In this document: positions 1 to 64,000 of the stretch, piece after piece | Position numbering within the stretch: the stretch's first letter is position 1 | Layout: every line of letters begins with the position of its first letter | Assembly: GCA_007376135.1 (NCBI GenBank) | Contig: VMFR01000002.1 | Coordinates: forward strand, 156,870 to 220,869 | Direction of reading: 5' to 3' | Source: Parcubacteria group bacterium Gr01-1014_31 | Lineage (GTDB): Bacteria; Patescibacteriota; Patescibacteriia; Buchananbacterales; GWA2-38-13 | Length of the DNA stretch: 64,000 bases | Position numbers and translations under genes: made by a program | Notes under the pieces: model-generated | Seen by the model: the letters and a program-made list of their open reading frames with translations, nothing else | What the model was told of the DNA's origin: nothing | Databases searched by the model: none

Positions 1-190
1 GAGGAAGGCAGGAGAATAACCCGCCGTAAGCCAACCCAGGAGGCGCGGCAGTTTATTCTTCAGCCGTAGGCAGTGTTCGCGCCATGATTTCGTTGCTTAC
101 CGCCGACGTGCTCGCGGGCTGGAGGCGGGTTTACTCTTTATCTCCGTGGCTTGAATTTTTGGCTCACTACTGCTATCGTGGAGGTGTTTT

Positions 191-1063
191 GTGACGAAGG
201 AAAATCCCGGACAACCCATCGTCGTGCTGGGCGCCGACCACAACGGCGTTGCCCTGAAAGCGGCGGTCAAGCGGCTGCTGACCGATGCTGGTTTTTCGTG
301 CGTGGATATCGGCCCGTACGACGAGGCCAAAGTGGACTACACCGATTTTGCCAGGACCGTCGGTCAGATCGTGCACAACGGCGATGCGCGGTGGGGCGTG
401 CTCATCTGCGGGACGGGCGTAGGGATGAGCATCGGCGCCAACCGTTTCAGCAACGTGCGCGCCGCGCTGGTCCACGATCTGGCAACCGCGGGCAAATCGC
501 GCGAGCACAACGACGCCAACGTCCTGTGTCTGGGCGCCTGGGTGCAGCCCGAGGAAGTGAATCTGGAGATCGCACGTCGCTGGTTTGCGGAAAAGTTCGG
601 CGAATTCCGCCACGTGCCGCGAGTGGAGAAAACGAAACAGGCCGACCGCGCCAAGGTGGTCTTTGCGCCCGGCATTTTCGATGCGGTCCACGCCGGCCAC
701 GTCAAGCTGCTGAAATTCGCCAAATCGCTGGGCGGGAAATTGGTGGTCGGCATCAACTCCGACCGCGCCACCAGTGAGTTGAAGGGTGAAGGGTATCCGG
801 TCAACTCTGAGCAGGACCGCAAGGCGGTGTTGGAATCGTTGGACGTGGTGGATGAGGTCATTGTGTTCGACGACGTCAAGATTCGGGGGGTCATCGACCA
901 GGTGCGTCCCGATATCGTGGTCAAGGGCGGCGAGTTCACCGCCGACCAAGTGCGCGAGCGCGACCATATCCCGCCGGAGATCGAGATCAAGATCTACCCG
1001 CTGGTGCCCGGCTATTCCACGCACGGATTTTTCGAAAAGATCAGCGGGCGGCCCAAGACCTAA
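191..1063 (+). CDS. Fusion protein: N-terminal RpiB/LacA-family sugar-phosphate isomerase plus C-terminal HldE-domain-II-like (cytidylyltransferase-fold) nucleotidyltransferase
   Basis: N-terminal ~150 aa carry RpiB motifs (VLGADHNG, ICGTGVGMSIGANR). C-terminal ~140 aa carry a nucleotidyltransferase HxGH motif (GIFDAVHAGHVKLL) and VGINSDRATSELKGEGYPVNSEQDR, resembling the heptose-1-P adenylyltransferase half of HldE. GTG start at 191. Confidence 0.75.
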   Translation: MTKENPGQPIVVLGADHNGVALKAAVKRLLTDAGFSCVDIGPYDEAKVDYTDFARTVGQIVHNGDARWGVLICGTGVGMSIGANRFSNVRAALVHDLATAGKSREHNDANVLCLGAWVQPEEVNLEIARRWFAEKFGEFRHVPRVEKTKQADRAKVVFAPGIFDAVHAGHVKLLKFAKSLGGKLVVGINSDRATSELKGEGYPVNSEQDRKAVLESLDVVDEVIVFDDVKIRGVIDQVRPDIVVKGGEFTADQVRERDHIPPEIEIKIYPLVPGYSTHGFFEKISGRPKT

Positions 1064-1068
1064 ACGCT

Positions 1069-2046
1069 ATGGCAAGGGTGCATTCCCACACGTTGCCGGA
1101 ATTACTTGCCCGTCGGCGCGTCCTCGTGGTTGGGGACGCGATTTTGGATGTCGCCTATCATGGCCGCGCGCTGGGTCCGTCGGTGGAAAATCCCGCGGTC
1201 ACCACCTACGCGAACGAACGCATTGCCTACTCCTACGGCGGCGCCAGCCTGGTGGCGCGCAATCTGCTGGCGCTGGGCGCGGCGGCGGACTACGTGACCG
1301 TGCTGGGCGATGATGCGAATTTGGAGAAGTGCCGCGCGTTCTCCTACCCGCGGCTGCGTTTCAACACCAAGGTGATTGAATCGGGCCGGGTGAATACCGT
1401 GAAAGAACGGTTCTGGGCCGGCAGCACGCTGGTGTTCAAATGGGATTTCCGCGATGACCGCGACATCGGCGCAGGAGCGCAGCGCAAAATGCTTTCCGCG
1501 GTACGCCAACGGCTGCGCGGCGCAGTGGCGCTGGTCATCGCCGACAACCGCCACGGCGTGCTGGCCGGCGCGGTCATTCCACAGTTGCTCGCCGCGGCCA
1601 AGCGCGCCAAGGTCCCGGTGTACGTGGATTCGCAGGTGACCGCGTCGCGGCCAAGCAACCATCAAAGCTACCGGGGCGCGGACGTCATCTGCCTCAACCT
1701 GAAAGAAGCCCAGGCGGTGTCTCCGGCGTTCCAGCCAGAGCGCGCCGAGCAGGATTTGTGGGAGATCGCCGAGAACTTGGGAGCCACCACGGTCGTCGTC
1801 AAACTCGGCGAACAGGGTTCCGTTGCTCTGGCGAACGGGGAATTCATCAGAACTCCCGCCTTCCGCGTTTCCGCCATGGATGCGGTTGGCGCCGGGGATG
1901 CGTTCATCGCGGCACTGGCAGCAGCGCACGGCACTTCTTGGGTAACAGCGCTGGCGTTCGCCAACCGCTGGGCCGCGCTGTCCACGACCGTGCGCGGGCC
2001 AAATCCCCCAACATTGGAAGCATTTCGTCAATCGCTTGCCGATTGA
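1069..2046 (+). CDS. PfkB-family carbohydrate kinase (HldE domain I-like, sugar-7-phosphate kinase)
   Basis: PfkB signature DAVGAGDAF near C-terminus and an N-terminal GD...LD..Y motif. Starts 5 bp after the upstream stop. Confidence 0.75.
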   Translation: MARVHSHTLPELLARRRVLVVGDAILDVAYHGRALGPSVENPAVTTYANERIAYSYGGASLVARNLLALGAAADYVTVLGDDANLEKCRAFSYPRLRFNTKVIESGRVNTVKERFWAGSTLVFKWDFRDDRDIGAGAQRKMLSAVRQRLRGAVALVIADNRHGVLAGAVIPQLLAAAKRAKVPVYVDSQVTASRPSNHQSYRGADVICLNLKEAQAVSPAFQPERAEQDLWEIAENLGATTVVVKLGEQGSVALANGEFIRTPAFRVSAMDAVGAGDAFIAALAAAHGTSWVTALAFANRWAALSTTVRGPNPPTLEAFRQSLAD

Positions 2047-2090
2047 TCCGGTTCCCTAATTCCGTATTCCAAATTCCTCATTCCCCGTTT

Positions 2091-2861
2091 ATGTACGGTT
2101 ACGACGCCAGTAAACTGGAACAGTTCATCACCGCGCCGCGGGAGCAGCCGGCCGATTTCGGCGTACAGCGCGACATCGTCGCCACGCCCCACTACTCGAT
2201 GCGGCAGTTTGCTCTCAAGGCCGGCGGCGTTCTGCCGCCCCGCCAGCATGAGCGGCCAGTGACCTTGTACGTGGAAACGGGCGTAGTCTCGGTGATTTCC
2301 GGCACCGGCGAGGTTTCCGTACCGGCCGGGAAGCTGATTGAAATCCCCGCAGGAAATACCTACGCTGTGGAAGCTAAGGCACCGTCGGTGGTCTATAGTT
2401 TTGCCTATCCAAATCATTCCGGCGAACGTATACTGAAAGAGCGCGGCGGGAAGTCCGCACCGCTGACGACCCAGGAACCGGCTGACCGGCGGGAAAAGTA
2501 TTGGGGCGATATCTGCACCATCGCCAGCGAGGAGGTCGCCGGCAAGCGCCTGTTCCTGAAAGCCGGCAGCCATGGTTCGATGGAGTTCCACGTCCGCAAG
2601 CACGAAAGCTACTACGTGCATTCGGGGGAACTGGCGCTGCTGCTGCGCGCCGGCCGGGCCGAGAACCGCCTCTTCCGCGTTCCTGCGGGCAAAGCCGTGG
2701 CGATGCCGCCGGGCCTGATGCACCAGCGCGGAGCGATCCTGGATACCGTGTTGCTCGAGATTTCCACCCGCGACGAGGACAGCGATTCGTTCCTGGTGGA
2801 AGATGGCGCCGTTTCGCCGATGAAAGGATTCAATGAACTTATCAAAGAACTTAGTATCTAG
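2091..2861 (+). CDS. Bicupin-domain protein (putative sugar-phosphate isomerase/epimerase)
   Basis: Two cupin-like beta-barrel segments (GVVSVISGTGEV..., FHVRKHESYYVHSGELALL). Start chosen at MYGYD (2091) inside the longer ORF 1758..2861. Confidence 0.55.
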   Translation: MYGYDASKLEQFITAPREQPADFGVQRDIVATPHYSMRQFALKAGGVLPPRQHERPVTLYVETGVVSVISGTGEVSVPAGKLIEIPAGNTYAVEAKAPSVVYSFAYPNHSGERILKERGGKSAPLTTQEPADRREKYWGDICTIASEEVAGKRLFLKAGSHGSMEFHVRKHESYYVHSGELALLLRAGRAENRLFRVPAGKAVAMPPGLMHQRGAILDTVLLEISTRDEDSDSFLVEDGAVSPMKGFNELIKELSI

Positions 2862-2884
2862 CACTTAGTATTTAGTACAGGCCT

Positions 2885-3547
2885 ATGCAAGCTTTCCTTG
2901 ATTCCGCCAATTTGGAGGAGGTGAAGATCGCCCTCAGCAAGGGCTGGCTGCGCGGCATTACCACCAACCCGACCATCATGGCCCGCGAGCCAAAGACCAA
3001 CTACGCCGGGCATATCCAAAAGATCGCCGACCTGTGCCAGGAAGCCAATCAACCCGTGTCGTTGAGCATAGAAGTGTTCGCGCGCGATGCGGCCGGCATG
3101 CTGCAGCAGGCGCGCGAGTTCGTCAAAGAGGTCCGCTACCCGAGCCTCGCCATCAAGATCCCCGTCGCGCCGGAAACCATGGGGGTCATCGCCGCCCTGG
3201 CGGGCGAGGGCGTGCGCGTCAACGTAACGTGCGGGGTGACGTCCGGCCAGGGGGCGTTGGCCGCCGCTGCGGGCGCGACGTTCTACTCCTTGTTCTTCCA
3301 CCGCATCAAGGATCTCGGCACGGACGCGGCGCAGACCGTGCGGGACACCAAAACTTTGATCGCCGGGAGCGGCACGCAGATCATTTGCGGCAGCATCCGC
3401 AACGTCGACGATATCCTGGAGTGTTCACTGGCCGGGAGCGACATCGTGACGGCTCCGCTAAAGCTGTGGGAGGAAATGGCGCATCACGCCAAGTCGGTGG
3501 AGTGGAACGAGAAGTTTTTGCAGGATTTCGCGGCCTGGATCAAGTAA
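2885..3547 (+). CDS. Transaldolase / fructose-6-phosphate aldolase family (TalC/FSA-type, ~220 aa)
   Basis: DSANLEE...GITTNPT N-terminal motif and the typical ~220-aa length of FSA/TalC. Confidence 0.8.
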   Translation: MQAFLDSANLEEVKIALSKGWLRGITTNPTIMAREPKTNYAGHIQKIADLCQEANQPVSLSIEVFARDAAGMLQQAREFVKEVRYPSLAIKIPVAPETMGVIAALAGEGVRVNVTCGVTSGQGALAAAAGATFYSLFFHRIKDLGTDAAQTVRDTKTLIAGSGTQIICGSIRNVDDILECSLAGSDIVTAPLKLWEEMAHHAKSVEWNEKFLQDFAAWIK

Positions 3548-3553
3548 CCTCCC

Positions 3554-4228
3554 ATGCTGGAAGCTATCAAAGACCGGGTCTGGCGGGCCTGCCAACGGCT
3601 GGTGGTCGTCAACCTGGTCATCCAAACCGAAGGGAACGTGTCCGAGCGCACGCCGGATGGGCGGTTTTTCGTCATCAAACCCTCGGGCGTGCCATACGCC
3701 GAGCTGCAGCCCGACCATTTCGTGGTGGTGGACCTGGAGGGCCGCGTTCGGGAAGGCAAGCTCAAGCCATCCACCGACACCCCGACGCATCTTGAGATCT
3801 ACCGCCGCCGGCCGGACATCGGCGCCATCTGCCACACCCATTCACCGTACGCGTCCGCCTGGGCGCAGATGGGCACGCCGCTCCCCTGCTTTGGGACGAC
3901 GCATGCGGACGCGTTCGGCGGCGCCGTGCCCGTCACGCGATTGCTGACGCCCGCTGAAGTGGTCGAGGGTTACGAGCGCGCCATCGGACGCGTGATTTCC
4001 GAGGTTTTGCCGCCGACCGCGCGTGCGGTGCTGGTCGCCGGCCATGGGCCCTTCGCGTTCGGCGAGAATGGGCTGGAGGCGGTGCGCTACGCCGAGATCC
4101 TGGAGAAGGTTGCGATGATGGCGACGGTCAATCCTCCCGCCCGGCCGCTGCCCGCCCACATTCTGCGCAAGCACTACGACCGCAAGCACGGCGCGGGCCG
4201 CTACTACGGACAGGAGGTTGAACGGTAA
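3554..4228 (+). CDS. Class II aldolase/adducin-family protein (L-ribulose-5-P 4-epimerase / L-fuculose-P aldolase-like)
   Basis: GNVSER, IKPSG and HTHSPYA motifs typical of the AraD/FucA fold. Confidence 0.75.
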   Translation: MLEAIKDRVWRACQRLVVVNLVIQTEGNVSERTPDGRFFVIKPSGVPYAELQPDHFVVVDLEGRVREGKLKPSTDTPTHLEIYRRRPDIGAICHTHSPYASAWAQMGTPLPCFGTTHADAFGGAVPVTRLLTPAEVVEGYERAIGRVISEVLPPTARAVLVAGHGPFAFGENGLEAVRYAEILEKVAMMATVNPPARPLPAHILRKHYDRKHGAGRYYGQEVER

Positions 4229-4271
4229 ATACATAAGGTGCCATGCGAGCGCACGGCACCCCGGTCGCCGC

Positions 4272-4961
4272 CTAACGGGCGGCTATTTTTTTTACTATCA
4301 TCATTGGTTCCCGTGGCGCGCCGGACGGTATCACCAAGTCGGCGGCGGAAAAATTTTGCCCTTCGGTCAGCACGCTGGGCAGGGCGACGACCCGCAGGCC
4401 GGCGGCATGCGCTGCCGTGACGCCGTGCTCGGTATCCTCGAACGCCAGGCACTCGGCCGCGGGAATACCCAGTTGCCGGACAGCCTCTAGGTAGAGGTCG
4501 GGCGCGGGTTTACGCTTCAGCCCGGGATAATTTTGGAACGCGACGACAAATTGGAAAAAACCTGTCAGTCCTGCCGCGGCGAGATTTTCATCCGTGTCCT
4601 GCTGGATGGAGTTGGTCGCCGCAATACGCGGCATCTTCGGATAGGCGCGGGCAAAATTCCGTGCCAGCGCGACGTTCTCCGCCAGGACCGAAATGCCGCT
4701 TGACCGCAGCTGGCGGTAGATTTCGCGCCGCCGCAGGTTGAGCGCTGCATGGTCGCCGCTCATTTGTTTGCGGGTGCAGATGTCGGCCATGTTCTCGGTG
4801 CTCCCGCGCCCAATGAAGGGCAAGTATTCTTCCAGGGCCAGCGTCGCGCCGTGCTCGGCCAGTAGTTTCTGCCAGGCGGAAAAATGCAGTTGTTCGGTGT
4901 CGACCAGCACCCCGTCGATGTCGAATACCAGCGCTTGGACTGTACCGCTTGCCTTGGTCAT
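4272..4961 (-). CDS. HAD-IA family hydrolase (beta-phosphoglucomutase-like phosphatase)
   Basis: FDIDGVLVDTE motif I, a downstream K and a DD motif. Start set at MTKASG. Confidence 0.75.
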   Translation of the reverse strand: MTKASGTVQALVFDIDGVLVDTEQLHFSAWQKLLAEHGATLALEEYLPFIGRGSTENMADICTRKQMSGDHAALNLRRREIYRQLRSSGISVLAENVALARNFARAYPKMPRIAATNSIQQDTDENLAAAGLTGFFQFVVAFQNYPGLKRKPAPDLYLEAVRQLGIPAAECLAFEDTEHGVTAAHAAGLRVVALPSVLTEGQNFSAADLVIPSGAPREPMMIVKKIAAR

Positions 4962-5128
4962 ACTCGCCCCGTTGAACAAATTTAATAGCTACTCTGGTAG
5001 CCGCCTTCTCGTTGCGATACTATGAATACTGTGTTATCGTTCCATTCTTGTTGTCCCGGCGCACGTATTTTGTACAACGGGGTTATGATGGTAGAGTACG
5101 GTACTTATTCCTTGGATGCAACCGCACT

Positions 5129-5632
5129 ATGGTAGCAGAAAAACGGCAGACCATCGACCAACTGGCGAAGGTCGTTGCCGACCTCAAACGCGCGGGCAAG
5201 ACCGTCGTGACGACCAACGGCGTATATGACGTGCTGCATGTGGGTCACGTCCGGCTACTGGAGCAGGCAAAAAATCTGGGCGACGCGCTGGTGGTGCTGC
5301 TAAACTCCGACCGCTCCACGCGCGAGCTGAAGGGCGAAAAGCGCCCCATTGTTCCCGAGGACGAACGGGCGGAAATGGTGGCCGCGCTCGGGTGTGTGGA
5401 TTACGTCGCGATTTTTGACGACCTGCGGCCGGACGCGGCGCTGGGAAAACTCGCGCCGCAGGTGCACGTGAAAGGCGGCGACTACACGCCCGCCCAGATC
5501 CAGCCGGGCGAACGCGCGACCATTGAAGGCGGCGGCGGCAAGGTCGTCGTACTCCCGTTGACCCCCGGCCGGTCGGTGAGCGACCTGGTGGAAAAGATCC
5601 TGGCCACGGCGCCCCGAAAAGTAAAAAGTTAA
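5129..5632 (+). CDS. HldE-domain-II-like nucleotidyltransferase (heptose-1-phosphate adenylyltransferase-like), second paralog
   Basis: NGVYDVLHVGHVRLL HxGH motif, LNSDRSTRELKGEKRPIVPEDER and VHVKGGDYTP. ATG at 5129 inside ORF 5012..5632. Confidence 0.75.
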   Translation: MVAEKRQTIDQLAKVVADLKRAGKTVVTTNGVYDVLHVGHVRLLEQAKNLGDALVVLLNSDRSTRELKGEKRPIVPEDERAEMVAALGCVDYVAIFDDLRPDAALGKLAPQVHVKGGDYTPAQIQPGERATIEGGGGKVVVLPLTPGRSVSDLVEKILATAPRKVKS

Positions 5633-5695
5633 AATGCAAAAGGCAAAAAGTTCAAGTCAAAAGTAATAATTTTTTGATTTTTTGACCTTTGTCCC

Positions 5696-6820
5696 TTGAA
5701 TTCTTCTCTCATGTTCCATTTGCAACGCGCGTGGCTGCTGCTGCAGACTTTGGCGGCGTCATTCCGTCACCGACCTCCCGCGGCCGCAAAAAATATCCTG
5801 GTGCTGACCACAGGCAAGCTGGGCGACCTGGTGTGCCTGACGTCCGTGTTTGGCGCGGTTGGCCGCCAGCTGCGCACCACGGTCGATGTCGTTGCCAATC
5901 GCTTCGGCCCGGAGCTGTTCACCGGCAACCCCTCCATCGGTACCGTCTGGGTGCTCAATACGACATCACCATCGGCGCTGGCGGCGCGGCAGTACAGCCA
6001 TGCCGTCATGCTCAACCCGAATCCCGAGCTGGTTGCTCTGGCCGTGCGTGCGGGTATCCCCCATCGCATCGGCATCAGCACCCCGCGGGAGAATTTTTGG
6101 ACCAGGATCTTTGAACGGTTTCTGCGGGAGCGGTACGTCTATGGGTACGACCAACAGCAGGTACCCGAGTTCAGCCAGCGGCTGTTTGCCACCTTGGGCG
6201 TCCAGCCGGAACCGGAGCGGCGCGAATTGTTCCCGTCCGACGCCGACCGGCGCAACGCAGCGTCATTCTGGCAGCAGCACGCGCTTGACGGGCAGACGGT
6301 CGTGGCCATATGCCTGGGCGCCGGTAAGGCCTATAAACTATGGCCGGTCGAACGTTTCGCGGAAGTCGCCGACCATCTGATCGAGCACTATCGCGCAAAA
6401 ATATTGCTGGTTGGGAGCGGCGGGGATAAGGAACGGTCGGCGGCAATGGCGGCAGCAGTCATTCATCGCGAAGCGGTGGTGGATGCGACCGGGCAGTTCA
6501 AGTTGCTGGAGCTCGCCGCGGTCGTGCAGCCGTGCAAGCTGTTCATTGCCGCGGATACCGGTCCACTGCACGTCGCCGACACCATGAAGGTACCGGTGGT
6601 GGATATCGCCGGGCCCGCCGACTGCGTCACGCAGCATCCTATCTACCGGTACAAGATCCTGCACCCGCAGGGGAAAGAGCAGTACGGCGAGATGGCCGTC
6701 GCCTTCCATTCCGGTTCCGAGCATGAAGAGCGCTACGCTAAAATGGCGGGTGCGGTTACCGTGCAACAGGTGACCGACGCGATTGGCCAGCTTATCGGCG
6801 ATGGAGAACGTCGTAAGTAA
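5696..6820 (+). CDS. Glycosyltransferase family 9 (ADP-heptose:acceptor heptosyltransferase-like)
   Basis: GT9 motifs: N-terminal KLGDLV and C-terminal ADTGPLHVA. Alternative start at 5711. Confidence 0.75.
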   Translation: MNSSLMFHLQRAWLLLQTLAASFRHRPPAAAKNILVLTTGKLGDLVCLTSVFGAVGRQLRTTVDVVANRFGPELFTGNPSIGTVWVLNTTSPSALAARQYSHAVMLNPNPELVALAVRAGIPHRIGISTPRENFWTRIFERFLRERYVYGYDQQQVPEFSQRLFATLGVQPEPERRELFPSDADRRNAASFWQQHALDGQTVVAICLGAGKAYKLWPVERFAEVADHLIEHYRAKILLVGSGGDKERSAAMAAAVIHREAVVDATGQFKLLELAAVVQPCKLFIAADTGPLHVADTMKVPVVDIAGPADCVTQHPIYRYKILHPQGKEQYGEMAVAFHSGSEHEERYAKMAGAVTVQQVTDAIGQLIGDGERRK

Positions 6821-6874
6821 TGCGGCGGCCGTTCGAGTACTTACTTCTTAGCACTTAGTACTTACCACACCGAA

Positions 6875-7654
6875 ATGCGCTTCGACATCATCACCATTTT
6901 TCCGAATCTCTTTGCTTCCTATCTGGAGGAAACTATCATTGCGCGCGCCATCCGCAAAAAATCGCTGCGCGTGAATCTGGTGGACCTGCGCCGTTTTGCG
7001 AAAGCTGGCGACGCCCACCGCAGCGTGGACGGCCGTCCGTACGGCGGCGGACCGGGAATGATACTCATGGTGGAACCCATCGCTAAAGCCCTTCGGGCTT
7101 TACGAATCAAGAATCAAGAATCAAGAATCAAGGGATCGGATTGGCCCACCGCCTCTCCCCTTGTGGGAGAGGCCCGCCGCGGGGTGAGGGGGCGATCGAA
7201 GGCCCGCGTTGTGATGCTCTCTCCTGATGGCAAGCCATTCACCCAGCGGGAGGCCGAACGGTTGAGCAAGTACGACCGTCTTGTTCTCCTCTGCGGACGT
7301 TACGAGGGGTTTGATGCGCGCACGGTTAAACTTGTGGATGAGAAGCTTTCCATCGGCCCGTACGTGCTCGCCGGCGGTGAATTGCCCGCGATGGTGGTGC
7401 TGGAAGCCGTGGCGCGGCATGTGCCGGGCGTGGTCGGGCACCCCGAGGCGCTGAAGGAGGAAACTTTTTCCCAGGGTATGGACTACGTCGAGTATCCGCA
7501 GTACACGCGCCCGGAAAAATTTGTTCCGGCGGGTCTTCGACTCCGAGGCTCAGACTCGAGGAGCAAGCGTGGGGCGGCATGGCGCGTGCCAAAAATTCTG
7601 CTCTCCGGCGACCACAAAAAGATTGCCGCCTGGCGGCAGGCAAGGACCAAGTAA
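6875..7654 (+). CDS. trmD: tRNA (guanine37-N1)-methyltransferase TrmD, with two in-frame low-complexity insertions
   Basis: MRFDIITIFP..., YGGGPGM and LLCGRYEGFD motifs. An insertion of roughly 20-35 aa between PIAKAL and MLSPDGKPF is encoded by the tandem repeat (gaatcaa)x4 plus a palindrome. Confidence 0.9.
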   Translation: MRFDIITIFPNLFASYLEETIIARAIRKKSLRVNLVDLRRFAKAGDAHRSVDGRPYGGGPGMILMVEPIAKALRALRIKNQESRIKGSDWPTASPLVGEARRGVRGRSKARVVMLSPDGKPFTQREAERLSKYDRLVLLCGRYEGFDARTVKLVDEKLSIGPYVLAGGELPAMVVLEAVARHVPGVVGHPEALKEETFSQGMDYVEYPQYTRPEKFVPAGLRLRGSDSRSKRGAAWRVPKILLSGDHKKIAAWRQARTK

Positions 7655-7792
7655 TGGTTGTCAATATCGCCCCGGGAAGCCCGGGGGCGTTCTTATTGAC
7701 GCGGCACGGCGGCCCTGCTAAGGTAGGGCCGTTTGTCGTTTCTTCGTGTTCCTTGAATTTCACAACAACCTCTTTGAAGGGAGGATATCCGC

Positions 7793-9196
7793 ATGAGCGA
7801 TGCACCGTGCATCGGGATCGTCGGCGCCTTCGGCGGCGACGAGGGCAAGGGCAAAGTGGTGGATGTGCTGGCGCAGAACGCCGGCTGCGTCGTGCGTTGC
7901 GAGGGCGGCGCCAACGCCGGCCATACCATTCGGCTGGAGGACCTGTTGTTCATCGGGCATCTGTTGCCGAGCGGCGCTGCGGCCGGCACGCTGTGCGCGA
8001 TCGCCCGCGGCGTGCGCGTGGACCCGATGCAGCTGCTGCAGGAAGTCGGCAGTTATACCGCGCCGGGTGCTGGCGGGAAGTGCCGAACGCTCGCGCTCCT
8101 CGTGGACGAAGGGGCGGCGTTGTCGCTGCCGTGGCACGTCAAGCTCGAAGAGTACTTCGAGCGCGTCAAGGAAAAGCGCGTGCGCGGAACTGGCAGCACA
8201 CGACGCGGCATGGGGCCCATCGCCGCCACCGCGGCGTTGCGGCTCAACCCGCGGGTCGGCCTCCTGACGCGGCCCGAGGAACTGCGACAGTGGTTGGACG
8301 ACTTCTTCGAGGCGTTCCATCCTCTGCTGGCTGAAGCCGGCAACACCGTCACGCCTGCGGCGCTCGCCGAGCTGCTGGCGGGTCATGGGGCGCAGCTTGC
8401 CCCCTACGTCGGCGACGTGCGCGCGCGTGTCGAACAGGTCTGGCGCGGCGGCGACCCCGTCGTGCTGGAAGGCGCCCAGGGTATGATCCTGGACCCGTAC
8501 TGGGGCACGTACCCCTACACCACGCAGGGCATGTGCACCTTCGCCGGCCTGCTGCAGGGCTGCGGGCTGCCGGTCTCCGCGCTGACCGACCGCATCGGCG
8601 TTTGCAAGGCGATCGCCACCCGCGTGGGCAACGGGCCTTTCCCGTCCGAGCTGGGCGACCCGGCAAAGCTCGCTGCCGAGCCCAAGGTCGTGGACGCCGA
8701 CCTGGATGCGTTCGCCCGCGAGATGCTCACCAAGATCAACGCCGGCCATGCCTCCGACCAGGAGCTGGGCTTCTACCTGCGCGTGCGCGCCGACGAGTAC
8801 GGCGCCACGACCGGCCGCCACCGCCGCACCGGGTGGCTGGATGGCGCATGGCTGGAGTACTTCGCAGCCGTCAACGATCCCACCGCGCTGGCGTTGACCA
8901 AGCTCGACTGTCTGGGCGGTCTGCGCGAGGTCAAGATCGTGGTCGCCTACGAGCTGGACGGCCGCCATCTGCCGCCGGGCACCGTGCCGGCGCTGGCGTC
9001 GGACTACGCGCGCGTGCGCCCCGTCTACCAGACGCTGCCAGGCTGGAGCGAAGACATCAGCGACGTCACCCGGTTTGACGCCCTGCCCGCCGAGGCCCGC
9101 GCCTACGTCGAACTGGTGGAGGAGATCGCCAACTGTCCGATAGGGTGGATCGGTACCGGACCCCTTCGCCGACAGCTCATCATCCGGCCGCACTGA
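7793..9196 (+). CDS. purA: Adenylosuccinate synthetase
   Basis: GDEGKGKVVD P-loop, GPxYxxKxxR-like segments and TKLD. Confidence 0.9.
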   Translation: MSDAPCIGIVGAFGGDEGKGKVVDVLAQNAGCVVRCEGGANAGHTIRLEDLLFIGHLLPSGAAAGTLCAIARGVRVDPMQLLQEVGSYTAPGAGGKCRTLALLVDEGAALSLPWHVKLEEYFERVKEKRVRGTGSTRRGMGPIAATAALRLNPRVGLLTRPEELRQWLDDFFEAFHPLLAEAGNTVTPAALAELLAGHGAQLAPYVGDVRARVEQVWRGGDPVVLEGAQGMILDPYWGTYPYTTQGMCTFAGLLQGCGLPVSALTDRIGVCKAIATRVGNGPFPSELGDPAKLAAEPKVVDADLDAFAREMLTKINAGHASDQELGFYLRVRADEYGATTGRHRRTGWLDGAWLEYFAAVNDPTALALTKLDCLGGLREVKIVVAYELDGRHLPPGTVPALASDYARVRPVYQTLPGWSEDISDVTRFDALPAEARAYVELVEEIANCPIGWIGTGPLRRQLIIRPH

Positions 9197-9228
9197 ATTT
9201 CGCGGTCTCCCGTCCATTCCCGTTCCCC

Positions 9229-9258
9229 AGACCCCCGAGCACTCGCTTGGGGGCTTTT
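9229..9258 (+). terminator. Rho-independent terminator after purA
   Basis: cccccgagcactcgcttgggggc stem followed by a T-run. Confidence 0.55.
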
Positions 9259-9300
9259 TTTGGCTAATTTTCATGGGTCCGCCGCGGATGGTGCCATACT

Positions 9301-9330
9301 TGACAAGTGGGTCATCCGACGGTATCATTA
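9301..9330 (+). promoter_or_regulatory. Candidate sigma70-type promoter for the 16S rRNA
   Basis: ttgaca, 17-bp spacer, tatcat, about 370 bp upstream of the 16S 5' end. Confidence 0.35.
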
Positions 9331-9700
9331 GGGAGCGTTTAAAATCGCTAACGTTCACAACCGGCGCCTAACTGTTTCCACAGCTCCCGACCGCGACGGA
9401 TTGCGGTGCAGGAAAAACAGTGGCATCTGATAGCGGAGACCGTGGCGTAACTGCCAAACCCTCCGCCGCCCTATCAGGTTCCTCTGTTTTTTCTTCACCC
9501 AAAATGGTGAAGGAAAACGGACGTTGACAACTGAAACGTGGTAGGAACAACCACTGTTGTCCCGCTTCGGCGGGGCAACAGCCTACAGTCAATTCCTTTT
9601 TTGTCGGCTCCCATCGGGGGCCGGCAGAGGCTGGTTTCTGAAGCTATCTTTCAGCCTGCTTCGCCACTCGGCGAAGCTATCAATAAAAGAGCTTTCACTT

Positions 9701-11190
<1,490 letters not shown>

Positions 11191-11315
11191 AAGGAGTACG
11201 GTGTTTCTTCCAACTTCACGGTGGAAGCAACAATTCGGTCGGTTTCTGTTCTTCGGAACGGAAATCAGGAATTGACTCGGTATTCCTACCACGTTTCAGT
11301 CGTCAATCTGAAAAA

Positions 11316-11345
11316 CCCCGCCAGGTGGCGGGGTTTTTGTTATAT
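11316..11345 (+). terminator. Rho-independent terminator after the 16S
   Basis: aaaaccccgccaggtggcggggtttttgtt. Confidence 0.55.
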
Positions 11346-12263
11346 GTTTTTGGCGTCTTTTAGAATGTCTTTTTGGTACCTTTCTAAGAAAGGTACCCCC
11401 AAAGTCGCGCCCCGTGTTCGGAAAGTAGAAAAAATCAGGCTCGCTCGTCGTAAAATCGCTATGCGCAAGATTTGCCGCGCCCCGGGGACGGACAGGCGCC
11501 AGACGTTTTTTGGCAGCAGCATCCAGGACGCCGCGCTGATACGATAGCCGGAAGCCTTGCGGGTCAACCCTGACGTTTCTAGTCGCCGGGCAATTTCCGC
11601 GCGGGTGTAGTACTTCAGCACGTTGGGCGGACGCCTGCCGCTGAGCGCATTGAGCGCGCGCGTGGGCCAGAACGCCGGGCAGTACCGGTTGGGGAACGAT
11701 GCGTCAAAGATGAACGCACCGCCCGGTTTCAGCACGCGGGCAATTTCGTGCAGTGTCCGCTGGACAAACTGCTTGCCCATATGGAGAAAGACCGCGGAGG
11801 ACAGGCACAGGTCAACGCTGTCGTTCGGCAGGGGCAGCGCGTCTGCCGAACCGCAGATGAGGGAATACTGGGCGCTGGGGAAGATGGCGAAGGCCGCGCG
11901 GTAGCGCAAAAAATGCCGCAGCATAGTTTCGGCGATATCCACCCCGAAGTAGCGGTCGCAGGTCAGCTTCTTTTCGCGGGAAAGGTAGAGCGGGATGCGC
12001 CCGTAGCCGCAGCCGATCTCCAGCACGGTGCCGATGTGCTGGTCGGACGGAAAGCGCTGCCACACCTCCCCTATTTTTCCCGCCAGCGTGGCAAAGTCCT
12101 CTCGGCCGTCGCCGGTTGTGGCGATAGCCGACCGCACGTGGTCGAAAGCTGCTTCCTGTTCCCACTGCTGCCGGTAGGCGGACACGGGCGCGCCGTCGCG
12201 GGGGAAGTAGATGCCGTCGCGAGTAGTCCAATCGTTGAGCAAAGCGTTGGCCATGTTGCTCAT
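11340..12263 (-). CDS. Class I SAM-dependent methyltransferase
   Basis: Motif I LEIGCGYGR and motif post-I VDIAE. Start set at MSNMANALL (cat at 12261-12263); the longer ORF to 12926 is upstream read-through. Confidence 0.7.
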   Translation of the reverse strand: MSNMANALLNDWTTRDGIYFPRDGAPVSAYRQQWEQEAAFDHVRSAIATTGDGREDFATLAGKIGEVWQRFPSDQHIGTVLEIGCGYGRIPLYLSREKKLTCDRYFGVDIAETMLRHFLRYRAAFAIFPSAQYSLICGSADALPLPNDSVDLCLSSAVFLHMGKQFVQRTLHEIARVLKPGGAFIFDASFPNRYCPAFWPTRALNALSGRRPPNVLKYYTRAEIARRLETSGLTRKASGYRISAASWMLLPKNVWRLSVPGARQILRIAILRRASLIFSTFRTRGATLGVPFLERYQKDILKDAKNI

Positions 12264-12341
12264 TGTAGCCCGAATTACGAGTGGCAGTAAGGCCGCTCTT
12301 TTAAAGGGAAAGGAATAACGGTACAGTATGGACGTTCGTCT

Positions 12342-13733
12342 ATGGTCACCTCTGCCAGCGATATTCCGAAAAATTCGGCGCTTTCTGCCGATCTGTGCAT
12401 CATCGGTTCCGGTCCGGCGGGGTTGTCGCTGGCGCTGGAGTACAGGGGCCGGGGCGAGAAGGTCTGCGTCCTGGAAGGCGGCGAGCGGGAGCCGAATGCC
12501 GACGCGCAAGCGCTGAACGATTTGGAAGTGGACGCCCAGCCGGTTTCCCTCAAATCGCGGCTGCGCGTACTGGGCGGCACGGGCAAAGCGTGGCGCGGGC
12601 TGTGGAAACCGCATGATGCAATAGATTTTTCGGCGCGGCCGTGGGTGCCCCAGAGCGGGTGGCCGTTTTCGCGGGAAACCGTGGCGCCGTACTACGCGCG
12701 CGCGGCAAAATTGTTCCATGCGCCGGCGGCGGCCGACTTTCCCGCCGGCGGCCTCCTGGATTCTCCGCGGCTGGCCACAGCTCCGCTGTTCCGGCTGCAG
12801 GACGCGGATTTGGACCTGGCGGCCAAGTACGGGCCGGAGCTGGAACAGTCGAAGAATATCACGGTGTACGTGGGGGCAAACGTCGTGCGGCTGCAAACTG
12901 ATGGCAACGGTGTGCACGCCGCGCACGTTGAAGTCAGGACTTTAGGCGGCAACGCGTTTACCGTTGCGGCAAAACAATTCGTTCTCGCTTGCGGCGGGAT
13001 TGAAAATGCGCGGCTGTTGCTCCACTCCCATGTCGGCAACGGAAACGTCGGCGCATATTACCAGGATCACCCGAAGGGCGTTTGCGGCGTACTGACGGCC
13101 AGCAAACCGGTCCGCTGGCCGGCCTACTGGGGGAAAAATTCCGGTGTGTGGTGGATGAAGGCCGGGCTGCGGCTGCCGGATTCCGTGCAGCAGCGCGAGC
13201 AGGTACTCAACAGCTTCATTACGCTGGAGCCGGAATTCGGCAAACTCGGCAAATTCGGGAAAAAGTACCTCGGACATACGCCGGCGGTCCGAATCATCCG
13301 CGTTCGCAATTATCTGGAGCAAGCGCCCGTTTCCGGCAATCGCGTGACGCTGAGCGGCAAGGTTGACCAATTTGGCAACCCGATTGCAAAGATCACCTGG
13401 TCGCTGTCGGAGTTGGATAAAAGAACAATGGTTGTTTTTCACCGCATCCTTAAAGAAGAGTTTGCCGCCCGCGGTATCGGCAAGTTCCGCAGTCCCCTGC
13501 TTGATGGCGGCAAGGATTTTCCGGTCTTCACGGACGCATCGCACCACATGGGTACAACCCGCATGGGGACCGACCCGCACACTGCCGTCGTGGATGCGGA
13601 CTGCAAACTCCACGGCGTGGACAACGTCTTTATCGCCGGCAGCTCGGTCTTCCCGACCAGCGGCTACGCCAACCCGAATGCGACGATTGTTGCGTTGGCC
13701 ATCCGGTTGGCAGACTATCTAATTAGAACGTAA
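12342..13733 (+). CDS. GMC-family FAD-dependent oxidoreductase
   Basis: N-terminal Rossmann motif DLCIIGSGPAG and C-terminal GMC signature (H...GTTRMG...VVD...HGV.N.FIAGSSVFP). Confidence 0.8.
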   Translation: MVTSASDIPKNSALSADLCIIGSGPAGLSLALEYRGRGEKVCVLEGGEREPNADAQALNDLEVDAQPVSLKSRLRVLGGTGKAWRGLWKPHDAIDFSARPWVPQSGWPFSRETVAPYYARAAKLFHAPAAADFPAGGLLDSPRLATAPLFRLQDADLDLAAKYGPELEQSKNITVYVGANVVRLQTDGNGVHAAHVEVRTLGGNAFTVAAKQFVLACGGIENARLLLHSHVGNGNVGAYYQDHPKGVCGVLTASKPVRWPAYWGKNSGVWWMKAGLRLPDSVQQREQVLNSFITLEPEFGKLGKFGKKYLGHTPAVRIIRVRNYLEQAPVSGNRVTLSGKVDQFGNPIAKITWSLSELDKRTMVVFHRILKEEFAARGIGKFRSPLLDGGKDFPVFTDASHHMGTTRMGTDPHTAVVDADCKLHGVDNVFIAGSSVFPTSGYANPNATIVALAIRLADYLIRT

Positions 13734-13868
13734 TAATTTTATTTTATGTGGGATTTTATTCGGAGCATGAAATATTATATTTTAGGTCTCTGATGGTTCG
13801 ATTGAAATTGAAGATTTTGGAAGAATTGATAGTAACTCTGTTCAGATGGTTGAGAAAATAAAGGATTT

Positions 13869-14456
13869 ATGATTTCCTATTCGATTCCAAAATCTCCTAG
13901 TGATAATTTATTCAATAAAAAGGATGGGAAGAAGACTCCCATTGTATCAATATTATCTTTATTGGTTTCTTTTGGAACCCTAGTTTTTGTTTTTTATAAC
14001 TATTTTTTTCTTGAGCGTGCACAAATAGGTTTAAAAGATTATAAAGTAATTAGAATGGATGATGAGGGGAAAACCAGGTACCAGATAACTTATAAATTAT
14101 CAAATTATGGGAAAGTATCGGCCAGCGATGTGTCATTTAAAATATACGCAATGACTATTAATGATGATAGCTTTAAAAAAATGATATGGTCAGATAGTAT
14201 AGTCAGCATCGTTGTCCCCGGGGCAGATTTCCCTTTTGGTGTAGATACCTTGGACTTCAGCCCAGATAACCTTGGGAAGAGCATGGCGCTGATTTTTGAT
14301 TTTGAATTCAATGATACGATGTTTTCCAGAAGAAAATCGCAGTTGTGGTTTAGGTATCAGGCAGGAACTGTGGGGGACAACGTGTTATTTTATTTACTTG
14401 AGAGTGAACGAGATAAAATTATGGAAAAATATAAAGAATTAAAGACCACACAGTAG
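13869..14456 (+). CDS. Hypothetical membrane-anchored protein encoded in a low-GC island
   Basis: AT-rich codon usage in an otherwise 65% GC window, with an N-terminal TM helix. No recognizable domain. Confidence 0.5.
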   Translation: MISYSIPKSPSDNLFNKKDGKKTPIVSILSLLVSFGTLVFVFYNYFFLERAQIGLKDYKVIRMDDEGKTRYQITYKLSNYGKVSASDVSFKIYAMTINDDSFKKMIWSDSIVSIVVPGADFPFGVDTLDFSPDNLGKSMALIFDFEFNDTMFSRRKSQLWFRYQAGTVGDNVLFYLLESERDKIMEKYKELKTTQ

Positions 14457-14547
14457 TAAATCATTGAAATAGTTCCAGCCGTTTGACTCCCCCAACTGTC
14501 CAGTAGTACGTTGCAACCGTGAGGGGTTAATACCTAATTTTCGTCTT

Positions 14548-15261
14548 ATGCGTCCCACAACAAAACGGCGAGCCGTGGTTATCTCGCTAGTAGCAGGGCT
14601 ATCAGTTGGTACTTTCGCCCTCGCGTCGCACCTCTCCGTTGAAGCGGAGAAGTTTTTTCAAAAAACCTGTACCCGATTAGATATAAAGGGTATTAACGCC
14701 TTTGTTTGCGATTTGCGCGAGAGACTCGACGCGCTCACCGTCCGCGTCGACAACATTCCCGCCGGCCCGCAAGGCGAACCGGGTCCCGCCGGATCACCAG
14801 GGCCGCAGGGACCCGCGGGTGCTGGACTTGTTGTGAAAGATGTCAACGACGTCGTTATTGGTCCTCTCGTCCAAATTGAAAATAATCAACTTCTCATTTG
14901 GAAACCGAGTATCCAAAGAGTGATTGAGCTTAACCCGGTTCTTGAAGAAACAACGGTCTTACATTCATTTGGTGTTGTACTTAGTTACGAGTCTAATGAT
15001 TGTACGGGAAACCCGGTGTGGGGCGAGGGGGCGATTCTCCGCGCCGACTATGATGTAGCGAATCCTCCAAGCCAGGAAGGGTGGACCAAAATGCATGCTA
15101 CCGATATCGTTGTGCAGGTTATTGTTAATAGTGAATGGAATAATGTGAGTCGAACCTGCACCGCAGTCCCTGGAAAAATTCTTGGAACAGCTGGGTTGAT
15201 GGTTGAAGGACCATTCGGTGGGGTGCCATATACCGGTCCACTTAAAATTGTTGAGGAATAA
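14548..15261 (+). CDS. Collagen-like triple-helix repeat protein (signal-anchored, Gly-X-Y run, C-terminal globular domain)
   Basis: GPQGEPGPAGSPGPQGPAGAG G-X-Y repeats and an N-terminal hydrophobic segment. Low GC. Confidence 0.6.
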   Translation: MRPTTKRRAVVISLVAGLSVGTFALASHLSVEAEKFFQKTCTRLDIKGINAFVCDLRERLDALTVRVDNIPAGPQGEPGPAGSPGPQGPAGAGLVVKDVNDVVIGPLVQIENNQLLIWKPSIQRVIELNPVLEETTVLHSFGVVLSYESNDCTGNPVWGEGAILRADYDVANPPSQEGWTKMHATDIVVQVIVNSEWNNVSRTCTAVPGKILGTAGLMVEGPFGGVPYTGPLKIVEE

Positions 15262-15278
15262 GGTAAAATAGTACATTA

Positions 15279-15312
15279 TCAACCCCCGCCCTCGCCGGCG
15301 GGGGGTTTTGTT
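15279..15312 (+). terminator. Rho-independent terminator
   Basis: aacccccgccctcgccggcgggggttttgtttt. Confidence 0.55.
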
Positions 15313-15356
15313 TTATTGCGAGTGCTAAATTCTTTTTTGTACGGTAAAATCAGGCC

Positions 15357-17126
15357 ATGCGTATTAGCTGGTTTTCCAGTCAACAATCGCGAAACACCCT
15401 GCTGGTAATTTTGGCTGTTGCCGCAGTATTGCGGTTCTGGAACCTCGGCGGGCCGGATATGGTGACCGACGAGGTGTACTACGCGCTGCGGGGTATTGGA
15501 TATTTGGATTACATCGGTTCCGACCTGCAGTCCACCCCCTTGTACTGGTTCAATCCCCTGCCGGCGTGGACGATGCTGTCTATGCACGACCACCCGCCGC
15601 TGGTGTTTTTGGTCGCCAATCTCTTTTTCAATCTCTTTGGCGTGTCGGTGCTGGTGGCGCGGCTGCCGTTTGCGCTGGCCGGCCTTGGGTCGGTGTTGTT
15701 GGTCTATCTCATTGGCCGTAAGATGTTTTCCGAACGGGCGGGGCTTGTCGCCGCTGCCGTGATGGCCGTGTCTAGCCACGCGGTGTTTGCTTCGCGCACC
15801 GCGCTGATGGAACCGATGGCCATCGTGCTTATCCTGCTGACGTGGTTCGTTTTTTTACTGGCACTGGAAAATCCAAAGTGGTTTCCGTGGTGGGGCGCTG
15901 TTTTGGGTTTGAGTTTTCTTGCCAAGTACACGGCGTTCCCGGTGTTAGCGGTTTGTGTTGCCTACCTGGCGTTGTTTCGGCGCGACATTTTTAGATTGCG
16001 GAAATTTCACGTCGGACTGTTTGCAGTCCTCGCGGTTTTCTCTCCCGTCATCATCTACAACGTGATGCTGTACCGCACCACGGGACATTTTGATTTGCAG
16101 TTTGCGGCCCTCTTGAAACAACAGGTGCCGGAGTGGCAGCTATTGGCAGAAAAGATACCGACCAGTTACTGGGATAATTTCATCGGCATCTTCCGCGGGC
16201 TGGTGGACGCGTACTCGCCCCTGGCATTGGGGTTGGCGGCGATCGGTCTTGCCTATTCGTTTTTGTCATTCCGGCCCCGGAGCCGGAATCCAGTAACCCC
16301 ACCGGTTTCTTTGAGCGAAAAAATCGGCTTTCTGGATTCCCGCCTTCGCGGGAATGACGAAAGTGCCAACCACATTTTGTTATTACTATTTTTGGTCGCC
16401 TACACGCTGCTCTTGGTTCTTATCAAGCCCCTGCCGCGGTTCCTCTCCTACTACCTACTGGTGTTCCCGCTGGCAAGTGGTGCGGCGCTCACCGCAGCAT
16501 GGCAAGCTAAGCGCGGGCTGGAGCAGTATGCGCTGCTTGGGCTTGTGGCGTTGGCCGCAATCTACGAACTGGGCTTTTCCGTGAATACCAATCTGGTGCC
16601 GTTTTCCTATGGCGCACCCAATCTCGCTTGGTCGCTGGTGCGGCCCTACACCTCGGACTTTGGCATTAACGCCCTGGACCGCTGGATAGATAAGGAATTG
16701 GCAGGGAAAACTTCCGCGGGCGTACCGCAGACGGGTACTGTGCCGCTGGACGCGGCTATCCAGCGTAATGCCGAGCGGTACGGCCGCGGCAAGCAGCAAG
16801 CCAAAGTACTGCTGGTCTATGATACTCACTTGCACGAGACTATTACGTTGTGGGTATTTGACCGCCGTTTCATCTACCAGGGATTTCCGGCGTACTATGC
16901 AGACGAATTTTCCGACACGGTTGAAAAGGAAGGCGCCGAAAAATTCAAGGGCTATACCATTTATTATGTTACGGGCACCGAGTACAGCCTGTGGCGGCAG
17001 CGCGGTACGGTCAGCGCGGCGGCGATGAAACTGGAAAAGAAACTCGTCGGCCAAGGGTTCTCCCCCACTCCCATCACCAACAGCGTCGGCCTGCCGGTGT
17101 TCAAGGCGTATCGGTTCGGGTTGTAG
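15357..17126 (+). CDS. GT39/GT83-superfamily polytopic glycosyltransferase (ArnT/PMT-like, undecaprenyl- or dolichyl-phosphate-sugar dependent)
   Basis: About 12 TM segments and an N-terminal DE/YY...G motif (VTDEVYYALRG). Overall topology is typical of the ArnT/PMT_2 family. Confidence 0.65.
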   Translation: MRISWFSSQQSRNTLLVILAVAAVLRFWNLGGPDMVTDEVYYALRGIGYLDYIGSDLQSTPLYWFNPLPAWTMLSMHDHPPLVFLVANLFFNLFGVSVLVARLPFALAGLGSVLLVYLIGRKMFSERAGLVAAAVMAVSSHAVFASRTALMEPMAIVLILLTWFVFLLALENPKWFPWWGAVLGLSFLAKYTAFPVLAVCVAYLALFRRDIFRLRKFHVGLFAVLAVFSPVIIYNVMLYRTTGHFDLQFAALLKQQVPEWQLLAEKIPTSYWDNFIGIFRGLVDAYSPLALGLAAIGLAYSFLSFRPRSRNPVTPPVSLSEKIGFLDSRLRGNDESANHILLLLFLVAYTLLLVLIKPLPRFLSYYLLVFPLASGAALTAAWQAKRGLEQYALLGLVALAAIYELGFSVNTNLVPFSYGAPNLAWSLVRPYTSDFGINALDRWIDKELAGKTSAGVPQTGTVPLDAAIQRNAERYGRGKQQAKVLLVYDTHLHETITLWVFDRRFIYQGFPAYYADEFSDTVEKEGAEKFKGYTIYYVTGTEYSLWRQRGTVSAAAMKLEKKLVGQGFSPTPITNSVGLPVFKAYRFGL

Positions 17127-17149
17127 CACTGCGCAAACATTAAACGATA

Positions 17150-17180
17150 AACCCCCGCCCAATGGCGGGGGTTTGGGTTA
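17150..17180. terminator. Bidirectional terminator between convergent genes
   Basis: aaacccccgcccaatggcgggggtttggg. Confidence 0.5.
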
Positions 17181-17200
17181 CAAGCTCTAAGTTACAGGTT

Positions 17201-18091
17201 TCAAGGAGTGAAATCCTTCCGCGTTTTGTCCAGTCGCGCGCGGTTGGTGTTGGCCAGGAGATACATTTTGCCGTCGCCGGTTTTCAGGTAGGCCTCGTCG
17301 TCGTTTGGCGCTTTGCCCAAGCTGAGCTCCATCTGCCGGTCGTTCAGCGTCAGGCCGATGATGATATTGAGCGGCGTGAACGCGGTGTCATCGGGCAGGA
17401 ATTCCACCGCGTTGAGGTTGGCAATGTTGGACGCGAGGAGACTTGCTTGCTGCTGGTTGGCGGGCTTCCCATCCAGGAGCCACGCGCCGTCCTTGCGGGC
17501 GAGCGTGAATTGCTCGCGCCCGCGGCGGTATTTCATCTCTTGGATGTCCTGCTCCGGTACGCGTACGATCGCCTTGTCGCGCCAGTCGGTGCGGGTGAAC
17601 ACGTCATTGGGGATGGGTTCCACCACGAAGACCGCGTCACTGTCGGCGTCCATCAAGAGGCTGGTCCCATCCTGGTCGTCTCCGCGAGATATCCACCAGG
17701 CCCGGATGATCTTTCCGCCGCCCGACAGCGTCAGCTCAATGCGCTGCTTAGGGTCCAGCTTCAATGCCGCCAGATCCTTGGCATTGCCGGCGACCGACCG
17801 TACTTGCACCTGGGAAAGGTCGTCCAGCATCCGGTCGATGATGGCGGCGTCCGCGGGGAAATTGTTTGATGACGCGACGTACCACTCACCGCCGGTTTTT
17901 TTCAAGCGCACGCTGTAGTCCTTCTGCTTCATCTCAATACCGTCCACCGCCGACGGGTCGGAAATTGCGACCTGGGTTTTGCGCTGTTCCAAGGCCTGCA
18001 GGCGGCGGTACTCGCGGAAGCGTTGTCCGACGATGCCGGCGACGATCAGGAGTAAGACCGCCACGAGGATATAGGTGGAGCGGAAGCGCAT
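17201..18091 (-). CDS. DUF4340-like protein (accessory component of GldG-type ABC systems)
   Basis: N-terminal TM anchor and ~300-aa domain organisation. Sits immediately downstream of the GldG-like gene, the synteny typical of DUF4340. Confidence 0.6.
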   Translation of the reverse strand: MRFRSTYILVAVLLLIVAGIVGQRFREYRRLQALEQRKTQVAISDPSAVDGIEMKQKDYSVRLKKTGGEWYVASSNNFPADAAIIDRMLDDLSQVQVRSVAGNAKDLAALKLDPKQRIELTLSGGGKIIRAWWISRGDDQDGTSLLMDADSDAVFVVEPIPNDVFTRTDWRDKAIVRVPEQDIQEMKYRRGREQFTLARKDGAWLLDGKPANQQQASLLASNIANLNAVEFLPDDTAFTPLNIIIGLTLNDRQMELSLGKAPNDDEAYLKTGDGKMYLLANTNRARLDKTRKDFTP

Positions 18092-18130
18092 AGGCGAGCT
18101 GGTAGCTGGTAGGAGTTAGCTGGTAGTAGT

Positions 18131-19735
18131 TTATCCGGTTTGGGTGTAGCGCGCGATGGCTTTGGCGGTGGCGCGGCGGCGGATGAGCATCGCCAGCAGT
18201 CCGCCGCCGGCGACCAGCGCGCTGCCGCCAAAGATGTTGCCGTAGCGGATCCCGGCGGCTTGCTGCTCGGTGACCGCTTTGAGCGGCCGCCGTACGGAAC
18301 TGCGCGAGCGGATCTCAATCAGCGACGCGTCCTGCAGCATGGCGTCCAGCCCGTTGCCGAGCAGCACCATGTTTTCCGGCGCCTGCTGCAGCATGTTGAC
18401 GGTCAAAAACCGGCTGTTGCCCACCACCAGCACCGCGCCGTTCTCGGTGGAGCCGGCAACATCGTCAGTTTTTACGGTGACCCCGTCGGGTACGGGTTTG
18501 CCTGCGAACGCCGACGCCAATTTGCCTTGGATGAGCGCGGCAACCACTTTTGCCCCCGGTCCCCCTGGCGGGATCTGCTGTACCGCATCGGGGGTGAGGA
18601 ACAGCGGCCCGTTGCCGGTGGCAAAGGCCCCGCCCTGCGGGCTGGTCTGCCCCAACACGATGACGCGCTCGTCGTTCGGCATGACCGTCAGGGAGCTGGG
18701 CCAGGGGAAGGTGATGCTGCTGATCTTGCCGGTGATGGGGTGGTTTCCGTTCAGGCCCTGCCATGCCCCGCGCGCCTGTACGATCTTGGGCCAGACCGGG
18801 TAGGCTGCCAGCACCCGGCGGCCGCCGGCGTCGAAGGCCAGAATTTCCGGCGATTGGGGGTCCGCAACGACATCCGCATTGATAGTGACCCCCCACGCCG
18901 TCAGCAGCGCGTTGAGATTGGTTTGGTTGGGTTCAGCGAGCATCGCTTGCTGCTCGTCCACGGACACGCCGTCGGCAAAGACCAGCAGCTTGCCGCCCTT
19001 CATGACGAATTGGTCGAGCGCGAACAGTTCGGCGGAGGTGAAGACGGTCGTTGGTCCGACCATCAGCAGGCCGTCCACGTTGCCCGGGCTCAGCGCGCCG
19101 TTGGCGAACTGTACGTCGGTCACCTGGTACTCGCGGGTAAGCGCCTGCCGCACCGCCGGGTCGAGCGTTTCGCCGTGGCCGGTCGCGATGCCCAGAGCCG
19201 GCAGTTTTTCGCGCGTCAGGCGGCGGATGGCCAGCGTCAGGTCGTACTCCAGGTTCGTGGTGGCATTGATGACCGGCAGCACTTCATTTTTTTCTAGGTA
19301 GCCGACCACCAGCCCGGCGTAGCCGGAGCTGATCTCCAGTTTTTTAGTACCAAACGAGTTGAACTGCACCTCCGGCACGCCCAGCCGCTCGGCCTCGTCT
19401 TTGGTCGCCTGGTCGTCCTTAGGGTCGAACGTTTCCACCAGGAGTTTGCCGCGCCCGAATCGCTGGTATTCGGAGACCAGGTCGTGGACGTCCTGCCGGA
19501 TGCCGATGAGTTCTTCCGGCAGCTCGCGCGAAAAAAATATTTTTACGGTCACCGGCTGCGTGAGTTCTGAAAGCACCCGCCGCGACGCCTCCCCCAGCGT
19601 GTACTGCTTATTGGCCGTCAGGTCCCACCGCAGGGTGATGGGTGTAAGTAGTACATTCGCCGCCACGAGGATGACGGGTACCAGCAGCACCCGCGCGAGT
19701 GAATGGAAATGGTAGAGGGTTTTTTTCGTGGCCAT
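18131..19735 (-). CDS. GldG-like ABC-transporter-associated protein (ABC-type uncharacterized transport system auxiliary component)
   Basis: N- and C-terminal TM anchors around a large periplasmic domain. Sits between the ABC-2 permease and DUF4340, as in gldAFG clusters. Confidence 0.65.
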   Translation of the reverse strand: MATKKTLYHFHSLARVLLVPVILVAANVLLTPITLRWDLTANKQYTLGEASRRVLSELTQPVTVKIFFSRELPEELIGIRQDVHDLVSEYQRFGRGKLLVETFDPKDDQATKDEAERLGVPEVQFNSFGTKKLEISSGYAGLVVGYLEKNEVLPVINATTNLEYDLTLAIRRLTREKLPALGIATGHGETLDPAVRQALTREYQVTDVQFANGALSPGNVDGLLMVGPTTVFTSAELFALDQFVMKGGKLLVFADGVSVDEQQAMLAEPNQTNLNALLTAWGVTINADVVADPQSPEILAFDAGGRRVLAAYPVWPKIVQARGAWQGLNGNHPITGKISSITFPWPSSLTVMPNDERVIVLGQTSPQGGAFATGNGPLFLTPDAVQQIPPGGPGAKVVAALIQGKLASAFAGKPVPDGVTVKTDDVAGSTENGAVLVVGNSRFLTVNMLQQAPENMVLLGNGLDAMLQDASLIEIRSRSSVRRPLKAVTEQQAAGIRYGNIFGGSALVAGGGLLAMLIRRRATAKAIARYTQTG

Positions 19736-19739
19736 AGTG

Positions 19740-20453
19740 TTACCGCCAATGCCGCCGAACCAACGTGTAGACGTTCAGGTAGAGGAACAGCCCGATGAGC
19801 GACAGGAAGTAGACGATATCGCGCAGGTCCAGCACCCCTTTGGCGATGCTTTGGAAGTGGGTGTAGGTGGAAATGCGGTAGAGGAGGTCGGACAGCGGCC
19901 CGGCGGATGCCAGCGTGATGGAGATGCCCGACACGAGCAGCGCGAACGATGCGGCGATGGTCGCGAGGAACGCGACGATCTGGTTGCTCGTCAGGCCCGA
20001 GATCCACTGCCCCATCGCCAGGTACGCGCAGCCAAACAGCCACGCGCCCAGGTACCCGCCGATGACCGGCCCCCAGTCCAGGTCGCCCAACCGCGCAACG
20101 GTGAGCGGCAGCGTCAGGGAGAACGCCAGCGCTGCAGCTAGGAAGGTCGCGTTGGCCGCGAATTTCGCGACCACCACCTGCCACTCCGGTATCGGCAGGG
20201 TCAGCAGCAGTTCCGCGGTGCCCTGGCGCTTTTCCTCCGCCCAGGTGCGCATGGAAACGGCCGGCACCAGCAGCAGCAGATACCACGGCAGCAGGTCAAA
20301 GTAGGTGCGCAAGCTGGCCTGGTTGAAGAGGAAAAAACTTTGGAAAAAGAGCCAGTTGCTGGTGACCAGAAAAACGACCGTGAAGACGTAGGCCGTCAGC
20401 GAAAAAAATTGGCCGCGCAGCTCTTTGATGTAGACGGAAACGGCGGGAGACAT
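19740..20453 (-). CDS. ABC-2 type transporter permease (GldF-like)
   Basis: Six predicted TM helices; ABC-2 family size and position. Confidence 0.7.
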   Translation of the reverse strand: MSPAVSVYIKELRGQFFSLTAYVFTVVFLVTSNWLFFQSFFLFNQASLRTYFDLLPWYLLLLVPAVSMRTWAEEKRQGTAELLLTLPIPEWQVVVAKFAANATFLAAALAFSLTLPLTVARLGDLDWGPVIGGYLGAWLFGCAYLAMGQWISGLTSNQIVAFLATIAASFALLVSGISITLASAGPLSDLLYRISTYTHFQSIAKGVLDLRDIVYFLSLIGLFLYLNVYTLVRRHWR

Positions 20454-20484
20454 ACCGGGTGAAGCAGGAATTAGGAAGAAAGAA

Positions 20485-21477
20485 TTAGGAATGTGGTATC
20501 ACCGGAACCGTCACCGAGGTTGCCGTTGTTGCCGTTACTGACTGCGGCTGCTCGGTCGTCAGGCGGTGGAACACGTCTTCTAGGCTGACGGCGGAAACCT
20601 TTAGTTCCAGGAGCGGCCAATGATGCTGGACGCAGAGGTCAAAGAGGTCGCGCCGCACGTCGCGGGTTTTTTCCGCTTCCAGGGTAAGGGCGGTTTCCCC
20701 GGCGGCCGGGGCGACCCGCAGTTCCAGGCTCGCTACCCCCGGCAGCTGCCGCAGGGCCGCGCCGACCGCGTCCTCGGGGCCGGCGATGACTGCCTCCACG
20801 CGCTGGCGGCCGGCGGCCTGGGTGGTCAATTCGGCCGTGGTCCCCTGCCCGACGATCTGCCCGCGGTTGATGATGAGCACGCGCGTGCAGCTGGCTTGCA
20901 CCTCCTGGAGGATGTGGGTGGACAGGATAACGGTCCTGGTTTTGCCGATGTCGCGGATGAGGTGGCGGATCTCCACGATCTGGTTGGGGTCCAGTCCCGA
21001 GGTCGGCTCGTCCAGCACGATGAGTTCGGGATTGCCCAGCAGCGCGGCCGCCAAGCCGACGCGCTGGCGCAAACCTTTTGACAGCGTACCGATGCCCTGG
21101 CCAACGCGTTCGCGCAGCCCGCAGCCCGCAACCACTTTGCGGATCTCTTGGTCGGGTTGTGCCACCTGTTTGGCGACGGCGGCGAAGCGCAGGTATTCAA
21201 AGACCCGCAGCTCGGGGTACAGCGGATTGTTCTCCGGCAGGTAGCCGATCTTTTTCCGCACGTCCACCGATTGGTCGAGCAGGTCGCGTCCGTCCACGAG
21301 CACCTGGCCGCTGGTTGGGGACAGAAATCCGGTGATAACGCGCATGGTCGTGGTTTTCCCGGCGCCGTTGGGTCCTAGGAACCCCAAAATTTCGCCTTTT
21401 GCGACGCGGAAATTCAGACCGTTCAGCACCGCGGTTGAGCCGAAATTCTTGCGTAGGTTTTTGACCTCAATATCCAC
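20485..21477 (-). CDS. ABC transporter ATP-binding protein (GldA-like)
   Basis: Walker A GPNGAGKTT, signature LSKGLRQRV and Walker B LIVLDEPTSGLD. Confidence 0.9.
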   Translation of the reverse strand: MDIEVKNLRKNFGSTAVLNGLNFRVAKGEILGFLGPNGAGKTTTMRVITGFLSPTSGQVLVDGRDLLDQSVDVRKKIGYLPENNPLYPELRVFEYLRFAAVAKQVAQPDQEIRKVVAGCGLRERVGQGIGTLSKGLRQRVGLAAALLGNPELIVLDEPTSGLDPNQIVEIRHLIRDIGKTRTVILSTHILQEVQASCTRVLIINRGQIVGQGTTAELTTQAAGRQRVEAVIAGPEDAVGAALRQLPGVASLELRVAPAAGETALTLEAEKTRDVRRDLFDLCVQHHWPLLELKVSAVSLEDVFHRLTTEQPQSVTATTATSVTVPVIPHS

Positions 21478-21593
21478 AACGGAAGTGTAAAGCGTAAAGT
21501 GGAAAATGCAAAATTATGGAGTCCCGCCAGAGGCGGGACAAAAGATCTTTTCCTAAGTTTTTCGTTTTACGTTTTGCATTTTACGTTTTAACC

Positions 21594-22859
21594 TTAGCGG
21601 CTGCCGAGGGTAACGGTCAATGTTTGTTCCTTACCTTGGCGCAGGATTGTTACTTTCACCGCGTCGCCGACCTTGTGTTTGGCGATGAGCCCGGAGAGTG
21701 TTGCCGACGGTTCCTCAATTTTTACGCCATCTACTTCCAGGATGATATCGTTCTCTTTGATGCCGGCGACGTCCGCCGGGGAGCCAGGGACCACGGCCAG
21801 GTCCTCGGCCGCCTCCCCCCGCAGCACCAGCGCGCCATAGTCCACGGGCAGCTGGCTTTTTTCCTTCACCGCCGCGGTGATGGGCAGATAGCGCACCCCC
21901 AGGAACGGCCGCTGGATCTTGCCCGTGGTTTTGACCTGGTCGTACACTTCGCGCACAGCGTTGGCGGGCAGCGCGAAGCCGATGCTCTGGGCGTCGGCCA
22001 TGGCGACGTTGACGCCGATGACCTGGCCGGCGATGTTGAGCAGCGGTCCGCCGGAGTTGCCGGGATTGATGGCCGCATCCGACTGGATGATGTCGTCGAG
22101 CTGTTCGCTGCGCGTGCCGCCGCCTCCGGCGCGGATGGAGCGTTTCAGGCCGGAGACGACCCCCTTGCTGACGGTGTTATCGAATTCGCCCAGTGCGTAG
22201 CCGATGGCAATAGCGGTTTGCCCGACCTGCAGCTGGTCGGAGTCGCCGAACGTCAGATATGGCAGACCGGTCTTTTCGATCTTCAGGATGGCGATGTCGT
22301 TGGCCGTATCTTTGGCCAGTACCTTGGCGATGACCTTTTCTCCGCGGTGGGCATCGTCATTGAGGATGACGGTGTACTCGGCGTCCTCATCCTCCACGAC
22401 GTGGCGGTTGGTCACGAGGTACCCGTCGGCGGACACCAAGAATCCGGTCCCGGCCCCGACCCGTTCGCGGCGGGTGCCGCGCTGGCAATAGCCGGGGATG
22501 CGGAAATCCACGCCGAAATCTTGCAGGAATTCGTCTTGAAACGGGCGCCGGTAGCAGAGCTCGATATTGGGAACGTCAGCCGCCGCGACGATGCTGACCA
22601 CCGCGGGACTGGCGCGCTTGACCACGTCAATGACCTGCGATTCCTCACTGACGACCTGGATGGCCTGGCCGCTCCCGGCCGGCACGATGCCGGCGGCCGG
22701 TGCGCGCCAGAGATTGCGCAAGGTTTGCCAGGTGCTGGCGAACGCTCCATCGGCCGGTTTGGCTTGGCTGGCGACGCGCAGGCCGAGGCTGAACCCCAGG
22801 AAAAGGAACAGCGCGACGACCAGGAGGCGCAGGGAATTTTTTGTGGCTGAGGCGACCAT
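21594..22859 (-). CDS. htrA: HtrA/DegP-family serine protease with PDZ domain
   Basis: Catalytic motifs (TNRHVV, DIAILK, GNSGGPL) and a C-terminal PDZ segment. Confidence 0.9.
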   Translation of the reverse strand: MVASATKNSLRLLVVALFLFLGFSLGLRVASQAKPADGAFASTWQTLRNLWRAPAAGIVPAGSGQAIQVVSEESQVIDVVKRASPAVVSIVAAADVPNIELCYRRPFQDEFLQDFGVDFRIPGYCQRGTRRERVGAGTGFLVSADGYLVTNRHVVEDEDAEYTVILNDDAHRGEKVIAKVLAKDTANDIAILKIEKTGLPYLTFGDSDQLQVGQTAIAIGYALGEFDNTVSKGVVSGLKRSIRAGGGGTRSEQLDDIIQSDAAINPGNSGGPLLNIAGQVIGVNVAMADAQSIGFALPANAVREVYDQVKTTGKIQRPFLGVRYLPITAAVKEKSQLPVDYGALVLRGEAAEDLAVVPGSPADVAGIKENDIILEVDGVKIEEPSATLSGLIAKHKVGDAVKVTILRQGKEQTLTVTLGSR

Positions 22860-22872
22860 ACCGATAAAAAGG

Positions 22873-23292
22873 TTAGCGGTTCGTTCGTAAAACGTAGGGC
22901 GCCGCGTCCCACAGCTCCAGCGTCTGGCCTTCGGCCATGTCCACGCGGTAGACCCGCACGCCGTTGGGTTGCTGGTGGGAGTAGCGTAAGCGGCCGCTGT
23001 TCGTGAGCTGCTGCAGCGACGCGGGGTTCACTACGGTCGCGCGAGATGCCGTCGGCGCGGGACCCTCACGGCTTACCCCAAGGGCAGCGAAAAAACCGAC
23101 CGCCAGCGCGCCGCTGGCCAGCGGCAGCAGTCGGCGCAACGTTCGCAGCCATGCGGTCGCGCGCGGTTGCGTGTAGTAGGGTGAATTCAATAGCGCGCGG
23201 CGCAGTTGCTGGGTGAACGCGGGGTCAGGGCTGTGCGGCGGAACTGTTTGCCGCAGCCGGCGTTCGAGCGATCGCTGGTCGGGAAGTTCCAT
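22873..23292 (-). CDS. Putative membrane-anchored anti-sigma factor
   Basis: Single TM helix (LLPLASGALAVGFFAALGV) immediately downstream of an ECF sigma factor. It overlaps the 3' end of the sigma gene by about 68 bp, so its start is uncertain. Confidence 0.4.
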   Translation of the reverse strand: MELPDQRSLERRLRQTVPPHSPDPAFTQQLRRALLNSPYYTQPRATAWLRTLRRLLPLASGALAVGFFAALGVSREGPAPTASRATVVNPASLQQLTNSGRLRYSHQQPNGVRVYRVDMAEGQTLELWDAAPYVLRTNR

Positions 23293-23818
23293 AGGGGTTG
23301 TCCTCAAGCAGGGTTTTGAGTTTGTGCAAGGCGCGGTGGAGGTGGGATTTAACGGTGTTGACCGGCAGGCTCACGGTGGCGGCGATCTCCCGCAGCGAGA
23401 GGTCTTGAAAATAGCGGAGGGTGATGATGTGCTGCTGGATGAGCGAGAGCTGCCGCAGCGCACCCTGCACGGCGGGGTAGTCGGCGGAGAGCGGCAAGGC
23501 GGGAACTTTCAGGTCGGGCAGCTGTTCGGCCAACTCCAGCGCGACAGAATGTTCATGGCGGTAGTGGCTTCCCAGCTGCGCAATGGCGATACGGTACAGC
23601 CACGCCGAGAACGGTTTGCCCGTCCACCGGTAGCGCCACAATCCTTTGAGCGCCGCCAGGAATGTTTCGGCGGTCAGGTCCTGCGCCAGGGGCACGCTGC
23701 CGGTGCGCGACAGCAGGTAGCGGTAGATACGGTCAACGTAGCGGTCGTACAGGACGCCGAAAGCCTCGGGGTCGCGTTTGGCCTTCGCGACCAGTGTTGC
23801 TTCTTCATTTGGGTGCAT
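23225..23818 (-). CDS. RNA polymerase ECF-type sigma-70 factor
   Basis: Region 2 (YDRYVDRIYRYLL) and region 4 HTH (LSLREIAATVSLPVNTVKSHLHRA). Start at MHPNEE. Confidence 0.8.
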   Translation of the reverse strand: MHPNEEATLVAKAKRDPEAFGVLYDRYVDRIYRYLLSRTGSVPLAQDLTAETFLAALKGLWRYRWTGKPFSAWLYRIAIAQLGSHYRHEHSVALELAEQLPDLKVPALPLSADYPAVQGALRQLSLIQQHIITLRYFQDLSLREIAATVSLPVNTVKSHLHRALHKLKTLLEDNPYGTSRPAIARTPAAANSSAAQP

Positions 23819-24055
23819 GCTCCTATCCATACATAGCAATTGTACGGAGGGGAGTTGCAGCTGGTCAATGCGGCGGTGACGTTGACAGTCTGCGGATTTT
23901 ATGGAATGATGAGTGAACATTTTTCCCGCTTGAAGTTGTTCCGCTGACCCTGCTATAGTGCAGGCGTTCCCGTTTTTCCGGCAGTGGCTGTGGTGGTGTG
24001 TCCTCTTCGAATGACGGGACGATTCCCTCTTTGTTATTTTTTTGCATCCTTTGGT

Positions 24056-24113
24056 GGGCGCGTAGCTCAGTTGGTTATCCCGCCCCACGGCGGGACAGGG
24101 AGCGCGTCACTGA
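24056..24113 (+). pseudogene. 5' portion (tRNA positions 1-35) of an interrupted second tRNA-Ile copy, with a 20-22-nt GC hairpin inserted in the D-loop
   Basis: gggcgcgtagctcagttggtta + [tcccgccccacggcgggacagg] + gagcgcgtcactga. With the insert removed it is identical to positions 1-35 of the intact tRNA-Ile 70 bp downstream. Confidence 0.7.
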
Positions 24114-24182
24114 CCCGCCTGCCGGAGTACGGAGTCTTTAATAATGTAATATCTATTCCCCATTCCATCGTTTGTTGCTGTT

Positions 24183-24259
24183 GGGCGCGTAGCTCAGTTG
24201 GTTAGAGCGCGTCACTGATAATGACGAGGTCCCTGGTTCGACTCCAGGCGCGCCCACCA
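24183..24259 (+). tRNA. tRNA-Ile (anticodon GAT), CCA encoded
   Basis: Cloverleaf gggcgcg/cgcgccc acceptor, anticodon loop cTGATaa, T-loop ttcgact, discriminator A + CCA. Confidence 0.85.
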
Positions 24260-24296
24260 GCAGCACGTGATGGGGTGACTCCGTACGGCGGGCAGG

Positions 24297-24359
24297 TAAT
24301 GACGAGGTCCCTGGTTTTTACCCCGTCGAATGGCGGGGCGACTCCAGGCGCGCCCACCA
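24297..24359 (+). pseudogene. 3' portion (positions 36-76) of the interrupted tRNA-Ile copy, with a 22-nt GC hairpin inserted in the T-loop
   Basis: taatgacgaggtccctggtt + [tttaccccgtcgaatggcgggg] + cgactccaggcgcgcccacca. Identical to the intact gene once the insert is removed. Confidence 0.7.
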
Positions 24360-24401
24360 AAGGATGCAAGTTTTCGAGTTCGTCCTTGTCCTACAATTAT
24401 T

Positions 24402-24476
24402 GCCGAGGTAGCTCAGTGGTAGAGCGCAGGCCTGAAGAGCCTGGCGTCGTCAGTTCGATTCTGACCCTCGGCACCA
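24402..24476 (+). tRNA. tRNA-Phe (anticodon GAA), CCA encoded
   Basis: gccgagg/cctcggc acceptor, anticodon loop cTGAAga, T-loop ttcgatt. Confidence 0.85.
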
Positions 24477-24480
24477 CCAG

Positions 24481-24515
24481 AGTCCGACCCCTTGCCGGGG
24501 TCGGCTTTGTTTTAT
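24481..24515 (+). terminator. Rho-independent terminator after the tRNA pair
   Basis: agtccgaccccttgccggggtcggctttgtttta. Confidence 0.55.
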
Positions 24516-24646
24516 GGGAGTGGTTTTTGTATCGGGTTGACAGTTATGTAAAAATATGGTAGAAATAACAGAATGTTCCTTGACCCTTTTCCATCAACCA
24601 TGCGGCCCGCAACGGCCGTAATCCCTCTGTCTAAAAGGAGGACACC

Positions 24647-25792
24647 ATGCAAGGGATCAGTCTCGCCTACCTGATGGCGTGCGTGCGGGCGTTGTGGGGC
24701 GCCAATTCCAATCTCCTCAATACGGCGGTACGGCGTACCGTGACGACCGTGTCCTACGGTAAGGAAGACACACTGGCGTTGGACGCCATCGCCGAGGAGG
24801 AGATCGCCGAATCGCTCACGCGGTTCGACCACAGCGCGACGCTGGTGACCGAGGAGGCGGGTAAACTCGCGTCCGGCGACGGCAACCACCAGCACGGGGC
24901 GCAATTCTTCAGCGATCCGGTGGATGGCAGCAAGCAGCTGCAACAGTTCCTGATGCGGTCGAAGTTCGACCCGCAGGCGCGCGTGGCCGATCTCATCTAT
25001 GCCTCGTCGGCGGTCGCCGACTGGGAGAAGATGCATGGCGCGCCGGCCAGCGTGACCGGCGCCTGTAGCGCCATTACGATGGTGCGCGACGGTGTACCGG
25101 TCTTTTCGGCCATTCTCAACTTCATCAGCCAGGAGCTGGTTGTGGCGTGCCGCGACGGTATCGTGCGGATCTCGCTGCCGCACATCAAGGACGGCTTGCC
25201 CGAGCCGTTGACTCCCGCGTGGCTGTTTGGCAACGGTACGCCGCTGTCGTTCGACTGGGCGCCAGCCCAGGAGAAGGATTGGAGCCGGCCGTTCGTCACC
25301 TACCTGCCGAACGACGAGACGTATCGCAGTAACTTCCAGGGCTGCCGCATCTTCGGCGATGACGAGAAGCGGGTCGCTTCGCTGGTCGGCAAGTCCACCA
25401 CCGGTCCCGCGCGGCCGCTCTATCTGTCGGATCTGCATCGCCAGCCCCGCGTCAAGTTCGTCGCCGCCAACGGCGAAAAGATCGGGGAGTGGATCCACTG
25501 GCTGCCGTTCATCCGTTTCGCCAAGCGCGGGGACGAGCCGCTGCTGCGGCTGTACGAAGTGGTGCCCGAGCGCCCGGTGGTCAAGGGTGGCATCCTGATG
25601 AGTCCGCCGCCGGAGTATAGTATCTTCCAGCAGGTCGCTCACGGCGTGTTCCTCATCAACTGCCGCCGCCTCCGCGCGTTCCCTAACCCCTCGCTCTTCC
25701 GCTCCACACTCGTACTGCTGCCGTCGGACAACGTCCACATCCGCAGCATCATGAAGTCCAACCGCCACCGGCGCATCCAGCTCCCCTCCTAG
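24647..25792 (+). CDS. Inositol-monophosphatase/FBPase-superfamily-like protein with a long C-terminal extension
   Basis: DPVDGS metal-binding motif and an upstream EE...TEE segment. The C-terminal ~150 aa have no recognizable motif. Confidence 0.5.
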   Translation: MQGISLAYLMACVRALWGANSNLLNTAVRRTVTTVSYGKEDTLALDAIAEEEIAESLTRFDHSATLVTEEAGKLASGDGNHQHGAQFFSDPVDGSKQLQQFLMRSKFDPQARVADLIYASSAVADWEKMHGAPASVTGACSAITMVRDGVPVFSAILNFISQELVVACRDGIVRISLPHIKDGLPEPLTPAWLFGNGTPLSFDWAPAQEKDWSRPFVTYLPNDETYRSNFQGCRIFGDDEKRVASLVGKSTTGPARPLYLSDLHRQPRVKFVAANGEKIGEWIHWLPFIRFAKRGDEPLLRLYEVVPERPVVKGGILMSPPPEYSIFQQVAHGVFLINCRRLRAFPNPSLFRSTLVLLPSDNVHIRSIMKSNRHRRIQLPS

Positions 25793-25913
25793 GCGCGTCC
25801 GGTGTACCCTCGCCCGCTGCTTTTCCCAAGGCAGCGGGTTTTTTTGCTGCCGCCATCCGGCCGGTGGTATACTAAGGAAGGAACCGAAAACTTATACACT
25901 TTATCTATAACGT

Positions 25914-26591
25914 ATGGTGGAGGGGTTTTTCCGTGCGTTCCAGATCACTGCCCAGGCTGTGTGGGCGGACCTGGTTGCCAACTCTCCGCAGATCCTGGGG
26001 GCGTTGGCGGTCTTATTCTTCGGCACGTTGCTGGCGGCGACGCTGGGGTTGATCGCGTCGCGGTTCGTACGCGCGTTGCGCGTGGATCAGCTTGCCAGCC
26101 AGTTCAAGGTGAACGCCGTGATGGGCAAAGCCGGCATCAAGGATTTTTCCGTCAGCCGGCTGGTCGGATGGGTGGTCAAGTGGTTCTTCGTCGTGGTGGT
26201 GTTCCTGACCGCCGCGGATCTGCTGGGTTGGACGCAGCTGACCGAATTTTTGACGAACGTCGCCATGTACTTGCCCAAGGTACTGGTCGCCGTGCTCATC
26301 CTGTTGGCCGGCACGGTGTTGGCGAACTTCATCAGCCAGGTCGTGCGCCAAGGCGTGACGGCATCTAAGCTGGGCAACGCCGGCGTGCTGTCGGCGTTCA
26401 CCAAGTGGCTGATCATCGTGTTCACGGTGATGGCGGCGCTGGTGCAACTGGAGATCGCCAAAGAGCTGACGCAGATCCTGTTCACCGGGCTGGTGGGGAT
26501 GATCTCGCTGGCTGGAGGTCTCGCGTTCGGCCTGGGCGGCAGGGATGCTGCGAAAGATTTTCTGGACAAATTGCGTCGCGATACGCACTAG
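25914..26591 (+). CDS. Hypothetical polytopic membrane protein (conserved TM-helix repeat type)
   Basis: Four or five hydrophobic helices; no catalytic motif. Confidence 0.5.
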   Translation: MVEGFFRAFQITAQAVWADLVANSPQILGALAVLFFGTLLAATLGLIASRFVRALRVDQLASQFKVNAVMGKAGIKDFSVSRLVGWVVKWFFVVVVFLTAADLLGWTQLTEFLTNVAMYLPKVLVAVLILLAGTVLANFISQVVRQGVTASKLGNAGVLSAFTKWLIIVFTVMAALVQLEIAKELTQILFTGLVGMISLAGGLAFGLGGRDAAKDFLDKLRRDTH

Positions 26592-26708
26592 TTCGGACGT
26601 CCCTACTGCGATGAACACCGCGCCCCGCGAATGCGGGGCGCGGTTCGTTGCGGCACGATTGACGTACGCGATTATTGTGCGCTAGGGTGCAGACAGTCAT
26701 GCGACCGG

Positions 26709-26781
26709 CGGGGATTAGCGCAGTTGGTAGCGCGCTTGGTTTGGGACCAAGAGGTCGCGGGTTCGAATCCCGCATCCCCGA
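26709..26781 (+). tRNA. tRNA-Pro (anticodon TGG), CCA not encoded
   Basis: Acceptor cggggat/atccccg, D-stem gcgc, anticodon arm cttgg-tTTGGga-ccaag, T-arm gcggg-ttcgaat-cccgc. Confidence 0.75.
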
Positions 26782-26798
26782 TTTCAAATTTTTCGTTT

Positions 26799-26875
26799 CG
26801 TGGGTTTCCCGCCACCGTAATGTAATTTATTACGAGGGCGGGACCTCCCGCCAACGGCGGGATGGCAAATCCCAC
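26799..26875 (+). repeat. Copy A of a ~80-bp hairpin repeat (gggtttcccgcc / AT-rich core / ggcgggacc / cccgccaacggcggg)
   Basis: Homologous block-for-block to 36296-36360. Shares the cccgccNNNNggcggg hairpin and the taatgtaat core with the tRNA-Ile locus (24078-24160). Confidence 0.65.
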
Positions 26876-26949
26876 CAGCCCGATTTTTTCTCCCGCATGT
26901 CCCGAGTGGTTTTTCACCGAGCTTCTCCGTTGGCTACTGAAGTGTTGCT

Positions 26950-28956
26950 ATGATTGCAGCGCTTTTCTTTTTTTTACTGCAGCTGGGTGCAGGCTGGGCC
27001 TGTCTGCCGCTGTTGGACCCGACGCGGCGCTGGTCGCTGCCGGTGCGGGCGGTCGCCGGTAGCGTCGTCGGGCTGGTAGTTTCCGGGTATGCGGTTTTGT
27101 TGGCCGCCCTGCTGACGCGTTCATTGTCTTTCGGGATCCTCGCCTTCTCCATTTTGGCCGCCGTGGCGGTCATTTGGCGCTGGCGCTGTGATCCTCCGGT
27201 GAAGGAAAAAGTTTTCGGGGCGTTCGCAGGGATCTCGCGCGCGCCGGCCGCATGGGCGGTGGCCGGTATTGCGGGGCTGGTGAGCCTGCTGGGATTGCAG
27301 GTGTTGCTGCCGGATAAGGTGTTCGTGCGGGCGATCTTCGTCGGCTGGGGGGATGCGGCATACCACTTGAGCATCATCCAGCGGTTCGCCGTGGCGCAGC
27401 CGTTCACGCTGGAGCATCCCGTGTTTTCCGGGCACACCCTCACCTACCCGTTCTTGGTGGATTTTTTGTCGGCGTTGTACCGGCGGCTGGGGGCATCGGC
27501 GCTGTTCTCCTACCACCTGCCCGTCGTTGCCCTGGCGGTCGCCGGGGTCGCGTTGCTTTTCTCCTGGTATCGCACGCTGCGGATCCGCCATGGTCTGGCC
27601 GTGGTGCTCCTGGCGGTGGCGTTGTTCGGTGCGGGTCTGGGGTGGCTGTGGTTGGGTCGCGATTTTTCCGCAGCATGGCAAACCGGAGGCACCGTTGGGA
27701 TTTCGGAAACATTGCGTGATCTGCCGCATGAGTACACCCACCTGGACCGGCGTACCAGCGGACTGCGCGCAGGCACGGAGAGCGACGCGAATATCGTGTG
27801 GATGGTGCCGGTCCTGTCATTCCTTACCCATCAGCGCGGGTTTGCCCTGGGCCTGGCTCTCGGGATGGTTGTGCTCTACGCGCTGGCGATGCGCGCGACG
27901 GCACCCTGGGTAGTTGGAGTGCTGGCGGGTTTGCTGCCTCTGGCGCACGGGCACACTTTTTTCGCGCTCGGGCTGGTCGGCGCGGCGTGGTTTTTGGTCG
28001 GCTGGCCGAACCGGCGATTCTGGCTGCGCGCGGCGCTGCCGGCGGCTATCATCGCGCTGCCGGCGCTCTTGTATCTGCGCGCCGGTCTATCCGGCAGCGG
28101 CGGCGGAACCGCGATGCGCTGGTGGTTGGGGTGGATGACCTGTACCCATGAGCGGCATTGGCTGCTGTGCGACCAGCCTGTCCCGGCGGGCGCCGACACT
28201 TCGGTGCTGTGGTTTTGGCTGAAGAATTTCGGCGGAGTTCTGGTCGCTTGGGCGGCCGTGCTGCTTGTTGCCGTTTCGCGTTGGCGGAAACGGGAGCGAA
28301 CAAGTCTATCGGCAGTCCCATTACTGCTGCCCTCCGTGCTGCTGTTCGCGGTTCCCAACCTGGCGAGGCTGCAGCCCTGGGAGTTTGATAATAATAAGGT
28401 GCTGTTCTGGTGGTGGCTGTTTGCCATCGGCGCCATCGGCCAGTACCTCATGCTGCTGCCGCGGCCGTCCTTTCGGCGGTGGACGGCAGTCGCCCTGGCG
28501 GCGGTCGCGCTGCCGGCGGGGGTTACCGACGTTGCGTCGCGCCTGGGGCATTGGTCCACGTATCACTCCGGGTACGTGCAAGCGGCTGACCGCACGGCCG
28601 CCGACTGGATCATAGAACATTCCGTTCCTAATGCGGTCATTGCCGCCGCGCCCAGCGCCCACAGTTTTGTGCCGTTGCTGACGGGCCGGCCGTTGGCGCT
28701 TGGGTATGAAGGCTGGCTCTGGAGCCAGGGGGTCAACCTTGCGCCGCGCGTGGCGGCGATCTCCGCGCTCGCACGCGGAGAGATCGCCCCGGCCTGTCGC
28801 GAAGGTGTGCAGTTCGTCGTCGCGGATGCCGATTTCTTTCAACGGTTCGGGGGCGACAGCGCGGCGCTGGCGGGGGTAACGGAACTGCGCTGGCAGCAGG
28901 AAACGCCGCGCGGACCACGCCGCATCTACGCGCTCCCCTGTACTCCGCAGCCTTGA
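26950..28956 (+). CDS. Large polytopic integral membrane protein (668 aa, function unknown; possibly a glycosyl/arabinosyl-transferase-like membrane enzyme)
   Basis: More than 12 predicted TM helices plus a C-terminal soluble domain. No recognizable motif. Confidence 0.5.
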   Translation: MIAALFFFLLQLGAGWACLPLLDPTRRWSLPVRAVAGSVVGLVVSGYAVLLAALLTRSLSFGILAFSILAAVAVIWRWRCDPPVKEKVFGAFAGISRAPAAWAVAGIAGLVSLLGLQVLLPDKVFVRAIFVGWGDAAYHLSIIQRFAVAQPFTLEHPVFSGHTLTYPFLVDFLSALYRRLGASALFSYHLPVVALAVAGVALLFSWYRTLRIRHGLAVVLLAVALFGAGLGWLWLGRDFSAAWQTGGTVGISETLRDLPHEYTHLDRRTSGLRAGTESDANIVWMVPVLSFLTHQRGFALGLALGMVVLYALAMRATAPWVVGVLAGLLPLAHGHTFFALGLVGAAWFLVGWPNRRFWLRAALPAAIIALPALLYLRAGLSGSGGGTAMRWWLGWMTCTHERHWLLCDQPVPAGADTSVLWFWLKNFGGVLVAWAAVLLVAVSRWRKRERTSLSAVPLLLPSVLLFAVPNLARLQPWEFDNNKVLFWWWLFAIGAIGQYLMLLPRPSFRRWTAVALAAVALPAGVTDVASRLGHWSTYHSGYVQAADRTAADWIIEHSVPNAVIAAAPSAHSFVPLLTGRPLALGYEGWLWSQGVNLAPRVAAISALARGEIAPACREGVQFVVADADFFQRFGGDSAALAGVTELRWQQETPRGPRRIYALPCTPQP

Positions 28957-29025
28957 TATCCGGGGTCGTTCAGGAATGGTATACTAGGGGAAAGGTCGGA
29001 GGGTCTCAATTTTGTCCCTATCTAT

Positions 29026-29235
29026 ATGGAAAATCAACCAATGCACAGCAATTCATGTTCCTGCCCGCACCACAAGGTGGTGCCGTTGGCGGTAGCCTTG
29101 ATCGGGGCGCTGTTCTTCCTGCAGAACATTGGCGTGCTGGGGAGCGGCATCGTGAACGTGTTGTGGCCGCTGGCGCTGCTCGCCGCCGGTCTGACCAAGG
29201 CGTTCGGGAGCAGTTGCAAGTGCTGCGTGAAGTAG
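29026..29235 (+). CDS. Small membrane protein (69 aa) with C-terminal Cys cluster
   Basis: Two TM-like segments; followed by a terminator hairpin (ggccgccccggtggggcgg). Confidence 0.4.
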   Translation: MENQPMHSNSCSCPHHKVVPLAVALIGALFFLQNIGVLGSGIVNVLWPLALLAAGLTKAFGSSCKCCVK

Positions 29236-29334
29236 CTTACAGGGAAGGCCGCCCCGGTGGGGCGGTTTTCTGTTACCTCTTGTTCCGCGGTTCGTTCAAT
29301 GGTAGGGTTAGGGGTGCTCTAACTCTTTATTTCC

Positions 29335-30333
29335 GTGCCTATGCCCGAGACTACCGTGCGCAAGCCCAACGCTTTTGACGCGTTCGTCCACCTGGTGGCG
29401 TACGTCGCCCTGGTGTGGTCGGCCGTCTCCGTGGGCGGCATCATTTTTCAATTCATCAATCGGTTCGTGCCGGCGCTGGAACCAGGCGCGTACGTCTACG
29501 CGACCGACGCGGTCAGCACCGGCGCGTTGCGGTTCCACATTGCCACGCTGCTCTTGACCGGTCCGTTGTTGCTTTCCATGACCGCCTACCTGCACCGCCT
29601 GTTCAAGCAGGGTGCGCTGGTCACCGACAGCGGCGTGCGGCGCTGGCTGACGTACCTGCTCCTGTTCGCCGCGGCGGTCAACATCGTCGGCAGCGTCATC
29701 GCCTTGGTGTACCAATTCCTCGGCGGCAACTACACGGTGAATTTCCTGCTCAAAGCGGCAACCATCCTCGTGATCGCGGGCGGCATTTTCGGCTTCTACT
29801 TTTGGGAGCTGAAGCGGGGTACCTACCAGACCCGCCATCCCGGTGCCCTCCCGCTGGTGGCCGGCTTGGGCGTACTGTTCGTGGGACTGCTGATTGGCGG
29901 GTTTTTGCTCATCGGTTCTCCGCGCTTGGCGCGGATGCGCGAGTACGACCGGATGCGCGTGGACCGCGCGGTGCAGTTGAACTACCAGTTGGGCGATGAA
30001 TACCGTCGCACCGGTGCACTCCCCGCGACACTTTCCAATTTTGACCCGGCGTTCACCGAGGATCCGGAGCATGGCGCGCCGTTCGTCTACCGCAAGGCAG
30101 CCGACGACCGGTATGAGCTCTGTGTGACGTTCGCGGTATCCGCCCCCGAGCCGGTGGTACCGAAGGGCGTGCCGCCGTCGCGCGTACCCAAGCCCTATGG
30201 GGGCAGCGGCGGCGTCGAGCAGGCGTGGTACGAGCACGGCGAGGGCGAAGTCTGTAATACCTTTACGGTCAAGCGCCAAACTGCTGACGACCAATTCATC
30301 GAGACCCAGGTGGAAAAACCAGCTTCTCGCTAG
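29335..30333 (+). CDS. DUF5671-like membrane protein
   Basis: Four N-terminal TM helices then a soluble C-terminal domain, the arrangement typical of DUF5671 proteins. Confidence 0.5.
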   Translation: MPMPETTVRKPNAFDAFVHLVAYVALVWSAVSVGGIIFQFINRFVPALEPGAYVYATDAVSTGALRFHIATLLLTGPLLLSMTAYLHRLFKQGALVTDSGVRRWLTYLLLFAAAVNIVGSVIALVYQFLGGNYTVNFLLKAATILVIAGGIFGFYFWELKRGTYQTRHPGALPLVAGLGVLFVGLLIGGFLLIGSPRLARMREYDRMRVDRAVQLNYQLGDEYRRTGALPATLSNFDPAFTEDPEHGAPFVYRKAADDRYELCVTFAVSAPEPVVPKGVPPSRVPKPYGGSGGVEQAWYEHGEGEVCNTFTVKRQTADDQFIETQVEKPASR

Positions 30334-30712
30334 TTTGAAAGCCCAGCAACGAATATACCCCCGATAGCCTCGGGGGTATATTTATACTCCATCCACTTCT
30401 CCTTTCCACCTTTCGTTCCCGCTCTTTTCTCGCGGCCTGGATATTTCCGGGCCGTTTTTTTGCCCGTTCATATGCCATAGGATATCCACCCTTGATTATT
30501 TGACTGGCGGTTCTATGCTTTGGTTCATCAAATCCACTTCTCGGGGATGTTCAGGATGCCGCAGGGATGTTCTGCCGCACGAGAGTGGCCTTTTCTTTTA
30601 CCTGTGAATTTCGGCTGCGGCGCGCGTGCGTCGCTGGTTGAAAATTTGCAGCACCCGTTCTTTCCGATTCTTTTTTGGACCCCCAGGCTGGTTTCCCAGT
30701 CCGGGGATGACA

Positions 30713-30745
30713 ACGATAAAACCCCGCGGCCGCGGGGTTTTATCG
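30713..30745. terminator. Bidirectional terminator hairpin
   Basis: aaaaccccgcggccgcggggttttatcgttg. Confidence 0.55.
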
Positions 30746-30765
30746 TTGTGCTCGGGACGGGTTTG

Positions 30766-30936
30766 CTACAGGCAGGTGCATTTTGCTTGCGGCTGGTTGC
30801 AGCCCGTGCATTTGGGCTGGCAATGATTGGCGCCGCAACGGTGCGTTGGCTGGGGCTCGGCAAATTCCTCGCCGCACGCATCGCATTTGAAGCCGTCGGC
30901 ACTGCCGTCGCATTTGGCGCAGACGAGGTTGTGCAT
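30766..30936 (-). CDS. Cys-rich small protein (56 aa, 10 Cys, 3 His); metallothionein-like or zinc-ribbon protein
   Basis: MHNLVCAKCDGSADGFKCDACGEEF...HRCGANHCQPKCTGCNQPQAKCTCL. Upstream tataatgagaaaact precedes the ATG. Confidence 0.5.
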   Translation of the reverse strand: MHNLVCAKCDGSADGFKCDACGEEFAEPQPTHRCGANHCQPKCTGCNQPQAKCTCL

Positions 30937-31086
30937 AGTTTTCTCATTATACGGATTTGCCCCCGTCGCGGGCAAGCGCCCCTTGCCGCGGACGGTTTCG
31001 GGGTGTACCATAGGCGCTACCATCCACGTGCGAAGACTCGTGCTTTCTCCCGCCTACTAATTTTATAGGTATCTCCTCGTGCGAGA

Positions 31087-31157
31087 GCGGGTATTGTATA
31101 ATGGCATTACCTCAGCTTTCCAAGCTGATGACGCGGGTTCGATTCCCGCTACCCGCT
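31087..31157 (+). tRNA. tRNA-Gly (anticodon TCC), CCA not encoded
   Basis: Acceptor gcgggta/tacccgc, anticodon arm tcagc-ttTCCaa-gctga, T-arm gcggg-ttcgatt-cccgc. The D-stem has one U-U mismatch, so the parse is moderately confident. Confidence 0.7.
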
Positions 31158-31202
31158 CTCGCACGAGGAAAGGAAGGTAGGCGGGATCCCGCCCGCGGCG
31201 AG

Positions 31203-31313
31203 ACAAGCTGATGACGCGGGTTCGTCCTATACCAGAGCAAAGCACAGTATAGGACGCCCTGTACCGTGTTCCGCAAAGCGGAACTCTGGTACTGGGGCGA
31301 TTCCCGCTACCCG
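31203..31313 (+). pseudogene. Second copy of the tRNA-Gly 3' half (positions 36-72), interrupted by a 75-nt structured insert in the T-loop (between 55 and 56)
   Basis: caagctgatgacgcgggtt + [cgtcctata...ctgggg] + cgattcccgctacccgc. Identical to the intact gene outside the insert; the insert has nested inverted repeats (ccagag...ctctgg, tcctatac...gtatagga, gttccgc...gcggaac). Confidence 0.65.
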
Positions 31314-31414
31314 CCTACATGAATACCGGCGCTGACGCGCCGGTTTTTGGTGAATAAAAAAAGCCCCGGCGGTTGTAGCAACCGCGCGGGGCCAACGGTG
31401 CGGAGCCAACGAGG

Positions 31415-32380
31415 CTACTCGCCTTCGATGCCCGCCATCCGGAAGAGGATGGCGCGAAGTCTAATGATACCGACGGTTTGTCCGCCCTCGGTGACCTCGC
31501 CCACGTGCGGTTCGCGCCGTAGCAGGTGGAACGCTTCGCTGATAACCATATCCAGCGGCACGTCCACCATACCGTGGATGAGCCCGGCTTTGGCCAGGTC
31601 GATGGTGGCGTCGGGAGCGTCGCTTTTTCCCAGATGGTTGATGAGGTCGCGCCGTCGCACGATGCCCAGCACCGTCTTGGGGTCACCCTCCGCGATGACG
31701 ACGATGTGGCTATGGCGGATGGCCGCCTCCACCAACTGCTGGCGGGTTGGCCGCTGGGTGATGGCGGTACATTTGTCCAGCGGTATGTAGAGCTCCCGGA
31801 CCTTGCGGTTGCCGACGCGGATCAGCGTCTGGATGAGTCCGGCCTCCTCCGGGTCCAGGGTCCCGTGCTCTCGGGCCGCTTGGGCGGTGGCGATGACGTC
31901 TTCTTCGCGGTAGATGCGGCGTTCCGTGCCGCCCGTCAGGCGGTTGGTCAGCCGCAGCGCCCACGTGATGGGGAAGCACAGCCACAGCAATAGCCGGATG
32001 GGCACGGCGGACAGCAGCGCCGACCGCATGGCGTACTTGTACCCGATGTTCTTGGAGACGATCTCCCCGAAGAAGAACAGCGCCACTGCGTAGATGGCCA
32101 GGATCGCATTGATGCCGCCGTCCATGTCAATGGAGAGCCGGCCCAGCACCAGCGGCGTGAAGTACGTCAGCAGGTGGATGGCAAACAGGATGAAACCGAC
32201 CACGATCATTCGTTCGTCGTTCAACTGGCGGATGGCTTTGGTCGCGGACGTTCGTCCGCCGGATTTGCCCTCATGGGCGACCACATCGTGGTCGTAGACG
32301 GTCAGCCAGACCACTTCGAGCAGGGAGAACACGAAAATGAGGACGAACGAAATGACCATAACGAGTGTAATGAGCCACAC
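31415..32380 (-). CDS. CNNM/HlyC-CorC-family membrane protein (DUF21 transmembrane domain plus tandem CBS domains)
   Basis: N-terminal 4-TM DUF21-like region, then a CBS pair (IVVIAEGDPKTVLGIVRRRDL, ...). GTG start at 32378-32380 preceded by aaggagg. Confidence 0.75.
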   Translation of the reverse strand: MWLITLVMVISFVLIFVFSLLEVVWLTVYDHDVVAHEGKSGGRTSATKAIRQLNDERMIVVGFILFAIHLLTYFTPLVLGRLSIDMDGGINAILAIYAVALFFFGEIVSKNIGYKYAMRSALLSAVPIRLLLWLCFPITWALRLTNRLTGGTERRIYREEDVIATAQAAREHGTLDPEEAGLIQTLIRVGNRKVRELYIPLDKCTAITQRPTRQQLVEAAIRHSHIVVIAEGDPKTVLGIVRRRDLINHLGKSDAPDATIDLAKAGLIHGMVDVPLDMVISEAFHLLRREPHVGEVTEGGQTVGIIRLRAILFRMAGIEGE

Positions 32381-32577
32381 GGGAAACCTCCTTTGTAGTG
32401 TTCCATCGGGTTGGCGCGAAATTTGCGATTGTTCAAGGACATTCAAGCGCGGTGCTTGAGGGAGGATGCTACCAAAAAAATCATAGAATGTCAATATGAA
32501 CCAGTCGTTCGTCTTGGCGTGAACCTGAAAATTATGGCATAATATACTTATCAACATCACCACGTTTATTTAATTGT

Positions 32578-35295
32578 ATGGAGGGAATGCCCCAGCCGAC
32601 GCCGATGCCGCCCGTTCCGCCACGACCGGTCCAGCGAATACCGACCGCTCCGCCCGTACCGCAGTCCTCACCCGCCCCAAGACGTTCGCATCGGGGTTTG
32701 GTGGTTATCGTGTTGGTGTTGTTGTTTTTGGTCGCGGCGGGCGCCGTGGCTGCGCTCGGGTATTTTGGGGGGTGGTTTGGCCCCAAAAAGACTTCTCAGC
32801 TCTCGGATGACGAGATCCTTTCACGGGCGCTGCAGATGCTGCCAGAGATCAAGTCCGGCTCGGTTCGGTTTGACATCGGGTTCAAGTCCGAACCGCGCGA
32901 TGAGGGGGCAAAACCCATTACCGATGAGATTCCAGGCCTGGAAGAGCGGCGCAAGGCGAGAAATCGTGATGGCGAACGGCTGCAAGATATCCAGCGGTTG
33001 ATGTCCTCGCTGCGCGTTCGTAGCCGAAGTTCGACGAGTCCTTCCGCGAGCACCGGGGTGCAACCCAGCTACCCGCAGACTTTGGATGAGTTCGTGCTTG
33101 ACCCGGAAACGCGTACCGATCCCAGCGGCGGCAGCTATCGCTACAGCAGCAGCGGCAGCGATTTCTCGCTCGCTTTCCGCCTGGAAACTTCATCGGCGGT
33201 GGCCTCCTGGAACAAGCAACTGGATGGTACGCGCACCTACGGCAGTACCACCGCCGCCCCGCCGCGGGCCGTTGTAAATCAGGACATCACCCTGACGGCG
33301 GCGCATGAGACCCCATACGTGTATCTGGGCAGCGACGGTCTGGACCCGCTGGCGATGTTCGATAGCGACAGCCTGGATATGTACCAGTGGCTGCCCAGCG
33401 ATCTGGATACTTCATTCAACATTTGGAGCGATTTCCAGGCGCCGTCGGCCGACGGCAAACCGAGCAACGCATCCGCCGGGCTCGGCGCGAAGGTCGCGAT
33501 GGGCGCGTTCACCTTCGCTGGCAGCGGGGAGGTCCGCAAGGTTGGTGAAGTAATGTACGGCCGCGTCAACGAGTTTCCGGCACTTGGATTTTTCGACCTC
33601 AATGCCATCAAAGGCAAGTGGGTCGCGATGACCGAGGAAGATCTCATCGGCAGCGGCTTGGCCGTCAATTTCGCCGAGGTCAAAGAGGAGGTTTCTAAAG
33701 AGAACGCGACGGCCGTCAAGCAGTACCAGCTGGCGATCGCCTTGGCGCGCGAGCAGGGCGTGCTGAGCATTGAGCAGGTCCTGCCGATGACCGAAGAGAA
33801 CGGCGTTCGCTACCACCACTACCGGTTGAAGTTCGATCGCACGAAGTTCGTCGGTTATTACCAGGCGCTGGCGGAGCGTTCCAAGGCCGAGTTCGGCAAC
33901 GACGCGGTCGTGAAATTCAGCCAGGAGGTCGTGGATTATCTGCAGAACGAGGACTTCGCGCTCGCCTACGATGCTCTGGCGAAGAACACCGCTGCGGAAG
34001 TCTGGGTGCAGGAAAAGACCTATCTGCCGCGACAACTCGCATTCAGCGTCCGTCTGGTGCCGCCGGATGCGGCCATCAAACACGCCGGCAAACAGTTCAA
34101 GCTCAAAACGTCGGTGACGCTGGACAAGGTCAACCAGCCGGTGTCGGTGGAAGCGCCGTCCCCCACCATCAGCGTGGATGAGGCCACGGGGCTAGTTACT
34201 GGGCAGTCGCCGGCGCAGATCGTGCTCCAGCGCCAGATTCGCAACGTGGAGGCCATTCGCACGGCGTTACGGAAGTACCGCCAGCATGCCGGTGCCTATC
34301 CCGAGACGCTTACCGACTTGAAGCGTAAGCCGAGCGAGGTCCCACGCGCGACTCCGACTCCTAAGCCGGCTCGCGGCTCGCTGCAGGAAACCGTGAATAT
34401 TGGACTCCAGTACGGTACGGTCGTGGGGTTTGGCGGAACAGAAGATTGGGAGGAGCCGAGCACCAAGAACGACGCACCCTTCCTCAAGGTTATCCCGAAT
34501 GATGTCTACACCAAGCAGCCGTATCCGTACCAGCGCGATGGCGAGGGATACACGGTCAAATACCAGGTCCAGCTGGTCAAGGATGAAAACTCGGAGCGCA
34601 GTCCGTGGTCGTCGTATGCGCAGTACGTGGAAGGAGAGAATACCGCCGACCAGAGTTCTCTCTCGCGGGAGCAGGAAACGACCGAGGACAGCGATCATGA
34701 CGGTTTGAGCGACCGGCAGGAGCGGGATGTCTATGGCACAAGCCCGTATGATGACGACACCGACAACGACGGCTTCAAGGACGGCGTGGAGGTGCGCGGT
34801 GGCTATAACCCCAAGGGTGACGGTCGGCTGCAGACAGGGCAAACCCAGCCGGAAACCTCGTTGTCGGGAGGTACGACATCGGTGACCATGCGTGACCGCC
34901 AGCGCGTGTCCGACATGAAGCAGCTGCAAACGGCGTTGGAGATCTACTTCAACGACAAAGGCGCCTACCCGCCGGAATCCGGCGACGGTGAGATCGGCAA
35001 CCCGACCAACGGGTTCGGTTGTCTTGGTGATCTTGGTTGGGAGCAGGATAATATGTGTGCGTCACCGATTTACATGGGGTTGACGCCCCATGATCCGAGT
35101 ACCACCGTCGCTAACCCGGGGAATGACAATCCTTGCAAAACGGAAGGTGTGTTGCCGTGCAACTATTCCTACAACCAGTTGTCGGGAAACACTTACGAGA
35201 TTCATTTTCGACTGGAGGCAAACACCGGCGGCCTGAGCAGCGGATTGAACTGCGCTTCCGAGGCAGGCACAAGTAGTAAAGGATGCGTCCATTAG
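32578..35295 (+). CDS. Large signal-anchored surface protein with two internal type-IV-pilin-like head domains and Asp-rich Ca-binding (thrombospondin-type-3-like) repeats
   Basis: Pro-rich N-terminus then a TM helix. Two pilin-like segments (IVLQRQIRNVEAIRTALRKYRQHAGAYP and MRDRQRVSDMKQLQTALEIYFNDKGAYP) and DSDHDGLSDRQERD...DDDTDNDGFKDGVE repeats. Confidence 0.6.
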   Translation: MEGMPQPTPMPPVPPRPVQRIPTAPPVPQSSPAPRRSHRGLVVIVLVLLFLVAAGAVAALGYFGGWFGPKKTSQLSDDEILSRALQMLPEIKSGSVRFDIGFKSEPRDEGAKPITDEIPGLEERRKARNRDGERLQDIQRLMSSLRVRSRSSTSPSASTGVQPSYPQTLDEFVLDPETRTDPSGGSYRYSSSGSDFSLAFRLETSSAVASWNKQLDGTRTYGSTTAAPPRAVVNQDITLTAAHETPYVYLGSDGLDPLAMFDSDSLDMYQWLPSDLDTSFNIWSDFQAPSADGKPSNASAGLGAKVAMGAFTFAGSGEVRKVGEVMYGRVNEFPALGFFDLNAIKGKWVAMTEEDLIGSGLAVNFAEVKEEVSKENATAVKQYQLAIALAREQGVLSIEQVLPMTEENGVRYHHYRLKFDRTKFVGYYQALAERSKAEFGNDAVVKFSQEVVDYLQNEDFALAYDALAKNTAAEVWVQEKTYLPRQLAFSVRLVPPDAAIKHAGKQFKLKTSVTLDKVNQPVSVEAPSPTISVDEATGLVTGQSPAQIVLQRQIRNVEAIRTALRKYRQHAGAYPETLTDLKRKPSEVPRATPTPKPARGSLQETVNIGLQYGTVVGFGGTEDWEEPSTKNDAPFLKVIPNDVYTKQPYPYQRDGEGYTVKYQVQLVKDENSERSPWSSYAQYVEGENTADQSSLSREQETTEDSDHDGLSDRQERDVYGTSPYDDDTDNDGFKDGVEVRGGYNPKGDGRLQTGQTQPETSLSGGTTSVTMRDRQRVSDMKQLQTALEIYFNDKGAYPPESGDGEIGNPTNGFGCLGDLGWEQDNMCASPIYMGLTPHDPSTTVANPGNDNPCKTEGVLPCNYSYNQLSGNTYEIHFRLEANTGGLSSGLNCASEAGTSSKGCVH

Positions 35296-35423
35296 GTTTT
35301 TCAAAAATCGTCCCGGAAACGGGGCGATTTTTTTATTGCGGAATCAGGGGGTAAACTATTGACAATTTAGGTCAATTATGCTAGGATACACACTTCCCCA
35401 ATTAGGGGATTTTTTATTAGACT

Positions 35424-35897
35424 ATGGCCAAAAATTCAGTCTTCCGTCGCTCCTTTGGCGTAGCCGTTCTCGTCTCCACCCTCTCGCTGCTTTTGGCTAC
35501 CTATCCGGGCGTTGCCGCCGCTCCTCAGGGGGTCGACGACTATCCGGACGCCGTACAGCGTCAGGCGGAAATGGCCGCGTCCGCGCCGAAGGTCGTGCGC
35601 ACGATGAAGGTTATGGTGACGGCCTACAACAGTCTGCCCGAGCAGACCGACAGCACGCCGTGCATCACCGCCAGCGGTTACAACCTGTGCAGGGCCAATG
35701 AAGAGAACGTGGTTGCCGCCAATTTCCTGCGGTTCGGCACCAAGGTGCGCCTGCCTGAGTATTCCGGGGAACGGGTCTACACCGTGCAGGACCGCATGCA
35801 CCCGCGGTTTAACCGCCGGATGGACCTGTGGATGCGCGAACGTTCCGCCGCCAGGAAATTCGGTCTGCGGACGCTGACGGTGGAAGTGCTAGAGTAA
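35424..35897 (+). CDS. 3D-domain protein (MltA/YocH/SpsK-like peptidoglycan-binding/lytic domain) with signal peptide
   Basis: MKVMVTAYNSLPEQTDSTPCITASG is the 3D-domain signature; N-terminal signal peptide. Confidence 0.65.
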   Translation: MAKNSVFRRSFGVAVLVSTLSLLLATYPGVAAAPQGVDDYPDAVQRQAEMAASAPKVVRTMKVMVTAYNSLPEQTDSTPCITASGYNLCRANEENVVAANFLRFGTKVRLPEYSGERVYTVQDRMHPRFNRRMDLWMRERSAARKFGLRTLTVEVLE

Positions 35898-36108
35898 TCT
35901 CCATTAGTGCCAGAAAATGCCGCGGTCTTCCGCGGCATTTTTGGTCCCCGTGGCTTGAAAAGCGGTATTTACGGTGGTACGCTGGGGCGTACCAAGTGTT
36001 TGGGCGCGTTTTGCCCCGCAAGGGAAGACCGCCAGTCGAGGAGCTGTCCATTCAACCTTTTACATCATGTCTTTGTCGCGGTGGTGGGCAACATTTTGAC
36101 CCCATTGA

Positions 36109-36136
36109 GGCCAGGTAGCCAAGTGGTAAGGCAACG
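36109..36136 (+). pseudogene. Isolated copy of tRNA-Cys positions 1-29 (5' fragment)
   Basis: ggccaggtagccaagtggtaaggcaacg is identical to the first 28 nt of the intact tRNA-Cys 54 bp downstream. Confidence 0.65.
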
Positions 36137-36189
36137 CGGCGTCACGCGTTAAAAATTTCTTTTCGTAGAGTCGCTTTTGGCGGCAGGGA

Positions 36190-36261
36190 GGCCAGGTAGC
36201 CAAGTGGTAAGGCAACGGTCTGCAAAACCGTTATTCACGGGTTCGATTCCCGTCCTGGCCT
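36190..36261 (+). tRNA. tRNA-Cys (anticodon GCA), CCA not encoded
   Basis: Acceptor ggccagg/cctggcc, anticodon arm acggt-cTGCAaa-accgt, T-arm acggg-ttcgatt-cccgt. Confidence 0.8.
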
Positions 36262-36295
36262 CCTTGCCGCCAACTTCGTTGTTGCGTATTGATGG

Positions 36296-36360
36296 ACGGG
36301 TTTCCCGCCTCCGAAATATTTTTTTAAGAAAGGAAGGCGGGACCCCGCCAACGGCGGTGG
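36296..36360 (+). repeat. Copy B of the ~80-bp hairpin repeat (gggtttcccgcc / AT core / ggcgggacc / ccgccaacggcgg)
   Basis: Block-for-block homology with 26799-26875. Abuts the tRNA-Cys 3' fragment. Confidence 0.65.
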
Positions 36361-36379
36361 CGATTCCCGTCCTGGCCTC
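36361..36379 (+). pseudogene. Isolated copy of the tRNA-Cys 3' end (T-loop position 56 to acceptor end)
   Basis: cgattcccgtcctggcctc is identical to the 3' 19 nt of the intact tRNA-Cys and starts exactly at T-loop position 56. Confidence 0.65.
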
Positions 36380-36507
36380 GGTGCGGTCAATCGCGGTCGC
36401 GGTTCGTGTAGGGGTTGGTCGGTCCTCAGTCTTGGAGGGCCGATTTTTATGTCAGGCTTGCGAAAAATGCCGTTTTCTGATATTCTCAAGCAGTCTTTAC
36501 GACCCCT

Positions 36508-38484
36508 ATGAACGTCACGGAACTGTCGCGTCGTTTGCGGATGGATACCCGAGACCTGCTCGTGCTGCTGCCGCAGCTCGGTTTTGATATTGGCCGCCGC
36601 GCGATCAAGGTGGACGACCGGGTGGCGCAAAAGATCATCGAGCAGTGGCCGGTGTTGATGAAAAAATTGCGGGCGCAGACCGAGGACAGCGCCGCCGCGG
36701 CTGCCGCCGGCCCGGATGCGGCGGTTGCCAAACGGCAAGTGCCCGTTCCCGCGACGCTGTCGGTGCGCGAGTTCGCCCAGCGCGCCGGTTTGCCGGTGAC
36801 CAAGGTGCTGGCCGTGCTGATGCGCAACGGGGTGCTGGCATCCATCAATGAGCGAATCGACGCGGAAACCGCGACCATCGTTGGCGCCGACCTCGGCGTG
36901 GAGGTGACTGCGGAAGCGGCGACGGCGGGTGAGTCCGCGGCAGCGCAGACCGTTGCCAAACCGACGCAGGGCGCACCGCGAGCGCCGGTCATCGTAGTAC
37001 TCGGTCACGTGGACCACGGAAAAACCAAGCTGCTCGACGCCATTCGCCGCACTGACGTCGCATCGGGCGAGGCGGGCGGCATTACCCAGCATATCGGCGC
37101 GTACCAGGTAACCCGCAAGGACCGCCGCCTGACCTTTATCGATACCCCCGGCCACGAGGCCTTTGCAACCATGCGGTCGCGCGGCGCGCAGGTCGCCGAC
37201 ATTGCCATCCTGGTGGTGGGCGCCGACGACGGTGTCCAGCCGCAAACCAAGGAATCGATCAAGATCATCCATTCCGCCGGGCTCCCGCTGGTGGTCGCCA
37301 TCAACAAGGTCGACAAGCCCGATGCCAACGTGGAACGCATCAAACAGGAGCTGGCGGCACTGGAGTTGCTGCCGGAGGATTGGGGCGGCTCGACCATCTG
37401 TGTTCCCATCTCCGCCAAAGTCGGCACCGGCATTGATGCACTATTGGATACTTTGCTCTTGGTGGCGGATATGGAAAAAGAGAAGATCGTTGCCGACCCG
37501 GCGCTGCCGGCCATCGGTACGGTGATCGAATCGCACGTCGATAAGGGCGAGGGGCCGGTGGCGACCATGCTGGTGCAGACCGGCACGTTGCGCCGCGGGG
37601 ACCTGCTGCAGATCGGCGGCACCTACTATGGCAAGGTGCGGGCGCTCAAGGACTACCGCGGACGGCCGTTGGAGGAGGCCCCGCCGTCAACGCCCGTGCG
37701 ACTGCTGGGGTTAAAAGCGGTGCCGTCGGTCGGGGACGTCGCTTCCGTCACGACGACCGTGGACCGCAAGAGCAAGGCCGACACCCACGCGCTGCGGGGC
37801 CGCGCGACCAATGTCTACACCCCATCCCTGTCTTCGACTCCCGACAGTGCCGCCCCGGCGCTCACCTTCAACGTCGTGCTGAAAGCCGATGTGCTGGGTT
37901 CCCTGGAGGCGCTGATGGGCTCGCTCGACCAGTTTCAGAATCCGGAGGTCGGCGTGAAGGTGGTCGGCCGCGGTTTAGGGAACATCACCGAAGGCGACCT
38001 GCAGACGGCGGAAGCCGGCCATGCGGCGGTGCTCGGGTTCAACGTCAATCCGACCCCGGCCGCGGCGACGCTGGCGCATGACCGCGGTATCGAGGTGAAG
38101 ACGTATAAGATCATCTATGATCTGCTGGGTGAGATCCGCAAGCGCTTGGAAGCGATGCTCAAACCGGAGATCATCCGCACGGAGTTGGGTACCCTGAAAG
38201 TGCTGGCGGTGTTCCGCCAGGATAAGAGCGGCCAGATCATCGGCGGCGCGGTGACGGCCGGTCGCATCGGCTTGGGTGCGCAGGCATCCGTTGCCCGGGA
38301 CGGCGTGGTGCTGGCCAACGGCAAGATCTCCCAACTCCAGCAGAATAAAGTGGCGGTCCAGGAGGTTGCCCAGGGCCGGGAGTGTGGTATTCGATTCGAA
38401 GGCAAGGCGGTCGCGCAGGTCGGCGACACCGTACAGGTGTATCGCGAAGAGGTGCGCGAACGGAAGCTTGCCTTGGCCGCATAA
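36508..38484 (+). CDS. infB: Translation initiation factor IF-2
   Basis: G-domain motifs (GHVDHGKT, DTPGHEAF, NKVD) and a C-terminal beta-barrel. Confidence 0.9.
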   Translation: MNVTELSRRLRMDTRDLLVLLPQLGFDIGRRAIKVDDRVAQKIIEQWPVLMKKLRAQTEDSAAAAAAGPDAAVAKRQVPVPATLSVREFAQRAGLPVTKVLAVLMRNGVLASINERIDAETATIVGADLGVEVTAEAATAGESAAAQTVAKPTQGAPRAPVIVVLGHVDHGKTKLLDAIRRTDVASGEAGGITQHIGAYQVTRKDRRLTFIDTPGHEAFATMRSRGAQVADIAILVVGADDGVQPQTKESIKIIHSAGLPLVVAINKVDKPDANVERIKQELAALELLPEDWGGSTICVPISAKVGTGIDALLDTLLLVADMEKEKIVADPALPAIGTVIESHVDKGEGPVATMLVQTGTLRRGDLLQIGGTYYGKVRALKDYRGRPLEEAPPSTPVRLLGLKAVPSVGDVASVTTTVDRKSKADTHALRGRATNVYTPSLSSTPDSAAPALTFNVVLKADVLGSLEALMGSLDQFQNPEVGVKVVGRGLGNITEGDLQTAEAGHAAVLGFNVNPTPAAATLAHDRGIEVKTYKIIYDLLGEIRKRLEAMLKPEIIRTELGTLKVLAVFRQDKSGQIIGGAVTAGRIGLGAQASVARDGVVLANGKISQLQQNKVAVQEVAQGRECGIRFEGKAVAQVGDTVQVYREEVRERKLALAA

Positions 38485-38492
38485 CTGCCCCT

Positions 38493-38849
38493 GTGTCGTC
38501 CCATCGGGTCGCCCAAATCAGTGAACAGCTGCGGCGCGAACTCGGGCCGATTTTGGCGCAGGCCATTGAACTGCCCCCCGGGGTGCTCGTGACCGTCACG
38601 GCGGTGGATGTCGCCGCGGACCTGCAGAATGCCACCGTCTGGGTGAGTGTGCTGCCCGGCGGCGACCACGACCACGTGGTTCGCGTATTACAGCGGCAGG
38701 CTCGCGTGCTGCACGCCGCGTTGTTTTCCGCCGTCCGCTTCCGGCCCGTGCCGGCGCTGCACTTCCGTTATGATATTACTGAGGCCAAGGCGGCCGATGT
38801 CGAGGCGCTCCTGGATCGCCTGGAGCAAGATCCCGCTGAGCACCCTTGA
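38493..38849 (+). CDS. rbfA: Ribosome-binding factor A
   Basis: RVAQISEQLRRELGPIL...ATVWVSVL...RFRPVPALHFRYD is an RbfA-like KH fold. GTG start 9 bp after the infB stop; infB-rbfA synteny. Confidence 0.75.
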   Translation: MSSHRVAQISEQLRRELGPILAQAIELPPGVLVTVTAVDVAADLQNATVWVSVLPGGDHDHVVRVLQRQARVLHAALFSAVRFRPVPALHFRYDITEAKAADVEALLDRLEQDPAEHP

Positions 38850-38885
38850 CGAACGCGGCCCGGCAGGCTAGACTGCCGGGCTATG

Positions 38886-38989
38886 CTCCGTAGGACAACG
38901 GACAAAAACAGTTCGCAGGTTTTTCCTGGCGCGGTTTCCTCCGGGCATGATTTTGGTGCCCGTTCGGGTTAAACCGTTGTCCTCCGGGG
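38886..38989. repeat. Intergenic element R1: 14-16-bp terminal inverted repeat (ccgtaggacaacgg ... ccgttgtcctccgggg) enclosing a ~72-bp core; abuts the nrnA start codon
   Basis: Same TIR as 40748-40851 and 48858-48971, with unrelated internal sequence. Confidence 0.65.
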
Positions 38990-38990
38990 T

Positions 38991-39953
38991 ATGCAATTTG
39001 AATTTTCCCCGCAGCAGCTAGACGCGCAGTTCGCGCGCGTCCGAACGGCGGTTCTGGTCGGCCACATTCAGCCGGACGCCGATTGCCTGGGTTCGCTGAC
39101 CGCGTTTGCACCCTATCTAGAGAGCCGCGGTTGCGCCGTTACTCTCTACTGCGCCACCCCGGCGCCCGCCCGCCTCCAGTTTCTGCCTGGGGTAAGCCGG
39201 TTGCGGACCACGGCGCCTGGACCCTACGACGCGGTGGTGGTGCTGGACTGCGGCGACCTGAAACACGCCTGCGTGACCCCCGCGCAGCTGGCGCATTGGT
39301 CCCCGCGGCTGGTGGTCAATATCGACCACCACCAGACCAACACGCGGTACGGCGACATCAACCTGGTGCAGCCGACCGCTGCCTCTGCGACTGAGATCCT
39401 CTACCACTATTTCCGCGCTTTGGATTTTTTGGTCACGCCGCAGGTTGCCACCTCGCTCCTGGCGGGCATCGTCGGCGATACCGGCGGTTTTTACCACTCC
39501 AATACCTCACCTGCCGTGCTGAACGCCGCGGCCGAGTTGGTCGCCGCCGGTGCGTCGTTGCCGGCGCTGTTCTCCATCGCCTTTGGCGACAAGACCGTGC
39601 CGGCGCTGCAGCGCTGGGGTCCGGTGCTGTCGCGGATCACCATACACCCGCGCTACCAGGTGGCGCTGGCGGTCATCACCCGTGCCGATCTTTCCGGCTT
39701 GCCGGATGAGGCGGCGGCCGCCTCGGGGATGGCGAATTTTCTCAATACGCTGGATGGCGTGCGGGCGGTGGTCGTGCTGGTGGAACAGGCGGACGGCACC
39801 ATCCGCGGCAGCCTTCGCGCACGTGATCCCTTGCTGGACGTGGCGAAGTTCGCTACGCTGTGTGGTGGCGGCGGCCATAAACTTGCGGCAGGGTTTGCCA
39901 TCAAGGGGAGGCTGCAGGAAACGCCGCAGGGGTGGAAAGTTGTGGCCGGATAA
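38991..39953 (+). CDS. nrnA: DHH/DHHA1-family phosphoesterase (NrnA-like oligoribonuclease / pAp phosphatase)
   Basis: DHH motifs (HIQPDADCLGS, VNIDHHQTN) and DHHA1 GGGH. Confidence 0.8.
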   Translation: MQFEFSPQQLDAQFARVRTAVLVGHIQPDADCLGSLTAFAPYLESRGCAVTLYCATPAPARLQFLPGVSRLRTTAPGPYDAVVVLDCGDLKHACVTPAQLAHWSPRLVVNIDHHQTNTRYGDINLVQPTAASATEILYHYFRALDFLVTPQVATSLLAGIVGDTGGFYHSNTSPAVLNAAAELVAAGASLPALFSIAFGDKTVPALQRWGPVLSRITIHPRYQVALAVITRADLSGLPDEAAAASGMANFLNTLDGVRAVVVLVEQADGTIRGSLRARDPLLDVAKFATLCGGGGHKLAAGFAIKGRLQETPQGWKVVAG

Positions 39954-39954
39954 A

Positions 39955-40107
39955 TCGTAAATTTTAAATTACAAATTTTCAATTTTCATTGAATTATTAA
40001 TGACTTAATTTTTAAACATCGTGTCGACGCTCGGATCTAATCATTGGAAATTGAAAATTGTACCATTGATTGTAAATTAGAAATTGTGAATTAATAATTT
40101 TAGCCTT
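39955..40107 (+). promoter_or_regulatory. AT-rich (>75% AT) intergenic region upstream of clpP with reiterated gaaattg/aaattg motifs; probable promoter/operator region
   Basis: Sharp compositional drop and repeated aaatt(g/t) units immediately 5' of clpP. Confidence 0.4.
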
Positions 40108-40683
40108 ATGCACCTGATCCCTACCGTCATCGAGAAGTCGACGTTCGGCGAGCGCGCGTATGATATCTATTCGCGCCTGCTCAAGGAGCGCATTATTTTC
40201 CTGGGTGACGTGATCACCGACCCGCTGGCCAACACCATCATCGCGCAGTTGCTGTTCCTCGAGTCGGAGGATTCGAAAAAGGAGATCAAAATCTACATTA
40301 ATAGCCCGGGTGGTTCGGTGTCGGCCGGCTTGGCGATCTACGATACAATGCAGTACGTCAAACCGGATGTGATGACCATTTGCGTCGGTACGGCGGCATC
40401 TATGGGAGCGGTGCTCCTGGCGTCCGGCACGAAGGGCAAGCGGATCGTGCTGCCCAACTCCGAGGTCATGCTGCACCAGGTGATGGGCGGCGCTGAGGGC
40501 CAGGCCATTGATGTCAAGATCCGCGCCGAGCATATCCTGAAGATCAAGGACCGGCTCAATCTGATCCTGGCCAAGCACACGGGACAGCCGCTGAAGAAGA
40601 TCGAAAAGGACACCGACCGCGACTATTACCTGACTCCCCAGGAAGCTATCGCCTACGGCTTGGTGGACAGGATCATCCAGTAA
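40108..40683 (+). CDS. clpP: ATP-dependent Clp protease proteolytic subunit
   Basis: Catalytic triad context ([13 protein letters not shown]) and full-length ClpP similarity. Confidence 0.9.
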
Positions 40684-40747
40684 GCGCTCCCCGCCCGGTA
40701 TATCCGCCACTTCCCGCCGCCTCCCCTTTCGGAGACGGCGTTGGCTT

Positions 40748-40851
40748 GCCCCGTAGGACAATGGAATCTTGAGAACGGTTGGGAGGCTTACGTTCTCATG
40801 CATTTCCATGAACAGGCTATCAAAACGGCATCAACCGTTGTCCTACGGGGC
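40748..40851. repeat. Intergenic element R2: TIR gccccgtaggacaatgg ... ccgttgtcctacggggc enclosing a ~70-bp core
   Basis: See R1; located between clpP and rny. Confidence 0.65.
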
Positions 40852-41113
40852 TTGTCAAGGGAATCATTTTGTGGTACGTTAGGGCCACGTATTGCAATTA
40901 ACTACGACGTTTGAGGGTGACCCGTGAGCGTTCTGATTTTCTCCATGTTGCATAGCCTGCTTGAACACTCTGGAATCGCCGACAGTGCCGTTTGGCCTGC
41001 CGCCGGTTTCACGTTCACCGCGGCGTTCTTGCCCAGGTAAATCAGGCCCAAACCGCCGCGCCTGCGGGCGCGGACTTCGCTCCGGCCGTCCCCCTCGCCG
41101 TTGGACGGACACT

Positions 41114-42640
41114 ATGAAAAACTTTTTATGGGCGATCGCCCTGACTGCAGGGTTCGCTTTTGGCATTGCGCTCGGGTACTACCTGCGCAAGCTGTGGGCC
41201 ATCCGCCGACGCGACATCATCGAGTCGCGTATCGAGAGCCTCATCAATGAGGCCAAGGCCAAAGAGAAAGAGATCCTGCTGGAGGCCAATGACAAGGCGC
41301 TCAAGCTGATCGAGGAGGCCAAGATCGAAGAGCGTAAGCGTCAGGCCGATCTGCGCGCGGCCCAGCAGCGCTTGGAAAAGCGCGAGGGGCTCTTCGACCA
41401 GAAGATCCTAGAGATCGAATCGAAGAAACAGGAGATCGTCGAGAAGGTTGCAAAGATCGAGCAGGTCAAGGCGGAGATCGCCAAGATCAAGGAAGAGCAA
41501 CTCGCCCGTTTGGAGCAGATCTCCCAGCTCAATCAGGAGGAAGCGAAGCGGCTGCTGTTCGAAAATATCGAGCGCCGCAGCAAGGATGACCTGGCCGCGC
41601 GTATCCGCAAGCTGAATGAGCAGTCAGCCGAGGAGATCGACCGCCAGGCCAAGAAACTCTTGAGTATGGCCATCCAGCGCTGCGCCAGCTCGCACGCCGC
41701 CGAGATCACCACCTCCACGGTCGATCTGCCGTCCGATGAAATGAAGGGCCGCATTATCGGCCGCGAGGGCCGCAACATTAAGGCCATTGAACTGATGACG
41801 GGTGTCGAGATCATCGTGGATGACACGCCGCAGGCCATCACCTTGTCGGGATTTTCGGCCATCCGCCGGCAGGTCGCCAAGCTCGCGCTCATCAAGCTCA
41901 TCGCCGATGGCCGCATCCACCCCGGCCGCATCGAGGAAGCCATTGAGCAGGCGAAAAAGGAACTCGCCACGGATCTGAAGAAGGCCGGCGAGGACGCTCT
42001 CTATGAGGTGGGCATTACCGGTATTCACCCCAAACTGGTCTCCATTTTGGGCCGCTTGAAGTACCGCACCAGCTACGGCCAGAATATCCTGCACCACTCC
42101 GTGGAGGTGGCATACCTGGCCGGGTTGATCGCCGAGGAGCTGGGCGCTGACGTGGCGTTGGCCAAGAAGGGCGGCCTGTTCCACGATATCGGCAAGGCCG
42201 TGGACCACGAGGTCCAGGGCAGCCACCCGGAGATCGGTTACAATATTCTCAAGAAGTTCAACGTCGGCGAGGACGTGGCGCAGATCGCCAAGACCCACCA
42301 CGACGACATGCCGCCCCTGTTGGAGTGTGTGATTGTCAAGGTGGCCGACGCCATTTCGGGCGCCCGGCCCGGCGCCCGCAAGGACACGTATGAGAAGTAT
42401 GTGCAGCGGCTGGAAGAGCTGGAGCAATTGGCATCCAGTTTCCCGGGTGTGGAGAAGACCTACGCCATCCAGGCCGGACGCGAGGTGCGCGTCTTCGTGG
42501 TGCCGCAGGAAGTGGATGACCTGGGCGCGTACAAGCTGGCCTCGGAGATCGCGCGCCGCATCGAGCAGGAGCTGAAGTACCCGGGTGAGATTCGCGTCAA
42601 CGTCATCCGCGAGACCCGCGTCATTGAGTACGCGAGGTAA
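41114..42640 (+). CDS. rny: Ribonuclease Y
   Basis: N-terminal TM helix, coiled coil, KH domain (GRIIGREGRNI) and HD domain (HSVEVAYLAGLIA...HDIGK). Confidence 0.9.
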   Translation: MKNFLWAIALTAGFAFGIALGYYLRKLWAIRRRDIIESRIESLINEAKAKEKEILLEANDKALKLIEEAKIEERKRQADLRAAQQRLEKREGLFDQKILEIESKKQEIVEKVAKIEQVKAEIAKIKEEQLARLEQISQLNQEEAKRLLFENIERRSKDDLAARIRKLNEQSAEEIDRQAKKLLSMAIQRCASSHAAEITTSTVDLPSDEMKGRIIGREGRNIKAIELMTGVEIIVDDTPQAITLSGFSAIRRQVAKLALIKLIADGRIHPGRIEEAIEQAKKELATDLKKAGEDALYEVGITGIHPKLVSILGRLKYRTSYGQNILHHSVEVAYLAGLIAEELGADVALAKKGGLFHDIGKAVDHEVQGSHPEIGYNILKKFNVGEDVAQIAKTHHDDMPPLLECVIVKVADAISGARPGARKDTYEKYVQRLEELEQLASSFPGVEKTYAIQAGREVRVFVVPQEVDDLGAYKLASEIARRIEQELKYPGEIRVNVIRETRVIEYAR

Positions 42641-42723
42641 TCTTGTAATGCAAATTTTGTACCTTGGAACTCGAGTAGCGGACCGATCCAATCTTGAGAT
42701 ACCCGTTATAAGCTACCGGCTCC

Positions 42724-43518
42724 ATGATGAATATCCTTTTCTTCGGTGACGTTGTCGGCAAGGTCGGCCGCAAGGGGCTGGCTGCGGCGCTGCCGGGGTT
42801 GCGCCGGGAAACGAACGCCGATTTGGTGATCGTCAACGGCGAGAATTCTTCGCACGGCAACGGCATCACCGCCTCGACCTATGCGGAGTTGCGCGCGGCC
42901 GGTGCCGATGTGGTGACGCTGGGCGACCACGCGTTCGACCGCGAGGAAGCTCGGACGCTGCTGGGCAGCGACGACCGGCTCGTGCGGCCGGCCAACTATC
43001 CCCCGCAGTTGCCGGGTGTGGGCGCCCGTCTGGTGCCGGTGGGCAGCCGTGAGGTGTTGGTCATCAATTTGTTGGGACGCGTCTTCATGAAGATGCATTA
43101 CGACTGTCCGTTCCGCGCGTTTGACGCCTTGTATGCGCAGTATGCCGCCCGTCGGCCAGCTGCCGTCATCGTTGATTTTCACGCCGAGGCAACCTCGGAA
43201 AAGCAGGCGTTCGCTTGGCACGTGGATGGTCGCGCCTCGGCGGTGCTGGGCACCCATACGCATGTGCCGACCGCCGACTTGCGCACGCTGCCCGCCGGTA
43301 CGGCGCTGGTCTGCGACGTCGGCATGGTCGGCCCCCGCGATTCGGTCATTGGCGTCACGCCGGCGCGGTCGCTCAAGTCATTTTTGCAGCAAACCCCAAG
43401 CCTGTTCGAACCCGCCGAAGACGGGCCGTGCCTGGTGAACGGCGTTCTGCTCCGCGTCGACCCCGCGACCGGCCGTGTCCAGGCGTTACAGCGCCTGGAC
43501 CGTGAGGTTCCCGTGTAG
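42724..43518 (+). CDS. ymdB: YmdB-like metallophosphoesterase (TIGR00282 family)
   Basis: ILFFGDVVGK...VIVNGENSSHGNGI...GDHAFD motifs; conserved rny-ymdB synteny. Confidence 0.8.
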   Translation: MMNILFFGDVVGKVGRKGLAAALPGLRRETNADLVIVNGENSSHGNGITASTYAELRAAGADVVTLGDHAFDREEARTLLGSDDRLVRPANYPPQLPGVGARLVPVGSREVLVINLLGRVFMKMHYDCPFRAFDALYAQYAARRPAAVIVDFHAEATSEKQAFAWHVDGRASAVLGTHTHVPTADLRTLPAGTALVCDVGMVGPRDSVIGVTPARSLKSFLQQTPSLFEPAEDGPCLVNGVLLRVDPATGRVQALQRLDREVPV

Positions 43519-43626
43519 CGAAACCGTGGCTGACTTGCGCAAAATTCGGGGGTTGGGTATACTTACCTGGGTACGGGTAGCGTAGGCTACCATTGGAAGA
43601 ATAATTTTTTTGAAAGGAGGTGGCGA

Positions 43627-43911
43627 ATGAACAAAGCAGAACTCATCGACGTGATCGCGCAGAAAGTCAGCATCACCAAGCGCCAGGCGGAGGAGGCTAT
43701 CGATTGTGTGACCTCGACGATCACCGATACGATCAAGGGCGGCGGCGAAGTGACGATCACCGGTTTCGGCGCGTTTTCCGCCAAGCAGCGCGCTGGCCGG
43801 ACCGGCGTGAACCCGCGCAACCCCACCGAAAAGATCGAGATTCCTGCCGTGACGGTGCCGAAATTCAAGGCCGGCAAGGCTCTCAAGGACGCACTCAAGG
43901 GTAAGACCTAA
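43627..43911 (+). CDS. hup: HU-family DNA-binding protein
   Basis: MNKAELIDVIA...GFGAFSAKQRAGRTGVNPRNP signature. Confidence 0.85.
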   Translation: MNKAELIDVIAQKVSITKRQAEEAIDCVTSTITDTIKGGGEVTITGFGAFSAKQRAGRTGVNPRNPTEKIEIPAVTVPKFKAGKALKDALKGKT

Positions 43912-43940
43912 CCGGCACTTCCCTGTACAGTTCCAAACTC

Positions 43941-43965
43941 CCCTCGCGCATGCGCGAGGGGAGTT
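43941..43965 (+). terminator. Terminator after hup
   Basis: ccctcgcgcatgcgcgagggg palindrome followed by T-rich sequence. Confidence 0.5.
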
Positions 43966-43982
43966 TTGGTATGGCGAAAAAT

Positions 43983-44022
43983 AAAAACGTTCACCTGGCG
44001 GTGAACATCTTTCTGGTGCGCC
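43983..44022 (-). repeat. Distal copy of a 40-bp direct repeat (minus-strand terminator hairpin plus the last 9 nt of the tRNA-Lys 3' end), followed by a degenerate tRNA-like sequence with hairpin inserts
   Basis: aaaaacgttcacctggcggtgaacatctttctggtgcgcc is identical to 44188-44227. Confidence 0.6.
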
Positions 44023-44187
44023 TAGAGAGGATCGAAGTCGGTCCGATGCCCATCGGACCTCCCCATAGGGGCTTCCGCCCCTCTGGTGCTCGCTGCGCTC
44101 GCGGTCACCCCCGGCAATGCGGGGGAGTTTTTCCTCCCCCGCCACCCCCACGTTCGATTCCCTGGCGGATAAACATTGTTAATAAAG

Positions 44188-44227
44188 AAAAACGTTCACC
44201 TGGCGGTGAACATCTTTCTGGTGCGCC
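44188..44227 (-). repeat. Proximal copy of the 40-bp repeat: functional terminator (gttcaccgccaggtgaac + T-run on minus strand) plus the tRNA-Lys 3' end
   Basis: Identical to 43983-44022. Confidence 0.6.
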
Positions 44228-44294
44228 CAGAGGGAATCGAACCCCCAACCGTTGGCTTAAGAGGCCACTGCTCTGCCAATTGAGCTATGGGCGC
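44219..44294 (-). tRNA. tRNA-Lys (anticodon CTT), CCA encoded
   Basis: Reverse complement: gcgccca...anticodon loop cTCTTaa...ggttcgattccc...tgggcgc a cca. Confidence 0.8.
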
Positions 44295-44314
44295 GTACTT
44301 GGGTTTTCCAACAT

Positions 44315-44386
44315 TGCTCCCGGAGGGATTCGAACCCCCAACAACAGGTCCGAAGCCTGCTGTGATATCCATTTCACCACGGGAGC
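44315..44386 (-). tRNA. tRNA-Arg (anticodon TCG), CCA not encoded
   Basis: Reverse complement: gctcccg tg gtga...tcac a gcagg cTTCGGa cctgt ... ggggg ttcgaat ccctc cgggagc a. Confidence 0.75.
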
Positions 44387-44533
44387 GAAAGGCGGGAGCG
44401 ACCAGCGCGGACGGTACTTACATTCCCGGATAGTAGCGGAAAAATGCCGGTTCGTCAATCCTGAAGGTATGAAAACCCCGCGATCTTGTGGACCGCGGGG
44501 CGTGGAATGTGGGTGGAACCGAAGGAACGGAAA

Positions 44534-45835
44534 CTACGGAGCGTCGCCGCCGGGGGTGGCGGACGGGACGATCGCCGGTGCGTCGGCGACGCGCAGGGTC
44601 TCGCGCCATTCCAGCGGCACGAGTGCGCGCCGGACCTCCCGGTGGATGTCGGGGAGCGGAATGCGGGTGGCCGGCACTCCGCGCGCGGTCGTGGACCCGT
44701 TGAAGATCCAGCCGGCCTGCGGGGTGAGGTGCCACTCGGGACGGTCGGCGACCGTGGTGCTGGTCAGCCGCTGGGTGTCGTCGGGCGGCTTGGCGCCGGC
44801 GCGACGGTACTCCTCCATGCGCAGCCGACGCGCGATGGCGCAGGTGGCCCACCAGCAGTCGCTCCGCTTACGGTCGCGGAGCAGCACTTCGGCGAACTGC
44901 CGCAGCACGGGCGGCATGTCCTGGCTGCTGGCGACCCCCTGGAGTCGTTCGGGGTGGAGCGCCGAAACCATCCGGGAGATGGACTCGACGACCTGGTGGG
45001 AGGGGTGGTTGCGGCCGACCTGGCGTCCCAGCGACCCGATGACGGTGCCGGGCACCTTGAGATGCTGCGAGACGTAGATCTGGGTGTTACCGCAGTTGGG
45101 CGCGGCCGGGGTCCCTTGCTGGACGAAGAGGTCGCACTTGCCGTAGAAGCGGGCCATGCGGTGGAACAGCGGGTCGTCGCCGACGATGCTGCCCACCCGC
45201 AGCACCGTGCCATCGGGGAACTGCAGCGTTCGCACGCTCGCTCGTTGCGCCCAGGCCTGGCGCGAAGGTCCGAGGAATCGCACCTGTTCCTCGTACTTGG
45301 CCGAGATGGCCTTGAACGCCCAGTAGATGACCTCCCGTGGGTCGTCCGGGTAGCGGTCGTGCAGGATGCGCACGAGGTGCGCCAGATCGAACGGCTGCGC
45401 TCCGCCGCGGGAATCCTGGCGCGACACGTAGGTCAGGATCTTCCCCAGGGCGGGGTCTTCGGCGATGCCGAGCGAATTCGCGACCAGCTGCGCCGAGCAC
45501 GTGATGACGTCGGGGTCCTGCAGGCGCAGGCGGTGGTCATCGAGCTTGGCCAGCGCGATGCCGAGCACCAAGGTGCCGTCCGCTTCATGCTGGGCGACCG
45601 GCCGGCCGTCGGGCGTGCTCTGACCGGATCCCCAGAACTCAAGCTTGGCACAGTGAATGCCGGGGTACCTCCCCTTGCCGAAGTTGCGGAGCAGCCACAG
45701 TGCCAGGATCTCCTCCAGGTGCGGCCGCGGGTGCACCGCGATTCGCTTGATGGTCAGCTGACCTTGGGAGGATGCGGCAATCGCTGCCGCGATCTCGGCC
45801 TTCAGGTCGGGAAACTGGGTCGTTTCGTTGTTCAC
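44534..45835 (-). CDS. Hypothetical protein (433 aa), no recognizable domain
   Basis: Protein-like composition on the minus strand; the overlapping plus-strand ORF 44486..46006 is R/G/D-rich antisense noise. Followed by a terminator at 46017-46045. Confidence 0.5.
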   Translation of the reverse strand: MNNETTQFPDLKAEIAAAIAASSQGQLTIKRIAVHPRPHLEEILALWLLRNFGKGRYPGIHCAKLEFWGSGQSTPDGRPVAQHEADGTLVLGIALAKLDDHRLRLQDPDVITCSAQLVANSLGIAEDPALGKILTYVSRQDSRGGAQPFDLAHLVRILHDRYPDDPREVIYWAFKAISAKYEEQVRFLGPSRQAWAQRASVRTLQFPDGTVLRVGSIVGDDPLFHRMARFYGKCDLFVQQGTPAAPNCGNTQIYVSQHLKVPGTVIGSLGRQVGRNHPSHQVVESISRMVSALHPERLQGVASSQDMPPVLRQFAEVLLRDRKRSDCWWATCAIARRLRMEEYRRAGAKPPDDTQRLTSTTVADRPEWHLTPQAGWIFNGSTTARGVPATRIPLPDIHREVRRALVPLEWRETLRVADAPAIVPSATPGGDAP

Positions 45836-46062
45836 GACACTCTCCTATGTTTGCGGGTTATCCTCCACCCGTCAGGGTTCCAGGAATTACCTGGCGTTTC
45901 AAAGACCATCTCCACGGAAAACGATCCCGCGGAGTACCTTGGCGGAACGATTCCGTCAGGGAAAATGCTTTATACCATAGATTTGTTGAATTGTCAATAT
46001 AATTAGACCATCATTAAAAAACGCGGCGTAAGCCGCGTTTTTCCCTCCAGCCAGGGGAGAAG

Positions 46063-47103
46063 CTAGTCCAGCAGTTCGGGGTTGAGCATGTGAAATTGCG
46101 CCGTCTCTTTCGTGATCTCTTCATTGCGGAACAGGTTGATGAGGTCCTGGTCCATGGTGATCATCCCTTCCTCCGCGCTGGTCTGCAGCACCGTCTTGAT
46201 CTGCGCGATCTTGTTCTCGCGCACGAGGTTGGCGACCGCCGGGGTGTTGATCAGGATCTCGCGGGTGGCGACGCGGCCGCCGGTTTTCCTGGGGATGAGA
46301 CGCTGGGAAATGATGGCGCGCAGCGTGATGGACAGCTGCAGGCGGATCTGGGGCTGCTGGTGCGGGGGGAAGATGTCGATAATGCGGTCCATCGTCTGGG
46401 CGGCATTGTGGGTGTGGAGTGTCGCCAGTACCAGGTGGCCGGTCTCCGCCAGGGTGATGGTGGTGGCGATCGTCTCCAGGTCGCGCATTTCGCCGACCAT
46501 GATGACGTTGGGGTCCTGGCGCAGGACGTGGATGAGTGCGTTGTTAAAGCTGAGCATGTCGGTGTTCAGCTGGCGCTGCTTGATGATGGATTTGATGGGT
46601 TCGAAAACGAACTCAATGGGGTCTTCCAGCGTGATGATGTGCGAGGAGCGTTCGTTGTTGATGTGGTTGATCATCGCCGCCAAGGTCGTCGACTTGCCGC
46701 AGCCGGTGGGGCCGGTCACCAGCAGCAGCCCTTGTTGCAGGTTGAGCAGGTCGTAAACGATCTGCGGCACGTTGATGTCCTTGAGGGTCGGGATCTCCTT
46801 GCTGATGACGCGCGCGACCATCCCCAGGTTATCCTTTTCCCAGTGGCAGTTGACACGGAAGCGTCCGATACTCTTCAGGTCGTAGGAGAGGTCCAACTCG
46901 CGCTCCGTTTCCAGCAGGCCGTACTGTTTGTCGGTCAACATCGGTTTGATGAGCGCGCGGATGTCATTGCCCGTCAGCTTCGCCTTGCCGGGGATCTGGT
47001 GCAATACCCCGTCAATGCGGATGATCGGCGGCATCGCGGTCACCAGATGAAGGTCGGAGGCCTTGCGCTCGACGGCGATCTTGAATAACTCATCGATGCT
47101 CAT
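46063..47103 (-). CDS. pilT: Type IV pilus retraction ATPase PilT
   Basis: Walker A GPTGCGKSTT, Asp box and His box (VGEMRD, ATLHT) of PilT/PilU ATPases. Confidence 0.9.
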   Translation of the reverse strand: MSIDELFKIAVERKASDLHLVTAMPPIIRIDGVLHQIPGKAKLTGNDIRALIKPMLTDKQYGLLETERELDLSYDLKSIGRFRVNCHWEKDNLGMVARVISKEIPTLKDINVPQIVYDLLNLQQGLLLVTGPTGCGKSTTLAAMINHINNERSSHIITLEDPIEFVFEPIKSIIKQRQLNTDMLSFNNALIHVLRQDPNVIMVGEMRDLETIATTITLAETGHLVLATLHTHNAAQTMDRIIDIFPPHQQPQIRLQLSITLRAIISQRLIPRKTGGRVATREILINTPAVANLVRENKIAQIKTVLQTSAEEGMITMDQDLINLFRNEEITKETAQFHMLNPELLD

Positions 47104-47175
47104 ATAGCAGATTCGGACGTTACGACGTTACCGGATGATTATACCATACCGCTCAGCCTTCGGAAATGTTCGATA

Positions 47176-47210
47176 CCAGAAAAAAAACGCCCCGCCGCAG
47201 GCGGGGCACA
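47176..47210 (-). terminator. Terminator after rnc (minus strand)
   Basis: Reverse complement ctattgtgccccgcctgcggcggggcgttttttt. Confidence 0.55.
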
Positions 47211-47241
47211 ATAGTATCTCATTTTGTACTGGCTCCTTTCT

Positions 47242-47940
47242 TCACGACCAGCTCTTCGTTTTTAATCCGCGTTCCGCCGCCCGCTCCTGGGCTTCGCGTT
47301 TGCTGGAACCTTCTCCTTCCGCGACCAGCTCTTCGCCCAGGTAGAGACCGACGGTGAAGTGTTTTGCGTGGTCCGGTCCGCGTTCCGACAGCACCTGGTA
47401 CGTGGGGGTGATCCCCAGCTGCTCCTGGGCGGATTCCTGAAAGCGGCTCTTGGGGTCGTGGTAGAGCTGCTCTTCGAAAATGCGCGGTAGTTCCGGCAGC
47501 AGGCAGCGCTCGAGGAACCCTTTGGTGGCGTCGTACCCGCCGTCCAGGTAGATGGCGCCGACTACCGCCTCAAAGGCGTTGGCCAGGATATACTGGCGCG
47601 CTTTGCCCTGGGCGTCGGCCGCTTCGCCGCGGCTCAAGTACAGGTAGGGCTCCAGCTCCAGGTCGCGCGCGACCTTGGCCAGCATTTTGGCGTTCACCAG
47701 CGCCGCGCGCCAGTTGGTCAGTTCGCCCTCCGAATTGGGGTAGCGTTGATAGAGATTTTCGGTCACCACGAGCTCGATGACGGCGTCGCCTAAAAATTCC
47801 AGCCGTTCATTCTGGCCGAGCGGGAAACCCGGGTTCTCATTCAGGTAGGACCGGTGGACCATCGCCTGCTTGAGCAGGTCGAGGGTGTGGAAAGTGACGC
47901 CGAGGCGTTGCTGCAGCGGCCCAAAGTCGGTCAGCGGCAT
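47242..47940 (-). CDS. rnc: Ribonuclease III
   Basis: ERLEFLGDAV catalytic signature and a C-terminal dsRBD. Confidence 0.9.
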   Translation of the reverse strand: MPLTDFGPLQQRLGVTFHTLDLLKQAMVHRSYLNENPGFPLGQNERLEFLGDAVIELVVTENLYQRYPNSEGELTNWRAALVNAKMLAKVARDLELEPYLYLSRGEAADAQGKARQYILANAFEAVVGAIYLDGGYDATKGFLERCLLPELPRIFEEQLYHDPKSRFQESAQEQLGITPTYQVLSERGPDHAKHFTVGLYLGEELVAEGEGSSKREAQERAAERGLKTKSWS

Positions 47941-48017
47941 GGGGCGGAATCGTTATTCCGCCTGATCACCTGTGGCGGTAACCGGAGTTGCCGCAAGAGG
48001 TAAGCAGGCCGGGTAAG

Positions 48018-48512
48018 TTAAGCGGCAGGAGGCGGCGGCGGTGCCGTGGGTGCTCCTTCGGCCGACGGTTTGGCGTTGACGATCTTGGGGGCGCCGGCAG
48101 CCTCCATTTCCTTGTAGATGGTGCCAAGGACCCCGTTGACGAATTTTCCGGAGCTTTCGCCCCCGAACGTTTTCGCCAACTCGATCGCTTCATTGATGGC
48201 GACCTTGGCCGGGATCTCGACGTCGTGCTGCAGTTCGTAGATGCCGATGCGCAGGACGTTGCGGTCGACGTTGGTGATCTGCTCCAGCGGCCACTCGGGC
48301 GCGTGGTCGACGATCTCCTTGTCGATGGCGCTCCGGTTGGCGGCTACGCCGGCAACGAGCCGTCCCGCAAAACCACCATCATCAAAATCCGGCGCGAACT
48401 CGAGAAAGTTGCGCGTCAGCATGTCGGACAGCTGGTCGTCCGGCTTCCCGTTGAAGTCCCACTGGAACAGCGTCTGCAGGGCGATCGTGCGGGCGAGGTG
48501 GCGGTTGGACAT
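48018..48512 (-). CDS. nusB: Transcription antitermination factor NusB (with Pro/Ala-rich C-terminal tail)
   Basis: [14 protein letters not shown]...ILRIGIYEL NusB fold motifs. Confidence 0.85.
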
Positions 48513-48542
48513 AGACGGGAAAGGGCGACTCGGTGATAGTGG

Positions 48543-48776
48543 TTAGCCTTTGGCCGGTGCGGCCTCGGTCGACTGGCCTTTTCGCGGTTTGGCGGCTTTC
48601 ACTTTTGCCGCGATGACCTGGCGGCCGCGGTAGCTGCCGCAGAAGCGGCACGCCTGGTGCGGCACCGTGGGTTTTCCGCAGTTGCTGCAGCGGGTGAGCA
48701 CCAGCGCGGGGATCGCGCGATGCGCCCAGCCGCGACGTTTTTTTGAACGGGAACGGCGTTTGCCTGGAATGGGCAT
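48543..48776 (-). CDS. rpmF: 50S ribosomal protein L32 (extended C-terminus)
   Basis: Basic N-terminus plus a CxxCG...CxxCG zinc ribbon (CSNCGKP...CRFCGSY). Confidence 0.75.
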   Translation of the reverse strand: MPIPGKRRSRSKKRRGWAHRAIPALVLTRCSNCGKPTVPHQACRFCGSYRGRQVIAAKVKAAKPRKGQSTEAAPAKG

Positions 48777-48857
48777 GGGAAATTCTCCTTAATCATCCGT
48801 CGCCCCGCGAGATCAGGGGAGCAGATTACCGTAGTATAGACAGATTTTGTTGGATTT

Positions 48858-48971
48858 GGCAAGCCCCGTAGGACAACGGTCGATGCCATTATGGATGGGC
48901 CTCTGGTAGTGCCGGGCGGACCGCGGAGGTTCCCTGTCTCCGGAAGTCCGTTGTCCTACGGGGCAAGCCCC
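48858..48971. repeat. Intergenic element R3: TIR ggcaagccccgtaggacaacgg ... ccgttgtcctacggggcaagcccc enclosing a ~68-bp core; lies between gyrA and rpmF
   Basis: See R1 and R2. Confidence 0.65.
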
Positions 48972-48990
48972 GTCCTTCCGGTGGCGTGCC

Positions 48991-51468
48991 TTACAGCAGC
49001 GTGACCGAAGCCACCCGGTCGTCCTCTTCCTTGAAGCGCATCAGCCGCACGCCTTGGGTGGCGCGGCCCAGCACCGAGACCGAATTGAGCGGCAGCCGGA
49101 TGACCTGTCCCTTGATGGACACGATGATGAGGTCGGCTTCGACGGACTGGCTGTTGACCACGATGGCGGACACGATGGGGCCGGTTTTCGGGGTGATCTT
49201 GGCCGTCTTGATGCCGGAGCCGCCGCGCCCCTGCGTTTTGTAGGCCTTGAGCGTGGAGCGCTTGCCAAAGCCGTGCGCCATGACCGTCAGGAGTTGGCCG
49301 ACATTGACCAGCGCCGGGTCGATGACGTCCATACCGACGACGGTGTCGTTCCCCTTGAGTCGCAGGCCGCGTACGCCGCTCGCCGGCCGGCCCATCGGGC
49401 GCAGCTGCCGTTCGGGGAAGCGGATGCTTTGCCCTTGGGCTGTCACCAACAGGATGCTGTCCTGCCCGCTGGAGGGTTTGACCCAGTCCAAAATGTCGTC
49501 CTTGTGCAGGCGGATGGCGATCAGCCCGGAGCGGCGGACATTGACGAAGTCGTCGAGCGACACTTTCTTGATCTGCCCCCTGGTCGTGACCATGACCAGG
49601 AATTTCGCTTCGTCCTTTTCCGGCATGGGCAGGGCGGCCGAGATGCGTTCGTTGGGCCCCAATTGTAGGAAATTGACGATGGCGGTTCCCCGCGATTGCC
49701 GTGAGGCTTTGGGAATTTCGTAGGCCAAGAGCTGGAAAACGCGGCCGCTGGAGGTGAAGAAGAGGATGTTGGTGTGGGTTGTCGTCGAGAAGAAATGGGC
49801 GACAAAGTCCTCGTCCTTCGTGGCCAGGCCGATGACCCCCTTGCCGCCGCGTTCCTGCGTGCGGAAGGAGTCTGGCGGCAGCGCCTTGATGTAGCCGTTG
49901 CGGGAAAGCGCGATGATGACGTCCTCATCGGGGATGAGATCTTCCTGGGTGAATTCTTTGACCCCGTGCGCGACCACCTGGGTGCGGCGTGCGTCGCCGT
50001 ATTTTTCTTTCAACGCTTTGAGCTCGTCCTTGATGATGCCGGTGATGCGCGCCGCCGATTTCAGGATCGCTTGCAGCTCCTTAATGAGGGCCAGTTTGGC
50101 TTTCAATTCCTGTTCGATCTGCAGGCGTTCGAGGTTGGCCAGTTGCTGCAACCGCATCTCCAGGATGGCAACCGCCTGCCGCTCCGAGAGCTTGAAGCGT
50201 TTGATGAGGTTGATCCGGGCTTCGTCCTTGTCCTGGGATTTCTTGATGGTGGCGATGATCTCGTCGATCTTGGCCAAGGCCAGCTTCAAACCCTCCAAGA
50301 TGTGGGCGCGCTCCTCGGCACGCGCCAGGTCGTAGGCGGTGCGCCGCTTGATGACCTCGCGACGGTGCTTAAGATATTCTTCCAGGATGGCCTTGAGCGT
50401 GAGCACCCTCGGTTGGATGCCGTCCACCAGCGCCAGCAGGTTGACGTGGTAGGTTTCCTGGAGCTGGGTGTGCTGGTAGAGCTGGTTGAGCACCTTGCGC
50501 GGGTAGGCGTCCTTTTTGAGCTCGATGACGACGCGCAGGCCGCCACGTTCGGACGACTCATCGCGCAAGTCGCGGATGCCCTCCATTTTTTTGTCCTTGA
50601 CCAGTTCGGCGATCTTTTCCAGCAGCATCGCTTTGTTGACCATGTAGGGGATCTCCGTCACCACGATGTGGTGGCCGTTCCCTTGTTCGATGATCTCGGC
50701 CTTGGCGCGGGTGACGATCGCCCCCTTGCCGGTCGCGTATGCTTGTTTGATCTCGCGTTTATCAAAGATGGTCCCACCCGTCGGGAAGTCCGGCCCCTGC
50801 ACGTACTGCATCAAGCCGTCGACGGTCGCGTCCGCGTGGTCGGCCAGGTGGATGGTGGCATCCACGACCTCGCTCAGGTTATGCGGGGGAATGTTGGTCG
50901 CCATGCCGACGGCAATGCCGGTGGAGCCGTTGAGGATGAGGTTGGGCAGCCTTCCGGGCAGCACGGTCGGCTCCTGGTGGGTGCCGTCGTAGTTGGCCAC
51001 GAAGCTGACGGTTTCCTTGTCGATATCGACCAGCAGCTCTTCGGCGATGCCGGCCATTTTGGCCTCGGTGTACCGCATGGCCGCGGCCGAGTCGCCATCC
51101 ATCGAGCCGAAGTTACCCTGTCCCGCCACCAGCGGGTAGCGCAGCGAGAAATCCTGCGCCATGCGGACGAGTGAATCATAGACGGCGATATCGCCGTGGG
51201 GGTGGTATTTGCCGAGACATTCACCGACAATGGTCGCTGATTTGCGGAATTTGGACCCCGGACGCAGACCCAGCGTCCACATCGCGTAAAGCACGCGCCG
51301 GTGCACGGGTTTCAGGCCGTCGCGCACATCCGGCAGCGCGCGCGCGATGATGACGGACATCGCGTAGTCGAGATACGATTCCTGCATCTCCAGCTCGATC
51401 GGGCGCGCCTGGACCGAGATCCGTTCAGGCGCGGCGGGCGGCGGGGTGGTTTTTTTCGTTGGGGCCAT
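48991..51468 (-). CDS. gyrA: DNA gyrase subunit A
   Basis: [24 protein letters not shown], active-site Tyr region and C-terminal beta-pinwheel repeats. Confidence 0.95.
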
Positions 51469-51471
51469 AGG

Positions 51472-52152
51472 TTACGGGGTGGTGGTGGAAGTTCGGAAAA
51501 ATTCGATGGTCGCGGTTTTGGCGACGGTGCGGTTTTCGCAATTTAGGGCGTTGGCGCAGGGATCGATGAGGAGAAAGGCGGTGGTCGTCGCGACGGTCTG
51601 TGGCCGACAATCGCCGCCGACGGGCAGCGTGGTGGTCGCGTCACGCGCGTACCAGTGCAGCCGGACGGGTTCGGGCGGGGTCAGGCAGCGGTCGGTGCAG
51701 TCGCGGCAGGGGGCCGTCTGGCTGACCGTCAAGACGGCCGCCGGCGTGTCCGTGCGGCTGTCGGCCGCCAGGGTCGCCCGCCATCCGGGCGGCAGTACGT
51801 CGTGGAGACCTGTCAGGTTGATGCCCAGGCGTGCCGCGAGCCGTCCCTCCAGCTGGATGCGGATCTTTTCCGCGGTTTGTGCGTCAACGGTGAGGGGGCT
51901 GGACGTTGCCACGGCGCCGTTCTCCCACAGGCTCGTGACCTTTTCCCGCAGCTGTTCCCAGCGCTGCTGGGTCGAGACGACGAATTTCTGCCAATCGTTG
52001 CGCAGGTCGGGAGCGGGCAGGGACGGAACGGTGTCGGATAATGGTGAAAAGATCTTGAGGGCGAAGAACGCGACTCCCATGAGTATCAGCGTCCCGAGTA
52101 CCAGCCACGTGCGCGGGTGCCCGCGGCGCGGCGTTCGCAACGGCTGCTGCAT
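51472..52152 (-). CDS. Hypothetical membrane-anchored protein
   Basis: Single N-terminal TM helix; no motif. Confidence 0.45.
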   Translation of the reverse strand: MQQPLRTPRRGHPRTWLVLGTLILMGVAFFALKIFSPLSDTVPSLPAPDLRNDWQKFVVSTQQRWEQLREKVTSLWENGAVATSSPLTVDAQTAEKIRIQLEGRLAARLGINLTGLHDVLPPGWRATLAADSRTDTPAAVLTVSQTAPCRDCTDRCLTPPEPVRLHWYARDATTTLPVGGDCRPQTVATTTAFLLIDPCANALNCENRTVAKTATIEFFRTSTTTP

Positions 52153-52174
52153 AGGCTGGATTTCACTACGGGGC

Positions 52175-52795
52175 CTACGCCTTGTCCAGCACGATGACCT
52201 TCATTTCTTCCGCTGGCAGATCCTTGCGCGTCAGTTTCAGTTTCGGCAGCGTATCCTTGGGACAGATGCCGATCTCCTGGCAAAATTTATCCAGCGGGTC
52301 GGCTTTCATCGTCAGTCCGGGGATCTTGAATCCGCACGGAATGACGATGCGCGGCTCCAGGAGCGTGACCAATTCCGCGGCTTGCTTGCCGGAAAGGACG
52401 CCGCCGCCGCCTACCGGCACCAGGAGAATATCGGCTCCCGCGAGCTGCGCCACCGCGTCGCTGTCCGGAAGTTCGCCGAGCGTGCCGACGGTGACGACGT
52501 TGAGGCCGTCAATGATGATCCGGTAGCTGGTCAGGGCGCCGCCGCGTTTGGCCGCCACCCCCTCCACCAGGATGCCGCCGGCTTCGTACTCGCCGGGTCC
52601 GGCAACCAGCCGCGGTGCACCCGGACCGTCGGGCAGGTCGAGGTGTTTGGCGGCCGTCGGGTCGGTGACCGCGACGAGATTTGCGTTCAGTCGCGGGCCG
52701 CGCAGGCCGCTGCCGCTAAACAGCGGGTCGGTAATGATGGAAGCGCCGTCGCTCTGCAGGCGGAAGCAGCTGAGGCCGTGCCAGGTGAGTTGCAT
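52175..52795 (-). CDS. MBL-fold metal-dependent hydrolase (UPF0173-like)
   Basis: About 200 aa with MQLTWHGLSCFRL...ITDP and the spacing of the beta-lactamase-fold family. Confidence 0.65.
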   Translation of the reverse strand: MQLTWHGLSCFRLQSDGASIITDPLFSGSGLRGPRLNANLVAVTDPTAAKHLDLPDGPGAPRLVAGPGEYEAGGILVEGVAAKRGGALTSYRIIIDGLNVVTVGTLGELPDSDAVAQLAGADILLVPVGGGGVLSGKQAAELVTLLEPRIVIPCGFKIPGLTMKADPLDKFCQEIGICPKDTLPKLKLTRKDLPAEEMKVIVLDKA

Positions 52796-52801
52796 AAACG
52801 T

Positions 52802-53701
52802 TTACTCAAGGTCAAATGAGAGATCGGGCAGGTCGGGTTTCGTCTCCGGCGAGGGGTGGTGCCCTTTGCGGGCAATGCTGGTTTTGGGGTCGTTGGGAGT
52901 TTCGCGGCGTGCCAGCGTCGAAGCTGTGGTGGGGTGCGTTTCCAGTTCCTCCACCCCTTGTTCGCGGTCGGCGCGTCCGATGCTGGAGGAGCGTTCCTGG
53001 GTATGGCCGGTGCGCAGCGCGCTTTCGGAAACGGGACGCCCGATCGAGCGGCGGATGCCTTCCGGGAGGTCTTCGCGGGCGGCGGCGTTGTAGCGCTTCT
53101 GTTCCTGGTCGGACAGCTCCTGGGCAATGCCTTCCTGCACGTACACCTGGGTGCGTTTGTGCGACTGCATGATGTCCTCGCCGACGTGGGCGTGGGTCAA
53201 TTTCCCGGCCTCGCGCAGCTTGGTGAGCACCAGCCCCATCTGGCGACGGTTGAGGTTGGGTTCGGCACCCGGGCGGGCCGTCGCGCTGCCGAACGGCATG
53301 CCTAGCTCCCGCAGCGCCGATCTGACGTGCTCGGGGTGGCCAGTGGCTTTGCCGTAGTACTCGACGAACTTGCGCGCCGACAGCGTGCCCGGCAGTTTGG
53401 TGATCGAGAGCGGGACGTCCGAGCCGACGTTTTCGGACACCTCGCGGTCGGACATCACCTTCTCGTAGAGCTGCTTCGTGGTGCGCTTGGATTTTATAAT
53501 ATTCTCCTCTTTCAGCTGGTCGATGGAGCGCTGAAATTGGCGTTTGGTCGCCGTCTGCCAGGAAAACCGGCCCATGCCGCCCTGCTTGAGCGCGTCGCTC
53601 ACTTTCTTGGGGACGTAGGAGGTTTTATACGTCTCTTTGCTCAGCCGTTTGATGGTCGATTTGAACTCCGACGGGCTGATGCGGTCGCGCGAGGCGGGCA
53701 T
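52802..53701 (-). CDS. Hypothetical basic protein (299 aa)
   Basis: K/R-rich, no recognizable domain. Confidence 0.45.
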   Translation of the reverse strand: MPASRDRISPSEFKSTIKRLSKETYKTSYVPKKVSDALKQGGMGRFSWQTATKRQFQRSIDQLKEENIIKSKRTTKQLYEKVMSDREVSENVGSDVPLSITKLPGTLSARKFVEYYGKATGHPEHVRSALRELGMPFGSATARPGAEPNLNRRQMGLVLTKLREAGKLTHAHVGEDIMQSHKRTQVYVQEGIAQELSDQEQKRYNAAAREDLPEGIRRSIGRPVSESALRTGHTQERSSSIGRADREQGVEELETHPTTASTLARRETPNDPKTSIARKGHHPSPETKPDLPDLSFDLE

Positions 53702-54037
53702 AGGTACGCGGGGCTGAGGAGGAACAAAAAGGGGGCAATTTCCCTTCTCTATGGTACCTGATTTTTCGCTGGGTGTCCAGTTGAAATGGCAAGGCGCGAG
53801 GCTTGCAAAAAATTTTGTTTCCGGTTATACTGGGGCCTGTTCTGAAGCCCGGAACAGCCGCGGGATCACCCTGCGGTCCGGCCTGCGGGAAGCCGCAATT
53901 TCACGCGGTTCCACGCTGCCGGTACGGGGCCTTTTTATTCTCCATCTGCTGCGGTCGGGACGCGCGCACGTACCGCCACCCGGCAGAGCTGTCTCTCCAA
54001 CGGCGGACGGCTAAGGGAACCGAATGCGCGAAATTCT

Positions 54038-55237
54038 ATGGAAGAAGTAGTACAGAAACCCGCCGTCGAGTCGGCGGAAACCAGCGAACTCAAGCAGTTG
54101 TTGGCGAGCGATGCGGTCAAGATCCCAAAACCCGGGGAGCTCATCAAGGGCAAGGTGATCGCGGTCAGCAAGGCCGAAGTCCGACTGGACATTGACGGCC
54201 TGACCACCGGCGTGGTGCGCGGCCGGGAGTTTTTCGACGAATCCGACCAGTACCGCGACCTCAAAGTCGGCGACGAGGTGGAGGCGACGGTCATCGAGCT
54301 GGAGAACGAGAACGGCGAGATGGAGCTGTCGTTCCGCTTCGCCGGCCATCAGCGCGCCTGGGACCAGCTGACGGTCATGCAGCGCGAAAGCACCCCGATC
54401 GAGGTCGTGGTGACCGAGGCGAATAAAGGCGGACTGATGACGCGGGTGGGCAGCGTGTTGGGGTTCCTCCCGGTGTCGCAGTTGTCCCCCGAGCATTACC
54501 CGCGCGTGCCCGGCGGCGATAAAGCCAAGATCCTGGAACGTCTGCGGCTGCTGGCCGGCACGAAGCTGCTGGTGAAGGTCATTGACGTCAACGAGACCGA
54601 GGGCAAACTCATCGTTTCCGAGAAGGCCGCGTGGGAGGAAAAGCAGAAAGACGTGCTGGCGCGTTACCGCGTCGGCGACACGGTGACCGGCAAGGTAACC
54701 GCGGTGACCGATTTCGGCGTTTTCCTGGAATTCGGCGAGCACCTGGAAGGGCTGGTTCACATTTCCGAGCTGGCGTGGCAGCGCATCGATAAGCCGGCCG
54801 ATCTCTTCCAGCTCGGGCAGGAGATGTCCGCCAAGATCATCAACATCCAGGGGTCCAAGATCTTCCTCTCGGCCAAGCAGTTGGTGGATGACCCGTGGAA
54901 ATCCATCACCGACCGCTACCAGGTCGGCCAGGTGGTCAAGGGCAAGGTCCTCAAGATCAACCCGTTCGGTCTGTTCGTCGAGCTGGACGAAAAGATCCAT
55001 GGGCTGGCCCACGTTTCCGAGCTGTCGGACGCGCCGTTGGCCGACATTACCAAGGCTGCGACGATCGGCGACGAGCTGGAGTTCAAGATCATTTCCATCG
55101 AACCCAAGAACCATCGGCTGGGGTTGAGCCGGCGCAAGCTGCACGAGCCGATGTCCGCTCCCGAGGCCGCCAAAACCGAAGCGTCCGCACCGGCCCCGAC
55201 GGAAGGTTCCGCGCCGGTTCAGGAACCTGGCGCGTAA
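54038..55237 (+). CDS. rpsA: 30S ribosomal protein S1 (four S1 domains)
   Basis: Repeated G.V..V..FG.F.......GL.H.SE blocks. Confidence 0.85.
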   Translation: MEEVVQKPAVESAETSELKQLLASDAVKIPKPGELIKGKVIAVSKAEVRLDIDGLTTGVVRGREFFDESDQYRDLKVGDEVEATVIELENENGEMELSFRFAGHQRAWDQLTVMQRESTPIEVVVTEANKGGLMTRVGSVLGFLPVSQLSPEHYPRVPGGDKAKILERLRLLAGTKLLVKVIDVNETEGKLIVSEKAAWEEKQKDVLARYRVGDTVTGKVTAVTDFGVFLEFGEHLEGLVHISELAWQRIDKPADLFQLGQEMSAKIINIQGSKIFLSAKQLVDDPWKSITDRYQVGQVVKGKVLKINPFGLFVELDEKIHGLAHVSELSDAPLADITKAATIGDELEFKIISIEPKNHRLGLSRRKLHEPMSAPEAAKTEASAPAPTEGSAPVQEPGA

Positions 55238-55259
55238 CGCGCGTTCCCGTTCCGTAAAT

Positions 55260-55295
55260 AAAAACCCCCGGCCTAAGCGGCCGGGGGTTTCGGTT
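55260..55295. terminator. Bidirectional terminator
   Basis: aaacccccggcctaagcggccgggggtttcgg. Confidence 0.55.
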
Positions 55296-55304
55296 GTCCG
55301 CTGT

Positions 55305-55895
55305 TCAAATGCCGTGAGTGATGAGCGAGGCGATAGCCAGCAGGATGGCGGAAAGCAGCGCCAGGTGCGCGGATGTGACCAGCCACGCCGGCCCGCCCGC
55401 CATGGTTTCGATCAGGAGGAGGATGATGGCGACCACCTGGCAGTTCATCTTCATCTTCCCCCAGAGGTTGGCCTTGATGTTGTAGCCTTGCCGTTTCCAG
55501 TGCCAGCCGGCGATGATGAACGACAGGTCGATGAGGACGATCAATGATACGGTGGTCGGGAACTGCGGCAGCGCCAAGATGATGAAGAGCGACCCCATCA
55601 GGAGCTTGTCGGCCAGCGGGTCGAAGGTCTGGCCCCAGCGGGTGATCTGGTGGCGGACCCGCGCCAGACTCCCGTCGAGCGCGTCGGTGAGCGCCGCCAG
55701 CAGGAACAGCGCCGTGCCGGCGCGATACTGTTGGGTCAGCATCAACCAGATGACCGGCGGGGTCAGTACGAACCGCACCACCGTCAGGTGGTTGGGCTTG
55801 ACCCAGCGCGGGATCAGCGGTAGGATGGTCGCCCGTAGCAGGTAATCCTGCGGCTGCAGGGTGGGCGCCAAATGCAGCAGCTCGGCCAGTTTCAT
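55305..55895 (-). CDS. pgsA: CDP-alcohol phosphatidyltransferase (PgsA-like)
   Basis: D...DALDG.LAR...G...D...D motif (DALDGSLARV ... FDPLADKLL). Confidence 0.8.
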   Translation of the reverse strand: MKLAELLHLAPTLQPQDYLLRATILPLIPRWVKPNHLTVVRFVLTPPVIWLMLTQQYRAGTALFLLAALTDALDGSLARVRHQITRWGQTFDPLADKLLMGSLFIILALPQFPTTVSLIVLIDLSFIIAGWHWKRQGYNIKANLWGKMKMNCQVVAIILLLIETMAGGPAWLVTSAHLALLSAILLAIASLITHGI

Positions 55896-55999
55896 ACTCC
55901 TCCTCGCGATTCCCTATCACCGTACACCAAGGCCGCAGACTTGGCTAATCATCGATTGAATGGTATGGTGGATGGTACTATTCCTTAGAATTCCCCCGT

Positions 56000-57853
56000 A
56001 TGCGTGGCTTGATGAAAAATTTTCTTATCTTCTTGGCGGTCTTCCTGGTCATCACCGGGCTGTTCTCCATGTACGCCGCGCCGGCCGACAGTCCGCGCCG
56101 GACCGACGTCAGCACGCTGGTGGCCCAGCTCAACGACGGGCAGGTCAAAGCAGTGACGGTGCGCGGTTCCGACCTGGAAGTGGTGCTTAAGGACGGTACC
56201 CGGGAGACCGTGCGCAAGGAGATCACCGAATCGTTCAGCGAGGTGCTACGCAACTACCAGGTGGCGCCGGAAAAATTGGCGGGCGTCACGGTGGATGTAC
56301 GCGACCAAGAGGGGGCCGGGTTCTGGCTGGCGACGCTGCTGCCGTTCCTGGTGCCGTTCCTGCTCATCGCGACGTTCCTCTACTTTATGATGCGGCAGGT
56401 GCAGGGCGCAAATTCGCGGGCGATGATGTTTGGGCAGAGCCGCGCGCGCCAGATCGCACCGCAGAGCATGCGCGACCGCGCCACGTTCAAGGACGTGGCT
56501 GGCGTGCGAGAGGCCAAGGAGGAGCTGCAGGAGGTGGTGGAATTCCTGCGGCAGCCCAAAAAATTCCAAAGCCTGGGCGCGCGTATTCCGAAAGGCGTGC
56601 TGCTGATCGGGCCGCCGGGGACTGGCAAGACCTTGCTGGCGCGGGCGGTCGCTGGCGAGGCCAATGTCCCCTTCTTCAACATCTCCGGTTCCGAATTCGT
56701 GGAAATGTTCGTCGGCGTCGGGGCTTCGCGCGTGCGCGACTTGTTCCGCAAGGCCAAGCGCGCTGTTCCCTGCATTGTGTTCATCGATGAGCTGGATGCC
56801 GTCGGCCGGCAGCGCGGGGCGGGACTCGGCGGTTCCAACGACGAACGCGAGCAGACCCTCAACCAGATCCTGGTGGAGATGGACGGCTTTGACGCCACCA
56901 CTAATATCATCATCCTGGCGGCGACCAACCGGCCGGACGTGCTGGATGCGGCGCTGCTGCGCCCCGGCCGTTTTGACCGGCGCGTCACCCTGGATATGCC
57001 CGACATCAACGACCGCGAAGAGATCATGAAGGTCCATGCCAAGAACAAGCCGATGGCCAAGAGCGTGAAACTGCGCGATGTGGCCGTGCGCACGCCGGGA
57101 TTCACCGGTGCGGACCTCGCTAATCTCCTGAACGAAGCGGCCATCCTCGCGGCGCGTCGCAATAAGAAGGTCATCGATCAGGCGGAGATCCTGGAGGGTA
57201 TCGAACGCGTGCTCCTGGGGCCGGAACGCCGGTCGCACTTGATGGACGAGCATGAGAAAAAGATCACCGCGTACCACGAAGCGGGCCACGGACTGGTCGC
57301 CCACGAGATGCCGAAAGCCGACCCGGTGCGCAAGATATCCATCGTTTCGCGCGGCCGCGCGGCCGGGTACACGCTGAAGCTGCCCGAAAAGGATAAGTAC
57401 ATGAAGTCACGCGCGGAATACACGGCGGAACTGGCGGTCTTGCTGGCCGGTTTTGAAGCGGAGGCGGCCGTGTTTGGCGAGGTGACCACTGGCGCATCCA
57501 ACGATCTGCGCGAGGCCACCCGGATGGCGCGGCGCCTGATCATGGAATTTGGGATGAGCGACAAAATGGGGCCGCGCACGTTCGGCGAGCGCGAGGAGAT
57601 GATCTTTTTGGGCCGCGAGATCCATGAGCAGCGCGACTTCAGTGAGAAGGTAGCCGAGATGATCGACAGCGAGATTTCCCGCTTCATCGCCGAGGCGCGG
57701 AAATCCGCCCACGACATCATTACCCGCAAGCGCGACAAGCTGGAGGATATCGTGCGGGTGTTGCTGGTCAAAGAAACCATCGAACGCGAAGAGTTCGAGG
57801 CGCTGTTCAAAACGCCCGTACCGCCGGCTCCTCCCAAGCCGTCTGCCGCCTAG
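56000..57853 (+). CDS. ftsH: ATP-dependent zinc metalloprotease FtsH
   Basis: Two N-terminal TM helices, AAA Walker A/B ([16 protein letters not shown]), SRH, and HEAGH zinc motif. Confidence 0.95.
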
Positions 57854-57895
57854 TCAGCCGCATCCACCGCCCCGCCGGCAAGGTGGGGCGTTTTT

Positions 57896-58873
57896 TTGCC
57901 CTTGGGAAGCGGCCAAAACTCGTGGTACAATGCAAGAACTATGCAAGGAATTGCCTATCTTCCCCGCGCGTTGCGTCTGATGTGGCGCGAGCGGCGGCTG
58001 TGGCCGGCGGCGTTGGTCGTGACCTGGTCGGGCAGTTTGGCCGAGGTTGAATTATTGCGCCAGAGCGTGAACTTCGGCGAGCCGGGGTTGCCGACGCGGT
58101 TGGTGCAGGCGGTGTTGGGCTCCGGCCTGTTGAGCGGACGCGGGATGCAGGGTTTTCTGGATGAGCTGCGGAGCGATCCTCTCGCGGTCGGCAAAGTCGC
58201 GTTGGTGTGGGGGGTTGTGCTTTCAGTGCTCGCGGTGTTGACGTGGATCTCCATCGTCGGCCAGGGCGCCCTGGTCCACGGCGCCGCGTTCGCGGCGGCC
58301 AACCGTCCAATACCGCTGGCGACCGGGTGGGTGGAAGGGCGGCGGAGGTTTTGGACGGTGCTCGGGTTGAACGTGGTGGCGAAAGCCGTGGTGGCGGGGG
58401 CGGTGGTGGCGCTCATCCCGATTTCCTCCGGGCCGTTGGCGGTGTTTGCCGGCGCGTTCGTTATCGCGGCGGTGCTGGTGTTCGCGGTACTGGCGTGGTT
58501 GAAGCTCGCGGTTGCCGCGGCCGTGCTGGAACATCGGTCGCTGCGGCGCGCCGCACAGCGCGGATTTCATATCTTGATCGCCGAATGGCACGACGCCATT
58601 GCACTGGTGGCGTCCCTGGGGGTGCTGACGTTCGCGCTCTTCACGCTGCTGATGATCGTCGTCGTGCTGGCGCTGATGCCGTTCCTGCTGGTGCTGGGCG
58701 CGGCGCAATTACTGCAGTTCACGGCCGGCGCGCGGGTCTACGTCATTCTCTCGTGGCTGGTCATGGCGGCGATCGCCGCGTTCGGTTTGCTGCTGATCGG
58801 GGGCGTGCACTGGGTGTGCTGGACCACGCTCTACGCCAAGGCGGCCGCCGGCCGGCGCGAATCCGGCCGTTAG
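57896..58873 (+). CDS. Hypothetical polytopic membrane protein (Gly/Ala/Val-rich)
   Basis: Six or more hydrophobic helices. Alternative start at 57941. Confidence 0.45.
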   Translation: MPLGSGQNSWYNARTMQGIAYLPRALRLMWRERRLWPAALVVTWSGSLAEVELLRQSVNFGEPGLPTRLVQAVLGSGLLSGRGMQGFLDELRSDPLAVGKVALVWGVVLSVLAVLTWISIVGQGALVHGAAFAAANRPIPLATGWVEGRRRFWTVLGLNVVAKAVVAGAVVALIPISSGPLAVFAGAFVIAAVLVFAVLAWLKLAVAAAVLEHRSLRRAAQRGFHILIAEWHDAIALVASLGVLTFALFTLLMIVVVLALMPFLLVLGAAQLLQFTAGARVYVILSWLVMAAIAAFGLLLIGGVHWVCWTTLYAKAAAGRRESGR

Positions 58874-58889
58874 TCCAACATCCACTGCC

Positions 58890-60620
58890 ATGCCCGATCT
58901 CTCCCGCCCCGCTGACGTCATGGCGCGCCGCAAGCTGCCGGCGATAGCGACTGCTGCCGTGAGCGAACAGTTCACGGAAAAGATGGAGGAGATTGGCATC
59001 CGCGAGCGGGAACGCGAGGCGCAGGGAAAAGCGGGGCTGATGGGCGTGCCCTACATCAATCTGGTCGGGTTCGCCATTTCCCCGGACGCCCTGCAGCTGC
59101 TGCCCGAAGAAGAGGCCAAGGTGATCGGCGCCATTCCGTTCCTCTACCATGAGGGCGATATCCGTTTGGCGGCGTTGGATCCGACGGAGCAGGACGTGTA
59201 CCGGCTGGCGGAGCGGTTGACCAAAGATCATCACGCTCGCGTGGGCGTGTACCTTGTTTCCCAGCACAGCCTGGATACCGCCTGCAAACTCTACGCCGCG
59301 CTGCCGAAATTCCGTTCCATCGTCTCGGGCGTGGAGATCACCGAGGAGGAGTTCAAGAAGTACCAGTCGGAGATCAAAAGTTTTCGCGACCTGAACAAAA
59401 AGATCGAGGAGGTGTCGCTGACCGACCTGGTGACGCTCATTATCTCCGCTGCCATCGCGTCGCGGGTGTCCGACATCCACATCGAGGCCGAAGAGCGCGC
59501 CATCAAGGTGCGCTTTCGCGTAGATGGCATCCTGCACGATGTGGCGTCCATCGACCCGAAGAACTGGACCCGTATCATTGCCCGCATCAAACTGCTGTCC
59601 CACCTCAAGATCAACGTCACCGGCAAGCCCCAGGACGGGCGCTTCACCATTTTTTTGACCAAAGAGAAGATCGATGTCCGCGTGTCGGCGCTGCCGACCA
59701 CCTACGGCGAAAGCGTGGTGATGCGTTTGCTGCAGAGTTCGGCCGTCGCCCTGACGTTTGAGAGCCTCGGGCTGCGCGGCCGCGCCTTTGAAGACCTGCT
59801 GCAGGAGATCGACAAGCCCAATGGCATGATCATCACTACCGGGCCGACGGGATCAGGGAAAACGACGACCTTGTACGCCGTGCTAACCAGGCTCAACACG
59901 CCGGACACCAAGATCATCACCATTGAGGACCCGGTCGAATACCGGCTTTCGGGCATTACCCAGAGCCAGGTGGATGCCGGCCGCGGCTACACGTTTGCCT
60001 CCGGCCTGCGCTCCATCCTGCGTCAGGACCCCGACATCGTCATGGTTGGCGAAATTCGCGATCTGGAGACGGCCGATATCGCCATCAACGCGGCGCTGAC
60101 CGGCCACCTGGTGTTCTCCACTCTCCACACCAATGATGCCTCCGGCACCGTGCCGCGGTTTTTGGCGATGAACGTCAAGCCGTTCCTGCTGGCGCCCGCG
60201 CTCAATGCGATGGTCGGCCAGCGCCTGGTGCGGCAATTGTGCGACCACTGCAAGAAGCCCGAAAAGACCGACCCGAAACTGCACGAGCGCGTGGCCGCTA
60301 TCCTGCAAAAAATTCCTGAAACCTCGGGGGTGAAGGTGGACACGGGTAAAATGAGTTTTTACAAAGCGCCGGGCTGCGACGAGTGCCAGGGGCTGGGGTA
60401 CCATGGCCGCATTGGTATTTTTGAGATCATGCGCATGAACAAGGAGATCGAGGATCTCATCCTATCCGGCCACGTGTCCGAGTACGACATGCTGCGGGTC
60501 GCCGTCAAGCACGGGATGCTGACGATGCTACAGGACGGACTCTTGAAAGCGGTGGATGGGATGACCAGTTTGGACGAGGTCTTCCGCGTTGCCAAGGACA
60601 CGAGCGCGAGTTACGAATAG
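58890..60620 (+). CDS. pilB: Type II secretion / type IV pilus assembly ATPase (GspE/PilB family)
   Basis: Walker A GPTGSGKTTTLYA, Asp/His boxes and a CxxC...CxxC tetracysteine motif. Confidence 0.85.
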   Translation: MPDLSRPADVMARRKLPAIATAAVSEQFTEKMEEIGIREREREAQGKAGLMGVPYINLVGFAISPDALQLLPEEEAKVIGAIPFLYHEGDIRLAALDPTEQDVYRLAERLTKDHHARVGVYLVSQHSLDTACKLYAALPKFRSIVSGVEITEEEFKKYQSEIKSFRDLNKKIEEVSLTDLVTLIISAAIASRVSDIHIEAEERAIKVRFRVDGILHDVASIDPKNWTRIIARIKLLSHLKINVTGKPQDGRFTIFLTKEKIDVRVSALPTTYGESVVMRLLQSSAVALTFESLGLRGRAFEDLLQEIDKPNGMIITTGPTGSGKTTTLYAVLTRLNTPDTKIITIEDPVEYRLSGITQSQVDAGRGYTFASGLRSILRQDPDIVMVGEIRDLETADIAINAALTGHLVFSTLHTNDASGTVPRFLAMNVKPFLLAPALNAMVGQRLVRQLCDHCKKPEKTDPKLHERVAAILQKIPETSGVKVDTGKMSFYKAPGCDECQGLGYHGRIGIFEIMRMNKEIEDLILSGHVSEYDMLRVAVKHGMLTMLQDGLLKAVDGMTSLDEVFRVAKDTSASYE

Positions 60621-60841
60621 CAGAAAGTCATCACCGCCGTCGGCGGGATCCCGCGGCGGGAAAAGTCAAAAGTAAGGAAACGCGCCGCGGGCGCGTTTTT
60701 TTATAAAAAAGCCCCGGACACAGAGATCGCGTCCGGGGCTCCAAGGAGGACCATGCAGGTCCAATGGAAAGGGCGGGCCACCACAGGAGGAATAGAAAGG
60801 GATGGCAACTGATGATAATACTAGCGTCAGGACCGGCGCTG

Positions 60842-61294
60842 TCAACGCCGATGCAGCGTGAGGTGGCGGACGTTCAGGGTTTTGCCGAGCCGTAAGGTAA
60901 GGTCGTAGCGCCGGGCCGGAAGCAGGGGTTTGACCCGCTCGGCCCATTCTATCGCCACCACGGTGTCGGGCTTCCCAAAAAATTCATTGAGGCCGATATC
61001 TGTCAATTCCGACGGATGCTGCACGCGGTAGGCGTCCACATGGACAAACCGGCGGATTTTTTTCCCGCGATCTTTTATGCGATAGACGCGCATGAGGAGG
61101 AACGTCGGGCTGCTGATGTGGTGCCGCACGCCCAAGCCCTCGGCAAGCCCGCGCACCAGTACGGTCTTCCCCGCCCCCAGTTCGCCGTTGATGGCGAACA
61201 CCTCGCCCCCGTGTAGGCGTTTGGCGAGCAATTTGCCTAGGGTGTGTGTTTCCCGTGCCGAGGCAGTGGCAATAGTGGCAGATGCGCGAGGCAT
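60842..61294 (-). CDS. tsaE: tRNA threonylcarbamoyladenosine biosynthesis protein TsaE
   Basis: P-loop GELGAGKT and the ~150-aa YjeE fold. Confidence 0.8.
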   Translation of the reverse strand: MPRASATIATASARETHTLGKLLAKRLHGGEVFAINGELGAGKTVLVRGLAEGLGVRHHISSPTFLLMRVYRIKDRGKKIRRFVHVDAYRVQHPSELTDIGLNEFFGKPDTVVAIEWAERVKPLLPARRYDLTLRLGKTLNVRHLTLHRR

Positions 61295-61327
61295 AATTTA
61301 AATTCCTCCCCTTGGGGCAAGAGGGGG

Positions 61328-62371
61328 TTATTGGGTAATCGGTAAGTTGGCGTTCACTTTGATTTTCCGCCAATCTTTCGGTTTTCCGAAGTACCCGGCT
61401 GTGGCGATCATGGCGGCGTTGTCGGTGCAGTAAGAAAAGTCCGGCACGCGGAAATCAAGTTTATGGTCGCTGACCGCGTTCCCGAGTCGTTCGCGCAAGC
61501 GACGGTTGGCCGCGACGCCGCCGGCGAGCACGACAGTTTTGGCGCGGTACTTCGCGGCGGCCACGATGGTTTTTGGCACCAGCGAGTCAACGATTGCCGC
61601 CTGGATGGACGCGCACAGGTCGCGTTTCTCCTGCAAAGAGATGCGGCGATTTTTCACATGGTAAAGGACCGCCGTCTTGAGGCCCGAGAAACTGAAATTT
61701 AGGTCGCCGCTCCGAAGCATGGGCCGCGGGAATGCCACGGCCAGGGGGTCTCCCTGCTCGGCGAGCTTGGCCACCTGCGGGCCACCCGGGTACGGGAGGT
61801 CGAGGATCTTTGCGGTCTTATCGAACGCCTCGCCGGCAGCGTCGTCCAGGGTTTGCCCCAAGAGCTTGAAGCTGCGCGCATTTTTCATCAGCACCAGTTC
61901 GGTGTGCCCGCCGGAAACCACCAAGGCAACCATGGGAAATTTTATCTTTCCTAACTTTTGCCTTTTGCCTTTTGCCTTTTGAATTTCCGTTGGTAGCCAC
62001 GCCGCATACACGTGCGCCCGCAGGTGGTTGACGGGGACCAGCGGCGTTTTCCAAGCGAGGGCAAACGCCTTGGCCGTCTGCACGCCGACCAGGAGCGACG
62101 TGATGAGCCCGGGTCCGGCCGTCACGGCGATGCGGTCCAGCGCGTTCGGTTTGACCAAGGCTTGCCGCAGCGCGCGGTCCACGACGGGGATGATTTTGCC
62201 GACGTGGTTCCTGGCCGCGATTTCCGGCACTACGCCGCCGTAGCGGGCGTGGATTGTGGCTTGCGACGCGACCACGCTGGAGCGGACGGAAAAACCAGCA
62301 GCGGTCTTCTCAACCACCGCTGCCGCCGTTTCATCGCAGCTGGATTCAATGCCGAGGATGAGCATGGGCAA
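61328..62371 (-). CDS. tsaD: tRNA N6-adenosine threonylcarbamoyltransferase TsaD, with a short in-frame Lys-rich insertion
   Basis: MLILGIESSCDETAAAV, SGGHTEL and GxxxDN motifs. The insertion KAKGKRQKLGKIK is encoded by the tandem repeat (aaaaggc)x3. Confidence 0.9.
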   Translation of the reverse strand: MPMLILGIESSCDETAAAVVEKTAAGFSVRSSVVASQATIHARYGGVVPEIAARNHVGKIIPVVDRALRQALVKPNALDRIAVTAGPGLITSLLVGVQTAKAFALAWKTPLVPVNHLRAHVYAAWLPTEIQKAKGKRQKLGKIKFPMVALVVSGGHTELVLMKNARSFKLLGQTLDDAAGEAFDKTAKILDLPYPGGPQVAKLAEQGDPLAVAFPRPMLRSGDLNFSFSGLKTAVLYHVKNRRISLQEKRDLCASIQAAIVDSLVPKTIVAAAKYRAKTVVLAGGVAANRRLRERLGNAVSDHKLDFRVPDFSYCTDNAAMIATAGYFGKPKDWRKIKVNANLPITQ

Positions 62372-62587
62372 TGAAGTTTAAAACAAACCTACCCTTGTTA
62401 CCCATCCTCGCAGGGGGAGGTGGTACGATGAGCGCTTGACTTATAGACCAAAATGTACTATACATCTTGAACTTGGCAAATGCAATCGTGGTGGTTACGT
62501 TTTATAAGCCTAGCCCGAAAAAAATTCCTAGAGCAGTTCATCTTTAGGAATTTTGGTCCTTCACAATTCGTAAGGAGCGTGAGGTCA

Positions 62588-64000
62588 ATGCCCGATGTTG
62601 CCGTTCGTATGCCCGATTCCAAGTGGGGTTTTACCCCACCGGCCTCCCCGGAAGAGGCCGAGGAGAGACGCGAGAAAGCGATCCGCATCCGCAAGGATAT
62701 TGAGGATAAATTGGAGGTGGTCAAGCGACACTCTGGCAACCAGCTGAAGCTCAGCAAGGCGACCAAGGAGAAGTGCGAGGAGCTCAATGCGGAGCGCATG
62801 GGCATTCGAGAAGCACTCACAAAAACGAGGTCACTTGGGTCCTACCTGTCGCTCTGGATCGAACGCATCAAGCGTGGGCAAGACTGGGAAGTCGGGGTGC
62901 CGCCAGATGTCGATCGCCTACTGCCGGCGAGCAGCCGGTGGCAGAAACCGCGGTCATTGGCGGAGGCCGAAGATCGGCTCTTTGTCCTCCATGAGGACGT
63001 CGGCATCATTGATCTCGATCTCGGTGACCGGTACCGTCGAGATCCCGCTACCGGTGAGACACTCGATGAGCACGTCTATGCGCTCTGGGCCTACCACGCA
63101 CGCCACGCCAAAACGGCGAAGGCCAGCGAAGTGCGTTACCTCAATCAGTGGCGGTATTGGTGCGATGGGCTGCGCTCCGGTGAGTACATCCGTTACTTAG
63201 CGGCGGTGACGACGGAAGAGGATCAACTGCTTCCGGCGTACCGAAACATACACCGGCCCCAGACATATCGGGAAGCCCAGGCAGCCCACCGGGAAGCGGA
63301 GGATGCCTGCGCCACCATCACCCTGCAACTCTCCTGTCCGGATCGGACCGATCCGGACACCGGCGAACGCTTGGCCGAGGATCGCTACTTCCTGTGGCGC
63401 GTAAAAGCGGCTGGAGCGCTGGCGCAGCGCCAGGCCGAGCGGGTGTTTTTGGGTGAGTGGATGGACCGTTTCTGCTGCCTGCGGGACGGCGGGTTCTGGT
63501 TGGAACCGTTTGCACCGGAACCGCAGGATTTCGCGTGGTACCCGGCCGAACGGCGGTGGTCATTTCCCGCAGGTCTCTTGGATGCTCTCAACCGTCTCCT
63601 CGAACTGCGCATCGCTCAGGCGATGATTCAAGTTGAACTTTCCGGAGGCTCGCGGTTTGACCCGGAGACCGGTGAGCTGCTCCCATTCCACGATTTCAAG
63701 GCTTGGGAGGAGAAAGCGAAAGTGGCCTTGGCGGGGAAAGACTGCGAGAACATCTTCCTGCAACGGTGGGTGGAGGTAGCCAAGGCTGGCCTCGCGCACC
63801 GGACCGCCGGCATCCCGATGGGCGATACGGCAGCAGTCATGGCGAAGATCACCCCCTTCGTTTCCGCCGAACTCATGCGGCAGACCGAAGAAGCATTTAC
63901 CGCCATCGATCGCACCTGGCAGGGATCCGGCATCCAGCCGGAGTCGCCCTTCGCCGCTGCTCAGGAACTCTACCGGCTCTCCCACTCCCAGAAGTCCGCC
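62588..64000 (+). CDS. Hypothetical repeat protein, 5' partial view (continues beyond window end); contains reiterated R.DP.TGE.L...(Y/F).LW modules
   Basis: Open frame from the ATG at 62588 to the window end (absent from the ORF track because no stop is reached). Three copies of a ~35-aa module: DRYRRDPATGETLDEHVYALW, DRTDPDTGERLAEDRYFLW and SRFDPETGELLPFHDFKAW. Confidence 0.5.
   Translation, partial: MPDVAVRMPDSKWGFTPPASPEEAEERREKAIRIRKDIEDKLEVVKRHSGNQLKLSKATKEKCEELNAERMGIREALTKTRSLGSYLSLWIERIKRGQDWEVGVPPDVDRLLPASSRWQKPRSLAEAEDRLFVLHEDVGIIDLDLGDRYRRDPATGETLDEHVYALWAYHARHAKTAKASEVRYLNQWRYWCDGLRSGEYIRYLAAVTTEEDQLLPAYRNIHRPQTYREAQAAHREAEDACATITLQLSCPDRTDPDTGERLAEDRYFLWRVKAAGALAQRQAERVFLGEWMDRFCCLRDGGFWLEPFAPEPQDFAWYPAERRWSFPAGLLDALNRLLELRIAQAMIQVELSGGSRFDPETGELLPFHDFKAWEEKAKVALAGKDCENIFLQRWVEVAKAGLAHRTAGIPMGDTAAVMAKITPFVSAELMRQTEEAFTAIDRTWQGSGIQPESPFAAAQELYRLSHSQKSA

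Follow-up and report, generated by a model that had tools for sequence, protein, structure and literature searches.

tRNA genes are classic landing sites for mobile DNA, and to our knowledge an element inside such a gene stays harmless in one of two ways: it splices itself from the transcript, or it restores the end of the tRNA at its attachment site. Williams is said to have distinguished, in 2002, anticodon-loop and T-loop sublocations among the islands and prophages that target tRNA genes by means of tyrosine integrases. Genes can also be invaded by palindromic sequences, as exemplified by the Rickettsia palindromic elements, the mitochondrial GC clusters and the double-hairpin elements.

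In Patescibacteria, group I introns have been described in tRNA genes at position 35/36 (Nakagawa et al., bioRxiv 10.1101/2025.07.03.662931), and multiple mobile BHB introns, together with split and permuted tRNAs, are found in Archaea (Thermoproteales, Nanoarchaeum) and in the red alga Cyanidioschyzon (PMC4090602, PMC3728597). A free-standing homing endonuclease cassette, SegB, resides in the tRNA gene cluster of phage T4 (PMC2330249). A literature search for nested or replacement tRNA cassettes retrieved no description of such structures. The tRNA-Cys locus analysed here is, on balance, best viewed as a nested "Russian-doll" tRNA gene, in which small cassettes that insert in a fixed orientation and without duplication would bring in a replacement tRNA.

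The tRNA-Cys locus and its detached fragments

In the window (the whole stretch of 64,000 nucleotides that was analysed, derived from an uncultured bacterium of the CPR, or Patescibacteria), ARAGORN and Rfam agree on an intact tRNA-Cys(GCA), with the Rfam match covering 36190-36261 (Table 1). The first-pass annotation had placed an exact copy of positions 1-29 of this gene 54 bp upstream of it. A blastn-short search of the 64-kb window retrieved an exact copy, but one limited to positions 1-28 (C versus G at base 29) and separated from the gene by 53 nt; when two leader bases are added, the exact repeat amounts to 30 nt (36107-36136 and 36188-36217). On the downstream side, the claimed 19-nt copy of the 3' end beginning at C56 was borne out, its start being measured at 97 nt past the ARAGORN gene end instead of the 99 bp given before. 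The repeat said to adjoin this fragment, repeat B, is indeed found at 36298-36357, followed by TGG and then by the 3' fragment. It is composed of a first hairpin with TCCCGCC (36303-36309), an AT-rich loop and GGCGGGA (36336-36342), a second hairpin CCGCC-AAC-GGCGG (36345-36357) and the TGG tail. The heptamer ACGGGTT at 36296-36302 corresponds to the T-stem 5' strand plus T54 and T55 of the old tRNA-Cys and is identical to the live gene.

The live gene is flanked by an inverted repeat with 20-nt arms (95%), in which its leader and trailer form 13 of 13 possible pairs. The outer leader and trailer form 12 of 13 pairs (shuffle p about 7e-5), and of the same 13 the mixed inner/outer combinations reach 8 and 10 at most. 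Between the outer and inner helices, four pairs differ on both sides with pairing kept, so that the changes are compensatory. The minimum free energy (MFE) fold of the locus likewise presents nested helices, including the outer leader/trailer helix, with a z-score of -8.2 against shuffles. Given this pairing of the outer flanks, the 5' and 3' fragments form the ends of one older enclosing gene; judged from its sequence, the live tRNA-Cys is situated within the anticodon-arm region of an older, split tRNA-Cys unit that has a 13-bp helix of its own, homologous to that of the live gene but distinct from it.

The spacer between the 5' fragment and the inner leader has an eroded 5' junction devoid of the TCCCGCC end seen in repeat B. 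This junction lies at 28/29, inside the anticodon stem, which counts against the nested-gene reading, since an extra deletion must then be assumed. The same spacer might act as the promoter of the live tRNA-Cys; a consensus promoter scan gave no match within 36137-36176.

Table 1. Coordinates of live tRNA genes, older tRNA remains and inserts in the window.
Feature	Positions	Strand	Remarks
Outer leader, old tRNA-Cys unit, TTGACCCCATTGA	36096-36108	+	pairs with outer trailer 36378-36390
5' fragment, old tRNA-Cys, positions 1-28 (canonical 1-29)	36109-36136	+	100% identity to live gene, blastn-short E 5.6e-11; direct repeat
Spacer with AT-rich stretch GTTAAAAATTTCTTTTCGTAGAG	36137-36176	+	part of inserted unit bearing live tRNA-Cys
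Inner leader, live tRNA-Cys unit, TTGGCGGCAGGGA	36177-36189	+	13-bp acceptor-stem extension with 36261-36273
Live tRNA-Cys (GCA)	36190-36263	+	ARAGORN; Rfam RF00005, 73 bits
Remaining trailer, live tRNA-Cys unit	36264-36273	+	full trailer TCCTTGCCGCCAA, from discriminator 36261
Eroded middle, old tRNA-Cys	36274-36302	+	sequence comparison
Repeat B proper, 58-nt double-hairpin element without cargo	36303-36360	+	at T-loop 55/56 of old tRNA-Cys
3' fragment, old tRNA-Cys, CGATTCCCGTCCTGGCCTC	36361-36379	+	C56 through discriminator plus one C; 100% identity to live gene, blastn-short E 1.3e-5
Outer trailer, old tRNA-Cys unit, TCGGTGCGGTCAA	36378-36390	+	pairs with 36096-36108
tRNA-Ile nest	24045-24366	+	best-preserved example; outer gene split by three inserts
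Outer tRNA-Ile exons	24056-24077, 24100-24113, 24297-24316, 24339-24359	+	tile positions 1-77, 100% identity
Ile i1	24078-24099		22 nt; at 21/22
Ile i2	24114-24296		183 nt; at 35/36; carries live tRNA-Ile 24183-24259
Ile i3	24317-24338		22 nt; at 55/56
Live tRNA-Pro	26709-26781		
tRNA-Pro sister locus	26802-26883	+	old T-stem remnant, repeat A, old 3' end
Old tRNA-Pro T-stem remnant GTGGGTT	26800-26806		
Repeat A element proper	26807-26865		between halves of old tRNA-Pro T-arm
Old tRNA-Pro 3' end CAAATCCCACCAGCCCGA	26866-26883		begins at C56
tRNA-Gly nest	31042-31314	+	old exons, cassette, T-loop insert
Old tRNA-Gly 5' exon remnant GCTTTC	31042-31047		
tRNA-Gly cassette (Gly i2) TCCCGCCTAC...GTAGGCGGGA plus second hairpin	31048-31203		at 35/36
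Live tRNA-Gly	31087-31158		within cassette
Old tRNA-Gly exons	31204-31224 and 31298-31314		
tRNA-Gly T-loop insert	about 31225-31297		
Older tRNA-Lys 3' end (from T54) plus terminator	43979-44036	-	93% copy of 44184-44241
Live tRNA-Lys	44219-44294		44184-44241, matched by the 93% copy, belongs to this gene

Inserts at other tRNA genes and in related genomes

Remains of older copies accompany 5 of the 7 tRNA genes in the window (Cys, Ile, Gly, Pro and Lys); about 14 kb of additional sequence from the source contig held no further tRNA genes. In the tRNA-Ile nest the four outer fragments cover 77 of 77 positions, with zero bases lost or duplicated at the three inserts, and the junctions of i1, i2 and i3 are free of the target-site duplication that a DDE transposase leaves. 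A complete tRNA can be assembled from the outer exons for Ile (77/77), and not for Cys, Gly or Pro. The entire nest is enclosed by an outer leader/trailer helix (CATCCTTTGGT/ACCAAAGGATG) and folds into nested helices (z-score -9.7), and a promoter-like site lies upstream at 23930-23959. In the tRNA-Gly nest, the T-loop insert has a junction with at most a 2-nt CG ambiguity, and its hairpins are unrelated to those of the other inserts, for which reason it was left out of the family count given below. At the tRNA-Lys locus, about 150 nt of unrelated DNA separate the live gene from an older 3' end, which has a terminator of its own and no matching T-stem 5' strand.

The only further copy of the repeat in the window, repeat A (26802-26865), lies directly downstream of tRNA-Pro. 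A check of whether the flanks of repeats A and B are tRNA-derived thus gave, within the window, two tRNA-associated copies out of two. Since ACGGGTT (Cys) and GTGGGTT (Pro) lie immediately 5' of them, the two repeats are simple T-loop insertions of 58-59 nt. As read from the sequence, the T-stem is GTGGG/CCCAC in the old tRNA-Pro and GCGGG/CCCGC in the live gene, the difference being a compensatory change of the 50:64 pair.

Repeat B aligns with repeat A and also with the terminal parts of the cassettes at Gly and Ile. Inserts A, B, Ile i1, Ile i2 and Gly i2 have common inverted-repeat ends, (T)CCCGCC...GGCGGGA, often followed by CCCGCC-NNN-GGCGG and 2-4 nt, as well as further motifs: Ile i2 and the Pro repeat A have TAATGTAAT in common, and Gly i2 and the Cys repeat B share AAAGGAAGG..GGCGGGA.CCCGCC-NNN-GGCG. 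The same insert sequences occur at tRNA loops of four loci in the window. All six family inserts in the window (6/6) point the same way, tRNA-sense, two family members carry a live tRNA, and no insert of the family was seen inside any live tRNA gene there. The breaks fall at 55/56 in Cys, Ile and Pro, at 35/36 in Ile and Gly, at 21/22 in Ile and at 34/35 in relatives; the T-loop break noticed in the first reading of the tRNA-Cys locus is consequently real and recurring, Gly being ambiguous within 2 nt. The CCGCC-N-GGCGG hairpin by itself was rejected as a diagnostic marker, as it is a common terminator in this 61% GC genome; diagnostic value attaches only to the longer architecture that the inserts have in common. 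A non-tRNA spacer at 60634-60670 holds a double hairpin of weak similarity. Both observations count against the nested-gene reading.

Over 2.4 Mb, same-strand self-fragments of at least 14 nt accompany 13 of 144 tRNAs, the corresponding number for opposite-strand or reversed queries being 0 of 144. Leader/trailer extensions of at least 8 pairs were found in 6 of 142 tRNAs, half of them (3/6) being nested genes of the window; at this frequency, and chiefly in nested units, the helix was rejected as a general tRNA trait of these bacteria. The intron mode of ARAGORN (-i, -io), tried for systematic nest finding, yielded mostly chimeras of neighbouring tRNAs and was dropped.

The nearest relatives detected in genome and metagenome scans are distant, with IF2 identity of at most 56%. 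At the syntenic tRNA-Cys/infB locus, one relative (L084) has a nest as the window does, and another (L138) has the plain arrangement. In L084 there are three serial tRNA-Cys 5' halves, two dead and one live, with TCCCGA right after each G34, and two 3' halves preceded by CGGGG/TCGGGA. A third relative (L003) presents at the same locus fragment duplications of like kind with a permuted order of the pieces, and a 206-nt tandem duplication holding tRNA-Cys pieces; the outer copies are decayed in both L084 and L003. Outside this locus, another relative (L046) has an outer tRNA-Met that is complete but interrupted at 35/36 by a cassette of 112 nt, the ends of which form a 13-bp terminal inverted repeat; the stems of this outer gene differ from those of the inner tRNA-Met in a compensatory manner. 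In L033 a Pfam GIY-YIG domain (E 4e-16) is encoded between an old tRNA-Leu 5' fragment and the live tRNA-Leu, and loci resembling the tRNA-Lys pattern are found in L095 and L126.

Origin of the nests

Nests in most tRNA genes of the window and several in related genomes point to an undescribed way of replacing tRNA genes. According to the Russian-doll explanation, repeat B would belong to a family of small elements bounded by the inverted repeats (T)CCCGCC ... GGCGGGA, which would insert without target duplication, always in the tRNA sense, at 21/22, 35/36 (34/35 in relatives) and 55/56, some of them carrying an AT-rich segment and a complete tRNA. Because these reduced genomes, as we assume, probably have one gene per tRNA, an insertion into a live tRNA gene would survive only with the cognate tRNA aboard; cargo-less elements would settle only in already dead copies, and deletions would then erode the wreck. 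The nested gene could be transcribed from the promoter of the old one, and the nested tRNA may be freed of the long flanking helix through ordinary tRNA/RNase III processing. The insertion step might be catalysed by a trans-acting structure- or strand-specific nuclease or recombinase that is not encoded in the window, or by a homing endonuclease, given the GIY-YIG gene in the nest of L033; recombination through conserved exon flanks after DNA uptake is another candidate route.

Searches for such activities were negative within their scope, which counts against this explanation. Neither the called genes nor the Pfam scans, spanning window positions 1 to about 71 kb, gave an integrase or recombinase. 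A homing endonuclease, transposase or integrase was found neither in the window nor in its 80-kb neighbourhood, and tblastn and an HMM search of 1034 six-frame ORFs detected no endonuclease gene in or beside the cassettes of the window. GIY-YIG was accordingly rejected as a local enzyme, being absent from the window. Viral contigs gave zero matches to any of three queries, namely the 28-mer of the Cys 5' end, the core of repeat A/B and the junction of i1.

A footprint of a classical tRNA-targeting tyrosine-integrase island or prophage, which supplied a new tRNA end, displaced the old one and was later mostly deleted, seems unlikely. The breaks do coincide with the classical sublocations (T-loop 55/56 in Cys, Ile and Pro, anticodon loop 35/36 in Ile and Gly), and the tRNA-Lys locus, like its counterparts in L095 and L126, fits this scenario. 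In Cys, Pro, Ile and Gly, however, the insert has one half of the interrupted arm on each side and no core is duplicated, the outer tRNA-Ile is tiled exactly, and the inserts measure just 22-183 nt; the lack of an integrase in the window and the empty viral-contig junction scans also speak against it. For the same reasons the 3' fragment of tRNA-Cys, previously likened to an attachment-site duplicate, does not behave as one: the missing half of the T-arm lies directly 5' of the repeat, the 5' fragment upstream of the gene is left unexplained, and the outer flanks pair together. Somewhat likelier, though still improbable, are purely local accidents, in which slippage or template switching at hairpin DNA would have produced duplications that later decayed, with neither a mobile element nor a replacement. 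Such events would agree with the 206-nt tandem duplication of L003, with the nature of tRNA genes and GC-rich hairpins as template-switching sites and with window fragments 100% identical to the live genes; indeed, outer and inner tRNA parts could also be identical because local events took place very recently. Against this stand the precision of the Ile inserts, with nothing gained or lost at three junctions, the sequence that inserts at different tRNAs have in common, and the unit flanks, which are inverted-complementary and not direct repeats. Moreover, the compensatory inner/outer differences in the Cys flanks, the Pro T-stem and the L046 tRNA-Met are not expected from duplication and neutral decay. 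From these Met and Pro changes, together with the serial halves of L084, replacement rather than in-situ duplication appears the best reading.

That the outer copies are functional interrupted tRNAs, with a new bacterial type of intervening sequence, or a processing scaffold for the inner tRNA, is judged quite improbable. The four intact tRNA-Ile exons, inserts in D-, anticodon and T-loops as with the multiple introns of Thermoproteales, the coincidence of 35/36 with a known Patescibacteria intron site (bioRxiv 10.1101/2025.07.03.662931) and a whole region that folds far better than shuffles are all compatible with it. No tRNA is possible, however, from an outer Cys missing about positions 30-43, a Gly missing its 5' part or a Pro missing everything before the T-stem, the outer copies are decayed in L084 and L003, and no family insert interrupts a live tRNA gene here. 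A search for the group I ribozyme (RF00028), at the Rfam gathering threshold over the whole window and at E<=1 over both regions, returned only tRNA; where a group I intron calls for a 5' exon ending in U and an intron ending in G, the last base is A35 in the Ile 5' exon, C35 in that of Gly and A in the Gly insert, and with no Rfam match and the wrong end bases a group I remnant was rejected. A BHB intron, which has both junctions in 3-nt bulges separated by a 4-bp helix, was likewise rejected, since the MFE fold of 24045-24370 puts the junctions at hairpin bases or inside helices, and a hand check of Ile i1 in both possible registers found no 4-bp central helix. In the about 80 kb read of the 288-kb contig, neither an EndA splicing endonuclease nor a ligase was seen. 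An assembly artefact or chance similarity, which the metagenomic origin of the contig and its large-k assembly might suggest, has a negligible probability: a contig from run SRR8863434, obtained with a different assembler, is 100% identical across 7281 bp spanning the tRNA-Cys locus, the fragment matches have E-values of 5.6e-11 and 1.3e-5, and independent MAGs contain structures of the same kind and architecture.

In the Russian-doll explanation, a copy inside an insert of roughly 100-180 nt seems to take the place of the entire target, with dead predecessors accumulating around the live gene. A bolder version, which we put forward tentatively, is that CPR bacteria host a family of selfish "tRNA-replacement cassettes", tiny elements bounded by inverted repeats that would invade an essential tRNA gene present in a single copy at its loops, destroy it and supply their own copy of the tRNA, transcribed from the promoter of the victim. 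If so, mobile elements would have a third means of residing in a tRNA gene, besides self-splicing and restoration of the att site; the cassettes would be impossible to lose, and successive alleles would stack like Russian dolls. Confirmation would account for odd fragments of tRNA pseudogenes and for failed annotations in CPR genomes, would document how tRNA alleles are turned over and exchanged horizontally in minimal-genome organisms, and would point to a strand-specific, duplication-free enzyme recognising tRNA-gene loops.

Comparison with known systems

The nests resemble tRNA-targeting integrative elements in their entry through the anticodon loop and T-loop, in the replacement sequence that keeps the target functional and in the displaced tRNA pieces that remain. 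They differ from them in that a complete tRNA is brought and not just its 3' part, the old gene being split with pieces on both sides, and in that the inserts, 22-183 nt long with inverted-repeat ends, are found without a duplicated att core or an integrase. With the group I introns of Patescibacteria they share the phylum, the unusual 35/36 site (Ile, Gly and the L046 Met) and the absence of target duplication. In the nests, however, no ribozyme is detectable, the 5' exon ends in A or C instead of U, and what restores function is a second gene carried within the insert, not splicing.

Like the archaeal and algal BHB systems, the nests combine leader/trailer helices with several short related inserts that occupy D-, anticodon and T-loops within a single genome, and in L003 the order of the pieces is permuted; unlike them, they are bacterial and lack a BHB, most interrupted copies are incomplete, and an uninterrupted copy is always present. 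The likeness to T4 SegB lies in a selfish DNA segment that is copied, without duplicating the target, into a conserved tRNA region, and in the GIY-YIG of the L033 nest, whereas in the window there is no endonuclease gene and the target gene itself is split and replaced. Finally, short GC-rich single or double hairpins, occurring in several copies per genome and able to sit within genes, are features in common with the palindromic repeat elements, from which the window copies are set apart by being all in tRNA loops, in one orientation and without target duplication, some of them with a tRNA.

The tRNA-Cys locus

The tRNA-Cys(GCA) gene of the window is normal, and the first-pass annotation had described exact, detached copies of its 5' and 3' ends on either side, the downstream copy being joined to a hairpin repeat. 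A short-word BLAST search of the window, with the tRNA as query, confirmed this observation, both copies being 100% identical (E 5.6e-11 and 1.3e-5), with the original numbers 1-2 nt off: the upstream copy covers positions 1-28 rather than 1-29 (the repeat reaches 30 nt when two leader bases are counted), and the gaps are 53 and 97 nt. The repeat is indeed present beside the downstream copy, TGG lying between them, and its association with tRNAs holds within the window, where the only other copy directly follows tRNA-Pro. The window comes from a 288-kb metagenome contig, and an assembly artefact at this locus was ruled out by a contig of SRR8863434, produced by a different assembler, that is 100% identical over 7281 bp.

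The two fragments appear to be both ends of a single older gene (the outer, dead copy) placed around the live one (inner copy). In the live gene, the 13-nt leader pairs at every position with a 13-nt trailer beginning at the discriminator, and together with the acceptor stem this makes a 20-bp helix; around the two fragments, the 13 nt preceding the upstream one are paired with the 13 nt following the downstream one. Leader and trailer match at 12/13 (outer-outer) and 13/13 (inner-inner) positions, against 8/13 and 10/13 for the crossed combinations, and shuffled outer trailers reached 12/13 in 7 of 100,000 trials. Together with the minimum free energy fold of 36090-36400, which contains the outer helix, the inner helix and the inner cloverleaf one inside the other (-146.9 kcal/mol, z -8.2), this indicates a nested rather than a tandem arrangement. 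The two helices are homologous (TTGNCNNCANNGA being common) and differ at five pairs, four of them changed on both sides with pairing retained; the tRNA parts are identical at 47/47 positions. The units thus look like alleles that diverged separately under flanking-helix selection, not like a fresh local duplicate. A helix directly extending the acceptor stem is rare (at least 8 pairs in 6/142 tRNAs, three of these six being the nested genes of the window); it is a trait of few units, chiefly nested, and not of tRNA genes generally.

Directly upstream of repeat B, which starts with TCCCGCC, lies ACGGGTT, the 5' strand of the T-stem plus T54 and T55 as found in the live gene, and directly downstream the tRNA resumes at C56, so that the element reads as a plain insertion into the dead T-loop. 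The tRNA-Pro locus is built in the same way, with GTGGGTT, element A and CAAATCCCACCAGCCCGA in this order. There GTGGG pairs with CCCAC, the live gene having GCGGG/CCCGC (a compensatory difference at pair 50:64), which points to an older tRNA-Pro with a T-stem of its own. The earlier interpretation of the 3' fragment as an integrative-element attachment site was therefore only partly right, being excluded at tRNA-Cys and tRNA-Pro because both arm halves are kept and nothing is duplicated.

Nested genes and their inserts in the window

The live tRNA-Ile likewise sits within an outer tRNA-Ile, four pieces of which together cover positions 1-77 with no gap or overlap. The outer copy is enclosed by an 11-bp leader/trailer helix of its own and has a promoter-like (σ70-like) site upstream; the fold z-score is -9.7. 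Also upstream of the nest is a tRNA 3' piece from C56 with a tRNA-Lys-like T-arm (CGATTCCCTCT), directly behind a CGGGA end, which could represent one more, even older layer. At tRNA-Gly, the insert carrying the live gene is preceded by a GCTTTC remnant ending at position 35 and followed by an exact copy of positions 36-56; the old T-loop holds another insert and then the exact 3' end. Downstream of tRNA-Lys lie an older 3' end and terminator, which match the live ones at 93% identity over 58 nt. Of the tRNA genes in the window, only those for Phe and Arg show no such remains.

By sequence, the inserts at different tRNAs form one family. Their alignments have a common (T)CCCGCC start and then an AT-rich stretch; the Ile insert, which bears a tRNA, and the Pro element, which is empty, have TAATGTAAT in common, and the Gly insert (with tRNA) and the Cys element (empty) the ends AAAGGAAGG..GGCGGGA.(C)CCGCC-NNN-GGCG. 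Repeat A/B is accordingly the cargo-less form of the carriers of live tRNA-Ile and tRNA-Gly. All members (6/6) are oriented alike relative to the tRNA sense strand, with target duplication at 0/6. Generic CCGCC-N-GGCGG hairpins are otherwise frequent as terminators in this genome (61% GC), and the extended architecture alone is informative for family diagnosis. A double GC hairpin (CCCGCCGCGGGATCCCGCCGACGGCGG) weakly like the family 3' end occupies a spacer of convergent protein genes, away from any tRNA, and a perfect 40-nt palindrome (AAAACCCCGCGGCCGCGGGGTTTT core), also between convergent genes, probably terminates transcription in both directions. At three unrelated loci, the stretch between the live tRNA and its displaced 3' end contains an inverted motif resembling a T-loop (GGGAATCGAA or GGATTCGAA) and complementary to the T-loop of that tRNA.

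Positions of the features discussed (window coordinates unless a fetched locus is named)
Feature	Position	Details
Live tRNA-Cys	36190-36263 / 36190-36261	ARAGORN, Rfam; 73 bits
Outer tRNA-Cys, 5' copy	36109-36136	positions 1-28
Outer tRNA-Cys, 3' copy	36361-36379	last 19 nt (C56 to discriminator, plus one C)
ACGGGTT	36296-36302	
Repeat B	36303-36360	58 nt
Repeat string	36298-36357	gggtttcccgcc / AT core / ggcgggacc / ccgccaacggcgg
Second repeat A/B motif	26802 onward	
Element A	26807-26865	tRNA-Pro locus
Live tRNA-Ile	24183-24259	
Outer tRNA-Ile pieces	24056-24077, 24100-24113, 24297-24316, 24339-24359	100% identity
tRNA-Ile insert 1		22-nt hairpin at canonical 21/22; TCCCGCC-CCAC-GGCGGGA-CAGG
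tRNA-Ile insert 2		183 nt at 35/36; CCCGCC...GGCGGG-CAGG ends, long terminal stem; AT-rich stretch and live gene inside
tRNA-Ile insert 3		22-nt hairpin at 55/56
3' piece upstream of tRNA-Ile nest	24015-24033	
Live tRNA-Gly	31087-31158	within TCCCGCCTAC...GTAGGCGGGA-TCCCGCC-CGC-GGCGAG-A
Inverted T-loop-like motif	44140-44165 (-); L126 ~6080; L095 ~7205	
Double GC hairpin	60634-60670	
40-nt palindrome	30710-30749	
16S rRNA gene	9695-11188	complete
Low-GC segment	12000-16000	
RNase III gene	47242-47940	
TsaD	61328-62371 (-)	
Permuted tRNA-Cys pieces	L003 9460-9830	
GIY-YIG genes	L033 ~3053-3290 (-), 8143-8376 (-)	
20-nt palindrome	L003 19250, 19394; L033 3281, 7984; L005, L016, L017, L031, L039, L099, L126	

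Host context and related genomes

The host 16S rRNA gene is bacterial and the gene content CPR-typical, with DUF5671, pili and RNase Y among other features. By IF2, the genomes that come closest are Buchanan-, Falkow-, Magasanik-, Uhr- and Komeilibacteria MAGs, with at most 53-56% identity. No 23S or 5S rRNA gene was found in the window and the tRNA-Ile nearest to the 16S gene is 13 kb off, indicating unlinked rRNA genes. The low-GC segment (52.5% vs ~61% elsewhere), with a methyltransferase-domain ORF and an overlapping opposite-strand GMC-oxidoreductase ORF, may be acquired DNA. TsaD is annotated publicly as two genes (201 and 137 aa) where six-frame translation gives one 347-aa ORF, and translation of the second of these genes runs into stop codons, which may reflect a frameshift or a calling problem.

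Among 161 fetched loci (2.4 Mb), same-strand exact self-fragments (at least 14 nt, within 800 nt) accompany 13/144 tRNAs; neither the opposite strand nor a search with reversed queries gave any for the 144. In L084, among the closest (IF2 55%), serial tRNA-Cys 5' halves precede infB, two dead and one the live gene's own, each with TCCCGA right behind G34, and the two 3' halves have CGGGG and TCGGGA immediately 5' of C35. L003 shows TCCCGAC.../...TCGGGA junctions at tRNA-Cys, as in L084, and a tRNA-Lys nested within an older, interrupted one. The outer tRNA-Met of L046 is complete and foldable and carries, precisely at 35/36, a 112-nt cassette made up of tRNA-Met and a 13-bp terminal inverted repeat; compensatory changes in the acceptor, anticodon and T stems set the outer gene apart from the inner. 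In L037, the D-loop of a broken tRNA-Val adjoining the live gene contains a CCCGCC...GGCGGG hairpin, and L138 has a plain tRNA-Cys in the same synteny (157-aa gene, terminator, tRNA-Cys, infB). Exact fragments are too short-lived to date from the split of these lineages, so the nests must have arisen repeatedly.

L003 also holds a ~206-nt tandem duplication with a tRNA-Cys 3' piece (34-53) upstream of the 5' piece (1-33), a permuted order. A 20-nt perfect palindrome (CCTGCCTGCCGGCAGGCAGG), absent from the window, occurs in many unrelated CPR MAGs and 35 IMG/VR contigs (L167-L201; GC 38 to 68%), sometimes within tRNA sequence: D-loop 21/22 (L198, L033), D-stem 11/12 (L003), T-loop (L031) and variable loop (L168, L191). 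Short direct repeats often flank this palindrome, which seems to be mobile, very widespread and distinct from the inserts.

Possible mechanism and comparison with known systems

The tRNA-Cys locus is very probably one case of a lineage-wide pattern in which live tRNAs lie inside dead predecessors with small hairpin-ended inserts. Insertions are precise, duplication-free and in a single orientation, at 21/22, 35/36 (34/35) and 55/56; live genes are uninterrupted in all cases and dead copies are found at every erosion stage; the family has members with and without tRNA, and inner and outer copies can differ by compensatory changes. A mobile replacement cassette, to which we give about an even chance, would insert into the loops of tRNA genes. 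With probably one gene per tRNA in these genomes, as we presume, the only viable insertions would be those supplying the cognate tRNA, and empty members would build up in dead copies. The old gene's promoter and long flanking helix would permit expression and processing of the nested tRNA; the window carries an RNase III gene. At tRNA-Cys an extra deletion has to be assumed, because the 5' junction (28/29) is without an element end.

No integrase, transposase or homing endonuclease was found in the window. A homing-type process is one candidate for cassette movement, given that in L033 an intact small GIY-YIG nuclease gene (Pfam E 4e-16) separates the live tRNA-Leu from a 5' fragment of an older tRNA-Leu; a second one, with in-frame stops, lies between a tRNA fragment and the live tRNA-Ile, and 3/6 GIY-YIG matches in the 2.4 Mb are at most 200 nt from a tRNA. 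Alternatives could be a strand-specific process on single-stranded DNA in folded form, or recombination via conserved exon flanks after DNA uptake.

Integrase footprints use the same loops, but with neither an integrase nor a duplicated core, and with pieces at both flanks, the nests do not belong to this class; the remnants at tRNA-Lys, L095 and L126 could be such footprints. Group I introns at 35/36 of Patescibacteria tRNAs share site and phylum (bioRxiv 10.1101/2025.07.03.662931), whereas in the nests no ribozyme was found and the end bases are wrong. Archaeal multi-intron, split or permuted tRNAs of the BHB type resemble the nests in positions and leader/trailer helices (PMC4090602, PMC3728597), but the nests have no BHB and mostly incomplete exons. 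Small palindromic repeats/MITEs are similar in size and hairpins, the inserts differing in having no target duplication, one orientation and sites in tRNA loops only. Free-standing homing endonuclease cassettes such as T4 SegB follow a similar logic (PMC2330249), although no endonuclease gene is present here. No description of nested replacement tRNA cassettes was found in the literature.

Follow-up and report, generated by a model that had tools for sequence, protein, structure and literature searches.

The three short intergenic elements carried by the window, the 64,000-nt stretch of the genome of Parcubacteria group bacterium Gr01-1014_31 that was analysed here, are in our estimation, at a probability of about 0.8, members of a MITE family of Patescibacteria that is moved in trans by a DDE-type transposase. 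The elements have common termini, lie between target-site duplications, are missing from the uninterrupted sites of relatives, include one copy that was gained recently and have counterparts in a wider family on other contigs. A first-pass annotation had listed MITE ends recognised by a transposase among several options, and this option fits the perfect 4-bp duplications, the empty sites and the polymorphism of copy 3; its judgement against a MITE that has spread recently fails for copy 3 at least, since this copy inserted recently despite its differing core. The genomes of Patescibacteria are very small and streamlined, and mobile DNA is generally described as scarce in them. Full-text searches of the literature combining Patescibacteria or CPR with MITE or inverted repeats returned nothing relevant, a search with the terminal sequence returned only primers, and the family appears to be undescribed. 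It is an ordinary kind of element, found in a group in which such elements have not yet been described, and its interest lies in the host group, the recent activity, the precise landing in promoter and start-codon motifs, the heterogeneous cores and the missing transposase.

The three copies reported by the first-pass annotation are present in the window where it had placed them, with lengths of 100-104 nt (Table 1), and gene tables bear out their neighbours, which are rbfA and nrnA for copy 1, clpP and rny for copy 2, and gyrA and rpmF for copy 3. Copy 1 does end 1 nt before the nrnA ATG. By its RNase Y homologs, the window belongs to Patescibacteria and stands close to Candidatus Buchananbacteria. 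For copy 3, an element is present within the limits originally given, 48858-48971, but these limits include flanking duplicated target sequence and the element proper is shorter. The local gene order is infB-rbfA-(copy 1)-nrnA-clpP-(copy 2)-rny-ymdB-hup ... T2SSE-rnc-nusB-rpmF-(copy 3)-gyrA, the block from T2SSE to gyrA being on the minus strand. All three copies end in 16-nt terminal inverted repeats, CCCCGTAGGACAAYGG and its reverse complement, which are complementary at 14-16 of 16 positions, and the inter-arm gaps are the core lengths listed in Table 1. When the window was searched with the 14-mer CCGTAGGACAAYGG, allowing up to 2 mismatches, 8 matches were obtained where 0.75 would be expected, and no shuffle out of 100 gave as many; six of these matches are the three arm pairs, and the remaining two, at 16599 and 25721, are singles with 2 mismatches that lie within chance expectation. 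Unpaired arms, whose frequent occurrence would in the eyes of the first-pass annotation speak against a defined element, were looked for, and neither the window nor the fetched loci contain any, save one clipped by the end of a locus. All elements have ...YGGA(C/A) on one side and (R)ACCGTTG... on the opposite side, a small asymmetry by which they can be oriented. Elements of 100-104 nt have no coding capacity for a transposase, and the sole reading frame is an accidental 29-codon ORF in copy 1 that is opened by the duplicated ATG at 38883 and stops with the TAA at 38970-38972, 18 nt before the true nrnA start.

Table 1. Elements, duplicated target sites and adjacent promoters in the window.
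Feature	Position	Strand	Sequence and length	Context
Copy 1	38886-38989	+	104 nt; arms CTCCGTAGGACAACGG, CCGTTGTCCTCCGGGG; core 72 nt	between nrnA promoter and nrnA ATG
Copy 1 arms	38886-38901/38974-38989			
Copy 1 target-site duplication	left 38882-38885, right 38990-38993		TATG	right copy contains nrnA start codon
Copy 2	40749-40850	+	102 nt; arms CCCCGTAGGACAATGG, CCGTTGTCCTACGGGG; core 70 nt	between clpP and rny promoter
Copy 2 arms	40749-40764/40835-40850			
Copy 2 target-site duplication	left 40745-40748, right 40851-40854		CTTG	
Copy 3	48864-48963	-	100 nt; perfect 16-nt arms; core 68 nt	between gyrA stop codon and rpmF-nusB-rnc promoter
Copy 3 arms	48864-48879/48948-48963			
Copy 3 target-site duplication	48860-48863 and 48964-48967		CAAG (CTTG on minus strand)	
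Diverged fourth member	4967-5082	.	116 nt; arms CCCCGTTGAACAAA, TTTGTACAACGGGG, 13/14 complementary	
Predicted nrnA promoter	38846-38874	+	TTGACG-17-TAGACT	11 nt upstream of copy 1; promoter scan
rny promoter, read by eye	40852-40857 and 40875-40880		TTGTCA, 17 nt, TACGTT	below promoter-scan threshold
Predicted rpmF operon promoter	48833-48862	-	TTGCCA-18-TATACT, 10/12 matches	directly abuts copy 3; promoter scan
Terminus pair of family			CCCCGTAGGACAA / TTGTCCTACGGGG, 13-nt ends	

The 4-bp direct repeats that flank the elements (TATG, CTTG and CAAG) are perfect at all three window copies. In a census of 19 elements, 11 displayed a perfect 4/4 duplication, as did a copy found later in locus L043 and therefore outside the census, the chance of a perfect 4-bp duplication being 1/256 per element; the symmetrised target is S|YATR|S. 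Two relatives in which RNase Y is 87% identical and the gene order is kept (L008 and L012) are uninterrupted at all three positions and have the 4-mer once. Between rbfA and nrnA the empty site reads GGC TATG CA in both relatives and between clpP and rny it reads CTTGCCAAAGC in both, and the site between gyrA and rpmF reads CTTGCA in L012 and TTTGCCA in L008. From the duplications and the empty sites it is evident that the elements were acquired by insertion, and the window elements are, judged from the sequences, insertions and not conserved RNA stems. Because the duplications are matched at each site and differ from site to site, they point to a 4-bp staggered cut and thus to an enzyme of the DDE type.

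Copy 3 is missing from four contigs (L036, L037, L039 and L040) that are 98.6-98.9% identical to the window and were returned by a look-up of the L32 protein. In these four contigs the gyrA-rpmF spacer is shorter by exactly 104 nt, corresponding to the 100-nt element plus the 4-nt duplication, and the empty alleles read ...GGACAG(T/G)G CTTG CCAAATCC. Another contig (L038) is 100% identical and carries copy 3. Strains at 98.6-98.9% identity thus lack copy 3, which marks it as recently gained and shows very recent mobility of the family. L036, in which the copy 3 site is empty, and L005, in which the sites of copies 1 and 2 are filled, were assembled from one sample (ERZ28563803), and each shows about 98-99% identity to the window; should they represent one strain, this strain has copies 1 and 2 without copy 3. 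The family can serve as a strain-level marker for these uncultured organisms.

The first-pass annotation had described the internal sequences as unrelated, and the cores are indeed dissimilar, with pairwise z values mostly below 3. In pairwise global alignment, the best pair is copy 2 and reverse-complemented copy 3 (z = 3.8-3.9), and the signal comes mainly from about 10 subterminal nt, GGCATCRACC, plus a few bases at the other end. The cores have 31-63% GC, with 61% for the window and genome and about 55% for sampled intergenic DNA, and this spread suggests that the cores have different origins and residence times. Orthologs of copy 1 occur in L003, L005 and L006. The core of copy 1 is 48% identical between the window and L003, against about 77% expected for neutral DNA, and the flanks are about 95% identical. 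Possibly, different family members inserted independently at the same preferred TATG; replacement through recombination between elements is also possible.

Further members were found in and around the window. A scan of the window for CCC...GGG inverted repeats returned the element at 4967-5082 as the only other one of this kind, whereas shuffled sequences gave 0-2 matches, none of which resembled the family arm. This diverged member lies between divergently transcribed HAD-hydrolase and cytidylyltransferase genes and has no intact duplication. A 6.4-kb extension to the left of the window revealed the copy in L043 (2563-2665), which lies 3.9 kb upstream of the window, has the duplication TATG and stops 1 nt short of the ATG that opens an SMC-like gene. 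Both this upstream copy and the element at 4967-5082 are classed as degenerate. The MAG JAUSGZ01, the more distant genome behind L003, has orthologs of copies 1 and 2 and two copies at other loci, and L008 and L009 have a 72-nt mini-version upstream of rnc, for which an empty-site comparison in L008 is precluded by a nusB-rnc spacer too diverged to align. Searches with the strict paired-arm pattern gave no match in JGI metagenomes and, among GTDB genomes, matched JAUSGZ01 only; viral contigs gave 0 matches, and a plasmid BLAST with two of the elements gave chance matches only.

With the relaxed pattern CCCCGTAGGACN{60,90}GTCCTACGGGG, 20 metagenome loci were retrieved. Four of these (L017, L022, L031 and L035) were set aside as foldbacks inside AT/AC microsatellites of eukaryotic appearance and five others (L016, L018, L024, L025 and L030) as apparently true REPINs, and after exclusions 8 loci were left (L019, L020, L021, L026, L027, L028, L029 and L032). 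On contigs of 34-54% GC, these hold ten elements, 102-166 nt long, that share the 13-nt end CCCCGTAGGACAA and mostly have matched 4-bp duplications (TATA, TGTA, TATG or CATA). In L020, three elements stand in tandem, two of them with a common core and the third with the same 22-nt ends and an unrelated core. The lineage terminus can be written as CCCCGTAGGACAA followed by YGG, with terminal inverted repeats of 13-17 bp. Like those of the window, the elements on the contigs that were checked are flanked by housekeeping or type IV pilus genes, and L029, confirmed as Paceibacterota, is the sole contig of the wider family with a confirmed taxonomy.

The sites hit by insertions are -35 boxes, -10 boxes and start codons within TATG, and the duplication rebuilds the motif that was disrupted. 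Copies 2 and 3 have each gone into the cTTG of a -35 box, and the duplication remakes TTGTCA or TTGCCA on the gene-proximal side. The last three bases of the right CTTG of copy 2 begin the -35-like hexamer TTGTCA, the orthologous rny promoter in L012 being TTGCCA-17-TAGACT, and on the minus strand the duplication copy at 48860-48863 provides the TTG of the rpmF -35 box. Five elements (copy 1, the L043 copy and those in L001, L027 and L028) lie 1 nt upstream of an ATG, and in all of these except the L001 element the start codon is inside the duplicated TATG; the flanks in L001 are mismatched (CTTG and TATG, read with the gene downstream) and the start codon is only in the gene-side TATG. In L021, L029a and L020_3, the TATA of a TATACT motif is split, in the latter two 8 nt before an ATG. 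The undisturbed nrnA promoter of L012, TTGACA-17-TATACT, stands 8 nt before the ATG in a leaderless-type arrangement. In the window, the predicted nrnA promoter is upstream of copy 1, so that copy 1 is probably transcribed as a new 5' leader and nrnA has probably gained a 104-nt hairpin leader. The family thereby allows the tolerance of leaderless genes to a 100-nt hairpin leader to be studied as a natural experiment. Insertions beside essential genes are probably tolerated because the duplication regenerates the interrupted motif. Instead of a preference of the transposase, the promoter and start-codon pattern could reflect a match of these motifs to YATR combined with purifying selection in a compact genome.

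That the elements are cis-acting RNAs, with the 16-bp stem serving as an RNase III site, a 3'-end stabiliser or an attenuator and the arms kept by selection, is in our view very improbable. All copies are predicted to fold into hairpins of great stability (-52 to -64 kcal/mol; + strand z between -4.5 and -6.1), but this stability is a trivial consequence of the inverted repeat. Copy 1 probably lies within the nrnA leader, downstream of the predicted promoter, whereas copies 2 and 3 precede the -35 box of the gene that follows. Several neighbours are ribonuclease genes, namely nrnA, rny and the rnc operon here and rnc in L008, and ybeY and a gene with an NYN domain adjoin elements on other contigs; other neighbours, however, are unrelated to RNA decay (aldo-keto reductase, sigma factor, S41 peptidase and pilin genes), and close relatives with the same operons do without the elements. 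Y/R differences in the arms leave G-U wobbles on one strand, a point in favour of an RNA stem, yet it is the arm sequence itself, beyond its complementarity, that is invariant across loci and lineages. An Rfam 15 scan of the whole window at gathering thresholds detected only 16S rRNA and tRNAs and nothing at the elements, and a terminator scan found none at the element ends, where the stems are followed by CUUG.., UAUG.. or CAAG.. and no copy has a U-tract. As compensatory changes are lacking too, the RNase III, terminator and attenuator readings offered by the first-pass annotation find no support. Its proposal of selection on the stem fares no better for the elements in place, as the arms of copy 1 differ at 4/32 positions between strains (window and L005) in which the 72-nt core is identical at 72/72, an excess of arm changes (P = 0.004) in an unbiased comparison. 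Likewise unbiased are the comparison of copy 1 with L003, in which the arms differ at 4/32 positions, not significantly below the neutral proxy, the 22.8% by which the window and L003 differ at four-fold degenerate sites (P = 0.12), and that of copy 2 with L005, in which 1/32 arm and 3/70 core positions differ. In the comparison of copy 2 with L003, the arms are identical at 32/32 positions and the core differs at 17/69 aligned positions, but this comparison is biased because L003 was fetched by a pattern that requires intact arms, and an argument from arms conserved in place, for which it was the key comparison, was dropped. Four stem pairs of copy 1 are broken without compensation among its orthologs, and the covariation terms of the consensus folds of the copy 1 and copy 2 orthologs, -0.32 and +1.45 kcal/mol, are close to zero or unfavourable, both results being based on three sequences per site. 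The unbiased comparisons and the uncompensated pairs thus offer no sign that the host selects for the stem. By these comparisons copy 1 is even losing its stem, and no other copy has a predicted position inside a transcript leader. The appearance of a conserved stem with a free loop can arise from recognition of termini by a transposase and not from selection on RNA structure, which calls for caution in reading such patterns.

Mobilisation as REP/REPIN-type elements by a RAYT, an IS200/IS605-type enzyme of the Y1 HUH transposases that would read a GTAG head and a hairpin in single-stranded DNA, is improbable in our judgement. GTAG, a hallmark of REP elements, is present at arm positions 5-8 and is followed by a stem, but no local hairpin forms within an arm, whose only pairing partner is the distal arm. 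Among the loci retrieved with the 11-mer pair were the five GC-rich doublets set aside above, in which CCCCGTAGGAC is followed by a local short hairpin without duplication and which resemble classical REPINs. Bertels and Rainey are said to have described in 2011 REPIN populations with a low copy number and cores less conserved than the ends, and the same two features are seen here. HUH enzymes such as RAYT and those of IS200/IS605 are not known to make a staggered double-strand cut or a target duplication, whereas the variable but matched 4-bp duplications and the empty sites with a single 4-mer indicate a staggered double-strand cut. Furthermore, no Y1 transposase was seen in any locus, that is, in about 77 kb of this genome and the related loci. 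It is even harder to believe, and to our minds close to negligible in probability, that the arms are paired sites of a host protein, either an operator pair looping about 70 bp or invertible-promoter repeats under one recombinase. As in invertible-promoter regulons, the same inverted repeat flanks different interiors at several promoter-proximal sites, and the right arm of copies 2 and 3 is just upstream of a -35 box; the predicted promoters, however, are outside and not inside the elements, the core has one orientation in all orthologous copies across four strains, no recombinase or regulator gene is nearby, and the duplications and empty sites mark acquisition through insertion. Integron attC sites were considered and rejected, as GGACAAC/GTTGTCC matches RYYYAAC/GTTRRRY at 5/7 positions, the stem is perfect, the housekeeping neighbours have their own promoters and there is no integrase. 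Likenesses to attC nevertheless exist in that attC sites, which measure 57-141 nt, are imperfect palindromes in which conserved inverted core sites lie outside a variable centre and the arms contain ...CAAC / GTTG..., but the window arms match the consensus only partly, have no extrahelical bases and are accompanied by target duplications and not by a cassette array.

In the MITE reading, a transposase supplied in trans would bind both termini of the element, excise or copy it and integrate it at a short palindromic target, 5'-S|YATR|S-3', via a 4-bp staggered cut whose repair would duplicate the 4-mer. The non-coding core of about 70 nt would not be needed for mobility, which would be confined to copies with intact termini. 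Since only these copies would move, the termini would stay identical while the cores drift or derive from different sublineages, possibly acquired horizontally, and termini kept alongside free cores would give the look of a conserved stem and a free loop without any function of the stem. Recognition by the transposase at each new insertion best explains why the termini are identical family-wide.

Correia elements of Neisseria, RUP of Streptococcus and Nezha of cyanobacteria are likewise non-coding, of about 100-150 nt, with terminal inverted repeats and short target duplications, and they too occur in multiple intergenic copies, often by promoters, form long hairpins if transcribed and vary in presence among strains. 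These three have a recognisable core consensus within a genome and a parent IS that is known or strongly suspected. In the window family, unlike in these, only 13-17 nt per end, plus about 2-8 subterminal nt, are common, the cores vary both in sequence and in GC, the target duplication has 4 bp (YATR) in place of TA, and no parent IS is known. Most bacterial MITE families have recognisably similar cores within a genome, and as a counterpoint to the MITE reading the cores observed here are not similar within the genome. REPIN-RAYT systems share with the window family hairpin elements of about 100 nt with a GTAG head, ends more conserved than the middle, intergenic location and a terminal motif that persists across related lineages; REPINs are doublets of individually palindromic REPs without target duplication, whereas the window elements have 4-bp duplications and no local hairpins. 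We hold it to be unlikely that the CCCCGTAGGACAA termini mark a long-lived non-autonomous system across Parcubacteria/Paceibacterota, kept in a REPIN-RAYT-like manner by a single-copy or domesticated transposase that has so far escaped recognition and has DDE-like chemistry, inserting preferentially at the -35 box, the -10 box and the leaderless ATG and co-opted to tune the expression of housekeeping genes, among them nrnA, rny, rnc and ybeY, which act in RNA decay.

The sequences are consistent with cut-and-paste chemistry of the DDE type and with a possible affinity of the transposase to IS1380/piggyBac-like or IS5/IS701-like enzymes. IS1380 is a prokaryotic relative of piggyBac; the piggyBac target is TTAA, IS1380 duplicates 4-5 bp, and CC termini together with a 4-bp duplication are typical of IS1380 in ISfinder. 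The family resembles these elements in that its ends begin with CC(C), its terminal repeats are short (about 13-16 bp) and the 4 bp duplicated at the target are palindromic and centred on AT, and the likeness is confined to the ends and the duplication. The terminal sequence presumably matches neither ISEcp1 nor piggyBac. IS5, IS701 and ISH3 also make 4-bp duplications, and an affinity of the window family to one of these is possible as well. IS1380 has been used as the prokaryotic outgroup of piggyBac (PMC10813416). The assignment to IS1380/piggyBac, drawn from the CC ends and the 4-bp duplication, is a lead and not a result.

The search for a transposase or regulator that the first-pass annotation had suggested yielded no candidate. 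No transposase, recombinase or integrase was found in the window together with about 13 kb of flanks (about 77 kb in total) or in related loci, Pfam and NCBIfam scans covering essentially all long ORFs between 1 and 30 kb of the window and the unannotated ORFs elsewhere, and the gene tables of L004, L014 and L043 list no transposase. No autonomous element with these termini was identified in the scans of the collections, which span gaps of up to 600 nt. The termini offer a handle for finding the responsible transposase. An HTH protein encoded beside the element of L032 showed weak matches to transposase HTH domains only, and this lead was dropped. The same element abuts, judged by eye, the apparent 3' end of a tRNA gene.

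Besides the three copies preceding nrnA and rny and lying between gyrA and rpmF, the strain carries two further members of the MITE-like family, one within the window and one in its leftward extension (see table). The fourth member is diverged: both arms have GTTG in place of GTAG, no intact target-site duplication is present, and the divergent promoter region that separates a HAD hydrolase gene on the minus strand from a cytidylyltransferase gene on the plus strand is largely taken up by the element. In the fifth member, position 4 of both arms has changed from C to G, and the ATG of a gene for an SMC-like ATPase follows 1 nt past the end of this element. In the metagenome locus L020, three and possibly four family elements form a head-to-tail array (5053-5406) in which they are parted only by the 4-nt junctions TACA, TACG, and TACA; the cores of the first and second elements are identical and the third core, of the same length, is unrelated.

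Positions of additional family elements, inverted repeats, and RNA genes
Feature	Position	Length or spacing	Sequence or remark
Fourth family member, diverged	window 4967-5082	116 nt	arms CCCCGTTGAACAAA and TTTGTACAACGGGG
Fifth family member	L043 (leftward extension) 2563-2665, ~3.9 kb before the start of the window		arms CTCGGTAGGACAACGG and CCGTTGTACTACCGGG; duplication TATG
16S rRNA gene	window 9695-11188		
Inverted-repeat pair around tRNA-Ile	window 24042-24369	spacing 286 nt	
Inverted repeat around tRNA-Gly	window 31074-31169	20-21 nt	perfect or near-perfect
Inverted repeat around tRNA-Cys	window 36177-36273	20-21 nt	perfect or near-perfect
Intact tRNA-Cys gene	window 36190-36263		within region 36107-36380
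AT-rich inverted repeat upstream of clpP	window 39974-40059	19 nt, 48 nt apart	AATTTTCAATTTTCATTGA / TCATTGGAAATTGAAAATT

When the core of copy 1 (window 38902-38973) was compared with that of its ortholog in L003 (5059-5132), a locus from MAG JAUSGZ01, identity was only 48% and the differences were patchy, whereas the flanks of copy 1 are about 95% identical and the same two genomes differ at 23% of four-fold degenerate sites. The low identity of the core may mean that elements inserted independently at a shared hot spot, or that the element was replaced.

Many family members adjoin RNA-processing genes, namely nrnA, rny, and the rpmF-nusB-rnc operon in the window (38991-48512), and elsewhere rnc (L008), ybeY (L029), and a gene for a NYN-domain protein (L026). 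As the genes are syntenic, the three window copies do not count as independent for their neighbours, and other family copies adjoin unrelated genes; the association may be a coincidence. In the relative L008, rnc (13838-14549) was called as two overlapping ORFs of 147 and 109 amino acids, the split lying just downstream of the 72-nt mini-element, whereas in L009, which has an identical RNase Y, rnc is a single gene of 231 amino acids (10021-10716); the split call is probably due to a frameshift or an assembly error. In the 71%-identity relative L013, a gene for a 120-amino-acid protein (11637-11999) is inserted between rny and ymdB. This protein matches 23S_rRNA_IVP and bAvd, the latter being an accessory protein of diversity-generating retroelements.

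On either side of the intact tRNA-Cys gene, an extra tRNA-Cys 5' half (36107-36136) and an extra 3' end (about 36361-36380) were found, and it looks as if an insert of about 220 nt bearing a replacement copy had split an older tRNA-Cys gene. A similar partial tRNA duplicate is present in L012 (about 5320-5360). The inverted repeats flanking tRNA-Gly and tRNA-Cys lengthen the acceptor stems by 13 bp per side, and such long leader-trailer pairing around tRNAs seems unusual. Beside tRNA-Lys, a repeat of 58 nt occurs in two copies (window 43979-44036 and 44184-44241); it combines a terminator-like hairpin with a tRNA 3' end. In the relatives L008 (9940-10070) and L012 (12810-12990), the extra copy runs on into a GC-rich structured insert containing the hairpin CCCCGTCATYCGACGGGG, which suggests a tRNA-like gene with a large insertion or intron that was not called by ARAGORN.

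As the 16S rRNA gene is accompanied by neither a 23S nor a 5S gene anywhere within the 64-kb window, the rRNA genes appear to be unlinked. Upstream of clpP, the AT-rich inverted repeat overlaps promoter-like sites and may be the operator site of a regulator of heat shock or proteases.

Follow-up and report, generated by a model that had tools for sequence, protein, structure and literature searches.

Organization of the tRNA-Lys Locus

The DNA analyzed here, referred to as the window, is a stretch of 64,000 nt with a G+C content of 61% that corresponds to ENA contig ERZ27284378:k139_644634 (L001) and contains a 16S rRNA gene at 9695-11188; its source organism is a member of the CPR/Patescibacteria. 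The locus of interest, with flanking genes for ClpP, RNase Y, YmdB, HU, PilT, and RNase III, is organized around a short tRNA operon on the minus strand, and all of the features described below are on that strand unless otherwise stated. The operon is preceded by a sigma-70-like promoter (TTGACG-17-TACTAT, 44430..44458), which is the sole promoter-like site in a scan of 43880-44520, and encodes an intact tRNA-Arg(TCG) (44315..44386; 65.7 bits, ARAGORN/Rfam) and an intact tRNA-Lys(CTT) with an encoded CCA (44219..44294; 69 bits, ARAGORN/Rfam). Downstream of tRNA-Lys are a terminator (t1), with its hairpin at 44194-44211 and A/U flanks spanning 44188-44218, an AT-rich spacer (44169..44183), and an element of ~130 nt that we term X (44037-44168). 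The complete order on the minus strand is promoter, tRNA-Arg, tRNA-Lys, terminator, spacer, the arm, core, and terminal CGAC that make up X, and finally a second copy of the tRNA-Lys 3′ end with its own terminator.

The two tRNA 3′ ends are part of a direct repeat of 58 nt (43979-44036 vs. 44184-44241) that is 93% identical, with 205 nt from start to start and 147 nt between the two copies. The proximal copy D1 (44184..44241) consists of nt 54-76 of tRNA-Lys (44219-44241) and t1, while the distal copy D2 (43979..44036) consists of a copy of the same tRNA segment (44014-44036) and a terminator, t2 (43983-44013), that is identical to t1. The repeat therefore begins in the T-loop and contains the final 23 nt of tRNA-Lys, followed by the terminator hairpin and U-run, and all four differences between the copies are substitutions in the tRNA part of D2. 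The original prediction, made from the sequence of the window, described a 40-nt unit present twice (43983-44022 and 44188-44227); these are indeed 100% identical and are part of the longer repeat. It was right that terminator and tRNA-Lys 3′ end are duplicated together, but the tRNA portion is 23 nt rather than the last 9 nt only. A third tRNA-derived piece is a 12-nt inverted copy of the T-arm at 44152-44163, which is 100% complementary to 44231-44242.

A repeated arrangement of this type might in principle arise by the collapse or expansion of a tandem tRNA array during assembly, and short-read assemblies of this population do break near repeated tRNA loci, as L003, L036, and L037 all end there. 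However, the same architecture is seen in four independent assemblies, window/L001, L002, L005, and L006, with strain-level differences between them. L002, an independent assembly of a related strain (ANAN16-1 sample), has the layout of the window with strain-level substitutions, and the comparison with relatives that had been proposed also revealed the Lys arrangement in L005 and L006. Since independent assemblies agree, the Lys locus is not mis-assembled, and an artefact can be dismissed for practical purposes.

A Structured RNA Between the Repeats

The sequence that precedes the distal repeat had been interpreted as a degenerate tRNA interrupted by GC hairpins, in other words, as a tandem tRNA-Lys duplicate that decayed and was then invaded. 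Some observations agree with this. The distal 3′-end copy has four substitutions, L005 and L006 have an extra 22-nt hairpin within the distal copy, and hairpin-invaded copies do occur at other tRNA loci in the window. However, neither ARAGORN nor the Rfam tRNA model (RF00005) calls a tRNA in 44014-44183, and in a k-mer comparison nt 1-53 of tRNA-Lys were not recognizable in 44037-44183. The only tRNA-derived parts are the 23-nt distal repeat and an inverted arm of 12-17 nt, of which the k-mer comparison identifies the 12-nt T-arm. Moreover, the interval is homologous to elements that are found beside unrelated tRNAs, a tmRNA, and mRNAs, and this family-wide homology by itself contradicts decay, as does conservation of the interval in L006, where neutral DNA would be scrambled. 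We regard a decayed tRNA as very improbable. Rather, the stretch between the repeats is one copy of a structured RNA family, X, and not a degenerate tRNA. The three GC hairpins listed originally are present, but they are parts of X read on the wrong strand. What was described as a ccccatagggg hairpin is the invariant CCCCUAUGGGG of X on the opposite strand, and the gggggagtttttcctccccc hairpin is hairpin A of X. Likewise, the supposed plus-strand T-arm-like fragment is an inverted copy derived from the T-arm that forms the 5′ arm of the minus-strand element.

Reading 5′ to 3′ on the minus strand, X begins with this arm (CCGCCAGGGAAUCGAAC, 44152..44168), which is the reverse complement of the T-loop, the 3′ strand of the T-stem, and the 3′ strand of the acceptor stem of tRNA-Lys. 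It is followed by J1, a G-run linker (GUGGGGGUG, 44143..44151) with the family form RGGGG, by hairpin A (GCGGGGGAG-GAAAAA-CUCCCCCGC, 44119..44142), and by the linker AUUGCC together with the invariant GGGGGUGACC (44103..44118), for which the family consensus is GGGGUGAYMG. The next position, that of hairpin B (44087..44102), is variable, and in the window it is occupied by a GCGAGCG-type repeat, while in L005 and L033 it is GUCC(C/U)GCC-AAC-GGCGGGAC. The invariant core hairpin, CCAGAGGGGC-GGAA-GCCCCUAUGG(GGAG), with a GNRA loop and an internal G.A, is at 44059..44086, and the element ends with hairpin C (GUCCGAUG-GG-CAUCGGAC) and a terminal CGAC that abuts the distal repeat (44037..44058). The core of X can be summarized as GGGGUGACMG...CCAGAGGGGCG-GNRA-GCCCCUAUGGGGAG...GAC.

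To define the family, metagenome contigs were scanned with the pattern CCAGAGRGGCG-N(3-33)-GCCCCTATGGGG, which represents the stretch common to the window and L006. Eleven unrelated contigs were matched, and nine of these carry a total of 10 copies with a single common architecture. This consists of the 5′ arm, RGGGG (J1), hairpin A, a short linker, GGGGUGAYMG, and hairpin B, and then the core hairpin (CGCCAGAGGGGCG, loop, GCCCCUAUGGGGAG), hairpin C, (C)GAC, and the 3′ flank. The other two contigs (L028 and L029) have a weaker variant that is closed differently. The family model is an nhmmer sequence profile, as the MAFFT alignment left hairpin A out of register for an RNAalifold consensus. 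This profile recovers every copy, with E values between 1e-12 and 1e-18. The window contains a single match, at 44059-44144 on the minus strand, and no copies turned up elsewhere in the ~400 kb searched.

Several properties of the family bear on its nature. The loops of the core stem (GGAA, GAGA, GGCA, GGUA, GAAA, and GCCA, together with the pentaloops GAUAA and GAGGA) are GNRA-like on the tRNA strand only. Hairpins A and B are stable in every full-length member even though their sequences differ; for example, hairpin A is variously GGGGGAG/CUCCCCC, GAAAGGGGA/UCCCCUUUC, GCGGGAAAA/UUUUCCCGC, and UUAAGGGAAAC/GUUUCCCUUAA. The same is true of helix P1, formed by the arm, where the sequence varies and the pairing stays. 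In L002, one pair of hairpin A is a G.U on the minus strand, where the plus strand would give an A.C. The 147 nt between the repeats of the window also fold much better than shuffled sequences, with z = -7.7 for the tRNA strand and -4.8 for the other strand. Paired helices with changing sequence, strand-specific features, and the z value for the tRNA strand are the generic properties of a structured RNA. The core stem does not covary and is invariant across copies, but it is uninformative in this respect because its invariance is imposed by the search pattern. Given the GNRA-like loops, the stable hairpins of variable sequence, and the G.U pair seen on one strand only, X has, as judged from comparative sequence analysis, the characteristics of a structured RNA that is read on the tRNA strand.

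The search for company kept by X was negative, in that no protein gene was found in common among X neighborhoods, and no copies were found in IMG/VR viral contigs, a phage collection, or plasmids. Matches of 25 nt between the X core and IncP-1 plasmids were rejected, as they represent a GC hairpin without the flanking core and are due to chance.

Association of X With tRNA Genes and Duplicated tRNA 3′ Ends

In six of the newly identified contigs X is located 10-100 nt downstream of an intact tRNA gene on the same strand, namely tRNA-Met(CAT) in L025, Val in L026, Ala(GGC) in L027, Ser in L031, Leu in L033, and Ala(CGC) in L035. Hence, including Lys, X is found at seven tRNA genes. In all six contigs a duplicate of the 3′ part of the neighboring tRNA, corresponding to D2, lies directly 3′ of X. 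The start of D2 varies from tRNA nt ~44 to 54, and its right end is more variable still. It coincides with the tRNA 3′ end in L025, L027, and L031, it takes in the terminator in the window, L002, L005, L006, and L033, and in L026, L033, and L035 it continues by way of the trailer into the start of a second arm. Duplications range from 23 to ~110 nt, with the right end sometimes inside the element, and that of L026 is 107 nt with 103 identical positions. In effect, these genomes contain "1.x" tandem copies of a unit made up of tRNA 3′ part, trailer or terminator, spacer, arm, and core. The 5 nt upstream of D1 are different at every locus.

The most distinctive property of the tRNA-linked copies is that the 5′ arm is the reverse complement of the 3′ part of their own tRNA. 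When duplex energies of arms and flanks were calculated all against all, an arm's own flank ranked best or second best in seven of eight cases, these being the tRNA-linked copies with an intact arm. Pairing begins at nt 1 of D2 in all nine tRNA-linked copies scored, and the junction between core and duplicate is at the inner end of the arm helix in every one scored. This suggests that base pairing, and no constant tRNA position, determines where the junction lies. When pairs are counted outward from the inner end, the arm of the window forms 10 of 10 with D1 and nine of 10 with D2, and eight of the nine tRNA-linked copies have 10 of 10 pairs with the functional copy, D1. At the four loci with differences between the two copies in the first 10 positions (window, L025, L031, and L030b), the arm is always the better match to D1. 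Such arms indicate that complementarity to the working tRNA is kept while the distal copy drifts, and from these small numbers the likely relevant partner of the arm is the genuine tRNA or the gene encoding it. In the window the P1 helix reaches tRNA nt 71 and leaves a C-ACCA tail, while among the copies the unpaired 3′ tail varies from 5 to 8 nt.

These results can be compared with what is expected of integrase-mediated insertion. The direct repeat at the Lys locus extends from the T-loop through the tRNA 3′ end and beyond, and a repeat from T-loop to 3′ end is reportedly the classic identity block of tRNA-targeting tyrosine integrases, whose sublocations within tRNA genes include the T-loop and the anticodon loop. 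The repeats might accordingly be the attL and attR of an island or prophage that integrated in the T-loop of tRNA-Lys and then lost its interior, with X as a remnant from beside attP. X also resembles tRNA-targeting integrative elements in that the tRNA stays intact by virtue of the proximal copy, leaving the distal one redundant, and in that many tRNAs are used. On the other hand, the 147 nt between the repeats contain no real ORF, and this is also the case for six other tRNA-linked contigs. In all, the nine tRNA-linked copies, which represent seven tRNA species and come from unrelated lineages, have only spacer and X between the repeats, with no integrase or ORF. The junction follows the pairing of the arm and not a fixed tRNA position, the terminator within the repeat is lineage-specific, and the IMG/VR viral contigs and phage collection contain no match. 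Unlike integrative elements, X has an interior of ~150 nt, lacks an integrase or any gene, carries a conserved structured RNA as cargo, has an arm complementary to the repeat, a pairing-set junction, and a variable repeat that can enter the element. An att scar is thus quite unlikely.

The association is not exclusive. In L032, X occupies the region separating smpB from ssrA, with its end falling precisely at the 5′ terminus of mature tmRNA, and in L034 it is part of a 5′ UTR and extends as far as the ribosome-binding site; neither of these has arm pairing or a duplicate. In L030, two inverted copies flank genes resembling those of a toxin-antitoxin system, and the arm pairs with a G-rich flank. 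These three contexts show that X is not restricted to tRNAs and can be a plain leader.

Retention of X in the Lys Lineage

Two GTDB MAGs have X at tRNA-Lys, L005 (YmdB 94% identical) and L006 (71%). The more distant of these, L006, keeps the inverted copy of the T-arm, altered to GGGAUCGAAC so as to match its own T-loop, and also keeps CGCCAGAGGGGCG...GCCCCUAUGGGG, while its second terminator is identical to its own first one and unlike that of the window. Overall, the terminators of L005 and L006 differ between the genomes and are identical within each genome, and the arm follows the T-loop of its own tRNA. As L006 has retained all of this at a protein identity where neutral intergenic DNA would be expected to be unrecognizable, the Lys locus is conserved, with its three tRNA-derived pieces changing in concert. 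The comparison of these genomes shows that X has, by all appearances, been retained for a long time in the Lys lineage with concerted evolution. In L045 (YmdB 87% identical), tRNA-Lys follows the HU gene and X is absent, but the tRNA-Lys is a different allele and so this is not a clean empty site; no clean pair of filled and empty sites with a single tRNA allele was found among the relatives. A 249-aa ORF overlaps tRNA-Lys in L045 and has no Pfam match.

Long retention raises the possibility that X is a non-coding RNA of the host, or a processing module, made from the tRNA operon transcript and not mobile at all. In one version of this proposal, the duplicated 3′ end would provide a closing helix and a tRNA-like terminus (a helix plus single-stranded CACCA) that is matured or protected by the tRNA-end machinery, and in another the arm would bind the tRNA or its precursor and thereby regulate the tRNA, with the copies beside other tRNAs, tmRNA, and mRNAs doing an equivalent job there. 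This is consistent with the presence of X at tRNA-Lys in genomes whose YmdB is 71-100% identical, with the arm tracking the tRNA, and with an arm that is better conserved, relative to the functional tRNA, than is the distal copy. It also accommodates the P1 helix to nt 71 with its C-ACCA tail in the window, and the members without duplicates, which immediately precede the mature tmRNA sequence or a ribosome-binding site. In addition, AT-rich and GC-rich genomes alike have the conserved core, even though their hairpins have diverged, which suggests an old selected sequence rather than recent spread. Nevertheless, a host RNA leaves unexplained why precise duplicates of a tRNA's own 3′ part are joined to the core at no fewer than seven tRNAs in unrelated lineages, and why the duplicate sometimes continues ~100 nt into trailer and arm. 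X is also absent from the close relative L045, and with an unpaired tail of 5 to 8 nt the mimicry of an acceptor end is imperfect. We consider a host RNA to be the main alternative, with perhaps something over a quarter of the weight.

Comparison With Known RNAs and Mobile Elements

X appears to be distinct from characterized RNAs. No family in Rfam 15 reaches threshold on X, and the Rfam ribozyme, group I and group II intron, and riboswitch models give no match at E <= 10 over X in the window, L025, and seven other contigs. Separately, L025 has a single group I match, which falls in the tRNA-Met upstream of X. The Rhizobiales-2 RNA model (RF01723) scores 19.1 bits (E = 2.8) in the window only, against a threshold of 40 bits, and does not recur in other copies. 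Scores with the Clostridiales-2 RNA model (RF02937) are 13.5 bits for the window, 19.8 for L025, and 19.6 for L032, all below the gathering threshold of 58.6 bits. The Clostridiales-2 RNA does resemble the 5′ half of X in having a G-run, hairpin A, AAGGAGGGUGNNCAG, hairpin B, and CGNC(A/G)A(A/G)GGG, but the model does not extend to the core hairpin of X, which is invariant and capped by a GNRA loop, or to hairpin C and GAC. The two are probably distantly related, rather than X being a member of that family. To our knowledge, there is no reported link between the Clostridiales-2 motif and duplicated tRNA 3′ ends. RF02937 is listed as an orphan sRNA candidate of unknown function (Rfam). The literature on tRNA introns in CPR organisms, nested tRNAs, X core strings, Clostridiales-2, and partial-tRNA repeats yielded nothing relevant.

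Several other candidates were considered and rejected. There is no tmRNA or two-piece tmRNA in the window according to ARAGORN and Rfam, and comparison by eye with the hairpin ribozyme, HDV-like folds, group II domain 5/6, and integron attC sites shows a mismatch in either helix order or conserved nucleotides in every case, with no Rfam match. In comparison with transposons and MITEs, X has no duplication of fixed length and its arm complements the flank and not the other end of the element; in comparison with the omega RNAs of IS200/IS605 TnpB/IscB, there is no protein gene and no fixed motif upstream of D1.

RNAs with tRNA-like ends, such as tmRNA, the tRNA-like structures of plant viruses, and the 3′ tags of Neurospora retroplasmids, are similar to X plus D2 in that a helix is followed by the ACCA of a tRNA. 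They differ from it in that in X the T-loop is paired to the arm, there is no T-arm, and the single-stranded tail is 5-8 nt. One member of the X family is fused to the 5′ end of tmRNA.

A further parallel is with the EBS/IBS interactions of group II introns and with R2 elements, the ribozyme helix of which takes in rRNA sequence of the target. In these, as in X, a segment of the element pairs with the flank of the insertion site and the junction is defined by pairing. In addition, the ...AC end of X resembles the AY end of group II introns. However, X is only ~130 nt, has no reverse transcriptase, and its guide pairs with the downstream flank and is specific to each copy. The most novel proposal is that X represents a mobile RNA of a new class, being small, RNA-guided, and protein-less, and possibly a ribozyme. 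The arm would pair with the 3′ strand of the T-arm and acceptor stem of the tRNA or its precursor, the 3′ end of X (...GAC) would be joined to the first paired nucleotide, and the products would be unit-length, possibly circular, RNAs consisting of tRNA 3′ part, arm, and core. If these were copied back into DNA, they would leave "1.x" tandem units beside tRNA genes. Such a cycle would be expected to give rise to arms that are faithful to the functional copy, a structure-defined junction, and repeats that re-enter the arm. We view this proposal as speculative and unlikely.

Other tRNA Loci in the Window

The claim that partial self-duplication also occurs at other tRNA loci in the window is correct for Ile, Pro, Gly, and Cys, and these four loci carry insertion and duplication modules that are different from X. 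The clearest case is the Ile locus, where one intact tRNA-Ile (24183-24259), complete with a paired leader and trailer of its own, is nested in an outer tRNA-Ile, the four exon pieces of which (24056-24077, 24100-24113, 24297-24316, and 24339-24359) tile the inner sequence with 100% identity. The outer copy is interrupted in the D-loop, between nt 35 and 36 of the anticodon, and in the T-loop. In a search for orthologous Ile loci, other assemblies break exactly at this point and homologues of the flanking protein are <=43% identical. An archaeal bulge-helix-bulge intron was considered for the nested tRNA-Ile and rejected, as by eye there is a 1-nt bulge, a 3-bp helix, and a 4-nt bulge and not the 3-4-3 arrangement, and the genome is bacterial, as judged from its ClpP, RNase Y, HU, and RNase III genes.

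At the Pro, Cys, and Gly loci the distal tRNA copies are partial and are interrupted by insertions, either in the T-loop or in the anticodon loop, and these loci share a second module, UCCCGCC...AU-rich...GGCGGGA-CCCGCC-AAC-GGCGGG, the 5′ flank of which is complementary to the distal tRNA piece. The Pro architecture is also present, with few substitutions, in a second strain. A mobile CCCGCC GC-hairpin as such was rejected, as CCCCGCC-loop-GGCGGGG is also found at many ordinary intergenic sites, where it is terminator-like, and since the hairpin is so common there, the CCCGCC motif alone is not diagnostic. Taken together, the Ile, Pro, Cys, Gly, and Lys loci indicate that embedding in insertion and duplication modules is systematic for tRNA genes in this genome. 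The Lys locus is the window's member of the widespread X family, and the others carry other modules.

A Possible tRNA-Associated Insertion or Duplication Unit

The analysis presented herein suggests that X is an apparently undescribed, small, tRNA-targeting insertion element rather than the product of gene decay. We favor the explanation that X represents an insertion or duplication unit associated with tRNAs, and would give this about an even chance of being correct. Such a unit would lack a protein and be co-transcribed with the tRNA operon, its movement and function being what we infer from the arrangement of the copies. According to this proposal, X would land in or beside the T-arm region of tRNA genes and would carry or generate a replacement 3′ end, such that D1 completes the working tRNA and D2 is redundant. 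As D1 completes a working tRNA-Lys, the host would lose nothing. The base-pairing arm would set the junction. The scan of 43880-44520 gave no promoter of X's own, and expression might be by read-through of t1 from the promoter of the tRNA operon, ending at t2, all of these being predicted sites. With no protein gene of its own, any mobility would depend upon enzymes of the host or others acting in trans, or upon the chemistry of the RNA itself. In this lineage X would be a long-inherited feature of the tRNA-Lys locus, where both repeats and the arm would be kept concordant with the tRNA by gene conversion or template switching.

Some aspects of the data argue against an insertion unit. The right end of the duplication is not fixed, which means that it is not a classical target-site duplication, and a tandem duplication followed by deletion, or plain gene conversion, could mimic the arrangement. 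The copies in L032 and L034 imply that X can be an ordinary cis-acting or leader RNA, and a function for the host may be its primary one. Retention at Lys across genomes with YmdB identity as low as 71% can be accounted for by a useful RNA no less readily than by one that is selfish. Lastly, the predicted terminator t1 stands between the tRNA and X.

If X is as described here, then a conserved RNA module, with an arm that is specific to each copy and complementary to the tRNA beside it, recurs between duplicated tRNA 3′ ends in several bacterial lineages, including the CPR/Patescibacteria, and an orphan class of motifs resembling Clostridiales-2 would gain a context linked to function. It would also explain a type of "partial tRNA" that is annotated as a pseudogene or att scar. 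Moreover, X would be a tractable candidate for an RNA that, with no protein dedicated to the task, uses base pairing to recognize tRNAs or their genes, be it a mobile element, a regulator, or a ribozyme. The embedding of the tRNA genes of this genome in such modules is also relevant to how organisms with reduced genomes keep their single-copy tRNA genes working while these same genes serve as landing sites.

Nested and Interrupted tRNA Loci in the Window

One locus is a nested tRNA-Ile locus (24052-24359, + strand), in which an intact tRNA-Ile(GAT) gene (24183-24259) is enclosed by a second, outer tRNA-Ile, giving a tRNA within a tRNA. The outer tRNA is found in four pieces (24056-24077, 24100-24113, 24297-24316, and 24339-24359) that are 100% identical to the inner gene and tile its nt 1-22, 23-36, 37-56, and 57-77 in order. 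Its D-loop is interrupted by a 22-nt hairpin and its T-loop by another of the same length, while a 183-nt insert splits it between anticodon nt 35 and 36. This insert carries the inner tRNA-Ile, together with inverted-repeat ends and an AT-rich stretch. The acceptor stems of both the inner and the outer tRNA are extended by pairing between leader and trailer.

At the tRNA-Cys(GCA) locus (36094-36390, + strand), nt 1-28 of the gene (36190-36263) are copied upstream at 36109-36136, and a T-arm/acceptor copy lies downstream at 36361-36379, preceded by an insertion of ~60 nt of the form UCCCGCC...AU-rich...GGCGGGA-CCCCGCC-AAC-GGCGG. The distal piece also contains CCCGUCC, which is complementary to GGACGGG in the 5′ flank. 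The same second type of module divides the diverged T-arm/acceptor copy that comes after tRNA-Pro(TGG) (26782-26886, + strand), and here the interruption falls in the T-loop. The T-stem of this distal copy has undergone a compensatory change from GCGGG/CCCGC to GUGGG/CCCAC, and the Pro-locus architecture is also present, with a few substitutions, in a second strain (L037, 2300-2420). A GGGAUCCCGCC-GA-CGGCGG hairpin, a motif belonging to this second type of module, also occurs in an intergenic position at 60630-60660 (- strand), where it adjoins no tRNA.

Leader and trailer of the tRNA-Gly(TCC) gene (31087-31158, within a locus spanning 31020-31316 on the + strand) form a perfect inverted repeat of 13 nt around it. 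Downstream, a distal copy comprises nt 35-55 (31204-31224), a 73-nt T-loop insertion, and then nt 54-70 (31298-31314). Upstream remnants suggest that an outer 5′ half, ending ...CUUUC at anticodon nt 35, has been deleted.

In three short-read assemblies from the population of the window, contigs stop directly beside duplicated tRNA loci: the L003 contig runs out after HU, and those of L036 and L037 end just past the outer tRNA-Ile. Such ends are consistent with assemblies broken by repeats.

X and Partial tRNA Copies in Other Contigs

In a relative whose YmdB is 87% identical (L045, 1430-2241), HU is followed by a tRNA-Lys(CTT) gene of a different allele, which carries no copy of X, the structured RNA element of ~130 nt. 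A 249-aa ORF, which has no match in Pfam, terminates within the 5′ end of this tRNA. In another relative (L006, 10600-10754, - strand), a partial copy (...UUAAGCCCAAAGGUGUGGGGUGAAAAUCCCUCCGGGUGCA) lies about 45 nt downstream of tRNA-Arg(TCG); its 5′ part is similar to the anticodon and variable region of tRNA-Lys, and its 3′ end is identical to the tRNA-Arg acceptor strand.

X is found in several settings among metagenome contigs. In L025 it lies downstream of a tRNA-Met(CAT) (5131-5337) whose anticodon loop is interrupted by a group I intron (Rfam RF00028, with a score of 50 bits that is at threshold), and this intron-bearing tRNA was not detected by ARAGORN. In L032 (12558-13150, - strand) X is located between smpB and ssrA, such that its terminal GAC directly adjoins the mature 5′ end of tmRNA; this copy has an insertion of ~90 nt within hairpin C and lacks the arm pairing. 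Two divergently oriented copies in L030 (1290-1420, - strand, and 2390-2500, + strand) have similar G-rich flanks (AGGGAUGGGG) and are separated by ~1 kb containing antitoxin and PIN-like genes. In L033, the distal Leu copy and the terminator behind it are followed, on the oriented strand about 100-170 nt downstream of D2 (the distal tRNA duplicate), by ~35 nt left over from a second X, namely its arm, its J1, and the beginning of its hairpin A. This remnant is evidence for tandem units that were later truncated.

Small Hairpins in tRNA Copies

A family of 22-nt hairpins has the form (Y)UUR-CCCCGUC-loop-GRCGGGG. In both L005 (7307-7328) and L006 (7286-7308), the distal Lys copy has one such hairpin inserted where its T-stem meets the acceptor strand, and the distal Lys copies of the window and of L002 have none. 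The outer tRNA-Ile also has a member of this family in its T-loop (window 24317-24338). These hairpins look like small insertions that are tolerated only in redundant tRNA copies.
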